DNA of 64,000 nucleotides from Spirochaetaceae bacterium (GTDB lineage: Bacteria > Spirochaetota > Spirochaetia > DSM-2461). The notes below the pieces were generated by a model. It did no database searches. It was not told the DNA's origin and saw nothing but the letters and a program-made list of their open reading frames with translations. Location: assembly GCA_965224705.1 (NCBI GenBank), contig OZ245056.1, positions 128,001-192,000 on the forward strand. Direction: 5' to 3'. Each line of letters begins with the position of its first letter. Positions within the stretch are counted from its first letter, which is position 1. A program made the translations under genes and the position numbers. Shown here in pieces: positions 1 to 64,000 of this stretch.

Positions 1-258
1 AGTGAGGATGGCCGGAATATGCTCCATCGGCAGAGGTTTGTCCGTTCGAACCGGAACTCTCGACAGAGATGCGCATTCGGTGCTTAGCGCTACGGTTGTC
101 GTGACTATCCGCTTCGGGGAATTGATTTCTTCAACAGCATAGTCCAATCCCCTGGGACAGCGGTTTCCGCTGACCTGGAGCACCCCTCCGGAGTCTCGAT
201 TCACGTCTAGATGACAACCTATCGGACACGCAATGCAAACCAGGCTGCGCTTCGTCAT
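1..258 (-). CDS. DUF1667-type CxxC protein (3' end runs off window)
   Basis: Not in ORF track. Manual translation MTKRSLVCIACPIGCHLDV...SGNRCPRGLDYAVEEINSPKRIVTTTV. ATG overlaps the upstream stop (ATGA). Usual third gene of this oxidoreductase cluster. Confidence 0.8.
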   Translation of the reverse strand, partial: MTKRSLVCIACPIGCHLDVNRDSGGVLQVSGNRCPRGLDYAVEEINSPKRIVTTTVALSTECASLSRVPVRTDKPLPMEHIPAILT

Positions 259-1508
259 ATATTCACCTCTATTACTGAATCTTCCTTGAAAATAGTCGGA
301 TCGATATCCCCGCAGTGCAAATCCATGGAAACCATCTCCGAAGGCTGAATATGGTGTTTTTTAATTGTTTTGATGATTTTTCCATCCACCTTGATTTCTA
401 TCATAGCACTGTTTTTAACGATCATGCTCCGAAAGTAAATCCTGTTGAATCCTTCGGGATTATACTGCGTTGGATTCACATATCGGACATTGCTGCCGGC
501 TATTATGCACACCTGACATTGAGGCCGTGAATTTTGCAGGTAAGCGGCGACATATTTCCCTGTCCTGCGCGCTTCTTCAGTAACGTAATCGACAATATCA
601 TGGACATGGAGCACATTGCCGGCGGCAAAAAATCCCGGGATATTGGTCATCATAGTGGAATCCACAATGGGACCGGAAGTCTGGGGATTGATCGGAATTC
701 CCGCTTCCCTGGAAAGCTCATTTTCCGGAATCAAGCCTGCCGAGATCAGCACAGTATCGCAAGGGATGAAAAAACCCTTGTCATGGACAGGGGCTCCCTG
801 TTCAAGGGGGCAAATGTCCACGCCTTCAACCCTGTGATGACCGTGAATTTTGGTAACAACATGGCTTAAGTATAACGGTATGTCAAAATCCTTGAGGCAT
901 TGGACAATGTTTCTGGCAATTCCCGATGGATAGGGAAGAATTTCGACCACTCCATGAACTTTGCAGCCCGACCAGATCATCCGGCGGGCCATAATGAGTC
1001 CGATATCACCCGAACCGATGATAAGCGCTTCCTTTCCCGGTAAAAAGCCATCCAGATTTATTAGGCACTGGGCAAACCCGGCCGTGTATACACCGGCGGG
1101 CCGTGTGCCGGGTATCCGTAAATTCCCCAGATTCCGTTCCCTGCTGCCCATGGCCAATACCACGGCCCGGCAAGAAAAAAGGATATGCCCATCTTTGCCG
1201 TTAAGGCAAATTACCTGTATGCCCCCCTCACCGTGTTTAATGGCCATTACGGTTGTGTTCAGCAGTATCTCGATATTGCTGGACTTAACCCGTTCAATGA
1301 AGATATCAGCGTATTCAGGCCCGGTCAATTCTTCATGAAACTCGATTAGCCCAAATCCGTTATGAATACATTGAAGCAGGATGCCGCCCAGGCGATCTTC
1401 CCGTTCAGCGATAAGGACATTGAAGCCCTGGGCGCGTATTTCCAGGGCAGCGGCCATTCCGGCAGCACCACCGCCAATAACCATGACATCAATCGCTCGT
1501 GTTTTCAT
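255..1508 (-). CDS. NAD(P)/FAD-dependent oxidoreductase (pyridine nucleotide-disulphide family)
   Basis: GGGAAG and GSGDIG Rossmann motifs, GGILLQCIHNGFG, FAAGNVLHVHD. Start moved to ATG 1508. Confidence 0.85.
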   Translation of the reverse strand: MKTRAIDVMVIGGGAAGMAAALEIRAQGFNVLIAEREDRLGGILLQCIHNGFGLIEFHEELTGPEYADIFIERVKSSNIEILLNTTVMAIKHGEGGIQVICLNGKDGHILFSCRAVVLAMGSRERNLGNLRIPGTRPAGVYTAGFAQCLINLDGFLPGKEALIIGSGDIGLIMARRMIWSGCKVHGVVEILPYPSGIARNIVQCLKDFDIPLYLSHVVTKIHGHHRVEGVDICPLEQGAPVHDKGFFIPCDTVLISAGLIPENELSREAGIPINPQTSGPIVDSTMMTNIPGFFAAGNVLHVHDIVDYVTEEARRTGKYVAAYLQNSRPQCQVCIIAGSNVRYVNPTQYNPEGFNRIYFRSMIVKNSAMIEIKVDGKIIKTIKKHHIQPSEMVSMDLHCGDIDPTIFKEDSVIEVNI

Positions 1509-2967
1509 TTGCAGCACCAAACCCTAAGCGATCCGAGCTGAGAAGTTCACTCCCGGGGCCATGTTTTGTGATTTCCCGAAAACTCATGCCGGTTTCACGC
1601 ATGAGAATCTTCATTATCCGTCTTTTGCAAAAAGAGCCCTGGCACCGCCCCATTTCCGAACGGCTGTAAAATTTTATTCCGTCTATGGTGTGATGTCCCT
1701 TCTGTATCGCCGTGACAATCTCGGCCTCCGAAATTTTTTCACAGCGGCAAACAATGTTGCCAAATGCCGGATTCTTCTTTATCAGTTCGTCGGCTTTTTC
1801 CATGGATATACTTCCATAGCGGTCTGTATCCTCCAGGAAGGGATCGTAGTCAGTTTTTTCGACAAGAGTTAACCCTGCCTTTTCAAGCAGGTTTCGGACA
1901 TACTCCCCAATTGCGGGCGAGGCGGTTAAACCTGGAGACTGTATGCCGGCAACCTGGATGAAGCAGGGTGCTTCCTTTGATATGTCGATGTAAAAGTCTC
2001 CTCCTGCAAGAGCAGGTCTGAGACCCGCGAATGAACTGATGGCATCATGCCTGGAAACTTCCCGCATCATCTGCCGGGAAGCATTGATAACCAGGTCCAG
2101 CTTCTCCTGAGTTGTCGATACATCTTCCTTGCTGTCCGTAATGTCCGCGGTGGGGCCGATAAGAACGGTGCCTTCAATGGTTGGTATAATGAGGATTCCC
2201 TTGGATATGGTGTTTGGTACTGGGAATAAAACATGGCGAGGGCGGGTTTTAGTCGTTTTATCCAGGACGAAGTATTCCCCTTTGCGGGGTTTTATAGTGT
2301 ATTGTTCAGCATTGAAGATATCGGATATGACATCCGCGTACAGCCCGGCGGTGTTTACAACAAACCTTGCCGACACGCGGCGGCCATCAGCGGCATGAAC
2401 TGTATACCTGTTTTCACGGAACTCGGCCCTATCCACCTTGAAGCCCGTTAACAGGCGCACTCCGTTTTTCAGTGCGGATTCAACCAGGGAAAAGCCGTAC
2501 AGGTAAGGTTCGACAATGCCGCCGCCAGGTGCGTACAGCGCCCCTTCGGCATCAGCGTTAATGTCCGGCTCCAGAGATAACAATTTTTCCCGTGAGCATA
2601 TCTCCAGATCCTGAACCCCGTTGTCAATGCCCTGCTGGTACAAATGCCAGAGGTACTTCAATTCCTCTCTGCGCATGGCCACCACCAGTATTCCACAACG
2701 CTGAAAAGGGAATTTCAATTCTCTCTGGAGGCGGTCGAACATGGCATTTCCCTTAATCTCCAACTCGGTTTTTAGATGTTTTTTATGGTGATGAAACCCT
2801 CCGTGGATTATACCGCTGTTGGCTTTGGATGTTTGAAAAGAAACATCCGCTTCCTTTTCCAGCAGTATTGTACTGGCCTGGTACCGGGAAAGAGTTCTGG
2901 CGATAGAGGCTCCGCTTACACCTGCGCCGATTATAGCGACATCAACATTGCAATCCTGTGTAGACAC
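1489..2967 (-). CDS. FAD-dependent oxidoreductase with C-terminal BFD-like [2Fe-2S] domain (glycerol-3-phosphate dehydrogenase-like)
   Basis: IIGAGVSG, TSKANSGIIHGG, GIQSPGLTASPA, C-terminal CRCE...GRCQGSFC. Start moved to GTG 2967 behind a GAGGG RBS. Confidence 0.85.
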   Translation of the reverse strand: MSTQDCNVDVAIIGAGVSGASIARTLSRYQASTILLEKEADVSFQTSKANSGIIHGGFHHHKKHLKTELEIKGNAMFDRLQRELKFPFQRCGILVVAMRREELKYLWHLYQQGIDNGVQDLEICSREKLLSLEPDINADAEGALYAPGGGIVEPYLYGFSLVESALKNGVRLLTGFKVDRAEFRENRYTVHAADGRRVSARFVVNTAGLYADVISDIFNAEQYTIKPRKGEYFVLDKTTKTRPRHVLFPVPNTISKGILIIPTIEGTVLIGPTADITDSKEDVSTTQEKLDLVINASRQMMREVSRHDAISSFAGLRPALAGGDFYIDISKEAPCFIQVAGIQSPGLTASPAIGEYVRNLLEKAGLTLVEKTDYDPFLEDTDRYGSISMEKADELIKKNPAFGNIVCRCEKISEAEIVTAIQKGHHTIDGIKFYSRSEMGRCQGSFCKRRIMKILMRETGMSFREITKHGPGSELLSSDRLGFGAANENTSD

Positions 2968-3067
2968 ATTTGAAACCCTCTGATCGAATCTACTTCTATT
3001 ATGGGAAAGGGTCAATCTCTGAGGTGGATCCCTTGAATCAGTTGACCATATCTCAGGAGAGAACCAT

Positions 3068-3463
3068 ATGCCTATCGCCCATGTTGTTTTCTCGGCAATG
3101 CATCGTCTTAGCAATGAAGAGAAGAAACTTCTTTTTGATTATTGCAGTGATATTTTACAGAAGACAGGAAATTATGACGAGATAAAAGTTATTGTCTTTG
3201 CGGTTCGTGGGGAGTGGGAAAATCTATCCGACACCATAATAGAAAAAATGAGAAATGGGGATGCTTTTATCGATTTCATTTTTGAATATCTCTACAACTA
3301 TATCGTTGATGATGAACGTTGTATCCGTATGGAAGTTGAAGCTGTATTTATTGCTATGCTAAACGACCTGAATTGTAAAATTTATACAGTACTCAAAGAT
3401 TACCGCTACAGCAATAAAGTCGCCCAAGCCATAAAATCCTACGAACAAAACATAGAATTTTAA
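3068..3463 (+). CDS. hypothetical protein, possibly tautomerase superfamily (Pro-1)
   Basis: AGGAGA RBS upstream. Begins MPIAHV...LSNEEKKLL...IKVIV, resembling the 4-oxalocrotonate tautomerase beta-alpha-beta unit. Confidence 0.5.
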   Translation: MPIAHVVFSAMHRLSNEEKKLLFDYCSDILQKTGNYDEIKVIVFAVRGEWENLSDTIIEKMRNGDAFIDFIFEYLYNYIVDDERCIRMEVEAVFIAMLNDLNCKIYTVLKDYRYSNKVAQAIKSYEQNIEF

Positions 3464-3501
3464 CACGATTTACAGGATACAATGCCAATCATAAGCAGGG
3501 C

Positions 3502-3900
3502 CAGGGTAATTGCATCTAATTCTGTCCCAAAAAAAAAATGAAAAACACTGATTTTTGGAGTCAATGGAAATTCTTATCTAGTGTCTCAAAGAATGTGGAA
3601 TCTCCTCAAAGCGGCATTAAACCGCAGAGAACGCAGAGGTACGCAGAGAGATATAGGGGAGCTCTTAAAACCGCTTAGAGCTGCCCGTGGGCGCATGGAC
3701 GCACCCACATTTTGGGCAAAACGCCCAAAATGGAGAAAAAGTCTTACTTTAGTCCGGGTTTTTTCGTCTCTATAGCATAAACAGATTGGTCAACATGTAT
3801 CTTGAACACTCTGCGCTCTCTGCGTCCTCTGCGGTTAAAAACCCATGAATAAGGCTTTGAAGAACACTCTGGCTAGTGGATTTTAGATGCGATTGCCCTG
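3502..3900. mobile_element. non-autonomous MITE, IS4-like ends
   Basis: 18-bp TIRs CAGGGTAATTGCATCTAA (3502-3519) and TTAGATGCGATTGCCCTG (3883-3900), 2 mismatches. Exact 10-bp flanking duplication TAAGCAGGGC (3492-3501, 3901-3910). No transposase. Confidence 0.85.
3620..3836. repeat. internal inverted repeat built of CGCAGAG units
   Basis: AACCGCAGAGAACGCAGAGGTACGCAGAG (3620-3648) versus CTCTGCGCTCTCTGCGTCCTCTGCGGTT (3809-3836). Confidence 0.75.
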
Positions 3901-4043
3901 TAAGCAGGGCTTGCTGAATAAGTCATGATCATAGATTTTCTCAATAAAAGCCAACTACAATGAACGATTTGCGCTGAGACGCGGCGGCATATAATCGCCT
4001 GCTGGAAATCCAATCTTCTCTGATTTGAATTGAATGGGAATAG

Positions 4044-4730
4044 TCAGCCCGTGGTAAGACAGTCCTCCAGGGCCTTCCTGTCCAGGATGTGCATGATTCT
4101 TCCCTCGGCTCGCAGTATTCCCCGGCTGTAGTATTCCGAAAAACTCCTGGAGAGGGAGGGCCGGGCCACTCCAAAGAGATCCGCCATCTGCTCTCGGGGA
4201 TAGGTGAGATGTACGCTTTCGGTTCTCTGCCTGTGTACCAGGTTGAGGAGGTGGCCGGCTATCTTCTGACTGATGGATTCAAAATTAAAAAGACGGATCT
4301 TCTCCGCCAGAAAGACGACCTTGTCGGCAGTGTCCTGGAGATAGTTCATGAGAACGGTCGCATTCGTTTGAAAAATCTGTATCACCTCCTGCCTGGGGAA
4401 GCAGGCGATCCGCAGGTCGTTGTTGGCCCTCACCGTTACCGGCAGGGTGTTGTCCGAGGCAAAGAGAACCCCTGCCGCCAGCGCCTGAGATTTTCCAAGG
4501 GTTTCAATGATGACCTTCTTCCCATTGGGGCTGAGAATTTCCGCCGAAACCTCTCCCCCCAGGAGGATGAGAAGCTGGTTGTATTCGTCCCCCTGAAAGC
4601 GGATAATACTGTCCCGGCGATAGCTTTTTATGTCGACCGAAACCCCTGCCAGAAGGGATTCTAACTCTCTTAGGGGTACTTTTCGGAAAACAGGACAGCC
4701 CGCAAGAACTTCCATATCTTTTTGATTCAT
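4044..4730 (-). CDS. hcpR: Crp/Fnr family transcriptional regulator (HcpR-like)
   Basis: cNMP-binding-type N domain, C-terminal HTH REQMADLFGVARPSLSR. Divergent from hcp. Confidence 0.85.
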   Translation of the reverse strand: MNQKDMEVLAGCPVFRKVPLRELESLLAGVSVDIKSYRRDSIIRFQGDEYNQLLILLGGEVSAEILSPNGKKVIIETLGKSQALAAGVLFASDNTLPVTVRANNDLRIACFPRQEVIQIFQTNATVLMNYLQDTADKVVFLAEKIRLFNFESISQKIAGHLLNLVHRQRTESVHLTYPREQMADLFGVARPSLSRSFSEYYSRGILRAEGRIMHILDRKALEDCLTTG

Positions 4731-4762
4731 AATTCCTCATTTTCTCATTTTTTTCGATGAAT

Positions 4763-4776
4763 GTAACATGGGTTAC
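4763..4776. promoter_or_regulatory. putative HcpR operator GTAAC-N4-GTTAC
   Basis: Perfect palindrome GTAACATGGGTTAC in the hcpR-hcp intergenic region. Matches the GTAAC-N4-(G/C)TTAC motif type known for HcpR2 regulators. Confidence 0.7.
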
Positions 4777-4837
4777 GGAGGAAGGCGACCCTTTTCCATA
4801 AACTTATCCTATCATCACTTTTTTTGGAGGAAATACT

Positions 4838-6469
4838 GTGAGTATGTTTTGTTTTCAATGCCAGGAAACCGCCGGAAATACCGGCTGTAGGGTCAGGGGT
4901 GTTTGCGGAAAGTTGGATACCACCGCCAACCTTCAGGACCTGCTGGTTTATGTTGTTAAGGGTATCGCCCTTTACGGGGAAATCCCGGCGGCCCGGGAAG
5001 AGGTGGAAGGCGGGGTTGGCCGTTTTGTTATCGAAGCCCTCTTTGCGACCATCACCAACGCCAACTTTGATGAGGATCGGATCATGGCCCTCATTAAGAG
5101 GGGGTTGAAAATCAAAGCAGATCTGGCCTCCCGAACAAGAATTACCGGCGAACTCCCTCCGGCGGCCCTCTGGACTTCCGATGATGAAGGGGAGATACGC
5201 CTCAAGGCGGCCCAGGTCGGCGTACTGGCAACCGAAGAGGGGGATGTTCGATCCCTGAGGGAACTCCTCCTCTACGGTCTCAAGGGTATCGCCGCCTACG
5301 CCGACCATGCCGCCGTGCTTGGTTATGAAGATACATCGCTCTATCTTTCTTTGATGGAAGCCCTGGCCTCCACCACCAAAGAGCTGTCGGTGGAGGAGTT
5401 GACGGGACAGGTCATGAAGGCGGGGGAGTTGGCGGTGACCGCCATGGCCCTCCTGGACAGGGCCAATACCAGTACCTACGGCCATCCGGAGATCACCTCG
5501 GTTGACATAGGCGCAGGACCCAATCCGGGCATCCTTATTTCCGGCCACGACCTTAAGGATATGGAACAGCTTTTAGATCAGACCGAGAACACCGGGGTAG
5601 ATGTCTACACCCATGGGGAGATGCTTCCCGCCAACTACTACCCCGCCTTCAAGAAGTATAGCCACTTCCACGGCAACTACGGAAATGCCTGGTGGAAGCA
5701 GGATAGAGAATTTGCCTCCTTCAACGGTCCCATCCTTATGACCACCAACTGCATTGTTCCGGTGAAGGACGCCTATCGGGAGAGAATATTCACCACCGGC
5801 ATGGCAGGCTATCCCGGCGTTTTCCACATAGAGGCAAATGCCGATGGAACCAAGGATTTCTCAAGGATCATTGGGTTGGCAAAAACCTGCCCGCCCCCCC
5901 GGGAGATCGAAACCGGAGAGATCCTGGGAGGATTTGCCCACAACCAGGTTTTCGCCCTGGCCGACAGGGTGGTAGAGGCCGTCAAATCCGGCGCCATCAA
6001 GCGGTTCGTGGTGATGGCCGGCTGTGACGGCCGCCAGAGAAGCCGTGAGTATTTCACCGACCTGGCAGGTGAATTGCCAAAGGATACCATCATTCTCACC
6101 GCCGGATGCGCCAAGTATCGATACAATAAGCTCAATCTGGGAGAGATCGGCGGCATACCCCGGGTACTGGATGCCGGACAGTGCAACGATTCCTACTCCC
6201 TGGCGGTGATCGCCATGAAGCTTAAGGAGGCCTTTGGCCTGGAAAGCCTCAACGATCTGCCCCTCTCCTTCGATATCGGGTGGTACGAACAGAAGGCCCT
6301 GGCGGTGCTCCTGGCCTTGCTCCACCTGGGGGTGAGGGGGATTCGTCTCGGGCCCACCCTTCCCGCCTTCCTGAGTCCCGGGGCGGCGAAGATTCTGGTG
6401 GAGAATTTCGGCATAAAGGCCGTCGGCGGGGTGAAAGAGGATGTTCAGGCAATGATGGCCGGTGCCTAG
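4838..6469 (+). CDS. hcp: hybrid cluster protein / hydroxylamine reductase
   Basis: MFCFQCQET...C...GVCGK N-terminus, [34 protein letters not shown]. Confidence 0.97.
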
Positions 6470-8578
6470 GAGTCGTAAACCCTAAACCTGCGGGTAAAGT
6501 CTTTTCAGTTTTATCCGAGCATCCCTGGTGGTAAACTGCCAATCGACTTTATTTGCAGAGTTATTTCTATCCAGATTCCACTTTTCTGTTTCTTGAACCA
6601 GATGTTCAATTAAACGGCAATGAAATTAGATTGTAAAGGATCCTGTAATTAGAAAAGATGCATCGCCCTTTTTCAAACCGGAACCTGCAATTATATTCTG
6701 GAAAATTACTGCAGTTTAGCAGCAATGCTGGTACACCTTCCCTTCAATGATGAGGGAATCCCAATCTCTTCGCTTGTGCTTGATAGGGAGGAAGGCGGCT
6801 ACGGCTCTGGGCTTATCCATAAGTACCTGTTGCTTGCGAATAGAACGGCGAAGGAATTCTGGGATAAACACGGTACACATGCCGAAAGACCTCTTCAGCC
6901 TTATTCCTCACATCTTCTTCACTATACAAATCCACGGGCAATCCGGTGTCATCACTCCATAAAAAATCACGTATGGCGATGCGGACAGCATCCCGCGTGA
7001 TTACCTTTTCGCGCCATTGATCGATTTGAAGCTTCTCGGCCTTGAGCGTTTCCAGAAGCTGGACTGCAACTGTTTTTATGCGGCCAATGTCTTTGGCGTT
7101 CAAATCGGGCTTCTTTAGGAGATCGAATAGGGCCAGGTTCTCTTCATCCAAGCCTTCGCGCATTGCCCGGCTATCTTCATCGTCGAGTTCCTGTACCAGC
7201 TTTAGAAGTGCTTCAAAGGTTTTTTCTATCGTCAGCCTGTCCTTCTCCCGATTGTATTCGGACACCACATCCTCATAGTGTTTCTGGAAGTCTGCCCTGA
7301 GCGGATTCCTCTCCAAAAGTTTTTTCAGCCTTTGTTCGATGGCAAGCTTGAGGTTCTGAACTATCGTGCGTTTTTCCTGTATTCGCACGAATTCTTGCCG
7401 AAGCCTGTCAAAGTCGATTTTGCTAATGTCAAAGAGGGGTGTCTCCTCAAGCACTTGATTGGGCTGGGTTACAATGGCCTCATCCACAACCTGGTGGAGC
7501 TGCCGAATAATGTCTGAAACATCGGCCTGTTCCCGGTCACTCTGAAGTGATTTATAAACGATATTGATTGCATCTCTCTTGGCGATGTGCGTTGACACCC
7601 TTTACATTGATGCACGCTTTGAACTTCTTAAACACCTCCCGGCACATCACTTCAAATCGCTTTCGGGTTTCATCATTTTCGTTTGCCGCTTCTTTGCAGG
7701 CAATGATCGCCGCGTTTCGATCAAAGCCAGTTTTGTCAATGACGTCATCCAGCGATGCATCTCTGTCGATGAGAAATTTACATACAAGACCAATGGCCTC
7801 GCGGAGGTCGACCAGCAATTCTTCATCTGGCTTTGCCGGTTCAGTTTCGTCATCTTGTCCATCAGCCGTTGTTCCGGCAAAAGTGGCCAGGGCTTTTCTC
7901 AAGTGTTTGAGAACACCACAGTAGTCAACAATTAGACCGTTGTTTTTTCCTTCATTGACCCGGTTGGCACGGGCGATGGCTTGCATAAGCGTGTGGGCCT
8001 TGAGCGGCTTGTCCAGATAAAGAGCAGCAAGACTCGGTACGTCAAAGCCGGTCAGCCACATGGCACAAACGATGGCGATTCTAAAAGGATGCTCCTCGGC
8101 TTTGAAAGCCTGATCCATTTCCATCCTTTGCATGTTTCGAAATTGCGGTTTGCTCCGCATTGATTCCGGTAAATCGATTCCTTCTTTGATAAGGCGGCGA
8201 TGCGGAAGGATGTCCAAATCCCACTTTCTAAATTTATCGACTTCGCCTTGTTCCTCACTCACAATCACGACAATGCGAGTCTCTCCCATCCATTCGATTT
8301 GCCGATTCAGATATATCCTTTCCTGTTTGTCAAATACTCTTTTCCTTTGCTTTTCGAGTCTTTCAATTTCCTCTTTCCAGTGTTTGACGATCAGATCATG
8401 CATGCGCACACAGGTGACTTTGTCAATGCAAACAAACATCGCCTTACCCGTCTCCCACGCCGTGGAATAGTGAGTGACAAAATCCCTGGCAACCTGCTTC
8501 AACCGCTTATTGGCCGTGATGATGTGGTAGTCTCGCTTCAGATCCTTTTCGAGGCGCTGCTTTACATCAATGTCCTCC

Positions 8579-9956
8579 GGCTCCCTGTCAGAATGTGTGG
8601 GTAGGGGGAGGAATCGGAAGCTTAGCTAAATCATGAAATAAAGCGATTTGCAGAACATTGAAGGTTCTAAAACCATAAGATTTTTTGACAGTGACTTTTA
8701 TTCGGTTATTTAAGCCCTCAACAACGCCGCTTGAGAGGTGATTTCTTGCCTTGAACCAGTTGAGTATCAAGGGCTTGTGCTTGCGAATCATTTTTGCCAC
8801 CACCTTTATCGGTGTAAGCCGACTTCGCATTGCCTGCCTAAGTCCATCTGTCAATGAACTTTCCCGCCCATGCCGGATACACATAAGTCCATAATCCATT
8901 GAAGTCTTCCTTGAGCAGATAAGCACGAATAGTCTTAAGATTGCCGCGCAAAAGTTCAGCCATTTTGATTTCCTGCTTGCCGCTCAGGTTTTCCCTTCTT
9001 TTCAATAGACACCAGCGTGAATTTTTCAACACGGCATCACTGCCATGATGACGTTTCATCTCACTCATCTCGCTGCGTCTGACCTGGTCAACAGCCTCAT
9101 TGAACTTTTTCATGATATGGAACCGATCCAGTATGTTCAGGGCATGGGGGACTTTCTCTGCAGCCACCCCCATGTAGGCTTTCCACATGTCGGTACAAAC
9201 ATAACGGATGCTTTTGCTTCGCTTCTCACCCAAAAGCGTGAAGAAAGGCTCAAGGCTTTCACCACTTCGGCCTTCTGCCATATAGAGCAGCCGCTTTTGC
9301 TCATTGTCAATTTGGTAGACCAGAGTCGCATATTTGTGGCCCTTGCCAATAGATATCTCATCTATTCCAATACTGGTGATGCCATCCAGGTTACGGGAGG
9401 CCAGTCCCACCGAGACAACAAACCTTACCGCACGGTAGACCGAGTGCCAACTGGTTTTGAACCGACTGGCCACTTCCTTCCATGACAGTACTTTTGCCCA
9501 GTCAGCAAGAAAATATCTGTAACCGCTGGTCATCTGATTCTTTCCGCTTGCCCAGGGAACATCCTCCTCCACAACCCCACAATTTGAACAGTTTGCACGC
9601 CTCTTTCGATAGACAAGAAACACCTTGATTCCCCAGATTGGTATAAACTCATAACGGCGTCTTTGCAACCTGTCATAACCGGGCATTTTTTGTTGGCATA
9701 TAGGACACACTGGCTTGCTATTCTTCCTCGGGACAACTTCAACAAGCAGTGTACCAGAGGCTCCATCCACAAACCGTACTTTTTCGTACACGAACCCCTT
9801 GAAGTGATAGACTTTGTTCAGTAATGTTTTGATTAGCACCGAATTCCCTCTGTTAGCTTTGTTTTGCGAGATTTAGTTTAACAGATTTCGGTGCTTTTTG
9901 TTTTCTTGCATTCTGTCTCGGAGCTTTAGAGCACCCACACATTCTGACAGGGAGCC
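8579..9956 (-). mobile_element. ISL3 family insertion sequence (1378 bp)
   Basis: Perfect 24-bp TIRs GGCTCCCTGTCAGAATGTGTGGGT. 8-bp target duplication TGTCCTCC (8571-8578, 9957-9964). Confidence 0.95.
8588..9839 (-). pseudogene. ISL3 family transposase, single frameshift near 8840
   Basis: Zn-ribbon CPIC...CSNC, IGIDE, CTDMW, LDRFHI, SGVVEGLNNRIK. Split across ORFs 8838-9839 and 8588-8926. Confidence 0.9.
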
Positions 9957-11455
9957 TGTCCTCCGTCTCCAACTCCTCCAGTTTCTCGGAGATGCGTTCA
10001 TTGATATCGCCGACTGCCACATTGAGTTTGTCACCTCGGGCATCGTAGTACAGTGGTACCGTGGCTTTGTCCTCAACGGCACGCTGGAAGTCATAAGTTG
10101 AAACATACTCCCCGAAGACTCGGCGAGTAATTTCGTCTTCTTTGAATAGCGGGGTTCCAGTAAATCCGATGTAACCGGCTCCCGGCAGGGCGTTTCTCAT
10201 ATTGAGAGCCAGCGTTCCGTATTGGGTACGGTGGGCTTCGTCGGTAATTACGATGATGTCATCTCGCTGGGTGTAACCCTCGTCTGGATCGACATCCTGG
10301 TTAAATTTTTGAATCAAGGAAAAGACATACGCCTTATGCTCAGAAAGCAGCTTGCCAAGATGAGTGCCGCTTGAAGCCCTGCAAGGCACACGGTCATGAT
10401 CCACTACACCGCATCCGGCGAAGGTTTTGTAGATTTGAGTGTCCAGGTCATCGCGGTCGGTCAACACGAGAAAAGTAAAATTCCCTCCCAGTTTGCGATG
10501 TATTTTTCGGGTGAACATTACCATGGAGTAGCTTTTCCCAGCTCCCTGGGTATGCCAAAAAACACCAAGTTTGCCCTGGCGTTCTTTGCGCTGTTTCACC
10601 GCTTCAATGGCACGATTAACGCCGAGAAATTGATGATTGCGGGCTACAATTTTTCAGGTTCACCGGATGATTCGTCAAAAAGAATGAAGTTCTCAACAAG
10701 ATCGATGAAGTTCTTCTTGTCGCAGATCCCTTTGAGCAGCGTCTCCATATCGACCACGCCGGGTTCATCTTCGGCCAGCCGTTTCCAATCGCAAAAGTGC
10801 TCCCATTTGCTGGTGATAGACCCAATTCTCGCTTTCTCACCGTTACCGAACATGACGATGGCGTTGTGGTGAAATATGTGCCCGATGGTATCGCGGTAAT
10901 CTGAAAAGTTGTCCTCGAAAGCGTTCTGTAAATTTCGGTGGATATTTTTGCATTCGATAAATAAAAGGGGCAGTCCGTTGACAAATCCGATGATGTCGGC
11001 TCGTCGCCTATAGAGGTCACCTTTAATCCATAGCTCTCGAACGCAAAGAAAATGGTTCTTGCCGGGTTCCGTGAAATCCAGCACCCGAAGGCGGTCTCGG
11101 ACACGCTTTCCCTTGGCGTTACGAAATGTCACTTGAACGCCATCGCGAATGATGTCGTACTTTTCCCGGTTGGCCGATGCGATGGTTTGCGACGCGGCTG
11201 CCGAGGTAATTTGTCTGACAGCATCCTCGTAGGCAGCGTTCGGCAGGTTTGGATTCAATTCGACAAGATTTTTTCGGAGAATCCGTACTAAAATCACCTC
11301 CCGGTCCGATTTCCTACCCAATAGGCTGTCTGGACCAAAATCTTCATTGTTGTAGGCGTAAACGGATTCCCACCCTAGCTGATGTTCCAGGTACTCGGCA
11401 GTGGTTTGTTGGACGAGTGTATCTTCGGTGTAATCGTTCAAAGCTCGTTCCCCCA

Positions 11456-12118
11456 TTAGATTTGGCCACTGGTTAGCGCCAGTAATTTGGAACGAAAATA
11501 GTTAAAGCTTGGAGAGGCATTTTGCTCCACATTCATGTGGGGGGCAATTTTTTCAGCCCATTCTGACTTTTCTTTTCCGACCGTTTGCCAACCTTTGTTG
11601 GAAAGCTTGGATGAGCCGCCAGAGTATACTGCATCGGCAAGCTTTTCCCAGGTACCGCAGATAGAATCGTTATCGTATGAATTCAAAGCGGAGTCTTTTG
11701 CCTTCGGATAAGCAGTCTTAAGGGCTGGAATATCACCGAGAAACCACGCCTCACCTTCTTCAATGGCGATACAAAAACGAGTTTCCGGTTTGGGATTGCA
11801 TTGATTCAAAATATCGAGTAGTTCTTCGCGAAAGGCTTTGAGGCATTTATCGTCAAGATCACAAACAAGAATGACCGCAGCCGGGGAGTCGGCTGGATAC
11901 TTGGCGAAAGTGTTGCCATAGCCGCTCAGAAGGCGTGGAAGCCGATCAAGCAGGATACGCCTGCTGGGATCGCCGCTTGCGACGAGGTTTCCCGGAATGC
12001 GGCCTATTCCTTTATATGGATGAACTTTGAACGTGTGGTTAGCACCGATGATTTTTGGAACAAGAATATCCAGGGCCTTTTTGCCGGATTGATCTTCAGC
12101 GAGGATTTCAAAATGCAT
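11456..12118 (-). CDS. DUF4276-like / TOPRIM-like protein
   Basis: EILAEDQS (TOPRIM-like E), CDLDD (DxD), IEEGEAWFLGD, C-terminal NASPSF. Coupled to the upstream ATPase. Confidence 0.7.
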   Translation of the reverse strand: MHFEILAEDQSGKKALDILVPKIIGANHTFKVHPYKGIGRIPGNLVASGDPSRRILLDRLPRLLSGYGNTFAKYPADSPAAVILVCDLDDKCLKAFREELLDILNQCNPKPETRFCIAIEEGEAWFLGDIPALKTAYPKAKDSALNSYDNDSICGTWEKLADAVYSGGSSKLSNKGWQTVGKEKSEWAEKIAPHMNVEQNASPSFNYFRSKLLALTSGQI

Positions 12119-12123
12119 ACAAA

Positions 12124-13416
12124 CTACCTTGCATCAAGATAATCACTGTACCAAAGACCGCCCAGGGGCAATCCTTCGGCCACCATATTTTTAACCAGTT
12201 CATCATCACTGGCTCTGCGTATTTTTGAGAATCCATCTTCGCCTTTTTCTAAAACCCATACCTCTTTGGGTTCAAGTGCGTCGACAAAGTAGGGCTGGTG
12301 GGTAGTGATGAATACTTGTGACCCTCCTTTTCGACCGGTAGCGTGTTCACGAAATTCTGTTGCCAGGGACTCAAGCAGTTTATGATACAAACCGTTTTCC
12401 GGTTCTTCGATACACAGAAACGGCGGTGGCGTCGGATCCTCCAACAATAGAAGATAGGCGAAAACTTTCAAGGTTCCGTCAGACATCTGCTGCGAATAAA
12501 AGGGGTCCTGGAAGCCTTTGTCATTGAATCGAAGCAGCAGCCGGCCATCGTTCGTTTTTTCGGTGTCTATTTTTTCCACACCGGGAATTTTCTCTGCAAT
12601 TCGTTTTAATATTGATTGAAAACGTTTGGGTTGTTCTCGTTCCATAAATTGAACAACATTTCCCAGATTGTCTCCGTGAATGTTGAGATGTTTTTGCGGA
12701 CCGGCAAGGGGGAGACTGCGCGCAGCATCCGGTGTAAAATAACTGAGATACCAACCTTCAATGAACTTTCGAAATGCTGAGATACGCGGGTGTTGTTTGA
12801 GTGAACCCAAAGTTGCGATGCCAAGTTTACGATAATCGTCTAGCTCAATCACCTCAGTTTCTCTGGATTCTTCCTGAGCTTTTCCAGATTTGATGGATTC
12901 CATTAAGCCAACCAGATCAAAGTTGTCTGCTGCTTCATCTATTTCTAAGCCTTCTTGTTCTCCCTTCCAAACAACGCCTTTCCCCTCGTTCAATATGAGA
13001 AAAGAAAAGGGTCTGCCGTGTTTTTGTCCTTTTCTTCGCTGTCGAAAGCGCTCCTTAAAGACATACGGTCGGTCCCTCTTATCAACTTTTATCGAAAGTT
13101 CATAGGTAATTGGGCGGGATTTATTGTCTTCCTTGTAATAAATTTGAAATTCAATGGGGCCGGTTTTTCCCTTGGAAATTAGCTTCGCAAAGCCGCCTCG
13201 TCCTCGGGCCTCACAAGCCTCTTCAACGCCCAGTTTTAAGCAATCAGCCAGAAAACCGAAGGCGTCGAACAGGGTGCTTTTTCCAACGCCGTTTTTTCCG
13301 ATAACCGCGGTCATGGGTGTAATGGGTTCTGTTTTCTGCAAATTCCACAGACGGCCAAGTTTAACATCTTTTAATGATTGGAAATTTTTGATTCGGAATC
13401 CTTCTATTTTAGCCAT
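12124..13416 (-). CDS. ABC/AAA_21-type ATPase
   Basis: Walker A GKNGVGKS, signature MSDGT, Walker B CIEEPENGLY, H-loop ITTHQP. Confidence 0.88.
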   Translation of the reverse strand: MAKIEGFRIKNFQSLKDVKLGRLWNLQKTEPITPMTAVIGKNGVGKSTLFDAFGFLADCLKLGVEEACEARGRGGFAKLISKGKTGPIEFQIYYKEDNKSRPITYELSIKVDKRDRPYVFKERFRQRRKGQKHGRPFSFLILNEGKGVVWKGEQEGLEIDEAADNFDLVGLMESIKSGKAQEESRETEVIELDDYRKLGIATLGSLKQHPRISAFRKFIEGWYLSYFTPDAARSLPLAGPQKHLNIHGDNLGNVVQFMEREQPKRFQSILKRIAEKIPGVEKIDTEKTNDGRLLLRFNDKGFQDPFYSQQMSDGTLKVFAYLLLLEDPTPPPFLCIEEPENGLYHKLLESLATEFREHATGRKGGSQVFITTHQPYFVDALEPKEVWVLEKGEDGFSKIRRASDDELVKNMVAEGLPLGGLWYSDYLDAR

Positions 13417-13549
13417 TGCGCATCTCCCTGACCATCAAATTTCTGTTTGTCCCGTGCACCGCCACTTGTAAAGTAATCGAAAAGAACCGCTCTGGATAAT
13501 CACTGAGATGAGAGCGAATGAGAGATTTTATTTGTTCAGCAGTTACCAT
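13409..13549 (-). pseudogene. 5' stub of an IetA-like AAA ATPase
   Basis: 46-codon ORF below the track cutoff, MVTAEQIKSLIRSHLSDYPERFFSITLQVA, resembling the N-terminus of AAA ATPases paired with S8 peptidases. Confidence 0.6.
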
Positions 13550-13561
13550 TTTATCACCATC

Positions 13562-13840
13562 TTACTGTTTTTTTGTTGGAGTCGTCGGCTTCGCTGTTTG
13601 GTGGTCTTGTGGAAGTCTACTTGCGTAATCATTCACAATTAAACCTCCAATTATACTAACCCCCAAAGTTACAATGATACCCCAAAGTATTTTCCTAAAA
13701 CGACGCATCAATTTAAAGGGCAAAATATCAAGGGTGCAGTTGTTTGGGTGCGTAAATTTTTCGAACAAGAAGCGTAGTTGTTCTTCCAGGTACTCAGCGG
13801 TGGTTTGTTGGACGAGTGTATCTTCGGTGTAATCGTTCAT
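13562..13840 (-). pseudogene. HsdR N-terminal stub fused to a short hydrophobic segment
   Basis: First ~20 aa nearly identical to the HsdR N-terminus, then unrelated sequence with a TM-like ILWGIIVTLGVSIIGGLIV. Confidence 0.6.
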
Positions 13841-15600
13841 TTGTCCGGCCTCTCAAATCTCAATCCAAGCAAACTGCCAGAAGGCGTTGCATCAGAAAGT
13901 TTAAGCCGAACATAATCTCCGAATTTGAAGTCATCTGAAAAGTCAGATGATGGAATCATATCAGAATTAATTGTACAAATATACTGACCGCCGAGTGTTG
14001 TTGATATTTCATGTGCTCGCTCAAATGCAAGCGCACGCTGGCGAGCATCAACAGAGTCGTACATCAGAGTATCGTGAATAAGAAAATCGATACCTGAGCG
14101 ACTCTCCATTTGTAGTTGAAGTACCGCGAGGTCAAAGCAGAAAATTTTCATCTTCTCAATTCCCTCACTGCCACTTCGTTCAATATCTACTTTATATTTA
14201 TAACCAGTCTCTCCTACATCAATCACGAGTTTTCCTGGAGATTTATATAAAGCTTGCGAATGTTCGTTGAAAAGCCCGACAGCTTTCGACCATATTTCCC
14301 GCCTCTGTTCGTGATCGATTTCCGCTGTTCTTACAAGCTCAACTTTAGCAACCTTTACATCTCTTTTCGTAGTTTTAAGATTCTTCATCTCACGCAACCG
14401 CGCTTGAATTCTTTCTAACGAACCTTGTAAAACCAAATGCCGTTCTTGGAGCTTTGTCATTTCTTGAAGAGCACCGTGGGTTTTTAGGATTTGCATCACC
14501 TCGGCGCGCTCGTCAGTAAGTTCATTTATTCTCAACTTTCGGTCGCTGATCGCTTTTTGTATTCTTGAGATTTCAGTAGATAAGAAATCTCGACGGTTAG
14601 TGATTATCGCCTTATGAAACGTTCTAGCTTCTTCCATCGTTCGTTTGACAGCATCAGGGAATACCAATCCGGATTCCTGGTATAACTTATCAAGAGACAT
14701 TGTACCGGGTGGTTTTTCATCAGCGATGGATTCTTCATACCGTGACAGACGACGGCGATCAGAAACATTGAGGTTGGCTAACGAATGTATTTCTTTAGTA
14801 AGTTTATCAGCATCCTTTTGGATGGATTCGTACTGTGGATGGACCTTGAATGAATCCAAAGCGATCTTTGCGGCTGAGGTTTGCTGTTCCAGTTGAATTC
14901 GCTGCGTTTCCAACTCTCCTACTGTTCCGACAGCTCTTTCCATTGCACCGGTCTTAATCGCTTTTTCGATGGCTTTGACGCCTTCTTCCTGGTCTTTTAG
15001 TCCTTGCCATATTAAAGCGTTTTCCCAATTCATACCAAGGAGATATGCGGTGTGTAGCTGGATATCCCAGGTTATTTGATGGCGAAAATGACGGAATGGA
15101 CTCGTGTATGCATCAGGTCCTCTTCGAATGAAGTATGAAACCAAGCTTCTAAAACTTGGTTTATAAGCGTGCTGATCTGCGGACCGAGGCAGTCCAAAAA
15201 GAGTCCGACCAAGCAATTCTCGCCATCGTTCTATCTTGAAAACATGCTCACCGGTTTTCTCATCAACGTCGGGTTGTTCCGGCCAATTAGCTGTGTTTCC
15301 TTCTATGACGATACGACTGTGCTCTTCCACCGATCTGGTGACCTTTACGCGAGAACGGTTGATGGTGATGTCAACCGTGAAAGACCAATTGCTCAGCGGT
15401 TCAATAATCAGGCCGGATCCTTTTCTCGCACGACTTCCAAGGCAAAAATCTATGATTTCCAGCAATGTTGATTTACCGAGACCATTACGAGTATCTTTTT
15501 CGGAAGAGCTTTCAGTGCGATCCGCAAGAATAACATTGAGCCCACTGGAAAATTGTACAGTATGGAAAGAAGATTGGTTCGCTGTGACGCTGTGGATCAT
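13837..15600 (-). CDS. lmuB: Lamassu / ABC-three-component SMC-like ATPase (DUF2326)
   Basis: Walker A RNGLGKST, long coiled coil, SGSEG signature, FLIHDT...DSVDARQ, YICTINSD. Confidence 0.85.
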   Translation of the reverse strand: MIHSVTANQSSFHTVQFSSGLNVILADRTESSSEKDTRNGLGKSTLLEIIDFCLGSRARKGSGLIIEPLSNWSFTVDITINRSRVKVTRSVEEHSRIVIEGNTANWPEQPDVDEKTGEHVFKIERWRELLGRTLFGLPRSADQHAYKPSFRSLVSYFIRRGPDAYTSPFRHFRHQITWDIQLHTAYLLGMNWENALIWQGLKDQEEGVKAIEKAIKTGAMERAVGTVGELETQRIQLEQQTSAAKIALDSFKVHPQYESIQKDADKLTKEIHSLANLNVSDRRRLSRYEESIADEKPPGTMSLDKLYQESGLVFPDAVKRTMEEARTFHKAIITNRRDFLSTEISRIQKAISDRKLRINELTDERAEVMQILKTHGALQEMTKLQERHLVLQGSLERIQARLREMKNLKTTKRDVKVAKVELVRTAEIDHEQRREIWSKAVGLFNEHSQALYKSPGKLVIDVGETGYKYKVDIERSGSEGIEKMKIFCFDLAVLQLQMESRSGIDFLIHDTLMYDSVDARQRALAFERAHEISTTLGGQYICTINSDMIPSSDFSDDFKFGDYVRLKLSDATPSGSLLGLRFERPDK

Positions 15601-15824
15601 ACCTCCCCCCTATTGATCAAACCATTCTTTAGATTTACGACACCGGTGATGTAGAGGAGGTCGAGCGCCAAAACGAATCTCTCATACGTCCCCACAGCGT
15701 GGTTTTCCCGAACTTTTTCCCATAGGCTTGTAATCGTTTGCGATTTTTCGAGGTGCGTCAATAGCACGCCACCGATGCCCAGCAATGCTTGTTCTTCCGA
15801 GATGTGTTTGGATGGTAGAATCAT
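15597..15824 (-). CDS. lmuC: Lamassu / ABC-three-component middle component
   Basis: 75 aa, MILPSKHI...LLGIG...FVLALDLLY, wHTH-like. Overlaps both neighbours by 4 nt. Confidence 0.8.
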   Translation of the reverse strand: MILPSKHISEEQALLGIGGVLLTHLEKSQTITSLWEKVRENHAVGTYERFVLALDLLYITGVVNLKNGLINRGEV

Positions 15825-16594
15825 TTTTCAAACACCTCGCAAGCCTCGAAGAGGTGTATCAGCACAGCCAGCCCGGCAGAACGTTGCGCTTGTCGCTGAA
15901 ACCCTTGTTGCGCAAATCGACACATTAATTCGAAAAGCTCACCACCTTTGCCGCCATTTTTTTTTATACGCCAATATTCAGAAAGAAATCCTGCTTTGAG
16001 TCTCTCAGGAAAATCCTGGTCAGTTTGTGCAACGCTTTCGATGTACCTTGCTACTTCATTGGCAACCCCAAGCCCCATGGCAATAACACCTCGCGCATCG
16101 GCATTGAGGTCGTTTTTCTGAATTTTGTCTTCGACTTTCAGTAGCGAGTAATCGTTTGTAACCGCAGACGGCAGAATTGTAGAAGCCCATTGAGTAGCCT
16201 CCTGTAGTTCTGCGAAACTGACATCTGCGAAAGCGTCAATCATTGCCTGGCGGACTTTTGTCTCATGTTCGGTCTTGATCAGATGCAATCTAGAAACTGG
16301 ATAATCGTCTTCACCTTGGGGGATTGCATCGATCACCGTATGGCAGGCTGGGCATAGGTATATAAGATTGTTGTAGTGATTACGCTCATCATCTGTCATA
16401 TTGGAATCGTAACGTGCCGACCTCTGTTTTTTCCCCTTGCCGTCATGTTCCCCAGCGATGTGAGCAGCCTCACCAATGTTTGTAGGATTTCCTGATGTGC
16501 TATCTGGCGTAAGCCGTTTTCCACAACCAGGTAACGCACAGAGATCTCCACTGCGATAGGCAAGTAACAGTTTGGTGGGATATGAAACGCTCAT
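15821..16594 (-). CDS. lmuA: Lamassu effector: HNH endonuclease + ABC-3C C-terminal domain
   Basis: CALPGC, GEAAHI, NLIYLCPACHTVID (HNH). C-terminal KIQKNDL...HLFEACEVFEK typical of ABC-3C CTDs. Confidence 0.82.
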   Translation of the reverse strand: MSVSYPTKLLLAYRSGDLCALPGCGKRLTPDSTSGNPTNIGEAAHIAGEHDGKGKKQRSARYDSNMTDDERNHYNNLIYLCPACHTVIDAIPQGEDDYPVSRLHLIKTEHETKVRQAMIDAFADVSFAELQEATQWASTILPSAVTNDYSLLKVEDKIQKNDLNADARGVIAMGLGVANEVARYIESVAQTDQDFPERLKAGFLSEYWRIKKNGGKGGELFELMCRFAQQGFQRQAQRSAGLAVLIHLFEACEVFEK

Positions 16595-17765
16595 ACTGCC
16601 ACCTCACCGTTCATCAGGCGTGGGAGTAGTTTATCTCTGGCACTGACAAGATGTTCGTTGATTAGTTGCAGTTTTTCTATCTGCTCGGCGACAGTACCTG
16701 CAAAATCATCGAAATGCTTCAAAAGACTCGCGGGGGGATGAAGACATCTAATCCGGTGCACGTCGTTTCGATTCAATGTAGGTACGGCCGCTCCCCCGTT
16801 GTATTGCTCAAGGTGCATTTCAGAGAGGAGGTGAGTTGCAAACAATGGCCCTATTTTCTTAAATTTCTTGACCCATAGAGCTGTATTTAGGGGCCAGAAG
16901 TCGCAAGGTACATACATCACTGTACCGAGTGCCCCTGAGCGGCCCGTAACAACACCGGGACCCTTGACCTTGGCCACGTTGTGATATCCGTTGATACCTG
17001 TTGAAGCATAAATCGGAAATAGGCCTTCCTTGCGTTGTTTTACAGGTAGGTCGAAACCTCTCTGTAACGTGAGAAGCTCGCCCAGCGGCGGTTTACTCCA
17101 CCCTTCCGGCACACCATCTCTAATCTTCACATGCTCATGACCGGGAAACCGGAGATGAACAAACCACTCTTTGTAAAGCAGCCGAGCCGCCTGCTCCAGC
17201 AACTGAATTCGCCGTCGGTTGTTTTCAATTAGGTCATCATAGGCGGAGAGTACAGTCGCGATATCGCGTTGCTCCGAGAGTGATGGGCAAGGAACCTCAA
17301 AATTACGAAGAACTGTTAGATTGATATGAGGCACGCCAGATGAAGACACATAATTCTGAATCTTCTGGATCGCTTGATTACTTGAGAAGTAGTAGTAGAT
17401 GAATTGACGGTCAGCTTTTGAAGGATCAACAGTCATTTTCATCTGGCTTGAGATACGACATATCTATCAAACCGACTGTCTTCGGGAATTATGGAAACCT
17501 GTCCAAGTGTACCCCTCTGCGTGAAAACAAGGTCAAGTGGGGCAGCAAGATTTCCAAATAAGTCTTTCCTAACCTTCTCTTCTGAGACGAAAACGAAGTC
17601 ATCATCATCAAGATATCGTCCGCTGTTCAGGTTGCTACCGCGTATAACGGGAACACCATCGTCTAGATAATCTCGAGAGGTAAGTTTCGAACCAAAAGGA
17701 CCACCAACCAATGCGTACGGAACATCCGCTGCCAACGTTTCCAATTTGACCGTAGGCCAGCTCAT
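16591..17765 (-). pseudogene. hsdS: type I R-M specificity subunit S, frameshifted near 17450
   Basis: GGPFGS TRD1, conserved spacer LSAYDDLIENNRRRIQLLEQAARLLYKEWF, TRD2, RDKLLPRLMNG. Adding one A to TCTCAAGCCAG restores SQSQMKM. Confidence 0.88.
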
Positions 17766-19870
17766 ACCCCCAACTCCTCAAAATTCTTCTTTATCGCCGC
17801 CGCAAGATTCACCGCCTCTGCGTTGAGATCTTCAAGTTCAACATGTATTTCACGCATGGCCTCTTCAAAATCGAAATCCTCGTCTTCCTCTTCGGGTGCC
17901 ACACCCACGTAGCGTCCCGGCGTCAGTGACCAATCGTTGGCTTCAATTTCGGCTCGGCCGACCAGTTTGACAAGGCCTTCCACATCGCAGAGTTTTGCTT
18001 CGGGGAAGCGTTCGGTGAGCCAGTGGACTTGTCTCCAGAAGTAGCGAACCTGCTTTAGCTGTTCAACAGCAAGGCTTCGCGCTTCATCGGCCATTTTGCG
18101 GACTTTGGTGATCTCTTTTCCAGACCAGGAAGCGCTCTCCCGTGCAGCGCATTGGTTCACACAGGTTTCGATGAGCCTGGTTGCGATCTTGAAGAGCAGA
18201 TCCGTTTGCTTCACCAGATTTCTACTGGACTCTGCAAGGGTTGACAGTCGGTCCACGGCTTTTTTGAGTTCGCCGTTGCTGGTTTTCTGCTTTTTCCAGG
18301 CGGTCTGTTGTTTCGTTAATTCGGAATTGAAGGCTTCGACATCCATCGTGAAAGCCGGGATGGCCGTGTTGAATTCGGACCAGGCTTCCGAATGGGCACC
18401 ATCTTTACCCAGAGTCTTGATGAAGGGATTCACGGCCTTTTTCAACGATTCCAGAGAGGATGAGAAATCCGGCAGGGGCGTGGTGCGGTCAACATCCCGA
18501 GCCTGGAAGCAGCCCTTAGATTCGGCAAGCATTCGTCGACAATAGCCGCTGACTATGTCGAGGTACTTCTTCGTCTGGCCGCGATGGAGGGCGACAATCG
18601 AGAGAATATTCTGCTCCTGCTCGGGACTGAAGTCGTAGATTTTGCGCGTGACCTTTCGGTATATGTTTCGCCCATCGATCATCAAGACCTTGCCCTGATG
18701 CTGTTTTGGCTTATCCCGATTCAAAAACCACAGCTCACAGGGCACGGTACGGGTGTAAAAGAAGTTGGAACGAATGGCGATCATCACATCCACATCGCCA
18801 GACTCGATCAGCTTCTGCCGCACCTTGGCTTCATCGCGTCCGGCGCTGGAGGCCTGGGAAGACATAACAAATCCGGCGCGGCCCTTTTTGTTTAGATAGC
18901 TGTAAAAATAGCTGATCCACACATAGTTGCCGTTGGAAACCTTGTCTTTCTTGTTCACGCCGGGAAGCCCAAAGGGTAGACGCGGATCGGTTTTCACTTT
19001 GTCAGCGTCAATCTCATCGACATTGAATGGTGGATTGGCCATCACATAGTCGGCCTTGCCGACCAACTTATGGGGATCCTCATAGTAGGTGATGGCTTTT
19101 TTGATATCGCCTTCAAGGCCGTGAACCGCCAAATTCATCTTGGCCAAGCGAATCGTGGTGGCGTTCTTTTCCAAGCCCCGAAACGTGAGTTGTTCGGTTG
19201 GACTCAGTCCCTGCTCTTCCACAGTTCGGGCGCTCTGGACAAACATTCCGCCGGAGCCGCAGGCCGGGTCGAGAACAGTGCCCCGTTCGGGGTCCAAAAC
19301 ATGAGCGATAAGCGATACCAGAGAGACCGGCGTGAAGAATTCACCACCATCGTGGGCCTTTTGGTCGGCAAACTGAGTAAGAAAATACTCGTAGATACGG
19401 CCAAAGACATCTCCAGAGATTTTTTTCAGTTCATCCGGGTTGAGCGTGCGCAAAAGCTGACCAAGGACCTGATTGTCCAGTTCCTGATATTCACTCTTGG
19501 GCAGCACCCCGCGAAGGTTCTCATAATCTTTCTCAATGGATTCCATGGCGTTTATGATCGCTTTGGCGCGGTCTTTGTTGTCAGGAAGAGATACCAGCGT
19601 GTCGAATTGTGCTTTTTCTTGCAGGAAAATAGCGCCTTTCTGGGAAAAATCCTCTTTTGTCAGTGCCCTTGTTTTTCCGCTGCGTTTCGGCAGATTGGCT
19701 TCGATTCCTGTCTTTACCATCAGATATCGGCTGTAGGCATGGCGTAGAAACACAAGGCCCATGACTGGCAGAAAGTATTCATTGCTGGCATAGTTGGAGT
19801 TGGCCCGCAGGGTATCCGCTGCATTCCAGAGCCGTTTTTCGATTGCTTCAATATGTTCCAGTTGCGCCAT
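17762..19870 (-). CDS. hsdM: type I R-M N6-adenine methyltransferase subunit M
   Basis: LWNAADTLRANS, GEFFTP, DPACGSGGMF, NPPF, WSLTPGRYVG. Start moved to ATG 19870. Confidence 0.93.
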   Translation of the reverse strand: MAQLEHIEAIEKRLWNAADTLRANSNYASNEYFLPVMGLVFLRHAYSRYLMVKTGIEANLPKRSGKTRALTKEDFSQKGAIFLQEKAQFDTLVSLPDNKDRAKAIINAMESIEKDYENLRGVLPKSEYQELDNQVLGQLLRTLNPDELKKISGDVFGRIYEYFLTQFADQKAHDGGEFFTPVSLVSLIAHVLDPERGTVLDPACGSGGMFVQSARTVEEQGLSPTEQLTFRGLEKNATTIRLAKMNLAVHGLEGDIKKAITYYEDPHKLVGKADYVMANPPFNVDEIDADKVKTDPRLPFGLPGVNKKDKVSNGNYVWISYFYSYLNKKGRAGFVMSSQASSAGRDEAKVRQKLIESGDVDVMIAIRSNFFYTRTVPCELWFLNRDKPKQHQGKVLMIDGRNIYRKVTRKIYDFSPEQEQNILSIVALHRGQTKKYLDIVSGYCRRMLAESKGCFQARDVDRTTPLPDFSSSLESLKKAVNPFIKTLGKDGAHSEAWSEFNTAIPAFTMDVEAFNSELTKQQTAWKKQKTSNGELKKAVDRLSTLAESSRNLVKQTDLLFKIATRLIETCVNQCAARESASWSGKEITKVRKMADEARSLAVEQLKQVRYFWRQVHWLTERFPEAKLCDVEGLVKLVGRAEIEANDWSLTPGRYVGVAPEEEDEDFDFEEAMREIHVELEDLNAEAVNLAAAIKKNFEELGV

Positions 19871-20045
19871 TGTTATTCGTTCTCCATGCTTCCCCATCGT
19901 TCGCAGCAGTTCTTCAATCTTCTTCAACGCGAGGGGCAGCGATTTTGCTTTTCCATTTCCCCGGCGAGTGATGGTTGGAAACGTCAGCCGGGTTTAGCCG
20001 CGAGTTTTTCCTGGGTCAGGTTCGTTCTTTCTCTAAGCCGTATTT
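19871..20045 (-). pseudogene. degenerate XRE/Cro HTH regulator upstream of hsdM
   Basis: Translation across one frameshift gives LRERTNLTQEKLAAKPG/TFPTITRRGNGKAKSLPLALKKIEELL, an HTH_3 pattern. Confidence 0.65.
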
Positions 20046-20187
20046 CTCACGAATAAAGTGAAAAAAGAGGTCTCATCTCTGATAGTTATTAGTAGATATA
20101 GAATTAACCTATCAAACAAAGAACCTTTTATGAATACAGAGTGTAGCTCAAAACAATTGATCTTGCAAGATCTTGGGAAGTGGGAAA

Positions 20188-20545
20188 TGTCAACACCGGA
20201 CTAGAATTGCAGATTATCACCGAGTTATACTGCAGTCTTCGGCATGTTTTTTTAAAGTCAACGACTCCTATTTTCATTCTAACCTTCATGCAGTATGAAT
20301 CTCCCTTAAGACTAACTACATGAAAATGGTGAAGAAGTCTGTCTAAAGTAGCCGTCGCAACTGGCGCCATTTGCCATAATTTCATCCAACTTCCCGAAAA
20401 CTTTATTACTCGTTAATACTATGGAACCATGTTCATGTCAAGTGCCGATGAGCTGTGAAGAGAAGCGATCTGTCCAACATTTAGATTTTCATAACCGACC
20501 TCATCAATTAATAGTACATGTGACTTTCAAAACATTTTTCCTAAA
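20188..20545 (-). pseudogene. istB: IS21 family istB remnant with terminal TGT end
   Basis: Fragments HVLLIDEVGY, HGSIVLTSNK, ATLDRLLHH...KGDSY across broken frames. Element end TGTCAACACCGG at 20188. Confidence 0.8.
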
Positions 20546-20649
20546 TTGAAAGAGGTAGTATTCCTACATTGGGAGAGTAGCTTTCGTTATATTTAAAAAG
20601 TGTTTAGGTAAAAATATGCCTGATGAAAGTCATTAAAATATCGTTAGAG

Positions 20650-21234
20650 TCAAACTTCATTCTGAGTTAATTGAGGTGATAAGTTTCTCAATCTATCTAC
20701 TTCAATATTCTTTATCATCAGCCTATAGAATCTATTGTAAATAATCTTCTTTTTTTCTATATAATCCTTTGCACTAATAGAATAATTACTATTTATAATA
20801 ATTTTTTGCTTCTCTTGAGAGTAATCTTTTGCTACTTTTGGGAATTGTTGCAACAAATTTCTAAAGCATACCAACTCTTGCCAGTCTTGAGATTTGTACT
20901 GGGTTAGATGAATATGAAAAAAATGTACTTCTTTCTTACCCTTCCAAAGGATTAGCCTGTTTGGTAGCATTTCCAACAATTCTTCTATCAAAAAATAATC
21001 ATTTTCAATCAATTTTTTCTTAATACTGATTTTTTGTGGTTCGAACGTGTATCCAATAACAATATCAATAATTGGTTTTGCGTAAATATTGGGTACTGCC
21101 GTACTACCTACATGCTGGATTAAAGCATAATCAAGCTCCAATAGCTCAAATAGTTTTGATTGTTCTTTTCCAAATTCTCCTTTCCAATAATCAAGATGAT
21201 TTTTTTCAAGTGTAACAGTCCTATCTAAACTCAT
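20650..21234 (-). CDS. GrpB family protein (nucleotidyltransferase fold)
   Basis: QHVGSTAVPNIYAKPIIDI, HIHL, FRNLL...Y...K motifs. Confidence 0.85.
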   Translation of the reverse strand: MSLDRTVTLEKNHLDYWKGEFGKEQSKLFELLELDYALIQHVGSTAVPNIYAKPIIDIVIGYTFEPQKISIKKKLIENDYFLIEELLEMLPNRLILWKGKKEVHFFHIHLTQYKSQDWQELVCFRNLLQQFPKVAKDYSQEKQKIIINSNYSISAKDYIEKKKIIYNRFYRLMIKNIEVDRLRNLSPQLTQNEV

Positions 21235-21253
21235 TTTTAACTCTCCGCAAAAA

Positions 21254-22006
21254 TTAGTGTTGCATTCTTCCTGTCAATACAACAGGTTCATCAGATTTAA
21301 GCTTGTATTTCCTGGATTCCGAGTACATAAAGTCTTTCATATGTCCAAACGGCTCAATTTTTTCTACCTGAGGATGAAAAAAATATCTGTGATATAAATT
21401 CATTTTATATTGCTCAAAAACTGGAACTGAGTAAGAAAGAAAATTTTTCCAAATAATGAATGTCGGCTCATGATGCAGTCGATATCTCAGTTTTCTATCC
21501 GCATAAAAATCATGACATACATATTTACCCAGTTTTGAAGATTGAGAAGATATTGTATTGTTAACCTGACGATAACGCTCAACCTTTATACTTTCAAAAA
21601 TATCCTGGTTATACCGGTAGTACTTTGGGAATCCTCCTCCAAACAAACAAACATCTCCCCCAAAATTCAACATCTTCAATACTATTGCTGTAAATGGATA
21701 TACAATGCTGTATTTATGTTGCAAAATAGGTAGCTCTTTTTTGCAAAATTCATCAAGAAACATGTTTCTAATTGTTAATTTCAAATTCTTGTTATGTAAA
21801 AATAATTTTAAGCTTTTTTTCTCGACAGTATCCAAATCTGGGTAATAGTCAACAAATATGCACTCAAATTCTACTCCTAGGCATAGTAAACGATAGGCTA
21901 AGAACTGACTATCGACACCTCCTGATAAGAATAGTGTTATTTTCCCATGTTTTTGAATCTCAAGGAGTTTCTGATCTACGTATTCAAGCCATGGGCAATC
22001 ATTCAT
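21254..22006 (-). CDS. PP-loop (adenine nucleotide alpha-hydrolase) domain protein
   Basis: TLFLSGGVDS PP-loop motif near the N-terminus. Remainder unassigned. Confidence 0.6.
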   Translation of the reverse strand: MNDCPWLEYVDQKLLEIQKHGKITLFLSGGVDSQFLAYRLLCLGVEFECIFVDYYPDLDTVEKKSLKLFLHNKNLKLTIRNMFLDEFCKKELPILQHKYSIVYPFTAIVLKMLNFGGDVCLFGGGFPKYYRYNQDIFESIKVERYRQVNNTISSQSSKLGKYVCHDFYADRKLRYRLHHEPTFIIWKNFLSYSVPVFEQYKMNLYHRYFFHPQVEKIEPFGHMKDFMYSESRKYKLKSDEPVVLTGRMQH

Positions 22007-24311
22007 TTCTTGTATCTAATTGCCATTCTTTTATGAGTAAATCCAGGTATTGTAAAGTACGTTTGTTCTCTGGATCATTACACTTTTCATAGATATTACG
22101 TAATTCTTTAATCCTTTTTTTAATATCCGGGATTATCTTTTTAGGGTTGGTGTGATATAAGTGTCCAAAGATATACTTATGCAAAGGATGAGTTTCTTTT
22201 TTCAAAACTTCCAGAATCTTTTTTTGCAACTCTTTGTCGAAAGCTCTATAGAATGGTTTTGGTCTTTTCGGGTTAATGGGGTCCTGTTCATCTTCATTTG
22301 TAGTGTGCTTAGGGTTGGAATCAAGCCATTTGAAATATAAAAATTTGGTTTTGGCTTGATAATCCGAATTGTAGAGTTGGATGGATGCATCATAATACAA
22401 GGTAAGAACTCTCTGATATGTTGCCATTATGGATTTCATATCCTTATTTTCATTTTCTTCTATGCGCTTGAGGTTTTCAAGAAATAGTTTTGACTTCTTC
22501 TTATTCTGTTCGTCCATTAACACATAGAAGAAACGCTCTAGGCAAAATAAAAAAGCTCTTCGGAGAGATTCAGGAACTTTTGTGTAAATATCAGAAATTG
22601 CTTTCTTCTTATTTTTTTTGGGTTCATCGCTTAATGAAAATTTCTCATGATACAAAAGTGAAGCGATAACCCATTCATAAACAGAGTCATTGAATCTATC
22701 AATAGAAATACCATCATCTGGTTTACCACTATCTGGTTGCTCATCAAGAATTGAAACATACAGAGCTAACGCTAACAGGATTTTTTGACTTTTCTTTTCT
22801 AATTTTATTCCATCAGAATAATACAATGGATATGATTTGCTCCCCTCTATATCATTTATGTAATCATAAACCTTTCTTTGGTCTTCTCTATTATTACTGA
22901 GTTCCTGCACGATATTTGGGTAAGTTTTCCATAGGGTCTTCGTCATATCCAATACTTCTTTACAGTGTGTTTTATAATCTATACGGAGTCTAATAACTTC
23001 TAACTTCTTCTTATGATTCTCCCATTTCTTTATGCATGTATCAATGCTTGTGTTCTCCGCTATTCCCGAGATTAAAATATTGCCTTTCATCATATTGGGC
23101 AAGTCTATATTGTCTGTATTAACTATCCAGTGAAGCGACTTAAGTGCATAGACGGCATAATAATTCTTCAAGGTATTCGTAAACTCATCATGATTTTTAT
23201 CAAGATTATTATTAGATAAGTTAAAACACTTATATATATTATTATTGCCTTGGCTACAAAGGTTTTTTTTATAAAACTCTAGCCTCTTCCTGAGTAGTCT
23301 ACTTGCGCTATCAAAGTCCACTATGATGACCGTTTTGTTAAGAGGAGACATTGGATTCAGAAGTGTATTGGCTACATCAAACATACTGTAAAATTCTGGT
23401 ACTCCATTATCATGATCACTGAACTCTGTACGCTTGAATTTTATCTCATCAGCATCATTTCTGTTATCATTATGGAGTTTGTATTGATATTTATTTTTAG
23501 ATTTGCAACAGTTGAAAACTATCTTGTAGAAATTCTCATATAGAACATAACCATCCTTACTCAGGTAATTCAAAGGAATTCTTTTAATTGGCAAATCCTT
23601 AAAATGCTTATTAGCTTTTGTAGGCTTCTTCATTTCTAGCGCAGTCTCTCCCAATTGATATAGATTAAAATTATCATGGTTTTCACTACGTGCTAGTTTT
23701 TTGAGAAACGTGACATGAGGCTCATATCTTGTGAGGGATGTACCTATAAACAAGCATGTTTGATTGTTTGTAGTTAATAATGGATCATGAAATTTAGCCA
23801 ATTTATCTGATATTTTTTCAGAGATTTTTTTCCTTGTATTAATCAGACTAGATGGACTTAGTATAGTTCCATGCAGATAAATCAAACTACGGATTTTGGG
23901 ATAAATAGGTCTAAAAAAATCCTGATTTTCTAAATGCTCATCATTTTCATAAGTCATTGGATAGAATGGTTTGAAACCATCCCCTTGTTCTCCAGATTGG
24001 GAACCTGCTCTGAACCTAATGGCTTGTATTAAAGTGAGTAAAGTCAAATCATGATTCGTTGTTACTATATATTTCCAGTTCAATGACAGAAAATCCAAGA
24101 CATTTTTTCCTCGCTCAAGCAGATCGGCTGTATTGCTTACATTAATAGCAGTTTTACTTAATTCTCCTGCTTCCTCTAAGTAGTTTTCCAATTCAGACCA
24201 AAGAGGAAACCCGAACATCTTCGAAAACCCAGCCCCAAGCCAAAGCACGGCCTGCCCTCCTTCGATAGATTGGATCAAAGTATTCATTCCCTCTTGTGAG
24301 ACATTTTCCAT
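21999..24311 (-). CDS. SIR2-like domain protein with long unassigned C-terminus
   Basis: WLGAGFS, IVTTNHD, YLHGT, LFIGTSL (SIR2_2-type motifs) in the first ~200 aa. Confidence 0.8.
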   Translation of the reverse strand: MENVSQEGMNTLIQSIEGGQAVLWLGAGFSKMFGFPLWSELENYLEEAGELSKTAINVSNTADLLERGKNVLDFLSLNWKYIVTTNHDLTLLTLIQAIRFRAGSQSGEQGDGFKPFYPMTYENDEHLENQDFFRPIYPKIRSLIYLHGTILSPSSLINTRKKISEKISDKLAKFHDPLLTTNNQTCLFIGTSLTRYEPHVTFLKKLARSENHDNFNLYQLGETALEMKKPTKANKHFKDLPIKRIPLNYLSKDGYVLYENFYKIVFNCCKSKNKYQYKLHNDNRNDADEIKFKRTEFSDHDNGVPEFYSMFDVANTLLNPMSPLNKTVIIVDFDSASRLLRKRLEFYKKNLCSQGNNNIYKCFNLSNNNLDKNHDEFTNTLKNYYAVYALKSLHWIVNTDNIDLPNMMKGNILISGIAENTSIDTCIKKWENHKKKLEVIRLRIDYKTHCKEVLDMTKTLWKTYPNIVQELSNNREDQRKVYDYINDIEGSKSYPLYYSDGIKLEKKSQKILLALALYVSILDEQPDSGKPDDGISIDRFNDSVYEWVIASLLYHEKFSLSDEPKKNKKKAISDIYTKVPESLRRAFLFCLERFFYVLMDEQNKKKSKLFLENLKRIEENENKDMKSIMATYQRVLTLYYDASIQLYNSDYQAKTKFLYFKWLDSNPKHTTNEDEQDPINPKRPKPFYRAFDKELQKKILEVLKKETHPLHKYIFGHLYHTNPKKIIPDIKKRIKELRNIYEKCNDPENKRTLQYLDLLIKEWQLDTRNE

Positions 24312-24316
24312 AGTAA

Positions 24317-25408
24317 CTACTCCTTTCTGATTGGCGCATTTCTCTCAAAAGCATTTTGATTGCCTTGATAACACCACTGATTACTTGAGGTCCGGGATTT
24401 ATCTATTGGAATAATTTTAATTGAGGAGACAGGATTCTGCTTATTGGTAATCCGAGGGTTTATTTCCATGTTTTTCTCATAATGGAACAGGCCGTTCAGC
24501 TGCTGGCAAAACTTTTTAATTGCCTGCTCTAGTTTATTTTCATCGATATCTTTAATTGACAGATTTGCACTTCTATTTCTTCGGCAAAAACTCAAGGTGC
24601 CGTCAGGCTGAATAAGCAATGTAAAAACACCCTCTGGGCAAGGAAATATTGGGCATTTTCGACAAAATTCTAAATAGGTCGCGGTGGTTTGTTTTGTTTT
24701 TATTTTTACTGAAATATTTTGATATTCAAAATATTTCATCGTCAAGCCCAAACCCAAGCCTTCCTCTTTAATCAAAGTGCATCCTTTTTTCAGTAACATC
24801 TGCTCAACCTCCTTGACTGTCTGATACTGATGATGGAAAAATCCTACTCCATCATACTCATGTTCTTCCAAATCACATAGCTTCAAATCACATTGATTCA
24901 CCGAGCAAAATTCAAGAATGTTCAAAACATCTTCCTGGTTATATTTCATCAATACCATAAGTATTTCTATCGAAGCTTTATTTTTTTTTAATTCAACAAT
25001 ATTTTTGACAACTTCTTCCAGTATAGAAGTACTCGTTATTGCGCTATATTTTTTTTCATCTAATGAATCCAGGCTTATCCTTAACCTGGACAATTGTGCT
25101 AACTTTTTAGGTTCTATCAGTTTTGAGCCGTTTGTATTCAACTGAATTTCTATTGATTCGGATATCAATTGCGTCATGAGGTTTAAGTATGAGTTGAATT
25201 CAGAGTGAAGTGTTGGTTCCCCTCCGGTAAATCGGAACATTTTGGCTCCCTGCTTAATCAGTGACCCTATTATTTTATCTGCCAGATTAAACGGCAACTC
25301 TCCAGATACGCCCATATGAGATTCGCCCATAGGAGGACAGTAGGCACAAAATTGGTTGCATTTTGTATTTATAACAACTGTTATCATTGCATTTATTAAA
25401 TTGGTCAT
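24317..25408 (-). CDS. radical SAM protein, MoaA-like with C-terminal Cys cluster
   Basis: CNQFCAYC, FTGGEP, NTNG, ISLDS. Auxiliary CRKC-x4-CPEG...SFCR. Confidence 0.85.
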   Translation of the reverse strand: MTNLINAMITVVINTKCNQFCAYCPPMGESHMGVSGELPFNLADKIIGSLIKQGAKMFRFTGGEPTLHSEFNSYLNLMTQLISESIEIQLNTNGSKLIEPKKLAQLSRLRISLDSLDEKKYSAITSTSILEEVVKNIVELKKNKASIEILMVLMKYNQEDVLNILEFCSVNQCDLKLCDLEEHEYDGVGFFHHQYQTVKEVEQMLLKKGCTLIKEEGLGLGLTMKYFEYQNISVKIKTKQTTATYLEFCRKCPIFPCPEGVFTLLIQPDGTLSFCRRNRSANLSIKDIDENKLEQAIKKFCQQLNGLFHYEKNMEINPRITNKQNPVSSIKIIPIDKSRTSSNQWCYQGNQNAFERNAPIRKE

Positions 25409-25410
25409 AT

Positions 25411-26421
25411 TCAAAACTCCTCTGCCAATAAATTGTCAATTTTTGGCCTTGGCAACTGGTTCATTCTGGCAGCGACAAACGAGCCATTATGTGTACCTCC
25501 ATTGTAACTTGCCACTGCTTGCTCTAATGTTGTAGTTAACGAGTCCTGAGGGATATAATTGGTACTCTCATAAACTTTTTCAGAAATGTATGAATGATTG
25601 AACAGAGTTAATTCCCAACCAATACTCATAGAAACAATTTCTTCGAATGTAATGGCTTTGCAGGTAATTCCATCGGATAATCCAAGAATTTTTGAAAATG
25701 TTTCAAAATAGTCAAAACACAAAAAACTCTGGGGACTGCAAACATTGAATACTTGTTGAATACATTTAGCATTGCCAATTACACGGCATATCACTTTAGC
25801 TAAGTCACTGATCGAAATGAAAGAACTTAAAACCTCTCCTTTCCTATATAAATATATGCTTTGACTGTTCAACAATGTTGTTGCCAACCTAACATCTCTA
25901 TTGTGCTTTGGTAAACACCCGGCCAAAGTCTTTTCTCCTAGGACATGATAGGGCCTTAAGATAGAAAAATTTGCCTTTGACTCTTCTATCCAATAGTGCT
26001 CCATTGAAATCTTTCCATCAGCATAACCTCCCAACACACCCATATTCGATGTATTTCGATTTTCATCAAAAGGAATCTTTGACTCATCTGATTTCCTATC
26101 TCGACAATATACCAATGTGGAAGACAAAAGTATATACTGTTCCGATTGGCCAAATAATAGGTGAGTAAACTTGGCATGAGCATGGTTTTTGGATATTAAG
26201 TCAATCACAGCCAATAGTTTTGGGTGGTTTTTATTGATTAAAGCGGCCTGTAAGGCATAACTCTCAGAGAATATATCTGCTTCATAGAAGATTTGGTTTT
26301 TCGCAGAGCTTGGTTTTTGCTTATCTAGTATAATGACAAAGAACCCATTGTTGACAAGTTCAACGCAAATACTCCCGCCTATAACACCACTTCCCCCAAT
26401 AACTAAAACCCTGTTATTCAT
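25411..26421 (-). CDS. NAD-dependent epimerase/dehydratase (extended/atypical SDR)
   Basis: VLVIGGSGVIG, LSSTLVY, YADGK (YxxxK), ILRP. Start moved to ATG 26421. Confidence 0.8.
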   Translation of the reverse strand: MNNRVLVIGGSGVIGGSICVELVNNGFFVIILDKQKPSSAKNQIFYEADIFSESYALQAALINKNHPKLLAVIDLISKNHAHAKFTHLLFGQSEQYILLSSTLVYCRDRKSDESKIPFDENRNTSNMGVLGGYADGKISMEHYWIEESKANFSILRPYHVLGEKTLAGCLPKHNRDVRLATTLLNSQSIYLYRKGEVLSSFISISDLAKVICRVIGNAKCIQQVFNVCSPQSFLCFDYFETFSKILGLSDGITCKAITFEEIVSMSIGWELTLFNHSYISEKVYESTNYIPQDSLTTTLEQAVASYNGGTHNGSFVAARMNQLPRPKIDNLLAEEF

Positions 26422-26516
26422 TGTTCTGAATCCGTATAAGAATAAAAAACAAAGGCTCAATCTTTTATATATAATAAATTACGCAAAAATTCAATTAACC
26501 CGGAAGGTGAGCCTTA

Positions 26517-26740
26517 TGAAGATAGATACTACCACAGAAGCTTTAACCCGTACAGGGGGAATCACACTGGCAGGAAAAATATTTAAAGAAATTGGACTGG
26601 AATTCACATCCGATACCATACTTTCGGGCGCAACAAACAAATCATAAAGACAATGACCAGACTTCCAAAGGGATGAATGGTTATTCTCCCATCTTCAGCT
26701 ATGTGGTAAGGAAGGTTATATGATGGACTGTGAACTAAAC
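26517..26740 (+). pseudogene. IS1380 family transposase remnant
   Basis: MKIDTTTEALTRTGGITLAG N-terminus, then a fragment KGMNGYSPIFSY/GKEGYMMDCEL. Internally deleted. Confidence 0.6.
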
Positions 26741-26840
26741 TTTAATGGAAAATTACAATATTTGATTAAGCACATTTTGTCTGAATGATCTTCTCGTAAT
26801 CCACTGGAGAAACCATGTCGATTATAATACACCTCAATAT

Positions 26841-28056
26841 GTGTCATGCCAACCATTAAGCAACAAATAAATACGCTTGAGTTTAATTCGAGCTTGATCT
26901 ATAGAGAATTGCCAATCGACGGTGGCGTTCTTGTTATTTCTGTGTTCTTGCCATGCCCCAGATTCAAATGAAACCTCCTCTATCTTGTCTATTCTTCTGT
27001 TAAGGCACTGTCCCATCAATACATTCAACTCTATTTCAGCCGTGTTAAGCCAGCTACCGTGTTTCGGAGTATAGACAAACTCAAATCTGTTCAGAAGACT
27101 TTTTGCTTTTTCGGGTGTGTACGCCTCGTAAAAGGCGCCGGGAACATGAGTGCCGTCATCATCCATGACCAGAATTTTCTTTCAGCCTTTTCGTACAGCG
27201 AAGCTATCTCCTCCATGAAAAACGCCCGGTCGGCTTTCGTTTTCCTTTCCGTGATCTTCACGTATCGTTTACCGGCAAGAAGTTCATTCGCCATAAAGAC
27301 ATTGCACACCCCACATCGTTCGTATTCGCAGTCATAACGGTATGGTCGTCCTTTACCCTGGGCTATCGGTATTCTGGTCTCTCCAATAAGCTGCGTGGGA
27401 GATTCGTCCATACAAACTACCAGGAACGCAGAGTTATACGGCCTTTTGTACACCCCCAGGACTTTTTCCATTGCAGCCGCAAAATCAGAATCCTGTTCCG
27501 GGGGGATCACCCAACCCTGACTTTTCCAGGGTTTGATTTCGTTTTTTTAATACTTTTCTTACAGTTTCATAGGATACGCTTTGCACGTAACCCAACTCAA
27601 CAACTCTGTCGGCCAGCAGCCTTAACGACCAACGGGTAAAGCCATGCGGCGGTTCTGAACAGCTAAGAGCGACAAGATGAGCTTCAAAATCCCCATCCGC
27701 TTTCCTGTCATACACACGTTTGCCTTTATGACCGTTCAAGGCTATCTCCATTCCCTCCTCTACAAAACGCTTTTTTACGTGGTCTATACGCCTCATGCCA
27801 ATATTCAAGATATGCGCTATTTCTTCGTTCGTGCTTTTATGCGTCTGGTAATCACCTCTGTCGCAGGAGGCAGGATCAAGGCGTTTATCAGTTTTCGCGA
27901 TCTATGGACTCCTCTGGACTTTATTCCCTGTAAATACTGACGTTCGTCTTCACTTAAGGTCACCCGGTATCTAACTTGCATTACTATTCCCTCTATATAG
28001 ATAAGATGGGGATAGTTTACTTCATTTTTTGCGTTGTTTTAAGGTTGACATGACAC
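26841..28056 (-). mobile_element. IS630 family element, degenerate transposase
   Basis: 14-bp TIRs GTGTCATGCCAACC / GGTTGACATGACAC. ORF pieces WSLRLLA, VCMDES, YTPKHGSWLNTAEIE. A-run slippery site plus two extra frameshifts. Confidence 0.85.
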
Positions 28057-28058
28057 GA

Positions 28059-28354
28059 GGACTCTAAGACTTCGAGGCAATTTCTGATGTTTTTACTGAT
28101 GCAAGGCGGCCTGTCCGCCGACAGACAGGCAAAAACGGAGTGCAACTGAGCTGCGTGAGTATTCTGGCAGCTCAGCAGCAAGATATGCGAGTCTATGGAC
28201 TCGCATCCTGAGAGAGTGCCGAGCGATAGCGAGGAAAAGCCGCCACGGATGGCGGCGAAAACGAACGAAGGCGGCTCTCCAGAAGCAAGCAGGAGGCTTG
28301 CTTCTGGAGAGAAGGGCAGAAATCGAGCCGTGAGGCGGAAGTCCGACGGGCTTC
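28059..28354. repeat. hairpin-rich MITE, copy 1 (left end truncated at IS630)
   Basis: Near-identical core to 60653-60940. Degenerate right TIR AAGTCCGACGGGCTTC. Confidence 0.85.
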
Positions 28355-28530
28355 TGGGGAAGTCGGGGTGGGACGGACAGAGGGGAAAAGGTTCGCCGGG
28401 CTCAACAACCTCAGTTCTGTCCGCTATCTCATTGGGTGAGGAGGGTGTGTGAAAACTCTGGGGGATCGACTCGGCAAATCCGGGAAGTATCCTGTGCATT
28501 TATAGAAATTTTGGCGGATTTCAGATAAAA

Positions 28531-30561
28531 TCAGGGAACGGACAGGAGTCTGGATCGGAATGCAGGATCGGGTGCCGTTGTATTCTCAGGATACTCCGGG
28601 ATATCCAGAAAAAACACTTCATCTCCAGTTGAGATGAAATCAAATTCACCATTCCGTATGAATTTACCCTCACTCAATGCCTCCGAAATATCAGTGATAT
28701 TGACACTTCCAAGATAATCAGAAACTGGATAATCAATTCCCTCCTCTGTAACAGCGGGACGTGCGGCCCCCTTTCGAAGAACCACAAGAGATGCATCCTT
28801 CTCAATACCCTGCCACCGGCCCTTATTGAGAAGCAGAGTATCTCCCTGCACATCCAGTATGGATATTTTCATTGGGATGAAGGAGGATACATCCTGAACG
28901 AGCAGGTTCAAGCTGTCCTTAACTTTTTCCTGACCCGTCCTCAACTGTGTCACCTGGGTCACAACCTCCCCTGTTCTGCCAAGGTAGACTGTTGCAGCTG
29001 CACTGAAACTGCGATCCGTTTCGGCGAAATTGAGTAATATGAAGTAATCCACTGTCTCACGAGCCGTTCTAAATGCCTCGGTATAGCTGCTAACTTCCCG
29101 TACTCCAGGTCGAATTCCCCCATCAAGATTGACTACGGAAATTTCTGATCGGGCATCCAGCAGATTTGCAGCATGAGATGCCACGGCCATACCTGCCCCC
29201 TCATGATTATGAAACAATTGCTTCTCAAGAATAATAAATACTCCGACTTTCCAGTCTGAGGGAGGAAAGTTCCATGGGTCGTCTATACCCCAATCCCCGG
29301 CAAGACTGCTGATTTCAGAATGCTCAAGCAGATTGAGATACTTTTGAACAGAAGACTGTCTTTCAGAATCATTTTGAAGCTCAACTGTAATCGCATATAA
29401 CTCATCTCGATATTTCCCGGGGAAACCCATGAGACGAATCAGATTGGCATATTTCAACCAGTGTTCCACGTTGGTACTGTCGATTTTCCTGGCCCATTGG
29501 TAAGAAACCAATGCCTGCCTGTAGTAATAGGATTCCTCAAGCCTTTTTCCCTTATTGATATGCCAGGAGGCCGCATCTGTACGAAACTCCATCAGGCCAT
29601 CGATAGCCTGCACCAGAGGTGCTTCTCTGAAGATTCTTGTCACCTCATCATCAGGATTCTGTCTCAGCAGAAGTCTCAAAAAACCCTGAGCAGTCGATTC
29701 CTGTCCCAGATCCCTGTAGATTCTGGCTTTGAGGAACAGCAATTCCGAATCCTCATCACCTGGGATGGATTCCAGGTGGGCAAGAGCAGCAGCAGGATCT
29801 CCCCGCCTGAGAGCCATGGAAGCATTGAGAATAGAAATACGTCTGTAACGTCCATCATGGGGCCCCTGAAGCATTGCCCTGGCATGATCAAGGTGTTCGG
29901 CCACTTCATCCCACTCGTCATACAGAGCATGGTGTTCAGCAGCCTGTATCCTGAGATGTAAATCATTGGGATACAGCCTGAGAGCTTCTGTTAAAATGTT
30001 CTCTCCCTGAGTTTTTTCTCTGGCATTATCATGAAGTATGATCAGCTGCAGCAGGACTCGCAGGTTTCCCGGAGAGTATTCGAGACTGCGATTATAGGCT
30101 CTGTCCGCCAGATCCCTCCTGCCCTGTATCGCATAAACCTCTCCAAGACCCTGGTTTACCTCTGAATCATACGGTCTTCTTGTCAATAAGTCAGTATACA
30201 GAGCAATCGCTTCATCATATCGAGCAAGAGCTGTGAGGATTCTTGCCTCAATAATAATTCGTCGTTTATCCTGGAAGGTATAGCGTTTGGCTGCTGTTAT
30301 TTCCTTGTATGCTTCTGAATACTCACCCAGAAGATATAAGGCCTCCGCCATGCTCAAACGGGCATCAGCATACGATGGATTAAGTATGATGGCCATCCTG
30401 AATGACTCAATGGCTGTGTAGTAATCATCCGATTCCATCGCCTGTTTCCCAATTCGATAGAGATCACGTTCCCTGATTTTTTCATTGGCATATAATTGAT
30501 CTGTACTGGAAAAAAAAGAAATCAAACAGAGAATAAGTAAGTGCAATTCTTTTTTATTCAC
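28531..30561 (-). CDS. tetratricopeptide repeat protein, exported
   Basis: Signal-peptide-like N-terminus from GTG 30561, multiple TPR units. Follows corC as in spirochaetes. Confidence 0.75.
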   Translation of the reverse strand: MNKKELHLLILCLISFFSSTDQLYANEKIRERDLYRIGKQAMESDDYYTAIESFRMAIILNPSYADARLSMAEALYLLGEYSEAYKEITAAKRYTFQDKRRIIIEARILTALARYDEAIALYTDLLTRRPYDSEVNQGLGEVYAIQGRRDLADRAYNRSLEYSPGNLRVLLQLIILHDNAREKTQGENILTEALRLYPNDLHLRIQAAEHHALYDEWDEVAEHLDHARAMLQGPHDGRYRRISILNASMALRRGDPAAALAHLESIPGDEDSELLFLKARIYRDLGQESTAQGFLRLLLRQNPDDEVTRIFREAPLVQAIDGLMEFRTDAASWHINKGKRLEESYYYRQALVSYQWARKIDSTNVEHWLKYANLIRLMGFPGKYRDELYAITVELQNDSERQSSVQKYLNLLEHSEISSLAGDWGIDDPWNFPPSDWKVGVFIILEKQLFHNHEGAGMAVASHAANLLDARSEISVVNLDGGIRPGVREVSSYTEAFRTARETVDYFILLNFAETDRSFSAAATVYLGRTGEVVTQVTQLRTGQEKVKDSLNLLVQDVSSFIPMKISILDVQGDTLLLNKGRWQGIEKDASLVVLRKGAARPAVTEEGIDYPVSDYLGSVNITDISEALSEGKFIRNGEFDFISTGDEVFFLDIPEYPENTTAPDPAFRSRLLSVP

Positions 30562-31342
30562 TGCTCGGAATCTCTCTGGAAACCTTAACCTGCTGGATTT
30601 TATGACCATCAAGGGATTTGATGACAAAGGTGTACCCATTCCATGAAGTTTTTTCATAACGGCCTGGAATTTTACCGAACAGATCGAAAACAAATCCGCC
30701 AAGGGTATCAAAGTCGTCCGCAGGCATCTGGCTGCCCAGAGCATCATTTAACTCTTCCATGTTAACCCTGGCATCACAGAGCCATTCGTTTTCACCAGCC
30801 TTGAGTATGTCTTCAACTTCATTGTCAAATTCATCCTGGATATCCCCAACAATTTTCTCAAGAATATCCTCCATTGAAATGATACCCGATACACCTCCAT
30901 ACTCATCCACCGTAATAGCGATATGGGTACGCCGCTGCTTCATTTCCCGAAGCAAACTATCCAGTTTCATGCTTTCGGGAACAAAATAGGCTGGCCGGAC
31001 AACATCGGGAATGGAGATATTGCCCCCATCAATAAAAGATGTAAGAAGATCTTTTACATACAAAATTCCAATAACATTATCAATGGTATCCCTGTACACT
31101 GGAAAGCGGGAATGTCCAGATTTCATGAGGTTGGAGAGAGATTCCCCAACACCTGTATCCTCAGGGACGAAAACTGTATCGATTCTCGGTATCATGACTT
31201 CCTTGGCGGGAGTATCGGAAAGCCCCACAATACCGCGCACCATACCCCGTTCTTCCTCATCCAGATTCTCAAGACCTTTCGACTCAATGGGAGCATCCTG
31301 CTTCCTGTACATGCTCCGAAACCATTTCTTTAAATCAATCAT
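30554..31342 (-). CDS. corC: hemolysin/CorC family CBS-domain protein
   Basis: EVMIPR, HSRFPVY, VDEYGGVSG, EDILEKIVGDIQDEFD, DTLGG. Confidence 0.88.
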   Translation of the reverse strand: MIDLKKWFRSMYRKQDAPIESKGLENLDEEERGMVRGIVGLSDTPAKEVMIPRIDTVFVPEDTGVGESLSNLMKSGHSRFPVYRDTIDNVIGILYVKDLLTSFIDGGNISIPDVVRPAYFVPESMKLDSLLREMKQRRTHIAITVDEYGGVSGIISMEDILEKIVGDIQDEFDNEVEDILKAGENEWLCDARVNMEELNDALGSQMPADDFDTLGGFVFDLFGKIPGRYEKTSWNGYTFVIKSLDGHKIQQVKVSREIPSSE

Positions 31343-31804
31343 TTATAAGCTGACCACCAGATTCCCAGTACCGGAAACAAGTTTTTCCTGAAGTGTCAGC
31401 ATGGTCCCTTCAAAGTCATCTCCAGGATGATCCATTCCCGCGAGGTGAAGCATGCCGTGAATGATTACCCTTCTCAATTCTTCTTCCATAGGACGGTTGA
31501 GTAATTCCGACTGCTCAGCCACCCGTTCAAAAGACACGACAATATCCCCGGCTTCCATGAACTGGTCTTCCATGACAGGTATGGATTCTCCTTCACTCTG
31601 CACAAAAGATAACACATCGGTTGCGGCATCAATGTTTCTCCATCTGTAGTTATAGCGGCGCATATCCTCGTCATTGGTAATAAGAAGACCGATACTCCAG
31701 GCCTTGACACCAATTCTATCAAGAACTCCTTCCATGAATAACCGGATAGATTCCAGATTATAAGGTATTGTATCCAGAGTGTTAATTATCTCGATTTCAT
31801 TCAT
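31343..31804 (-). CDS. ybeY: rRNA maturation RNase YbeY
   Basis: TDVLSF, GDIVVS, HGMLHLAGMDH. Confidence 0.93.
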   Translation of the reverse strand: MNEIEIINTLDTIPYNLESIRLFMEGVLDRIGVKAWSIGLLITNDEDMRRYNYRWRNIDAATDVLSFVQSEGESIPVMEDQFMEAGDIVVSFERVAEQSELLNRPMEEELRRVIIHGMLHLAGMDHPGDDFEGTMLTLQEKLVSGTGNLVVSL

Positions 31805-32766
31805 CGCCCTTTATTCCCATGATTCTCATACGCATCAACAATTCTCTTCACCAATGGATGGCGGACCACATCCTCTGATGTAAATCTGATAACTGCGACT
31901 TCCGCAAGATGTTCCAGTATTTCTATTGCGTCAGCCAAACCGGAAGCTCTGTTCTGCGTGAGATCAATCTGTGTAAGATCACCTGTTACAATAACTCTGG
32001 AACCTTCTCCAATACGGGTGAGAAGCATCTTCATCTGCTCAATTGTGGTGTTCTGAGCTTCATCAAGAACAATAGTGCAGTTGTTGAAACTTCGTCCTCT
32101 CATGTAGGCAAGAGGTGCAACTTCCAGTTGACCATTGGATTTCAACTGCTCGAAAAGCCTGGTGTCTATGAAAGCTTCCATGGCATCATAGAGCGGCCGG
32201 AGGTAGGGAGCAAGTTTCTGAGTGAGATCACCTGGAAGAAAACCAAGGCTTTCACCTGTTTCAACGACGGGTCTGGTCAATATGATTTTTTGCTTCTTCC
32301 TGGAGAGTAATTCAATCAGGGCATGAGCAATGGCAAGAAATGTTTTCCCTGTACCAGCCGGTCCCTCACTGAAGATAAGATCACGGGTCTTCATTTCTTG
32401 AATGTAATCCGCCTGTGTTCGACTTTGCGGATGAACTCTATAGTTTCCAAAGGGCAGATGAAGAACATTGTTCCGAAAAGCATTACCATCCTTCTGGTTT
32501 TCAGATCCCATGGAGTAGTATATGGATCTTATATGCTGCTCGTATATAACATCATTGCTCCCGGCTAATTCCAGCAGTCTGTCCAGTATGCTGCGGAATA
32601 ATTGCCTTGATTTCTTATTCTGAGATTGTATTGTTATTTCATTACCCTGCGAGTATACAGGGCTGGAAAGCAGAGTACTTATTTCTCTCAAATTGCTGTC
32701 ATCCGGCCCGCACAGGGTTCCCAGGAGATGGGGGTTGTCAATAACGACTGTTAGACTATTATTCAA
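31801..32766 (-). CDS. phoH: PhoH family protein
   Basis: GPAGTGKT, RPVVE, LGFLPG, YMRGRS, DEAQN, GDLTQID, VVRHPLV. Confidence 0.93.
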   Translation of the reverse strand: MNNSLTVVIDNPHLLGTLCGPDDSNLREISTLLSSPVYSQGNEITIQSQNKKSRQLFRSILDRLLELAGSNDVIYEQHIRSIYYSMGSENQKDGNAFRNNVLHLPFGNYRVHPQSRTQADYIQEMKTRDLIFSEGPAGTGKTFLAIAHALIELLSRKKQKIILTRPVVETGESLGFLPGDLTQKLAPYLRPLYDAMEAFIDTRLFEQLKSNGQLEVAPLAYMRGRSFNNCTIVLDEAQNTTIEQMKMLLTRIGEGSRVIVTGDLTQIDLTQNRASGLADAIEILEHLAEVAVIRFTSEDVVRHPLVKRIVDAYENHGNKGR

Positions 32767-32807
32767 TAAAGCTCTCTACCAACCTTGAAGCAATGTAGCT
32801 TTATACA

Positions 32808-35800
32808 TCATTTTGAGTCAAGATTCTCTCCAAAGGATTCAACCGACCAGACTTCATCTTCATACTTTGTTTTCTGGTTAAACATCGGCAATGGATTCCA
32901 TTTTATATAGATGCTGAACGTAGATTTCCAGTCATAAACCTTTGTTGCCGTATTAATAGATGGACTGCCGGAATACTCCAATGTAACATCCCAGTTCCTT
33001 AAATGGTGAACCATGGAAAACACAAGTTTCTCCATTTTAAACTGTGAATCAAGCCGATCCTGAGGATTGAAAATATTGAACGACTTCGCCAGATCTTCAA
33101 ATAGATTATACTCCTGAGTTATATTCAACTGATCCCGCCAATGAGGAAAATAAAGATACATACTGCTGTTAATTGCATGAAATGAAAGTTTTATATCTAA
33201 AAACTTGTGAATTCTGAATTCTTGAGTCCACACGAATTTAAAGACATTGTCCGTTGGTTTGGCGAGATTGATTTTCCATGAAGTATCCAATATGGTTTTC
33301 AGCTTGATTCTGTTTTTCCAGAAGGGCAAAGGATCAATTGTTCTTTTGTATGAGAATTCCAGCCTGGTGGCCTTGAATGCGTCCTGAGCTGTATCCCATT
33401 TTACTGTGTTCTTGTTCCAATTGTATGTTGCTGCATAAGAGGCAATTAAACGGGTCTGGAATCCCCAGAATTTGAAGTTAGACTCCGCCCTGGTAAACCT
33501 CTCATCCTTAAGATCATAGGAAGCCGTTTGAGAAATTGTAACTTCTTTGTTCCAAAAAGTCCATGACGCTGACATATTCAATGGATCATGACTCCACTTT
33601 TCGCTTTTGAAAGTATTCTTCTGACTGATACTGAGTTTCAATCCTTTATATTCCAACCCGGAACCAGCCTCTATGGAGTATTGCCTGCCCAAAGGCGGTA
33701 AATTTGTTGAGAGTGTCGAATTAATCGAAAATATACCGACTTTGTAAATGAGATTGGCCAGAGTCGTATGTTTCTTTACATCTTCAGCATTTTCAATCCA
33801 TTCAAGTCGATATTCAGGATTATCCACCGTTGCAGTGTCCTGGAACACATAACTCAAAATATTCGCATCAAACTCATATTTAATAAGGGAAGTACTCAAA
33901 CCCTGTACTCCCTGAAATAATTTCAAATCGACACTGGCACTGTTATCCCAGAGGAATTTGGAGTACTTAAAATCAGAAAGTTTCGTTTTATCTTCAACGG
34001 TTCCATCAGTGCCGTAAACCGGCCTATGAACCTGGTAATAGCCCGACAATCTTGTCGAACCTTTGGCATTCAGAAATCCTCCCCAGAGATTCATCCCATA
34101 TTGAATTTTTCCAGTATGAATTGTGTTTATTTTCGCGGGCTTAAACACTTTGAAACTTATATCTTCAGGTTGAGTCCAGGCCGTGTTCAACAGTTGATCG
34201 TCCATGTAAAACTGAGAATCCAGACCATAACTGAAAGACAGATCAAGTAGTTTTGAGTTGTAAACTGTATTGTAGGCACCGATGTAAACAGGAATGTCAA
34301 TGACATCGGACTCGCTGTCTGTATCCCCGGATTTCTGTTCATTTGATTCCATGTTTTCTTCTACTTCTTTCTTGATGCGGCTGAGAGTAAAGTTGGGCAA
34401 AGCTCCCTTGAAAGAAAATTTTATGTTGGGCAGCACAAGTTTATCCGGATAGAAAAACTTCCTTGCCGGATCGTATGATTTGTCTGGATTGGTTGAAGTG
34501 GTAATGCTTTTATTATCCTTGTTTTTCCAGGTCAAAGATGCCTTGATTTGAGGAAATGAAAGGCTGCTGATCCAGGGGCTGGCACCGGAGACATTGAATC
34601 TGTACGAACCAGACAATGTCCATGACATTGAATTGGCCGCTGTTTTTTTTTCCGTGCTGTCTTCTTCCCCCAGCAGCAGCTTCATCCAGTCAAAGTTCTC
34701 TTTGCGATCCCCGAAATTCTGCTCAAAAAACGGATCTGAGTGCCAGGATAAACCAAGACTCCAGGTTTTATACTTGAGTTCAATTGAAGAAGACCATCGG
34801 AATGGTACTGTTTCTGAACCAATGTAACTGTTGTTCCAATAGACTTTTGGAGTCGATCCATCACTGAAATATACAGAACCATTATCATCGACACTGCGGC
34901 TCACTCCTATGGATGCGTGAAAATTCAAGCTGCCATCCTTCCAGAGTTTTGGAAATTCTCCATAGAAACCTGTAGCAGCACCCAGACCTGTGTAGGCATC
35001 AAGAGTGTACTTAAGGGTACCAGTCTCCTTCTTCGTGTTTTCCTTTTCTTCCGTTTCCGGTTTTTTCTTCACCAGGTACAGGCCTTCACGAACCAATTCG
35101 TAATCGGTACCTGCACTATCGCCAAAGCCCAGCATGGAGAAATCATCATCTTCTTTTTTCTGACCCAGGAAATAGGTCGTAGTTTGAATGTAATAGCCGA
35201 CATTGCTGCGTTCGCCGATTACAGGATTGAATAAAAGATCCCGGCCGGATTTCCAGTAAAAAGGCAGGTAAAGAACTGGAATATGTCCAACATATATTGT
35301 CGCACTGAGAATACTCCACTCTCCAGGGCCGGTTATCCATATTTTTGCAGCCTTCAGCGCATAGTCAGGATTCTCAACATCATAGCTGGTGATTGAACCA
35401 TCGGTGAGTAACAGGATATCAGTACTTGCACGTTTTATAGACTCTCCCCTGAAAAAAAACGGAACGTCTTTCCCATCTATCTCTTCATGTCTTTTGGAAG
35501 TTCCATGAAAAATTATCCCTGTCCAATCGCTTACCTCGAATGTGAGGCTGTCTCCGGTAAATATTTCCTCCCGTCCTTCGTTATCCACTATGTATTCTAT
35601 GTTGCCAATCGCAGAAATCGTTTTGTTTTCCTCATTGAAGATAATAGTATCAGCCTGTACCCGGTGCTTTCGATTCTGCCTTGAGTCATTGACAACAAGT
35701 ACGACATCTCCACTCAATCTCACGATTGATTCGGTTTTATCATCTGATATTTTTACTTCAAAGTATTCGCTGCGTTTTGCTGATTCAATAATAACCTGAT

Positions 35801-36185
35801 CACCATTGCCTGCGGTGCTGTCACTGTCTATCTTCAGGCTTTCAATACTGTAGTGGGAGAGAAGTCGGCTTCTAAGCTGTTCAAGTCCTCCATCAAAAGG
35901 CAGGTTGAGAACTTTGCACCAGGCAACAAGTTCCTCCCTCCCTGAAGTTTTTATATCAACTTCAAGGCTTTTCTCAATCAATCCAGGTTCCATGCTCTCA
36001 TCATCACCGTCTGACTGGAGATCCGGATCTGGAGTATCTGTTATTTCCTCACTCTGATTTTGATCCGAAGGAACTGGCTCGGCAGTTTCCTGTCCGACAA
36101 GAGAATGCATTGAAAACAGTAAAAGACCCACGACTGTTCCATGGAATAATCCTGGTATCTGAATCCATCCTGATCGCGTATTCAC
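32808..36185 (-). CDS. lptD: LptD-like outer membrane assembly protein
   Basis: Signal peptide, OstA-like beta-jellyroll region, IPVLYLPFYW, aromatic-rich beta-strand C-terminus. Confidence 0.65.
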   Translation of the reverse strand: MNTRSGWIQIPGLFHGTVVGLLLFSMHSLVGQETAEPVPSDQNQSEEITDTPDPDLQSDGDDESMEPGLIEKSLEVDIKTSGREELVAWCKVLNLPFDGGLEQLRSRLLSHYSIESLKIDSDSTAGNGDQVIIESAKRSEYFEVKISDDKTESIVRLSGDVVLVVNDSRQNRKHRVQADTIIFNEENKTISAIGNIEYIVDNEGREEIFTGDSLTFEVSDWTGIIFHGTSKRHEEIDGKDVPFFFRGESIKRASTDILLLTDGSITSYDVENPDYALKAAKIWITGPGEWSILSATIYVGHIPVLYLPFYWKSGRDLLFNPVIGERSNVGYYIQTTTYFLGQKKEDDDFSMLGFGDSAGTDYELVREGLYLVKKKPETEEKENTKKETGTLKYTLDAYTGLGAATGFYGEFPKLWKDGSLNFHASIGVSRSVDDNGSVYFSDGSTPKVYWNNSYIGSETVPFRWSSSIELKYKTWSLGLSWHSDPFFEQNFGDRKENFDWMKLLLGEEDSTEKKTAANSMSWTLSGSYRFNVSGASPWISSLSFPQIKASLTWKNKDNKSITTSTNPDKSYDPARKFFYPDKLVLPNIKFSFKGALPNFTLSRIKKEVEENMESNEQKSGDTDSESDVIDIPVYIGAYNTVYNSKLLDLSFSYGLDSQFYMDDQLLNTAWTQPEDISFKVFKPAKINTIHTGKIQYGMNLWGGFLNAKGSTRLSGYYQVHRPVYGTDGTVEDKTKLSDFKYSKFLWDNSASVDLKLFQGVQGLSTSLIKYEFDANILSYVFQDTATVDNPEYRLEWIENAEDVKKHTTLANLIYKVGIFSINSTLSTNLPPLGRQYSIEAGSGLEYKGLKLSISQKNTFKSEKWSHDPLNMSASWTFWNKEVTISQTASYDLKDERFTRAESNFKFWGFQTRLIASYAATYNWNKNTVKWDTAQDAFKATRLEFSYKRTIDPLPFWKNRIKLKTILDTSWKINLAKPTDNVFKFVWTQEFRIHKFLDIKLSFHAINSSMYLYFPHWRDQLNITQEYNLFEDLAKSFNIFNPQDRLDSQFKMEKLVFSMVHHLRNWDVTLEYSGSPSINTATKVYDWKSTFSIYIKWNPLPMFNQKTKYEDEVWSVESFGENLDSK

Positions 36186-39007
36186 TGATCGGCCAGTATC
36201 TCCCTGAGATAATATCCGGTATGAGAAGTTCTGGAACGGGCAACTTCTTCAGGTGTCCCCTGTACAACAATTCTCCCTCCGGCATCACCACCTTCAGGAC
36301 CAAGATCAATTATGTGATCAGCCTGTTTAATCACATCGAGATTGTGCTCTATCATACAAATTGTATTTCCATAATCCACAAGAGTCTGGAGGACTTCCAA
36401 CAGCTGCTTCACGTCAGAAAAATGGAGTCCTGTTGTTGGTTCATCAATTATGTAAAATGTATTACCTGTGTTCTGTTTTGAAAGCTCAAGAGCCAGTTTT
36501 ATCCGCTGTGCTTCCCCACCCGAGAGTGTTATGGCCGATTGCCCAAGCTTTATATAACTCATACCGACAGAAATCAAAGTTTCGAGTTTACGAAGAACAG
36601 AAGGAACATGGGAGAAGAAATCAGCCGCTTCATCAATGGTCATGTCCAGAACATCATGAATGTTCTTTCCCTTGAACCTGATTTCAAGAGTTTCCCGATT
36701 GAATCGGCGTCCTTTACAAATATCGCAGGTAACATAGACATCGGCAAGAAAATGCATCTCTATTCTTCTGGTACCAGCTCCTTCACATGCCTCACATCGA
36801 CCGCCCCTGACGTTGAAACTGAAACGGCCAGGTTTGAATCCCCGTGCCTTTGATTCCGGCAGATTGGCAAACAATTCACGGATTGGAGTAAACAGTCCCA
36901 CATAAGTTGCAGGATTGGATCTGGGTGTTCGGCCAATTGGACTCTGGTTGATACTGATCACCTTGTCAATGTACTCGGCTCCAGAAATAGAATCGCAGTT
37001 TCCTGCAGGATGATGGGTTCTGCCCAGTGTGTTGGAAAGCTCAGGATACAGGATGTCGGAGAGCAGTGTTGATTTCCCTGAACCTGAAACTCCCGTAATC
37101 AACACAAATTTCCCCAGGGGAATCTCTACATCAATGTTCTTGAGATTGTGTTCTCTTGCTCCCCTGACAGAAATGCTTTTACCATTCCCCTTTCTCCGCT
37201 CCTCTGGAACATGAATGAACTCGATCCCGCTCAGGAACCGGCCTGTCGGACTGTCAGGATTGGTCAGTATGGCATCCAGGGGCCCCTGAGCCACAACACA
37301 ACCGCCATGAACTCCAGCCTGGGGGCCCATATCAACGATATGATCCGCTGTTCGGATGGTTTGCTCATCATGTTCAACGACAATCAGAGTATTGCCAAGA
37401 TTTCTCAGGTGAATCAGTGTATCAATGAGTTTTCCATTGTCCCGCTGATGCAGGCCGATGGTTGGTTCATCCAGGATGTATAAGACTCCCATGAGGGAGG
37501 ATCCAATTTGAGTGGCCAGACGAATTCGCTGTGCCTCCCCGCCACTCAGGCTGGCCGATTGCCTGTCCAGGGTCAGGTATCCTAATCCCACGCTTTCAAG
37601 AAAACCCAGCCTGTCTCGTATCTCTTTCAATATCTGTTCTGCAATATGACTGTCTGTTTCATCCAGAACCAGATCATTGAAGAATTTCCCCGCTTCATGC
37701 ACAGGAAAAACTGTAACATCATGGATGTTTTTTCCACTGACAAAAACACTCAGGGCCTCCAGGTTCAATCGCTTCCCATCACAAATCCGGCATGGCCGCC
37801 GTGTCATGAAACCTTCCAGCCAATCCCGTACACCTGATGATGTGGATTCCTTGTAACGGCGGTTCAAATCTGCGATTATTCCCTTGAACTGGGAGGAATA
37901 CTCATATTTTCCCGTTCCCTTTTTGTTAACATAGGTAATGTCAATGCTCTCATCGCTTCCATAAAAGATGGAATCCAGCACATCGGATGGCAGATTGCCC
38001 AGCGGTTCATCCAGACTGAAACTGAAAGTTCTGGCCAATCCATCAAACCAGCTTCGATACCATGCTGCTTCGGGATTGTAGGGAAGAAGTCCACGTTCGT
38101 TGAAGGACAGTGAGGGGTCGGGCATGATGAGTTCCTGGTCGAATTCCTGGGTCATTCCTAAACCATCGCATGAGGAACAGGCACCATAGGGACTGTTGAA
38201 GCTAAACAGTCTGGGCTGAAGTTCGGGAAGGCTGAAACCGCATACCGGACATGAACTCCGCTCGGAAAAGAATAATTCCTCATCACCTTCATTTTTGAGA
38301 ATGCGTATTCTTACTTTTCCCTCTGTGATTTCCAATGCAGTTTCAATGGAATCCGCCAGGCGCTTCCGGCTTGAATCATCGATTTTAACCCTGTCCACCA
38401 CGATGGCAATGTCATGCTTCTTATTCTTACTCAGAGAGATTTTCTCATCCAGGGAAAGAATTTCTCCATCAACCTGTACTCTGATAAATCCGGATTGTCT
38501 GGCATCTTCAAAGATTTTCCTATGTGTTCCCTTCTTGCCTCGAACTATGGGGGCTAAAACTATCAAACGGCTTCCAGATGGAAGGGAAAGTACCGTATCC
38601 AGTATCTGATCAACAGACTGTTCCCTGATGGGAGTTCCATCCTTTGGACAGACTGGTCTTCCAATGCGGGCATAAAGCAGCCTGAGATAATCGTATATTT
38701 CCGTTATGGTTCCGACAGTTGAACGGGGATTCTTACTTGTTGTTCTCTGCTCAATTGAAATCGCAGGAGAAAGACCTTCCAGATAGTCAACATCGGGTTT
38801 ATCCATCCGTCCAAGAAACTGTCTTGCATACGCTGACAGTGATTCGACATAGCGTCTCTGTCCTTCAGCAAAGATTGTATCAAATGCCAGAGAAGACTTA
38901 CCTGAACCTGATAATCCTGATATAACAATGAGTTTATCCCGCGGCAGTTCAAGATTGATATTGCGGAGATTATGTTCCCGCGCCCCTCGTATGACAATAT
39001 CCTTCAT
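36182..39007 (-). CDS. uvrA: excinuclease ABC subunit A
   Basis: [21 protein letters not shown], Zn fingers, two LSGGEAQR signatures. Confidence 0.98.
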
Positions 39008-39972
39008 TAAGGACTCAATGTACCGGTTGTAATGAAGGGTTCTTCCAGTTGACGCCTGGCAAGAAGTCCCCAGCGGCCGGACACAGACCGTGAGATTTCA
39101 TTCTCTGCCAGAAACCGCCATAGGCTTTCCGCTCGCTCTACATACCCCTCAGCATATAATGAAACTGATAGAAGATAGAATTGAGGCCAGAAGCCGGAAT
39201 CACCAAGCCACTGCAGCAGCAGGGGATAGTGATCTCTTACAAGTTCCAATAATTCAGCCGCTCCATCCAGATCTCCTGGATATCGAACATCCCGGTCAGG
39301 ATACCTTGCGTCCTCTTCCAGATTTATATCAAAGCGCCATTCTGGCCGGTATTCTCGATATTGACCTGAAACCGTTGAGAGCAGGGAAAGAATGGTTCGA
39401 AGTGAATGCAGTAGAGACGAACGATAACGCCCGTCTTCCCACGCAATCTCACCCAGCATGCGGCGGGCCTTTAATGATTGCCGCAATTCACTGCGATAGA
39501 GGTACAATAACTCATCCAGCCCCCTGGTAACAAAGTATTCAATGTAGCGATGCTCAAGCTCAACTTCAGAACTGGAAGAAGCTCCTTCCGAGTCTGCAAT
39601 TTCCATGAGAATCAGCTCCGACTCCGAGCGGCGGCTGCCGCCGGTTTTCAGTAAAAGTTCTGCCAGAGAGTATAAGATCTGGAACCTGTCGTCAGGTACT
39701 CGCAAGTATATTGCCAGATTCAGTGCTCTTCGGTACTGCTCTTCTGCCATAACAGCCTGCCCCTGAGCGGCATAAACACGGCCAAGCCAGTATTCTGCCT
39801 CAGGATACTCATCCATAGTCTCAACAGCTTCAAGTATATACTCCATGGCGGTGGTAATGTCCCTTGATTCAAATGCCGCCTTCCCCCGTTCCAGAAGCAC
39901 CCAGGGAATCTCCTGGGCACCACAACAGACACTGAAGACAATGAGTAAAAAGAATCGCAAAGCCCAGGTCAA
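39007..39972 (-). CDS. TPR-containing hypothetical exported protein
   Basis: Signal peptide, N-terminal TPR ([12 protein letters not shown]). Stop overlaps the uvrA start. Confidence 0.65.
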
Positions 39973-40091
39973 TACGTTACTCTCCTGTAAAAAACATATA
40001 GGAAACCAGAGTTTAATTCATTTTGGTCAATGAAGATCCGGTCAAGTACAGCCGATATTGAACGCTTTCCCAAAGTACCCTTATGCGCGGT

Positions 40092-40517
40092 TCAGCCGAC
40101 AACTCCTCTGAGAAATACCATGGCAAACAGGGCCACTGTTTCAATTAAGCCAATGACCATCACATAGTTTCCAAAACCTTTTCCTGTTTCGGCCAGTGCA
40201 TCTGAAGCGGCGGCGGCGGCAGCCCCCTGCATATATCCTGAAGCACCAATGGCAATTCCACCGAACAAGCCCACCTCCAGCAAAACCAGCGGCGGCAATG
40301 CTGAGGTATTGATGGCAATTAACAGAATCAATCCATAAAAAGTCTGGGTGAGCGGCATACCAACGAAGGCAACCAGCATAAAGGGTGCAGATTTGTTATT
40401 CGCATAGCATTTCTTCCATGCCCCTATAGCTGCCTGACCAGCCTTACCCATACCAAATGCTGAACCAACAGCCGATAAACCCAACGCGGCACCATAACCA
40501 AGTGACTCGATTTCCAT
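40092..40517 (-). CDS. atpK: V-type ATP synthase subunit K (proteolipid)
   Basis: Four TM helices, PLTQTFYG, GLIETVALF. Confidence 0.93.
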   Translation of the reverse strand: MEIESLGYGAALGLSAVGSAFGMGKAGQAAIGAWKKCYANNKSAPFMLVAFVGMPLTQTFYGLILLIAINTSALPPLVLLEVGLFGGIAIGASGYMQGAAAAAASDALAETGKGFGNYVMVIGLIETVALFAMVFLRGVVG

Positions 40518-40519
40518 AT

Positions 40520-42415
40520 TTACTCCTTATTTGCTTCCGATATTTCAACTTCCGGAACATGCAGGCTGAATGGCTTGAAGCCGATTCCAGCCCATTCCAT
40601 ATCCAGGTGACCGGAGAACTCAAGTACATTGAGCCGCACACCGTGAACCAACACCGATAATGCACTCAAAACCAAATTTAACGCGTGACCAATGCCAAGT
40701 ATCAACACAGCGGCTGCGATGGCGACTCCATCACCGCGAGGTGCCATTGCATTAAAACTCTGGGAAAGAGCCACTCCAACCAGACCGACAGCAAAAAGCC
40801 TGATAAAGGATATTATATCACCAAAGGCCCCAATAGAATTGAGCAGAGTTGGAAGCAGGTTCTTCAATCCCCTCAGTACCCCGCTCATGAAGGACGTTCC
40901 CCTCTTCTGCTCCCCAAAAATCAGGACGACAAGGAGTCCTCCAAGTATAACCGGGAGCGCCAACTCCATAATGATGGGCAGTGGAGAAAGCTGCAGGACA
41001 ATACTCATGATGAGCCAGTACATGGTAATCACGATGGACAACCATCCTAACTGTGCTATAGCTGACAGAGAAGGGCATCTGCGAACAAAGTTCTGTATTC
41101 GTGCGATTAGAATCATCACAATACCCAGCAGAAGACTGATCCACATTGTAAATGTGGTAACATTCATCGAATCATCAGGAAAAATCTTCATCCTGACCAC
41201 ATAACCTGGGAAAAGCTCATCCTGGTAGGTCGCAATTGCCGGTATAACAAAATTCTTCAGCACGGTATCCCGTACCAGTGAGAGAGATGAAAACCAGGTT
41301 CCCGTCACTGTTCCCCAAATCAAAGTTGTAACACCAAATATAAAAATGAGACGGAGTGTATCTGTCATCTTTCGGATTTTTAAGAGAACAGCCAGTGCCA
41401 GTATTAGAATAACGGTTCCATACCCGGCATCCCCGAGTATCATGGCTGTAAATATACTGAGAAAGGAAAGAAACCAGAAACTGATATCCGGTTCATGATA
41501 TCCTGGAAAAATTCCCATCAACTTGAAAACAGGCTGTATAACTCTGATTGCGGGAGAATTCTTTACCAGAGTAGGAACCACTTCATCCTCGTGCGGATCC
41601 CTCATCACCAGTCCCCATGATTTTTCTGCGGCCAGCGATTTGAGATTATCCGCTTCGTGTACGGGTATAAAACCCGTAAACCCTGTCAATCCTTCATCAA
41701 CCGGCAGTGAACTCCTTATCTCTTCAAATTCAACATCCTGCCGTACAGCAATAACAGCCTGTTCCATCATTGTGTAGAATGCTCCCAGTTCCCCCAATTC
41801 CTGCCTTACCCTGGCCAGATCCTCTTTTGCTGTCGAGATCAAAGTTTCCAGTTCCGATAAACCATACTCTGGTAAATCAATACCCCTCTCTCCACCATTC
41901 TCCGGGGTTTGTCTGTATATTAACACACCAGAAACAATGCTCTTCTTCTTTCGCATTGGAATAAATACAGCTTTCGTATCCATTCGTAAACGTTCTCTGG
42001 TTTCAGCGTCAGAATCAATCAAACGAATATCGATTCCTTTCGCGGCCAGCATCCTTATGTCGATAGGACTGAAGTTTTCCCATGGTTTCAGCAGTTCAAA
42101 ATCTTTGTTCAGTTGAGAAAGACATTTAAGAAGCTCATCTTCCCTGTTTTTTTTTCTCAGGATCTCATCAGCTTTTTCATTTGCTTCTTTCCTGTTCAGC
42201 CTGGCATGGTGCTGATTCTTCCTGCCTTTAAACTGGGCAATACATCCCTGAGCTTTGTTGAGTTTGTTCAACTCATTCAGCAAGTTTTCAGGCACTGCCA
42301 TGGCATCCGGTTCCTGCTGAATATGCATAACACCAGCCCGCCGCAGCGTCTTCAAGGCCGACTGTCGGTGCTTATCCTGGAGAGCTACACTGACTTTCTT
42401 CATTTTGACAATCAT
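40520..42415 (-). CDS. atpI: V-type ATP synthase subunit I
   Basis: MIVKMKK, ILGDAGYG, DIISFIRLFAVG, HGVRLNVLEF. Confidence 0.93.
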   Translation of the reverse strand: MIVKMKKVSVALQDKHRQSALKTLRRAGVMHIQQEPDAMAVPENLLNELNKLNKAQGCIAQFKGRKNQHHARLNRKEANEKADEILRKKNREDELLKCLSQLNKDFELLKPWENFSPIDIRMLAAKGIDIRLIDSDAETRERLRMDTKAVFIPMRKKKSIVSGVLIYRQTPENGGERGIDLPEYGLSELETLISTAKEDLARVRQELGELGAFYTMMEQAVIAVRQDVEFEEIRSSLPVDEGLTGFTGFIPVHEADNLKSLAAEKSWGLVMRDPHEDEVVPTLVKNSPAIRVIQPVFKLMGIFPGYHEPDISFWFLSFLSIFTAMILGDAGYGTVILILALAVLLKIRKMTDTLRLIFIFGVTTLIWGTVTGTWFSSLSLVRDTVLKNFVIPAIATYQDELFPGYVVRMKIFPDDSMNVTTFTMWISLLLGIVMILIARIQNFVRRCPSLSAIAQLGWLSIVITMYWLIMSIVLQLSPLPIIMELALPVILGGLLVVLIFGEQKRGTSFMSGVLRGLKNLLPTLLNSIGAFGDIISFIRLFAVGLVGVALSQSFNAMAPRGDGVAIAAAVLILGIGHALNLVLSALSVLVHGVRLNVLEFSGHLDMEWAGIGFKPFSLHVPEVEISEANKE

Positions 42416-43014
42416 GAGGCAGCCCTTTCCAATCCCCTTTTGGAGATTTTGCCCCGTACAACTGCGGCTGTTTGCTGATCGCCAAGATAAATTCCGATTT
42501 TCTTTATATGGGACTGGGTCTCCGGGATTTTGATTTTTTCAAACAGGTTCACTCTCTGTGAAGTAGTACGCAATTCCCTGGCCAGTCTTTTTCGCTGTTC
42601 ATTGAGGATGCCCAATTGCAGATCGAGCAGAATAACTTTCTGCAATTCTTTTACAGCCCGGTCAATCCAGAGCGGCATGAGCCAGAGATCATAGGTAGTG
42701 GGGGCAAAGACTGCCCCCTCGAAGAGGGGAATACTGACTCCAGCGATGTTTCCTTCGCTGGTTTTCACCTCTTCGAGAACCGGAAAGGTTTCATCCAATC
42801 CCACCTCTTCACCAAAAACAGCAACCCATTTTTTTATATTATTTTCCAACTTTTCTTTTTTATCCTGTACTTCCGCAATCCGTTCTTCAACTTTCTGAAT
42901 TTCTACCTGAAGCTGCTGTTTCTTCAGGATAAGGGTCGGCAGATACCGTCGATACATTTTAAGAGAATCTTTTTGTTTCTTGAGCTCATTCTTAGTAAGT
43001 CTAACCTTAGCCAT
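42412..43014 (-). CDS. atpD: V-type ATP synthase subunit D
   Basis: RYLPTLILKKQQL, TTSQRVNLFEKIKIP. Confidence 0.93.
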   Translation of the reverse strand: MAKVRLTKNELKKQKDSLKMYRRYLPTLILKKQQLQVEIQKVEERIAEVQDKKEKLENNIKKWVAVFGEEVGLDETFPVLEEVKTSEGNIAGVSIPLFEGAVFAPTTYDLWLMPLWIDRAVKELQKVILLDLQLGILNEQRKRLARELRTTSQRVNLFEKIKIPETQSHIKKIGIYLGDQQTAAVVRGKISKRGLERAAS

Positions 43015-43029
43015 CAATCCTTCTCTTGT

Positions 43030-44322
43030 TTACTCCGGCCAAAACTTCTCTATCAAATTTGAACGCAGACCTGTTTCCTCTTTATCAAAACACTCTGCAA
43101 GAATTTGCCAGCCATTATCCAGAGCCTGTTCAATTGGGATATTGACAGAGAGACTCATCATCTCCTTCTCAAACAAATCGCCGTATTTCAACAATTTTTC
43201 ATCCCAATTTGTCATTAGAAAACCCATTGACTGCTTTTCCAGGGAGTCTTTGTATGTGGCATACAGCTTTATCATACCATTCATCAATGCACGATGATCA
43301 TCCCGAGTTTTATCATTGACCTGTTGTTTGAGGCGGCTGAGAGAACCGAAGGGCTCTATCCGTCCATTCCTCAGGTAGAATTGACCCTCAGTGATGTAAC
43401 CTGTGTTATCCGGGACGGGATGAGTAACATCATCTCCCGGCATCGTGGTGACAGCCAGAATAGTTATGGATCCTGCTCCCTCAATATCCACCGCTTTTTC
43501 ATATCGGCTGGCCAACTGGGAATACAGATCTCCAGGATAACCTCGATTGGACGGAACCTGTTCCTGGGTGATGGCAATTTCCTTCATGGCATCAGCAAAG
43601 TTGGTCATATCTGTCAGTAAAACCAGCACTTTTTCGCCTTTCAGTGCAAACTTCTCGGCCACGGCAAGGGAAATATCCGGCACCATGAGGCCCTCAACCA
43701 CAGGATCGGCAGCTGTATGAATGAAGAGAATTGAACGACTTATCGCCCCACCCTCCTCCAGAGTGTCCCGGAAGTAAAGGTAATCATCGTGTTTAAGCCC
43801 TATCCCCCCCAGTATGATAAGATCAACTTCAGCCTGAAGGGCTATCCTGGCCAATAACTCATTGTATGGCTCTCCAGAAATTGAGAAGATGGGTAATTTC
43901 TGACTCTCTACCAGTGTATTAAAAAGATCGATCATCGGGATACCGGTTCGGACCATGTTTCCTGGAATGATTCGCCGGGTTGGATTAAAGGATGGGCCCC
44001 CTATGGGGATCATGTTTTCTTTCAGCGCAGGGCCCTTATCCCGCGGCTCACCCGAACCATCAAACACTCTTCCCCGTAAATTATCACTGAATGAAACCTG
44101 CATGGGCTTTCCAAGAAAACGCAATTCATCCCCGGTGGATATTCCGCGGGTACCAACGAAGACCTGCAGCGATACCAGGTCTTTATCCATTTTTATGACT
44201 TCCGCAAGAGATGTCCCAAATGATGTGTTGATAACTGCTAAATCCCCGTACCGAATACCGTCGGCTTTTACGGTGATGACATTGCCTGCAATGGATTCAA
44301 TCCGACTGTACACCTTATTCAC
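43030..44322 (-). CDS. atpB: V-type ATP synthase subunit B
   Basis: [37 protein letters not shown]. Start moved to GTG 44322. Confidence 0.95.
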
Positions 44323-46087
44323 TTGCCAGTTCCTCCAGAATTGTGTGGGCATTCGGATCACTACCCATTGATTTTGATTTTAACATGAACCTGATTTCTT
44401 CTTCTATGGATTTGAAATCATCACTTTGCATTTCAGCACCATTATAGTCCAGGAATTTCTGTCGCAGGTGGTAGAACCATTTCCGGGCATCTTCCTTGTC
44501 TTCACAGCTCAATTCGGCTGCCAGAATTTCAATCATCAATGAAAACACCTTGATCTGCCTTTCGGGTGTTACCGCTGCATCGACAGCATCAAATGAATTC
44601 TGCTGAAAATAGACAGAATCGAGGAACTCACCCTTATGAAAAACGATGTAATCTTCCAGACTGGTTCCTTCTTCACCGACAACTTTCATCATCGATTCAA
44701 TTTCTTCGGAACGGGCAAGGATATTATGGGCATATTTTACATGGTGCCCTGGCATGATTCCCCTGTACTTGCTCCAGGATTCGGTTGGATGTATTGCGGG
44801 ATACTTTCTGGCATCTGACCGCTCACGGGATAATCCATGGAAGGCACCGACAACTTTCAAAGTGGCCTGAGTTACCGGTTCTTCAAAGTTTCCGCCAGCC
44901 GGGCTCACAGTACCGCCAATGGTAACCGATCCCGTACACCCGTCTTTCAAACGTACGATTCCTGCCCTCTCATAAAAAGCCGCGATGCTCGATTCCAGGT
45001 AGGCAGGGAAGGCTTCCTCTCCGGGGATTTCTTCCAGCCGACCGGACATTTCCCTCATGGCCTGGGCCCATCGGCTGGTTGAATCGGCCAGCAGAAGAAC
45101 ATCCAATCCCATCTGACGGTAATACTCACCAAGGGTTACAGCTGTGTAAACTGAAGCCTCACGGGAAGCCACCGGCATGGATGATGTATTGCATATTATG
45201 ATCGTTCTCTCCATCAGCGATCGGCCCGTCTTCGGATCAAGCAGTTCCGGGAATTCCCTGAGAGTTTCAACAACCTCCCCTGCCCGCTCACCACAGGCAG
45301 CTATGATAACAATATCCACCTCCGCATGACGGCTGGTAATCTGCTGTAATACTGTTTTCCCTGCTCCAAAAGGGCCGGGTATGCAGTATGTCCCACCCTT
45401 GGCCACAGGGAAGAACGTGTCCATCAGCCGAATTTTTGAGACCATGGGTTCAACCGGCTTCAAGCGCTCTTCAAATAGTTTAACCGGCCTTTTTACCGGC
45501 CATTCAAAGGACATGGTGAACTTCAACTGGTTCCCATGGGAATCAGCAGCCTCAGCAATTTCTTCCTGAACAGTGTATTCTCCTGCCGGTTCAATGCGGG
45601 TTATGGTATACTCGTCCATTTTGCCGAAAGGAACCATAATCCTGTGCTTGAATGATTCTTCAAGCACTATACCCAGGCAGTCCCCGGCTCCGACAACATC
45701 GCCAACCTGAACCTGAGGATCAAAGCTCCATTTCCTGTTCCTATCCAGAGCATCAAGGTAGACACCTCTTTCCAGAAAGAAACCTGCTTTCTCAGCTAAT
45801 TGCGGCAGTGGATTTTGCAAGCCATCGTAAACCTGTCCAAGAAGTCCAGGACCCAGTTCAACAGCCAGCATCTCACCGGAGAACTCCACCCTGTCTCCAA
45901 TGCCGATACCTTTGGTAATTTCAAAGACCTGCACCTGGACGACATCGCCCCGGATCCTGATTACCTCGGATTTAAGATGTTTATCGCCTGCTATAATGTA
46001 CCCCACTTCATTCATGATAACATTGCCATCTGAACGGACGGACACCATGTTCCCATTGATACCGATTACTGTACCTGTTGTATTCAT
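44315..46087 (-). CDS. atpA: V-type ATP synthase subunit A
   Basis: [38 protein letters not shown]. Confidence 0.95.
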
Positions 46088-46632
46088 TCTTGACTCCCCT
46101 CTGAAGCCCTCAGCACACGTTCCTGTATACTGTGGAAATTTTCTGAACCTCGCTCCATATCGAACATTTCCCGCCTTTCCAGTAGAAGCAGTTTCAATCT
46201 ATATCCACGGAGAAATTCCATATCAAAACTATGTCCGCAAACCAGTTCGTCAATTTTCAACCACCGTTGATTATTGAGATAAGTTTCAGCTTCCAGCGGA
46301 TTGGATTTTGACATGGCTTCACCGGCGATCCTGCGAGTATCAGATTCTGCGCTGGCTTCCCGCAGATAGGAGCTGATATCCGTTTCAGATTCTACCCCTC
46401 GAAGTATGGCCAATTCATTCCTCAAACTTCTATCCCACATACGGAACCTCCGGGAAAGTCCCCTGGAAGCAGTTCCCTCAGGGTTGAGGTTTCCGCAAAG
46501 CAACTCTTCATAATCAACGGGTTTCAGCATACGTTCACACAGTTCCAGCAGATCTGAACTTTTTAAAGGTGGAGGTTGATCAGAACTGGCAAGAAATGGA
46601 AGAGAAGCAGCTATGTAGTAGAATACTGACAA
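46084..46632 (-). CDS. DUF2764 family protein (V-ATPase subunit C-like)
   Basis: YYIAASLP N-terminus. Position between subunits E and A. Confidence 0.8.
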   Translation of the reverse strand: MSVFYYIAASLPFLASSDQPPPLKSSDLLELCERMLKPVDYEELLCGNLNPEGTASRGLSRRFRMWDRSLRNELAILRGVESETDISSYLREASAESDTRRIAGEAMSKSNPLEAETYLNNQRWLKIDELVCGHSFDMEFLRGYRLKLLLLERREMFDMERGSENFHSIQERVLRASEGSQE

Positions 46633-46635
46633 GTC

Positions 46636-47241
46636 CTACTCCTGGTCGGAAATGATTTTTACAAGCTGCGGGTTTAGAAAACGAGACAGCATTTCCACAA
46701 TCTCCTGATCTGAAAAATCATAGAACATCGACCCATTTTTTATCGACACCCGAAATCCTGCATCCAATCCTTTGACAGGTGCAATTTTCATGCCTTTTTT
46801 GAATTCATCAACCATTGCACCACGTAATCCAGGTTCAATTAAGGCAAATTGATTTTCAGGAATCTGCACTTCTACACCGCTTAGACTCTCAATTGCCAGA
46901 CTTCGTATTGTCTCCATGACAGCCTGGGATAGAAGCTCCGGATTCAGGGAATCGGTAACGGAAGATTTAACTATCCTGTTGAACATGTCTTCAATACTGG
47001 AACGTACTGTCAGCAGCAGATCCCTGCCGGCATGCCTCAGAGCTTCTGTGCCGCTCCGTTCGGTTTTTTCAGCTTCTACCCCTGCCACTTTTTGAATTCG
47101 GCGGGCTTCTATCTCTGCCTTGCTGACAATGTCTGCGGCCTGTTTCTGTGCATCGACAATGATACGGGATGCTTCATCCTCAGCACTTCTAATACCATCA
47201 TTTTTAATTTTTTCGATCAATTCATTTAATTGAACATCCAT
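46636..47241 (-). CDS. atpE: V-type ATP synthase subunit E
   Basis: QLNELIEKIKNDG, coiled coil, AGFRV...YDFSD...FLNP. Confidence 0.9.
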   Translation of the reverse strand: MDVQLNELIEKIKNDGIRSAEDEASRIIVDAQKQAADIVSKAEIEARRIQKVAGVEAEKTERSGTEALRHAGRDLLLTVRSSIEDMFNRIVKSSVTDSLNPELLSQAVMETIRSLAIESLSGVEVQIPENQFALIEPGLRGAMVDEFKKGMKIAPVKGLDAGFRVSIKNGSMFYDFSDQEIVEMLSRFLNPQLVKIISDQE

Positions 47242-47256
47242 GTTTTCTTCCTTTAC

Positions 47257-47664
47257 TTACTCAATACTTGCCGAACCTATGCGGAAATCACCTGTAATCT
47301 TCAACAGATGTCTGTCCCGTTCCAGTTTCAATGCCCTGTCGGGAAAGAATTCCGATAGTTTTAACCGTACCAGTTCTTCCGTATCTTTCTCAATATCATT
47401 CTTCACCGTTTCCGGGATGTGATCCAGCGTGGACATGCGAATTCTGACAATGTAGCCGCGTCCAAGTTCACTTCCATAACCTGCCGAGAAATCAGCTCCT
47501 ACATTAAACAGTCCATCCATCTCCTTGTTAGCTGTAATCCCGCGTCTGGATCTATTGGGATGAAGATTGAACAAGCCTCCATACTTGTTTTCCAGCCAGT
47601 CATCGACATCATCGAACATCTTCTTGATTTGATGTTCCCACTCCAAAATCCCTGGATGCCTCAT
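47257..47664 (-). CDS. conserved hypothetical protein
   Basis: Co-oriented ORF with LHPNR...G.T and GLFNVGADFSAGYGS upstream of the ATPase operon. Confidence 0.65.
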   Translation of the reverse strand: MRHPGILEWEHQIKKMFDDVDDWLENKYGGLFNLHPNRSRRGITANKEMDGLFNVGADFSAGYGSELGRGYIVRIRMSTLDHIPETVKNDIEKDTEELVRLKLSEFFPDRALKLERDRHLLKITGDFRIGSASIE

Positions 47665-47670
47665 TCTCAA

Positions 47671-48294
47671 TTACCATGCTATCTGCCATGAATTCAATTC
47701 ATCAGAAAAAACAAGATCTGTTAATGACTGAATGAATACACCGGTAGTCCCCTGAATATCCCCCCCGACAATCTTCACCGGTTTGCCCGGTGGTTTGATT
47801 CTCAGCACAAAGTTGGATTCGCCGATAAGATCAACCAGAATCTTTCGGGTTTCTTCATTCAATCCCCTGGAATAATCCGGGAGAACAATCTCAAGAGATC
47901 CTGAATCTGTATTTCCCTCGATTTTTACATCCCAGTCAAGGAAGCTCATCAGACTCTCAACAGATACAGCATGCAGTTTAACGGTGATTCTGTCTCTTCC
48001 ATCCGATATTCGACGAAAACGGTAGCGGACCAGTTTGACTCCTTCATTGCGAATTGTTTGAAGCATAAAGTCTTTTTCAGTAAGGAGCAAGGGCCAGGGA
48101 TCGTCAGCACCGAATCCACGGCCAAATTCTGCGATATCTGAATCCAGGAAATACTTGAGAATCACATCGACCTCACCACTTTTTCGCATATTCATCTCAG
48201 TTTCCATGTCCAGACAGGATACAAAAGTTGTCATTCCAACAATACAGAACACTGCATACAGGGAATGCAGCTTAAATCGAGGATTCAAATTCAT
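47671..48294 (-). CDS. hypothetical lipoprotein
   Basis: Hydrophobic leader ending FVSC, a spirochaete-type lipobox. Confidence 0.6.
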   Translation of the reverse strand: MNLNPRFKLHSLYAVFCIVGMTTFVSCLDMETEMNMRKSGEVDVILKYFLDSDIAEFGRGFGADDPWPLLLTEKDFMLQTIRNEGVKLVRYRFRRISDGRDRITVKLHAVSVESLMSFLDWDVKIEGNTDSGSLEIVLPDYSRGLNEETRKILVDLIGESNFVLRIKPPGKPVKIVGGDIQGTTGVFIQSLTDLVFSDELNSWQIAW

Positions 48295-48339
48295 CGAATC
48301 ATAATAACTGTATATATTGATGCGGGTAAACACACAGAA

Positions 48340-49254
48340 TCATTGACCTTCGAGATTTTTCCTCAGCTCACGGTGGATTTTGATGTAATTATCATACCGA
48401 TCCGGATGGATCAGTCCCTGTTCTACTCCAGCAATGACAGCGCAGTCTGGTTCATGCTGATGCATACAGGGCTGGAAACGACATCCCGGGTCAAGTCTGG
48501 CTATTTCCGGGAACCTGTATGCAAAATCAGTCGGTGAAATCCCATGAATGGCCAGGTCACGCACTCCAGGACTGTCAATGAGTCTTCCTCCCCAGGGAGT
48601 ATCAATGAGTTGAGCAAAGTTAGTCATATGTCTGCCTCGATTGTACTTTCTGGAAATCTCCCGGGTTGGCAGATCAAGTCCGGGAAGGAGGCGGTTGATT
48701 GTTGACGATTTACCCGTCCCTGAAGGACCAAAGAAAACGACGGTTCTGGTAGAAAGACTCCTCTTTAAATCATCAATACCCTCGCCTGTTCTGGCCGAGC
48801 AGCGGAACACCTCTATACCAATACCTGTCCATGCAGCTATCCTTTCCTCAATCCAGGGCTGAATTCCAAGATCAGTTTTGCTGATCAGGATCGCAACAGG
48901 AACATTCCAATCATAAGTCGAAATGAGAACACGGTCGATGAAACGCGGGTTGAAAGATGGTGATTCAACAGAGCTCAAAACAAGAATCAGATCGGGATTA
49001 GCCGCAATGGTCTGCCAGACTTCCCTCTTCCTGTTCCAGCGGGAAAACTGACTATGTCTGTCAAGTCGTTGAGAAACCAGTCCCCTGCCTGGATCGGTCA
49101 ATGAAAACTCTACGCGGTCTCCAGGGGCCAGGGGATTATAGACTTCCTCTTCGTCTGGGAGAATTTTTCCTTTGATTCGACATTCAGAGTAGTTGCCGTC
49201 CGAATCTTTCACCCGGTAAATATTATTAATTCCCCAGTAGACAGTTCCCGTCAT
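48340..49254 (-). CDS. rsgA: ribosome small subunit-dependent GTPase A
   Basis: OB fold, SKTD, GPSGTGKSS, GRHMT, DSPG, CRFQPCMHQHEPDC. Confidence 0.93.
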   Translation of the reverse strand: MTGTVYWGINNIYRVKDSDGNYSECRIKGKILPDEEEVYNPLAPGDRVEFSLTDPGRGLVSQRLDRHSQFSRWNRKREVWQTIAANPDLILVLSSVESPSFNPRFIDRVLISTYDWNVPVAILISKTDLGIQPWIEERIAAWTGIGIEVFRCSARTGEGIDDLKRSLSTRTVVFFGPSGTGKSSTINRLLPGLDLPTREISRKYNRGRHMTNFAQLIDTPWGGRLIDSPGVRDLAIHGISPTDFAYRFPEIARLDPGCRFQPCMHQHEPDCAVIAGVEQGLIHPDRYDNYIKIHRELRKNLEGQ

Positions 49255-50033
49255 TCAAGAACTCCTGCCCACTCCAGTCCGGCACGATGGGCGAAACGCT
49301 GATAACGATTATCCCTGCGTCCGCCCCTTGTAATATGAAACACTCCTCCATCAGGATGTATGGAACTGGTATCGATCAGGGAAAGAACTCTCCGGCCCAC
49401 ACCATCCATGGAATCAATCACTCTGATCGGGTTCATCTGCTCTTCAATGATCTGCAGGACATGGAGAAAATGTGTGCAGCCGATAACAAGTGATTCAATA
49501 CCGGCCTCTTTTAAAATAGTCAACCCTCTCTGCATCACCTGCCGGGCACCCTGGCTCCCATCATCAAGCCAGTTCTCTTCAACATACCGGACAATATCTC
49601 CGGCTGCTACTTTTACAATCTTTCTGTTGGCCGCGAATGACTCCACCAGCCTGTCCACGTAGGTGGAATTGATTGTTCCCTGAGTTGCCAGTAACCCAAT
49701 CGGCCGTGAACTGCAGCTTTCAGCCGCAGTTTTTAAAGCCGGAACAGTGCCAACAACCGGACAGGGGGCAATTTTCCGGATATCGTCCAGTGCAATGACA
49801 GATGCAGTATTGCATACAATGACCAGAATTTCCGGAGAAAGCCTTGAGAAAACAAGCTTTGCCGCAGAAAGTACGGCCTGCCTCACCTGATTTTCCTCTA
49901 ACTCTCCATAGGGGAAATTACCTGTGTCGGCCAGATATGATACTGACAGTTCCGGGTTTCTCTCCTTCACCCATACAAGGTAGGGCAGGCCTCCTATACC
50001 AGAATCAAGGAAGACAATGGAAGTTTTAATCAT
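49251..50033 (-). CDS. murI: glutamate racemase
   Basis: DSGIGGL, FPYG, VCNTAS, GCTHF. Confidence 0.93.
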   Translation of the reverse strand: MIKTSIVFLDSGIGGLPYLVWVKERNPELSVSYLADTGNFPYGELEENQVRQAVLSAAKLVFSRLSPEILVIVCNTASVIALDDIRKIAPCPVVGTVPALKTAAESCSSRPIGLLATQGTINSTYVDRLVESFAANRKIVKVAAGDIVRYVEENWLDDGSQGARQVMQRGLTILKEAGIESLVIGCTHFLHVLQIIEEQMNPIRVIDSMDGVGRRVLSLIDTSSIHPDGGVFHITRGGRRDNRYQRFAHRAGLEWAGVLE

Positions 50034-50310
50034 CACCAAAAAGGGAGGAAAACGCCTGTCTGGCTGCGGTATCCCTGCTGTCGGTTTGAACAGATTTCAC
50101 TTCTGCTGCCGGTGTAAACCAGTCGCAGAAATTGCTTCTGTCTTTTTCAGTGACAGGTTCACTCACAGGTTCACGGCAGTCATTGGCCATTCCCGGTGCA
50201 AAATGCTCGCAGTTTCGACAGGTTTTCAGTTCTTTTCCACAGCTGGAGCAGACAGTATTTTTGTAAATGGGGGCGGCATAGACCTGATGACAATGATTGC
50301 AGGCTGGCAT
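50026..50310 (-). CDS. small Cys-rich (Zn-ribbon) hypothetical protein
   Basis: CxxC x3, C, NFCDWF, ARQAFSSLFGD. Overlaps the murI start. Confidence 0.75.
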   Translation of the reverse strand: MPACNHCHQVYAAPIYKNTVCSSCGKELKTCRNCEHFAPGMANDCREPVSEPVTEKDRSNFCDWFTPAAEVKSVQTDSRDTAARQAFSSLFGDD

Positions 50311-50492
50311 GGCATTATTCTAGCGCATGGTTTATTTCATATCAATGATCGGATGCAGAAATCAGGGAGAAGAGCTTTAATTCCGGGCTGGTTTCTTCCC
50401 TGGCGAACTCCATGCAGACGGTTTCCAGTCCGTCAGATAACGGATGGCCTCGGGATGTTTTTTTAATGAGTTTTTCTGCGAAGATCAAACCT

Positions 50493-50606
50493 TTTCGGAG
50501 TGTCAGCAAGCTTGTTGAATTCTCACTTTTTTAGGTTCTAAGTTATCAAAACAGTCGCATTAAAGGAATATCTTTCTAATTTAACAAGCTTGCTGACACT
50601 CTGAAA
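50493..50606. repeat. 114-bp element with 29-bp inverted arms
   Basis: 50493-50521 versus 50578-50606, 27 of 29 complementary. Confidence 0.8.
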
Positions 50607-50707
50607 TCCTTTACACTGTTCATCTTTTCTGAGGTAGTCACTATAATACCGTCCAGGGTTCACCGCCCGGATGTATAAAGGCATAAACAAATGATGGAGG
50701 TGCTGGA

Positions 50708-52891
50708 TTGGCCTATGATATGAGTTTTGCGGTTGACGGGATGACCTGTGCATCCTGTGTCCGTGTGGTTGAAAAGGAAATAAACAAAGTCCCCGGAGTA
50801 GAATATGTTTCAGTCAGTCTTACCGATGGCAAGACCTACGTTGTGACTGAAGCAGAACCTGACTGGGCCAGTTTTGCTGCTGCCGTTGAAAAAGCAGGTT
50901 ACATTCCTCTGGAGGTTGTACCATCCGAGGACGAAAGCGAGGCGATGTTCAAGAAAGCAAGGCGCCGTGTCCTCATTGCATGGACTGTGGCCCTGCCGGC
51001 CGTTTTCTTGATGATACTCCACATGAGTGGTATTGAACTGACATGGCTGCCCCTCGCAGAAGTTCTGGCAGGCGTTCTCGTCCTGTTTGGACCGGGACGG
51101 GGCATCCTGAAAGGAGCATGGACTGCTATTACTCACCGCCATGCCAACATGGATGTTCTGGTGAGTGTGGGAACTACGGCGGCATGGAGTACCGCTGTTA
51201 TGGCCCTGGCGGATTTCCCAATCTGGTCGTTCGGTGCCATGGCTCCATTGCTGCCGGCCTTCCATCTGACCGGTCGGCTGGTTGAGGAGCGTCTTCGCAG
51301 AAAGGCAGGAGCCAGTTTAAGGGAACTTACCTCCTCTGATGTCGCCAGAGTAACGGTAATCGGCCAGGGCAAAATCAATGAACTGCCAGTTGAGGCTGTC
51401 AAGGTTGGCATGACTATTCGGATTCGAACCGGCGAAAGAATTCCCCTGGATGGCAGAATAACTTCCGGCAGCGGATCTGTTGTCGAGTCCATGATTACAG
51501 GCGAACCTCTTCCGGCAGCCAGAGCAGTCGGGGATGAAGTTGTGGGGGGAACTGTTCTGGAAAATGGTTATCTGGAAGTTAAGGTGACCAGAACCGGAAA
51601 AGACTCATTTCTAGCCCGTATGCTTACCCTGGTAGAGCAGGCCCAGGGGGGGCAATTCCCGCTTCAAGCCCTGGCTGATCACATTTCAGGAGTATTCGTA
51701 CCTGTCGTATTGAGTCTGACAGTTCCAACCTTTGCCGCCTGGGTGTTTTTCTATGAGAATCTCAATCCGCTGCTGCACAGATTTTCTGAAGTTCTTCCCT
51801 GGCTTCCAGTGGATGCCGGTCCCTGGACAACGGCCGTGTTTGCTTCGATTTCCATGCTGGTCGTGGCATGCCCCTGTGCCCTGGGGCTTGCCACCCCGAT
51901 GGCGGTCAGTGTTGGAAGTGGATTGGCTGCACGGCGCGGGCTCCTTTTGAAGGGAGGTGAGGCCCTTCAAACCTCCGGAAAACTGGACATTCTGGTTTTC
52001 GATAAAACAGGGACTCTGACGGAGGGTAAACCCACTGTCATTTCATCAACTCTCAATGATGAAGACAGGCAGGCCGCGGCACTGCTGGAAACCCACTCCG
52101 TCCATCCCCTGGCTCATGCTATTGTGAACTGGGCAAACTCAGGGGATGTCAATCCTTCATCCACTGTGGAGGAAGTAAAAGAAATCGCTGGCGAGGGTAT
52201 ATCTGGCTTGATTGGGGGAATTCATTATTCAATTGGTCGCCCCGGGAATCAAAATTCTGTCTCTGGTAAAACAGGAACGGCGGTTGAAGTTCTTAGAGAA
52301 GGAAAAACTGTCGGCCACATAGTTCTGAATGATGAAATCAAAGCTGAAGCAGCGGATTCCATAAAGATGCTCACCAAACGAGGAGTACAGCCTGTCATGG
52401 CTACGGGTGATGGTCTTGAAATTGCACTGGAAGTCGCTCGAAAAACAGGCATTCCACGTGAGAATACCCATGCTTCTTTAAAACCTGAAGACAAATTGCG
52501 CATTGTTCAATCCTTTCAGAAACAGGGACTGCGAGTCGGCATGGTTGGTGATGGAATCAATGATGCGGCAGGATTAAAGGCCGCAGATGTAGGATTTGCC
52601 CTTGCCCAGGGCACGGATCTTTCCATGGAAGCCGGGGATATCATAATCACTCGGGGAGGTTTGGAGCGAATTACAGAAGCTCTGGATCTCTCGAGTTTAC
52701 TCGTGAAAAAGATTAAGGGTAATTTATTTTGGGCATTTGCATACAACCTAATCGCCATACCAGCGGCAGCCTTTTCATTCATTCATCCCCTGGTAGCAGA
52801 AACAGCAATGAGTTTAAGCTCCATCGGAGTTATTCTCAATTCTCTGGGAATACGGTATCATTATGAGAAGATAAGGAGATTGAACAGATGA
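50708..52891 (+). CDS. copA: Cu(I)-type heavy-metal P1B ATPase
   Basis: GMTCASC, TGE, CPC, DKTGT, HP, GDGIND, YN and MxxSS. GGAGG RBS before TTG. Confidence 0.92.
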
Positions 52892-53091
52892 AGAGTTATG
52901 AATTCGAAGTAAGTGGAATGAACTGTGGTCATTGTCAGACCAGAGTGGAAACAGCTTTAAAACCTTTAGCCCGGTCGGTCCGTGTCAATCTGGATACCGG
53001 TATAGCGGTTGTTGAGAGTGACAAACCTCATGGAGAACTTTTATCAGCATTGGAAAAAGCCGGATATCCGGGCAGACTTCATCGAAACTGA
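52888..53091 (+). CDS. copZ: heavy-metal-associated copper chaperone
   Basis: GMNCGHC, C-terminal AGY. Overlaps the copA stop. Confidence 0.88.
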
Positions 53092-53095
53092 TATT

Positions 53096-53848
53096 GTGTT
53101 TAAATTCAGATTCCTGAGCCTTCTCATTATTTTCCTTAGTTTCTCCGGCCTTCCTCTGTCAGCAGATACTGTCGATAACGAAGAGAGACATGCTTATGAC
53201 ACCGGTCTCCTCCTTTTTGACCGAGCTCGCATCCGATACTGGTCGGCCGAGGGAACCCACATAGGCAGCCTTGGATTATTGAAAAGGGCAATTCAATCAC
53301 TTGAGTATATTGCAGATCCGGTTGTTCGATACTCCTTGTTGGCCGATATCGAATTATACAGGGGTAGAATGATGCTGGAGATTGAGAGCAGGTCAAAAGC
53401 CAGACCATATTTTCTGGAGGCAATAAAACTGGCCAATATGTCTTCCAGGCATCAGGAAACAGCAGAGGCCAATCGTGTTCGAGCGGAGGCCGGGTATGCC
53501 TGGCTGTATTCCAGAAGAATATGGCGGCGATCCTCTATTTCAAAAGCAATCAGTCGATGGAGCAGCCAGGCCCTCCATCTGGAGCCAGAAAACCCGACGG
53601 CTCAAATCATCCAGATAAAGGTAGAACTCCGCAAGACCAGAAAGGGAAGTGCCGCACTCAACGATTTTCGCCAGCGCCTTGAGGCATTGGAATCCAGTGA
53701 AGAACTCGATGCGATTCTGCTTTTCCGCACACGTCTCCTACTTTCGGAAGTTTACCGGAAACTACGTGATAAAGATAACTCAAGGAAATGGTGTACTCAG
53801 GCTGCACTGATATTTCCAAAGAACCCTGCTGTGAAAAAATGCAATTGA
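53096..53848 (+). CDS. hypothetical exported helical/TPR-like protein
   Basis: Signal-peptide-like segment from GTG 53096, TPR-like repeats. Confidence 0.55.
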   Translation: MFKFRFLSLLIIFLSFSGLPLSADTVDNEERHAYDTGLLLFDRARIRYWSAEGTHIGSLGLLKRAIQSLEYIADPVVRYSLLADIELYRGRMMLEIESRSKARPYFLEAIKLANMSSRHQETAEANRVRAEAGYAWLYSRRIWRRSSISKAISRWSSQALHLEPENPTAQIIQIKVELRKTRKGSAALNDFRQRLEALESSEELDAILLFRTRLLLSEVYRKLRDKDNSRKWCTQAALIFPKNPAVKKCN

Positions 53849-53853
53849 TGCGA

Positions 53854-54933
53854 CTAAAACCGATACCCGAAACCCAGGTTGAAAACGATGTCCGGTCCCT
53901 CCCAGGTTATGGGATCCTCCTCGACATAGAATTGCCACTCGAATCGACCATGCCGTCCCTTAATCCCAACTTTGAGATCGGTCTGGATCAGGGAGAATTG
54001 ATGGACGACACCATAAGGTTCATGTAGATATTTGTCTGGACTGTATATAGCCGATGTCTGTAAATTCATCTGGAGAACCAGAGATATTCCACGGCTGACA
54101 CGAAACTCAATTGCCGGTATGAACTGAACCATAACTTTAGCCATACCATCAAAGGGGAAAATTACACCGGCGTTCCCATAAAAAGCCCATCGCTTCCATG
54201 GTCTCCAGTCGGCAAGAATTTCAAATGCAATATCGGGATTATTCGACCCAAAACCTTTGCTTCTCAAGCCTGTAGGGATTTTAAAGGCTGCCCCCAGGGC
54301 CAGAGCAAAGTTCTGCCGCTGTATCAGCGTCCACACCGATCTAAGATCTGTATCTCCAGATGCGACTGCTGCACCGCTTCCTGCATAATTAAAACCCGCA
54401 ACACTTTCAATATTCCACTGTACCCGGTTCACATCAAAGTATTGCCTTCCAGCATTGGCAACACCCAGAAAAGAATGAAAACCCTCAATAATTGAATCCA
54501 GGAATCCTCCATGGAGGAAATGGAGCCGCCAATCAAGGCTCATCCGGAACCCTGGATCGAATTGCCAGTCCATGCCAATCTCCAGAACAAAACTCTCATA
54601 ATCCAGGGCAGTGAATTCATTCTGCTGCTCAGTTGTAAGCTTATTGCTGCCAAGTTCTTCTAACTTGTCATTATCCAGTGACGAAGTAGCAAAATCATTG
54701 ACGTAGTAAAATGCCGTCCGTATTACTCTGGTTTGATGCGGCAGAGAAGCAGCTCTATCGGCAGGGAAACTGAACCATGGAAGATGCAGCAGGTAAATAT
54801 TGCGGCCTCCCAGGGGGCCAAGAGCTGGCTCATTCCCCGGGGGAACAGCATATGCTCTCAATAGAGTTCCTGAGAGAAGAAGCAGGGAAACTGTGAATAC
54901 TCTGCATATGAATTTATACAAGTGCGGTTCCAT
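53854..54933 (-). CDS. DUF3187-like outer membrane beta-barrel protein
   Basis: Signal peptide, GGFLDSIIEGFHSFLG, KIPTG, C-terminal GYRF. Confidence 0.7.
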   Translation of the reverse strand: MEPHLYKFICRVFTVSLLLLSGTLLRAYAVPPGNEPALGPLGGRNIYLLHLPWFSFPADRAASLPHQTRVIRTAFYYVNDFATSSLDNDKLEELGSNKLTTEQQNEFTALDYESFVLEIGMDWQFDPGFRMSLDWRLHFLHGGFLDSIIEGFHSFLGVANAGRQYFDVNRVQWNIESVAGFNYAGSGAAVASGDTDLRSVWTLIQRQNFALALGAAFKIPTGLRSKGFGSNNPDIAFEILADWRPWKRWAFYGNAGVIFPFDGMAKVMVQFIPAIEFRVSRGISLVLQMNLQTSAIYSPDKYLHEPYGVVHQFSLIQTDLKVGIKGRHGRFEWQFYVEEDPITWEGPDIVFNLGFGYRF

Positions 54934-54956
54934 TACTCATAGCAAGGCAGCATCCA

Positions 54957-56105
54957 TTAACCAGGCACTTTCGCCATTTTAAGACCGATACGGATCATCC
55001 GTGATGCTCGTTCAGCAGCATCCACCAGGCATTCCTGAGAGCGGGAAATTGCATCTTCAAGCAGCATCGGCCTGTCCAATGTACACATGATTGAATCAAT
55101 ACCATAGGAATAAACAGTTGAAGCTCCCTTCGCAATACCACCAACAATGGCAAGAACCGGCAAACCAATTCGTTGAGTTCGTGCAGCAATTCCAACAGGG
55201 ACCTTCCCTCGAATAGATTGACCATCAATTCTGCCCTCACCTGTAATCACAAGACTGGCATCGCTGATCAGCGAATCAAAATCGACAAGATCCAATACGG
55301 TATCAATACCACTCTTGAGTTCAGCGTCACAAAACGCCATCAGTCCAAATCCCAGACCTCCTGCAGCTCCCGCACCATGAAGATTTCTCATGTTCCTGCC
55401 CTTCCACTTCTCGGTCACATCAGCCAATACTGTCAGTGAGGCATCAAGTTCGTTCATCATCCAGGGACTGGCACCTTTCTGGGGGCCGTAAACTCTTGAT
55501 GCACCCTGCTCCCCCAGAAGCGGATTATCCACATCGCAGGCGACATGGAAGGCCGCTGTTTTCAATAGAGGATGCACCCGGGCATCATCAATTCTCTTGA
55601 GTTTTAAAAGAGCCCCTCCCCCTCGCTGCAGTTCATTTTCATCCGCATCAAGAAAACGATAACCCATAGCCTGGGCCATTCCAACGCCCCCATCATTGGT
55701 TGCACTGCCTCCTATTCCAATTGTGATGTCAGAATAACCGGCCTCAAGTGCGGCAACGATCAATTGACCCGTTCCATAACTGCTGGTTAGCATTGGATTC
55801 TTTTTGTTCTCTGCAAGTAAAGGCAGTCCACTGGCTGCTGCCATCTCCAGAATGGCTTTGGATCCAACAACACCGTAAGAAGCCTGAATGGATGCTCCAA
55901 CAGGATCATCCACAGAAACATTGCGCAATTCACCATCAAGACCTTCAATAAGGGCATCAACAGTTCCCTCCCCCCCATCGGCGACAGGTATTTTCAGGAA
56001 CCGGGCATCGGGAAATACCCTGGACATACCCTGCTCAATCAGGGATGCCACCTGCATACTTGTATTGCTCCCCTTGTATGAATCTGATGCAATGACGATT
56101 TTCAT
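54957..56105 (-). CDS. glxK: glycerate kinase
   Basis: ASDSYKGS, ADGGEGT, GGSATNDGG, YGPQKGA, TGEGRID. Confidence 0.93.
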   Translation of the reverse strand: MKIVIASDSYKGSNTSMQVASLIEQGMSRVFPDARFLKIPVADGGEGTVDALIEGLDGELRNVSVDDPVGASIQASYGVVGSKAILEMAAASGLPLLAENKKNPMLTSSYGTGQLIVAALEAGYSDITIGIGGSATNDGGVGMAQAMGYRFLDADENELQRGGGALLKLKRIDDARVHPLLKTAAFHVACDVDNPLLGEQGASRVYGPQKGASPWMMNELDASLTVLADVTEKWKGRNMRNLHGAGAAGGLGFGLMAFCDAELKSGIDTVLDLVDFDSLISDASLVITGEGRIDGQSIRGKVPVGIAARTQRIGLPVLAIVGGIAKGASTVYSYGIDSIMCTLDRPMLLEDAISRSQECLVDAAERASRMIRIGLKMAKVPG

Positions 56106-56196
56106 TATCAGTTAACCTCGGATGAATTTGATCCTGATATTCTATATTCAACAGTCCTGTCTGGCAATGGAGCCGGGGCAGTACGAAGTATCCGTC

Positions 56197-57126
56197 TCAT
56201 ATGGACCAGTCCCCTCCTCCATCACCATATCGATTCTTGACACGATAATCCGAAGTCTTATTGTAGATTACTGAATATGGGGGAACCGATTCTGTAATCC
56301 ACACATTCCCCCCGATAACAGATCCCCTGCCAATGATGGTGCGGCCTCCCAGAATGGTGGCACCGGCATATATGGTTACCTCATCTTCAATCGTGGGATG
56401 CCGTTTTTTGTCCGCATGTTCTTTGGCAACACTCAATGCCCCAATGGTAACTCCCTGGTACAGTTTGACATTTTGGCCAATAATCGATGTTTCACCAATA
56501 ACAACGCCGGTAGCATGGTCAATAAAAAACCGATCTCCAATAACTGCTCCAGGGTGTATATCAATGCCTGTTTTACCATGGATGTATTCACTCATCATCC
56601 GGGGAATGAGGGGAATTTTTCTGAGGTACAGTTCATGGGCTATACGATGACTGGCAACAGCTTCCAATCCAGGATAGGAAAGAATGATTTCATCCCGGCT
56701 CCATGCGGCCGGGTCTCCCTTGTAAGCAGCTTCAACATCTTCCATGGCACGCTCCCGGAGATTTGGAATCAGGCACAGCAAATCCAGAGCAATGGTTTCA
56801 GACCTTGAAATACAGTCACCGCTTCCTGTTTCCTCTCCCTTGATTCGGGCTGAATATTCCAGACTTCGTGAGATTTCAAGAGTAAGAGCCCGGGCCAACT
56901 GCTGAGTTCTTGCTCCAATTGTATAAACTATGAGATTGTCCTCAAGCTGCTCTTCTACCTGAAAGCCCGGGAATATAAGGGATTCAAAGGTCTCAAGAAT
57001 AGCAATAACTCCCCGCCGTGAAGGAAGATTCTCTCCTCCCATGTGATTAATGCCACCAATATCATCGTAGGATTTGATTATAGTTCTATTTATCTCGGCA
57101 ATGCGTGATTCTCGGCTCATCTTCAT
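56197..57126 (-). CDS. cysE: serine O-acetyltransferase
   Basis: GDPAA, SYPG, TGIDIHPGA, IDHATG, KRHPTI hexapeptide repeats. Confidence 0.9.
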   Translation of the reverse strand: MKMSRESRIAEINRTIIKSYDDIGGINHMGGENLPSRRGVIAILETFESLIFPGFQVEEQLEDNLIVYTIGARTQQLARALTLEISRSLEYSARIKGEETGSGDCISRSETIALDLLCLIPNLRERAMEDVEAAYKGDPAAWSRDEIILSYPGLEAVASHRIAHELYLRKIPLIPRMMSEYIHGKTGIDIHPGAVIGDRFFIDHATGVVIGETSIIGQNVKLYQGVTIGALSVAKEHADKKRHPTIEDEVTIYAGATILGGRTIIGRGSVIGGNVWITESVPPYSVIYNKTSDYRVKNRYGDGGGDWSI

Positions 57127-57182
57127 AGCGATCAACTTACTCAGGCATTCCCCTTCGAGTCAATCCCGTATATCCTGACAGC

Positions 57183-57749
57183 ATGAACGATTCCAGACTG
57201 GCATGGAAATGCCTCAAACGGGAACTCATCCATGATCTCCGCATTTTCAAATTGAACAGGGCTCATTGTCTGTCGCCATCCGGGGATACTGTTCCCTTTA
57301 TTCAGATTGATGCTTCTGACTGGGTCACCATAATACCGGAATTACCGGTAGAAGATGATACTCAGGAATTTCTGGTTGTACGACAGTACCGCCATGGCAA
57401 TGAACGGACATGTATGGAGTTTCCAGCAGGAACACTGGATCCCGGGGAAAAACCCCTGGAAGCTGCGGCCAGAGAACTGCTGGAAGAAACAGGTTACAAA
57501 GCATCAGAGCTTGTGAAGATTGGTGCCGTCAGCCCAAATCCGGCTTTCATGAGCAATAAAACGCATACCTTCCTTGCCCGTAAACTGGAGAAGATTCTTG
57601 ATCAGAATTTAGACCCTCATGAATACCTGGATGTTCACAAAGCGACATTTTCTCAGATTCAGAAATCCATGGGAAATAATGAGTACAACAGTGCAATAAC
57701 TGTCCAGGCGTGGTATATGTATCTGAAACATACAGGGAGATTGCAATGA
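57183..57749 (+). CDS. NUDIX hydrolase (ADP-ribose pyrophosphatase-like)
   Basis: QYR, EFPAG, AAARELLEETG Nudix box. Confidence 0.9.
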   Translation: MNDSRLAWKCLKRELIHDLRIFKLNRAHCLSPSGDTVPFIQIDASDWVTIIPELPVEDDTQEFLVVRQYRHGNERTCMEFPAGTLDPGEKPLEAAARELLEETGYKASELVKIGAVSPNPAFMSNKTHTFLARKLEKILDQNLDPHEYLDVHKATFSQIQKSMGNNEYNSAITVQAWYMYLKHTGRLQ

Positions 57750-58717
57750 AAGCTGTTGTTGTAGAAAAATACGGCGGACCGGAAGTCCTGACGGTCAGGG
57801 AAGTGAATAAGCCAAAACCCAAAACTGGTCAGGTTCTAATCAAATTCCATGCCGCTGGAATTAATCCTGTGGATACATACCTCCGATCTGGAACCCAGGG
57901 GTATTCTCCAAAACTGCCATGGACTCCTGGACTCGATGGTGCCGGTATCATAGAAGCCGTTGGAGACGGAGTAAAGGGCATGGAAGCAGGCACTCCTGTG
58001 TATACGGCCGGATCATTGACGGGAACCTATGCTGAATATGGCCTGTGTTCTCCAGGACAGGTCTTTCTTTTGCCGGGTAATCTGAACTGGCAGGAAGGAG
58101 CTTCCCTGGGTGTTCCATACTTCACGGCAGCAAGAGCCCTCTTCACCAGGGGAAATATCGCTCATGGGAAGTCAGTTCTGGTGCATGGAGCATCGGGTGG
58201 AGTGGGATCGGCGGCATTACAATTAGCCGCTGAATATAACCTGACGTTGATGGGAACTGCCGGTTCTGAAACTGGCCGCCAGCTGGTTGAATCTCTGGGA
58301 GCAGCATGTTTTGATCATCGGGATAAGGATTACATTGCCAGTATCAGAAAACACTGTGGCGGGGGAGTCGATCTTATTATTGAGATGCTTGCTGACAAAA
58401 ATCTCGATAATGACCTTGATTTGCTTGCCGCTGATGGGCTGGTGATTGTAGTAGGAAGTCGTGGCCGTATCGAAATTGCTCCCCGCAAGTTAATGAATGC
58501 TGAATCATCAATTACAGCCATGACGGTGCGCAATTCCACCCCTGAAGAGAGATTGTATTATTCAAGTTTTATTTCCAGGGGTGCTGAGACAGGCAGGATA
58601 AAGCCGCCCATCAACAAAGTTTTTTCACTGGAAACAGCAGCAGAGGCCCACATTCAGATTATGAAAGGCCCTCATGCTGGAAACCTTGTTATCGATCTCA
58701 TGAATTCGAATACATGA
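57746..58717 (+). CDS. qor: NADPH:quinone oxidoreductase (zeta-crystallin family)
   Basis: GGPEVL, GINPVD, PGLDGAG, HGASGGVG. Start moved to ATG 57746. Confidence 0.88.
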   Translation: MKAVVVEKYGGPEVLTVREVNKPKPKTGQVLIKFHAAGINPVDTYLRSGTQGYSPKLPWTPGLDGAGIIEAVGDGVKGMEAGTPVYTAGSLTGTYAEYGLCSPGQVFLLPGNLNWQEGASLGVPYFTAARALFTRGNIAHGKSVLVHGASGGVGSAALQLAAEYNLTLMGTAGSETGRQLVESLGAACFDHRDKDYIASIRKHCGGGVDLIIEMLADKNLDNDLDLLAADGLVIVVGSRGRIEIAPRKLMNAESSITAMTVRNSTPEERLYYSSFISRGAETGRIKPPINKVFSLETAAEAHIQIMKGPHAGNLVIDLMNSNT

Positions 58718-58794
58718 CAGAGCGATTCTTCATCAATACAGGGCGGCCTGTCTGCGGGAGCATTTTGACAACACCGTAACAGCAGGAAATCCAG

Positions 58795-59253
58795 TCAGGA
58801 GCCAGGTGTTTTGTTCTCAGCAAGAAGACGGCTCAGTGCCTGTGAAAACCGCCGGACATCCTTATTGCTGTAAGCAGACTTCTGTTCTGAAACCATACCG
58901 CCCTCTTTCATGGCACGCATGATAATGGCGTCTTCTATTCGTTTTGCCAGCGTCTCTTCATTCCATACCCTGCCCCTGTCATTCATAACTCGGACACCTC
59001 TGACTGTTAACTGTTTTGCCAGAATCAGATCCCGGGTAAGAACCAGATCCTGCGGCTGGCTGTTGTTCTCTATGAAGGTATCCGTTCTACCTGAACCGTG
59101 ATCAACAATCGTAAAATGGAACCAATCTCCTGTCAGTCCGCGAAGATAACGGTCTGCAACGATCTCCACTGAAATCCCCGCCTGTCCGGCTGATTTCAAA
59201 GCAGCCGTTAATGCCCGTGAAGAAATGTTGTCGCCATCGATCCAGATCTTCAT
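58795..59253 (-). CDS. YaiI/YqxD (DUF188) family protein
   Basis: MKIWIDGD, DLVLTRDLILA. Confidence 0.82.
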   Translation of the reverse strand: MKIWIDGDNISSRALTAALKSAGQAGISVEIVADRYLRGLTGDWFHFTIVDHGSGRTDTFIENNSQPQDLVLTRDLILAKQLTVRGVRVMNDRGRVWNEETLAKRIEDAIIMRAMKEGGMVSEQKSAYSNKDVRRFSQALSRLLAENKTPGS

Positions 59254-59256
59254 GTT

Positions 59257-60462
59257 TCACCGGCCAGATTTCGCCAGCACCACTTCTCCCGGTCCGGATA
59301 TCCTTATATCTGAGGCACTGAATGGAACAAAGGCACTTTTCCCGGCAGATAAACTCAGGGTATCTTTTTCATCTTTCAGAGAGACATTGCCCCTGAGGCA
59401 GAGAACGATCAGCGGCCCTTCACCTCCAGGTATTCTCAGCTCAGAGTCATTTCCCCCTCCCGGGCGGCCAATGCCAAGAGAGAATTCCTTTGCTTCCGTT
59501 GGGAAGAACTCAACTGAGTTCTCAGTTTTATCAGCAGGAATTTCCAGAATGGCCGGTTCTATTGGTTGGAAGTCCAATACCTGTAAAAGCTCATTGACAT
59601 CGATATTTTTCGGAGTCAGTCCCCCCCGAAGGACATTGTCTGAGCTGGCCATCAGTTCGACACCAAAACCATTGAGATAGGCATGGAGTACTCTGGCAGG
59701 CTGATACAGTGCCTGCCCTGGTTCAATCTGTACAGTATTGAGGAAGAGTGGTGCCAGAATTCCTGCATCCATGGGAAATTGCCGGGAAAGCTGAAGCAGC
59801 CATTTGCACTGGATCTCATCCCATCCGGAGGAATGGGAATTCCGAGCAGATTCAAGCGCCTTTTCAAGCAGGGACCCTCGCTGTATTTCGGACAGAGTCA
59901 ATAATTCGTATGTGAAATCCTTCAATCCCTTTTCACCGTGTTTCTTCAAGCAGTCAAGATTCTCAAGCTCTCCCAATGAGTGAAAGTTTTCAAATATTTC
60001 ATTTGGTGAACGGAAGCCTATCATAGCTGTAAAAGGTGTGAGGGCCATAATGATTTCGGGTTTATGGTTCTTATCTTTGTATTGTCGGAGAGGAGAATCC
60101 AGTGGTATACCAAGATCATTTTCCCTGGCAAACCCTTCCTCAGCTTTTTTCCTGTCAGGATGAGCTTGAATTGAGAGAGATTTTCCTGCTGCCAGCAGCT
60201 TCAGCAGGTATGGGAGTTTTCCATACATCTGTGAGGTTTCATGACCAAGCACGGAAATTGGATTATTATTGAGCCATTCGTCCAAACCTATCCATTGCCC
60301 ATCAATGTCAATCAGCGAAGGTGCTGATGGATGGGCTCCCATCCATACTTCAGCCGCAGGCTTGCCTTCAGGCCATGTGATACCGAGCATTTCAGGGATA
60401 TGACGGTGATGTCCCCAGGCATAATCCCGGATCTGGTTTTTCATTGAATAAAATGATTTCAT
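59257..60462 (-). CDS. manA: mannose-6-phosphate isomerase, class I
   Basis: YAWG, AEVWMGAHP, LSIQAHP, NHKPE, HAYL, SDNVLRGGLTPK. Confidence 0.95.
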   Translation of the reverse strand: MKSFYSMKNQIRDYAWGHHRHIPEMLGITWPEGKPAAEVWMGAHPSAPSLIDIDGQWIGLDEWLNNNPISVLGHETSQMYGKLPYLLKLLAAGKSLSIQAHPDRKKAEEGFARENDLGIPLDSPLRQYKDKNHKPEIIMALTPFTAMIGFRSPNEIFENFHSLGELENLDCLKKHGEKGLKDFTYELLTLSEIQRGSLLEKALESARNSHSSGWDEIQCKWLLQLSRQFPMDAGILAPLFLNTVQIEPGQALYQPARVLHAYLNGFGVELMASSDNVLRGGLTPKNIDVNELLQVLDFQPIEPAILEIPADKTENSVEFFPTEAKEFSLGIGRPGGGNDSELRIPGGEGPLIVLCLRGNVSLKDEKDTLSLSAGKSAFVPFSASDIRISGPGEVVLAKSGR

Positions 60463-60652
60463 GAAATCTGTATTCCATTTTCTATAAAGATTGGAATGAG
60501 TTTAGCACTCGTCCAGTATTCAGCAAAGAGCTGGAATCTTCAGTTGCAGTCCATTTCACTATGTTTTTCACGTAATCTGTACTTAAGACTCCATAAAATC
60601 CGGGATACTCCGTCACATTGCTCTGAATCTGTTGAGGAAGGACAAGTGACCA

Positions 60653-60940
60653 GGAGTCTGTCGGACTTTAAGGCTTCGAGGCTATTTTTGATGATTTTTT
60701 CCTGATGCAAGGCGACAAAAACGGAGCATAGCTGGGCTACGTGAGTATTTTGGCAACGCAGCAGCAGGGGATGCGAGTCTATGGACTCGCATCCTGAGAG
60801 AGTGCCGAGTGATAGCGAGGAAAAGCCGCCACGGATGGCGGCGAAAACGAACGAAGGCGGCTCTCCAGAAGCAAGCAGGAGGCTTGCTTCTGGAGAGAAG
60901 GGCAAAAATCGAGCCGTGAGGCGTAAGTCCGACAGACTCC
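60653..60940. mobile_element. hairpin-rich MITE, copy 2 (complete, 288 bp)
   Basis: Perfect 16-bp TIRs GGAGTCTGTCGGACTT / AAGTCCGACAGACTCC. Three internal stem-loops. Second copy at 28059-28354. Confidence 0.88.
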
Positions 60941-61164
60941 AAGGACCGGCATCGCCGACAGGCGTAAAAAAGCTGGATGATTGTGACAACTTACTTGACA
61001 CTAAGCGAGATGCGCTGCCCATACGCCCGTATGACTGGACTGCCCAACACATAATCAGTATCCTATGTTTCAGATTTGATATCGATATGGTTGCTCTGTG
61101 ATTATGGTTGCTTTGTTTTTAAACTGTAGCCTGTCATTGCGAATTCTATTTCCACAACTGGAGT

Positions 61165-62397
61165 ATGGAAAGATTGGTTAGAATTGGAAATATGAATGAA
61201 GAAATTCGCAAAGCATGTAATTTGCTGTCCCGGGAGTACAATCTATCAAAATTGGGAAAAGCATTCGAATCGATTGGCAGTATTCTGGAAGAAAAACCAG
61301 ATTATAAAGTATTTCACAAATTCATACGAAGAATAAACATATCGAACAGGGATCTTCAACAGTTTTCAGCATCAAGTGTTGAGGCTGTCAGACGTGTTGC
61401 ACGAATACTTCTCTTTTTCAATTCACAGGGACAGGATTCGATTCTGCAGCATGGCTTGCGTGATCCAGCAGCTGTTATCCGCTCTGATTTCATTCGCCTG
61501 AGTGAAGAAGGAACTGACCGATCCAGATTATACAACCAGCTTGTCAAGCTGATCCGGGAAGATCCGGATGCAAGAGTGAGAAAGGCCGCCGGAGAAAGAT
61601 TATCGACAACCTTTGCCGATCTGTATTCTGTAGACTACCAGGGTTTACCAGAATTATCCCGAATGCTCATGCTGGATGCCCTTGATGGGATATCCAGAAG
61701 TGATGAAGAACTGGCCATTAAACTTCTGTTTTCAAATGATCGTGAATCATCCTTCCGTGCGGCCCGCTGTCTATGTAAATGGAATTCACTTGAGCGTCTT
61801 TTCGATGACGGCAATCAGGAAGCAATCAGGATATTGGAATTCTGTGCGGAATCAGGTGTTGTTGAATATCTTGAGACAATGCCTGTCAAACCCGCAAGGA
61901 AAAACCTTGCACTACATCTTGCCCGAAAGGCCAACCGGGAAGATATCATAAGGCGTATAACCGGAAACGATGCTTCCAGGCATGCAGTTGAGAACTCTCA
62001 AGTGATTGATATCCCCGGAACTGAAAAGCTCTTCTGGAAAATATACAATCAATCCTCGGAAGAAAAGGCTGTGTCAATAAAAAAACTGCATTTCAACAGC
62101 AAACTCTTCCAGACATCAATTGAAGCGGCATTCCCTCCACCAGACTATGATATCAGTTCCACTTTACTTTTTGAACTTGCAAAACATGGGAAGTGGATAA
62201 ACTGGACATCACGCTGTGCAGACGCACTGCTGTCTCTGGATCCGGACATCCGCATGTCAGCGGCATCCGCTCTGGCTGTGATAAATCCTGAAAATGCATC
62301 ATTATCCCTTCCGCCACTCCTCCATGACCCGGTTGGCCGAGTCAGAGAAACGGCACGAAAACTCCTGTCTGATCCAACTCTCTCGGACAGGCATTGA
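61165..62397 (+). CDS. HEAT repeat domain protein
   Basis: DPDARVRKAA, DPDIRMSAASAL, LLHDPVGRVRETA. Confidence 0.7.
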   Translation: MERLVRIGNMNEEIRKACNLLSREYNLSKLGKAFESIGSILEEKPDYKVFHKFIRRINISNRDLQQFSASSVEAVRRVARILLFFNSQGQDSILQHGLRDPAAVIRSDFIRLSEEGTDRSRLYNQLVKLIREDPDARVRKAAGERLSTTFADLYSVDYQGLPELSRMLMLDALDGISRSDEELAIKLLFSNDRESSFRAARCLCKWNSLERLFDDGNQEAIRILEFCAESGVVEYLETMPVKPARKNLALHLARKANREDIIRRITGNDASRHAVENSQVIDIPGTEKLFWKIYNQSSEEKAVSIKKLHFNSKLFQTSIEAAFPPPDYDISSTLLFELAKHGKWINWTSRCADALLSLDPDIRMSAASALAVINPENASLSLPPLLHDPVGRVRETARKLLSDPTLSDRH

Positions 62398-62438
62398 CCG
62401 CTGTCGGTGCAGGTCGGATTCTTTTCCTGCCGCTCCCC

Positions 62439-62466
62439 TTGACAAATGAGTACGATGAGTTAAATT
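62439..62466 (+). promoter_or_regulatory. putative sigma70 promoter
   Basis: TTGACA, 16 nt spacer, TAAATT, upstream of the thiamine-binding gene. Confidence 0.5.
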
Positions 62467-62636
62467 GAAACCCTGTAGACAGGAGATTGACCGTATTGTG
62501 GACAGCATCAGGGCAGGATGGGCAACTCCGTTAATGAAGCCGAAACCCTGCAATGACCGCCTCTGGATACAGCATTCATTCAGGACGGCCCATGCTGCCC
62601 CTGTATCCCGATCTGTCATGCCAATGGAGGAATGCC

Positions 62637-62960
62637 ATGAAAGTCATTATTGACCTGTGTCTCGTACCAATCGGTGCAGGTGTTTCAGTATCACGGTACA
62701 TTGCCGCCTGCCACCGCGTTTTCGATGAAGCTGGTTTGGAAACCCGCCTGCATGCCTATGGAACCAACATTGAGGGTGAATGGGATGATGTGTTCGCAGC
62801 GGTCAAACGCTGCCATGAGATTGTCCACGGGATGGGGGCACCTCGTATTACCGCCACCATCAAGCTGGGTACCCGAACAGACCGGGAACAGTCCATGGAC
62901 GACAAGGTGATCAGTGTCGAATCCAAAATCAGCCAGGAAGATGGAACTGGTCATTCCTGA
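62637..62960 (+). CDS. MTH1187/YkoF family thiamine-binding protein
   Basis: DLCLVPIG, SVSRYIA, HAYGTNIEGEWD, GAPRI, GTRTDR. GGAGG RBS before ATG 62637. Confidence 0.88.
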   Translation: MKVIIDLCLVPIGAGVSVSRYIAACHRVFDEAGLETRLHAYGTNIEGEWDDVFAAVKRCHEIVHGMGAPRITATIKLGTRTDREQSMDDKVISVESKISQEDGTGHS

Positions 62961-63038
62961 ACCACTGCAATACCCGGTACGATTCTACACCAGGACTGTT
63001 ATGCAATCTCTTCTTTGAGAATTGATTCTGATCCCGTA

Positions 63039-64000
63039 TTATGGTTTATCTGCTTCTTTTTTTTCCACCCAGACACGGCCATTTGTACCATCCATCACAA
63101 TGCTTACAGGCTCTTCCAATACACTGCGGACGACTGTTCCCGAGTTAATTCTGGTTTTTTCAAGAACATCCCAATCAATGAAATCACTATCTTTTTCTGT
63201 GGCAATGTGGGCATACCCGACACCCAATGCCACCAGATTGTGAAAAAAATGAGAGCCCTGGGAAGGTTCAGGATCAGAATGACCCCGGATTACTTCCACA
63301 ATGAGTTTTGCCTGACAGACCTGGGCCCAGGAAACCGGAATTCCTAAAAATCTATCCCGACTTCCCCAACGGCCCGGACCGATAAGAATTGCATGCCGTG
63401 ATTCTTCGGCCAATTTTTCCATTATCTCACTTATCTGATCTCTGAGTAATTCGGTTCCCGATGGGTCGTATAATTCAGGGTTAACCCAGATAATGTCTGA
63501 TATGCCCTTTATGATCCCATGTCCAAGAGCCTTTTCTGACCGCAAAATCAGCTGTGAATCTTCAGGAAGATCCGGCATGAGTGCTATTGAACCAACCTGA
63601 GAGACAAGGGGACGCACCTGGAGCAGTGAAAAGACAGCATTTTCCGATGAATCTCCCTTCCAGTCCAGCGCAAATTCCAATTCCACTGGAATTCCCATTG
63701 CTTTACGGGAAATCTGCAGCAGATAATCCAGCAATGGAGCAAGGGGAAGCCAGTCATAAGACAAAATATCTTTATAATCCACTACCCGTGGTCCATGGAA
63801 TTCGGTTCCATCCACAAGGCGATGGCCAATAGAATCCCATGTGGAAACAATGTGCTTGAGTACCCGCAGTTTTTCGCCATCCCTGATACTTAAACGCTGC
63901 AGGGTACTCCCTTCCCCTTTTGACATATCAATATGATCCAACTCTGGCAGGCATTTCAACGCCCAGAAATATGCCTGCCCCTCTCTCCAGCGATCTTCTT
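63039..64000 (-). CDS. PEP/pyruvate-binding domain protein, C-terminal part (5' end off window)
   Basis: PVELEFA, LLQVRPL, GPGRWGSRDRFLGIPV, PSQGSHFFHNL. Frame stays open to the window edge. Confidence 0.8.
   Translation of the reverse strand, partial: EDRWREGQAYFWALKCLPELDHIDMSKGEGSTLQRLSIRDGEKLRVLKHIVSTWDSIGHRLVDGTEFHGPRVVDYKDILSYDWLPLAPLLDYLLQISRKAMGIPVELEFALDWKGDSSENAVFSLLQVRPLVSQVGSIALMPDLPEDSQLILRSEKALGHGIIKGISDIIWVNPELYDPSGTELLRDQISEIMEKLAEESRHAILIGPGRWGSRDRFLGIPVSWAQVCQAKLIVEVIRGHSDPEPSQGSHFFHNLVALGVGYAHIATEKDSDFIDWDVLEKTRINSGTVVRSVLEEPVSIVMDGTNGRVWVEKKEADKP

Follow-up and report, generated by a model that had tools for sequence, protein, structure and literature searches.

A candidate anti-phage signalling operon with a rare radical SAM enzyme and a SIR2-domain protein in a Spirochaetaceae genome

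Five open reading frames, all intact and all on the minus strand, span positions 20650..26421 of the window, the 64,000-nt stretch of a Spirochaetaceae genome analysed here. In 5′ to 3′ order, their junctions are 2 nt (between the SDR and radical SAM genes), 5 nt, an 8-nt overlap and 19 nt. These genes and the features around them are as follows.

25411..26421, minus strand: SDR (336 aa), extended/atypical, with an NAD(P)-dependent epimerase/reductase fold
24317..25408, minus strand: radical SAM protein (363 aa) of a rare MoaA-like subfamily
21999..24311, minus strand: SIR2-domain protein (770 aa; Pfam SIR2_2)
21254..22006, minus strand: PP-loop (HUP-fold) protein (250 aa; SGGVDS at residue 28)
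20650..21234, minus strand: GrpB-family nucleotidyltransferase-fold protein (194 aa; G43/S44, D57)
20128..20385, minus strand: IS21 istB relic (Pfam IstB_IS21, E 6e-7)
26425..26663, plus strand: end of an IS relic and decayed transposase start, the end being fixed by three other genomic copies
26834..27808, minus strand: IS630-type transposase relic in three pieces (DDE_3 and HTH_32 matches)
16591..19894, minus strand: type I restriction–modification (R-M) genes, hsdM and a split hsdS (Pfam, PADLOC)
13837..16594, minus strand: PDC-M68 neighbour (HNH-CTD effector, small middle ORF and SMC ATPase), ABC-3C/Lamassu-like
11456..13416, minus strand: HEC-01 ATPase and DUF4276 pair (PADLOC HEC-01A 2e-198, HEC-01B 6e-98)

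The initial annotation had described a co-oriented, intact five-gene block with these junctions, richer in AT than its flanks and lying between IS relics beside defence genes, and all of this is borne out, the relics being those of istB, the IS630-type transposase and the IS next to the SDR gene, and the defence genes encoding HsdM, HsdS, PDC-M68A/B and HEC-01A/B. GC content averages 0.341 in the block and 0.471 (sd 0.031) across the genome, and same-size windows with GC as low number 7 of 3001, in three low-GC regions that include the block's own. The block is a horizontally acquired operon of foreign composition. Among its neighbours, the PDC-M68 locus is recognised by PADLOC through PDC-M68A (E 2e-87), PDC-M68B (1e-217) and a weak LmuB match, its small middle ORF (15600-15821) having no library match. 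The type I R-M locus is broken, with pieces of hsdR at 6813-11456 around ISL3 and hsdS split.

The relic at 26425..26663, which has no library match and which we take to be IS1380, starts at the same position as its three other genomic copies, whose flanks are unrelated, and just 3 bp lie between its end and the SDR start codon downstream of it. The IS end has probably taken the place of the operon's own promoter and ribosome site, and it is this proximity to the first start codon that makes expression in the present host uncertain. Promoter and terminator scans returned chance-level counts (30 against 28.6 and 3 against 4.4, respectively), and no RNA holder is listed for the block.

The exact five-gene order was found again only in one near strain (run X6, from another study), the contig of which aligns with the window only up to 26424 and carries 221 other letters beyond. 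The enzyme genes are about 85-92% identical between the two strains, and SIR2 is the most divergent gene, with 467 of its 2313 nt aligning at 80% or more to the collinear X6 contig. All five frames are open in both strains as far as they align, and third positions account for 13 of the 22 differences listed for the PP-loop gene. A DNA search of 60 relatives, with four candidates scored per genome, recovered a single 42-bp piece of the block and nothing else of it.

The radical SAM protein (Pfam Radical_SAM, E 1e-18, above the cut-off) carries both the CNxxCxYCPPxGE motif and a four-cysteine auxiliary domain; alignments place the cysteines at C17/C21/C24 and the four conserved auxiliary ones at C249/C252/C257/C275. 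In the tree it belongs to a clade of seven rows with support of 100/100 (the tree groups were named after the tree was seen, and shuffle figures are not used), and R59, R110, K176, K237 and R277 are invariant across this close clade. Its nearest solved relative is the GTP 3′,8-cyclase MoaA (E 4e-23), with which it has the barrel and a C-terminal iron–sulfur domain in common; however, it has extra cysteines and neither a moaC nor a MOSC neighbour. We rejected an identity as MoaA: the protein scores 96.8 bits against an NCBIfam MoaA cut-off of 284, sits on a separate branch of the tree, has T10, E148 and L150 where MoaA controls have the GTP-binding R, K and N, and lacks the C-terminal GG. Viperins, the radical SAM makers of antiviral chain terminators, share the radical SAM core and give a partial pVip match (E 8e-15) limited to residues 11-163, whereas the block enzyme has the four-cysteine auxiliary domain and travels with effector genes; a viperin identity was likewise rejected (TIGR04278, 22.9 bits against a cut-off of 450). 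The close-clade profile found one match in 400 genomes of the phylum, an ordinary MoaA with the C-terminal GG. The motif was absent from the viral contigs searched, and six viral loci match weakly (27-28% over 90-140 residues).

Homologues of the SIR2 and PP-loop proteins were found at none of the 68 loci compared among relatives. In the four distant loci of the close clade, the specific SDR recurs in two and the specific GrpB in one, and an effector-like gene stands beside the enzyme in all four. The SIR2 slot is taken at L051 and L057 by FRG, described as a domain of the ART superfamily that acts on NAD+ in prokaryotic immunity (PMC9503650), and at L042 by a membrane region fused to the enzyme; L009, L051 and L057 have a C-terminal domain in common, and a sulfotransferase occupies the PP-loop slot in two relatives. 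A four-gene member of the family, L010, whose sensor domain has a well-predicted fold, is present in the cultured isolate Blautia schinkii DSM 10518.

Another radical SAM clade, of 17 distinct loci, has an NTP transferase (sugar-nucleotidyltransferase) in 16, a conserved downstream gene in 11 and, in 14, a gene upstream that encodes a common 185-aa domain, N-terminal to which lie CAP12-TIR (3), TIR (1), DUF4062 (4), a hydrophobic N-terminus (3) or the contig end (3). The predicted fold of this domain (pLDDT 90.8) is like that of TrmB/TrmBL2 effector-binding and PLD domains (Foldseek E 1.5e-5; VIA Z 10.6, rmsd 3.2, 134 aligned), and the layout of the clade is, by analogy, that of second-messenger immunity. 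This clade may be sister to the close clade, a placement that the AU test fails to reject (p 0.367); no profile link joins the close clade's shared C-terminal domain to the TrmB/PLD-fold domain, and their strand–helix patterns look similar by eye. On these sequence comparisons, what is conserved is the radical SAM core, around which effector and tailoring genes are exchangeable. The five-gene order, whose recurrence the initial annotation had proposed to check, thus recurs in the near strain and not as a conserved unit. The accompanying idea that the enzymes control an NAD+ consumer is partly supported, in that FRG, TIR, DUF4062 and membrane partners recur, the particular five-gene combination not being conserved.

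The SIR2 protein matches Pfam SIR2_2 above the cut-off (E 4.9e-6, residues 82-195) and has the NADase motifs GAGFS (26), TTNHD (84, with N86), YLHG (145, with H147) and FIGTS (188); its small lobe is short, and one alignment puts the catalytic Asn motif elsewhere. A ThsA match is confined to residues 8-64. Searches with residues 1-300 returned only the protein itself, with none on plasmids and none in the 37 genomes of the family, and the C-terminal ~500 residues have no detectable homologue. Among 1.84 billion representatives a single other match emerged (E 1e-4, in the SIR2 part only), itself Dsr1-like. Neither the protein nor its fragments matched the Dsr and Avs profiles, and the tail, which has no alignment or usable model, had no profile match to the TrmB/PLD-fold domain or to the close clade's shared domain; a single-sequence fold of the protein (pLDDT 34) was not used. 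In the ESM Atlas it neighbours long SIR2 proteins, and DUF4020 is carried by 15% of the members of one cluster; all of these score below 0.9 and are taken as leads only. Residues ~320-460 resemble by eye what we take to be a degenerate STAND fold, with no tool match.

Such features could also belong to a stand-alone DSR/Avs-like sensor–effector whose tail senses a phage protein, placed in one operon with enzymes that independently produce a nucleotide analogue with a direct antiviral action, in the manner of viperins and of what has been proposed for Ophion. The rapid change of the SIR2 gene from one strain to the other, the Dsr1-like character of its sole detectable relative and, as leads, the Atlas neighbours and the presumed STAND-like stretch all point in this direction, as does the report that the Ophion radical SAM enzyme is required for defence without abortive infection (10.1101/2025.09.30.679545). 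DSR1/DSR2 and Avs5 similarly join an N-terminal SIR2 to a long, fast-evolving tail, but their profiles run to 1227-1275 residues against 770 aa here, the protein itself gives no match to Dsr or Avs models, and its gene is embedded in the middle of an enzyme operon with junctions of 5 nt and −8 nt. Moreover, the pairing of radical SAM enzyme and effector looks functional because an effector-like gene fills the same slot in all four distant close-clade loci. We consider two independent layers rather unlikely.

The SDR (Pfam Epimerase, E 3.5e-14, above the cut-off; GxxGxxG at 9, Y133/K137) matches NDP-sugar enzymes. Its specific homologue lies beside the related radical SAM gene at L009 (phmmer E 7e-36), with which its start codon agrees, and a fragment is found at L051 (3e-7), whereas an ordinary epimerase at L063 scores only 3e-5. 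For GrpB (Pfam GrpB, E 8.9e-28, above the cut-off), the homologue at L009 scores 80.5 bits, whereas none of the 15 control GrpB loci exceeds 57.8; the 13 scanned neighbours of L009 include no known defence gene. The PP-loop call is weak and comes from the N-terminal motif only (ThiI 0.016, PADLOC QueC 1.4e-4, PHROG QueC-like 1.6e-7), the ThiI/QueC matches being confined to residues 11-78. The protein differs from the QueC of Qat and type IV CBASS in that the match covers residues 20-78 and profile positions 5-63 of 190, and the partner genes are absent. Sequence searches returned the protein alone, with no homologue in the phage records or viral contigs searched, and the ESM Atlas clusters closest to it (score 0.96-0.98) consist of phage proteins, some of them annotated with QueC (38%) or Asn_synthase (15%). 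The start of its gene is the one that overlaps the SIR2 stop by 8 nt.

The NDP-sugar character of the SDR matches, together with partner domains (SIR2, FRG, TIR, DUF4062) that are all of NAD+-acting or TIR-like families, would accord with a scheme in which the NAD+-cleaving domain releases ADP-ribose, an NDP-sugar, for the radical SAM, SDR, GrpB and PP-loop enzymes to turn into a toxic or antiviral molecule. The hydrophobic N-termini without a catalytic domain that fill the same slot at L029, L030, L039 and L042 would be unable to supply such a substrate, and we regard this scheme as improbable. The block could instead be a small cluster for a natural product or for modification of the cell surface, without a part in anti-phage defence, perhaps silenced by the IS and with SIR2 as a regulator or passenger; this too appears improbable. 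Sulfotransferases, PP-loop enzymes and epimerases are common tailoring enzymes, aminoglycoside pathways include pairs of a radical SAM enzyme and a reductase (PMC5461906), other radical SAM clades have biosynthesis-like contexts (a second radical SAM, lysyl-tRNA synthetase, aldehyde dehydrogenase), and decay of the neighbouring R-M locus, together with the IS end so near the first start codon, would fit a silenced cluster. Yet the Pfam scan of the block turned up neither an exporter nor a scaffold-building enzyme nor a resistance gene, the slot beside the enzyme repeatedly carries domains of immune type, and the open frames and third-position changes seen between the two strains argue against it.

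Our favoured reading, to which we assign a probability of roughly 0.45, is that the block is an anti-phage signalling system in which the enzymes would make a modified nucleotide or nucleotide-sugar controlling an NAD+-depleting effector. This undescribed system is suggested by sequence comparison because relatives keep the enzyme core and have other genes of immune type in place of SIR2. In a first step, the radical SAM enzyme may abstract hydrogen from the sugar of a phosphate-bearing substrate, proposed because the five arginine and lysine residues named above are invariant in the close clade and other clade members travel with a sugar-1-phosphate nucleotidyltransferase. The SDR would then reduce or epimerise the product, GrpB might add a nucleotide, and the PP-loop enzyme might adenylate and tailor the molecule, a role that may fall to the sulfotransferase in two relatives. 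As a chemical model for the first pair, we consider by analogy AprD4/AprD3 of apramycin biosynthesis, in which a radical SAM dehydratase is completed by an NADPH-dependent reductase on a sugar (PMC5461906), although the block holds no aminoglycoside pathway. The finished molecule would switch on the SIR2 protein, whose domain the orphan 500-residue tail may gate, and NAD+ would be destroyed and the infected cell halted. It could either activate the effector, as we prefer, or restrain it until a phage disturbs the pool.

Several observations speak against a signal. The SIR2 gene diverges much faster than the enzymes, a pace more in keeping with a protein that touches phage proteins directly than with one that binds an unchanging small molecule; the tail has no sensor-domain match and the SIR2 and PP-loop homologues are missing from the 68 loci; the clade with the TrmB/PLD-fold domain is no more than possibly sister to the close clade; the small lobe of SIR2 is short and its catalytic Asn motif is placed elsewhere in one alignment; and other clades have biosynthesis-like contexts, with L009 lacking known defence genes nearby.

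By analogy, the block most likely works like Kongming (KomA deaminase, KomB HAM1-like, KomC SIR2), in which a non-canonical nucleotide activates NAD+ depletion (10.1101/2024.12.20.629578), both having nucleotide-modifying enzymes and a SIR2 protein in one operon. It differs in having radical SAM, SDR, PP-loop and GrpB proteins in place of any adenosine deaminase or HAM1 domain (Pfam, PADLOC, NCBIfam), and in the orphan tail of its SIR2 protein. Ophion (radical SAM, PHP, PRTase), which blocks jumbo phages (10.1101/2025.09.30.679545), likewise combines a radical SAM enzyme with other nucleotide-acting enzymes; the block, however, has no PHP or PRTase (Pfam scan), and Ophion, as outlined in its report, has no SIR2 and no abortive infection, a separation made by gene content. 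With Thoeris, CBASS and Pycsar the family as a whole shares the arrangement of a signal enzyme paired with an exchangeable effector (TIR, SIR2 or membrane) that is joined to a ligand-binding domain, but the shared domain of the family is TrmB/PLD-fold, and the block has no TIR gene as in Thoeris. Pfam and PADLOC found no TIR signal generator, CD-NTase, cyclase, SLOG, SAVED or STING in the block. The earlier statement that no described system has this five-gene combination agrees with PADLOC and with literature searches, neither of which gave a match; term look-ups met no radical SAM enzyme in the main text of PMC13092281, PMC13069673 and 10.64898/2025.12.03.692087, the supplements of which may list such operons as candidates.

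Beyond the block itself, we raise, as a possibility that we consider on balance unlikely, a rare and widespread immune family in which the product of radical SAM enzymes, a radically modified nucleotide-sugar, would serve as a second messenger of a new class. TrmB/PLD-fold or other sensors would read it, SIR2, FRG, TIR and membrane effectors would be interchangeable, tailoring enzymes (PP-loop, sulfotransferase, methyltransferase) would diversify the signal against phage inhibitors, and the block would be the SIR2 version. The family is directly testable through its four-gene member in a cultured isolate. Radical SAM enzymes in immunity are known to make antiviral chain terminators, as viperins do, or, in Ophion, have a role that awaits explanation. 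If true, an immune signal made by such an enzyme would bring new chemistry to the immunity of bacteria. It would extend the Kongming idea of non-cyclic messengers and give a role to GrpB proteins and to the catalytically blank TrmB/PLD-fold domains.

The block is a real, intact and foreign operon. As the initial annotation had described, its five ORFs follow one another with junctions of +2, +5, −8 and +19 nt, its GC content is low (0.341 versus 0.471, with equally low values in 7 of 3001 windows), an istB relic lies on one side and IS relics on the other, and its neighbours include defence genes. These are hsdM/hsdS, a PDC-M68 (Lamassu-like) locus and HEC-01. Four domain calls of the block proteins pass the Pfam cut-offs, and the PP-loop call is based on an N-terminal motif. 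The adjacent restriction-modification locus is broken; PDC-M68 and HEC-01, between the broken hsdR and the split hsdS, are intact. The right flank of the block, which includes a repeat present in many genomic copies, gives 136 BLAST pieces. The features in the window are as follows.

20650-26421, minus strand: SDR, radical SAM, SIR2, PP-loop and GrpB genes, in transcription order
26425-26663: IS end
6813-11456 and 16591-17765: hsdR in pieces around ISL3, and split hsdS
13562-13840: short duplicate of the hsdR start
28059-28360: MITE-like repeat of ~300 bp that occurs many times in the genome (77-93% identity)

The block was not found in the relatives searched and is a recent foreign acquisition. 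The nearest genome matches at 93% from window position 28525 onward and, beyond this shared flank, carries unrelated repeat-protein genes; its site next to the flank (L081:10223-19343) holds four tandem, near-identical parallel-repeat lipoprotein genes. No second copy of any of the five proteins was found in the window's own genome, and the host thus also has no detectable MoaA. This genome contains two further low-GC islands (G000:C1:1200000-1214000 and 2962000-2971000), the second of which starts beside a copy of the IS relic found at the operon's upstream end. The end of that IS lies just 3 bp ahead of the SDR start codon; three other genomic copies start at this very base and have different flanks. 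The radical SAM, SIR2 and GrpB genes have a good ribosome site, whereas none precedes SDR; because of this and the adjoining IS end, expression of the operon in this genome is uncertain. That the operon is a silenced relic, or serves biosynthesis outside defence, is improbable.

A second strain, sequenced in a different study (run X6) from the full holders of the block, carries four end-overlapping contigs of similar depth with the same gene order, which we infer to come from one strain. They differ from the block at 176 of 2236 nt (SDR and radical SAM), 47 of 306 nt (PP-loop) and 78 of 803 nt (PP-loop and GrpB), whereas the 2478-nt SIR2 contig, collinear through the gene, aligns at ≥80% for only 467 of 2313 nt. 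Gene order is therefore kept at short range, with SIR2 changing faster than the other genes. Between P0001, the radical SAM protein of this strain, and that of the window there are 32 differences over 363 residues. Where the window carries the IS, the SDR contig of X6 has 221 other letters; the IS end is apparently absent from that strain. The initial annotation had proposed to check whether the five-gene order recurs; it does in X6, and SIR2 and PP-loop homologues occur in 0 of 68 loci compared.

The window enzyme falls into a seven-row clade (support 100/100) with P0001, P0003 and four distant loci, three of which are contigs of 2.3-4.3 kb.

L009: HAD, 528-aa unknown, sulfotransferase and radical SAM, followed by SDR and GrpB on the opposite strand in convergent orientation
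L051: SDR fragment, FRG protein, sulfotransferase, radical SAM
L057: FRG protein, methyltransferase-like gene (by eye, no Pfam match), radical SAM
L042 (94-1743): nearest distant relative, with an N-terminal membrane region fused to radical SAM

In L009, SDR and GrpB belong to the same specific subfamilies as those in the window: SDR reaches E 7e-36, where an ordinary epimerase gives 3e-5, and GrpB scores 80.5 bits against ≤57.8 in 15 control loci. A C-terminal domain is common to the large L009, L051 and L057 proteins. From these contexts, the conserved unit is radical SAM, SDR and GrpB, with the large gene and the group-transfer enzyme exchangeable. PMC9503650 describes FRG as an ART domain that acts on NAD+ in prokaryotic immunity and is possibly an NADase.

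MoaA is the closest relative of the radical SAM enzyme with a solved structure. However, its scores for MoaA and viperin fall well short of both cut-offs. The GTP-binding Arg, Lys and Asn of the MoaA controls are replaced in it by Thr, Glu and Leu, and it has no C-terminal GG. Alignments reveal four conserved C-terminal cysteines, and R59, R110, K176, K237 and R277 are invariant across the five closest sequences, which suggests that the substrate may bear phosphate. An exact scan for its motif gave 62 loci, 19 of them from the genome collection and 43 from metagenomes, with none from viral contigs; these counts are lower bounds because variant-motif members escape the scan. ORF calling recovered the enzyme in 59 of the 62 (49 distinct groups), and one match, L062, groups with MoaA in the tree.

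We favour, at a probability of roughly 0.45, an anti-phage signalling system in which an enzyme-made molecule would control SIR2-driven NAD+ loss, all catalytic steps being inferred. Radical SAM and SDR would alter the sugar moiety of a nucleotide or NDP-sugar, on the model of the AprD4/AprD3 pair of apramycin biosynthesis (PMC5461906); GrpB and the PP-loop enzyme would finish the molecule, which would control SIR2 by analogy to Kongming. The SIR2 protein has NADase motifs, with a short small lobe and an Asn motif displaced in one pairwise alignment; that it instead supplies ADP-ribose is quite improbable. Its 500-residue tail, the weakest link of the signal model, matches neither the shared domains of the radical SAM family, nor any library entry, nor any of 1.84 billion protein representatives, among which the single other match to the protein covers the SIR2 part only and is itself Dsr1-like. 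This orphan tail and sole relative are the main support for two separate layers, an independent DSR-like effector plus viperin/Ophion-like enzymes, which we regard as somewhat unlikely.

On the features tested, the block does not belong to Kongming, Ophion, viperin, MoaA, Thoeris or Qat/type IV CBASS. The comparison with DSR is mixed: the SIR2 protein matches no Dsr or Avs profile, and its one relative is Dsr1-like. The initial annotation knew of no described system with this combination, and our literature search, which covered mainly openly accessible main texts, found none; radical SAM is absent from the main text of the discovery papers PMC13092281, PMC13069673 and 10.64898/2025.12.03.692087. 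Judged from sequence, the operon likely represents nucleotide-signal immunity with new chemistry.

Other clades of the family, with aldehyde dehydrogenase, PEP-utiliser domain, WD40, second radical SAM or lysyl-tRNA synthetase neighbours, look biosynthetic or regulatory. In L011, L014, L015, L034, L043, L045 and related loci, radical SAM lies behind a stand-alone PEP-utiliser mobile domain, partnered by a divergent HTH-WD40 protein together with a 345-aa gene, conserved but without assigned function (Ktedonobacteraceae), or by aldehyde dehydrogenase. A Calothrix plasmid (AP018278.1; L083:3394-13475) combines a related radical SAM with another radical SAM gene, an SDR, an LD-carboxypeptidase and lysyl-tRNA synthetase, divergently from a WD-repeat gene; this resembles a cluster for biosynthesis or conflict that lacks annotation.

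In a separate clade of 16 rows (support 100/100), which represents 17 distinct loci with three short ones included, the gene order is constant: effector gene, NTP transferase (often fused to HAD or to radical SAM), radical SAM and lastly a 190-aa gene that is conserved and looks HD-like by eye, with no Pfam match. This clade may be sister to the window's, a grouping that the AU test does not reject (p 0.367). A 185-aa domain is common to fourteen loci, of which 12 served to build the profile and 2 match it independently and in part; the remaining three end before that gene. The domain is preceded by CAP12-TIR (3), TIR (1), DUF4062 (4; two by Pfam, two by homology along the full length), an N-terminus judged hydrophobic by eye (3) or a contig end (3). 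Its confidently predicted fold matches those of TrmBL2, of the sugar-binding domain of TrmB and of nucleases of the PLD family, with no HKD motif in the consensus; in archaeal-type loci (L007), TrmB-HTH genes take the effector-gene place. The cassette, in which TIR, DUF4062 or a membrane domain is fused to the TrmB/PLD-fold domain, followed by HAD-NTP transferase, radical SAM and the HD-like gene, occurs at L010:8522-12886, L013:378-4688, L020:8520-12884, L029:2-3726, L035:330-3666, L039:7815-11532 and L041:161-3533. In CBASS, Pycsar and Thoeris, varied killing domains are joined to a common ligand-binding fold next to the enzymes that make the signal, and this clade has the same layout. The four-gene cassette is a cleaner candidate for a second-messenger system than the operon in the window.
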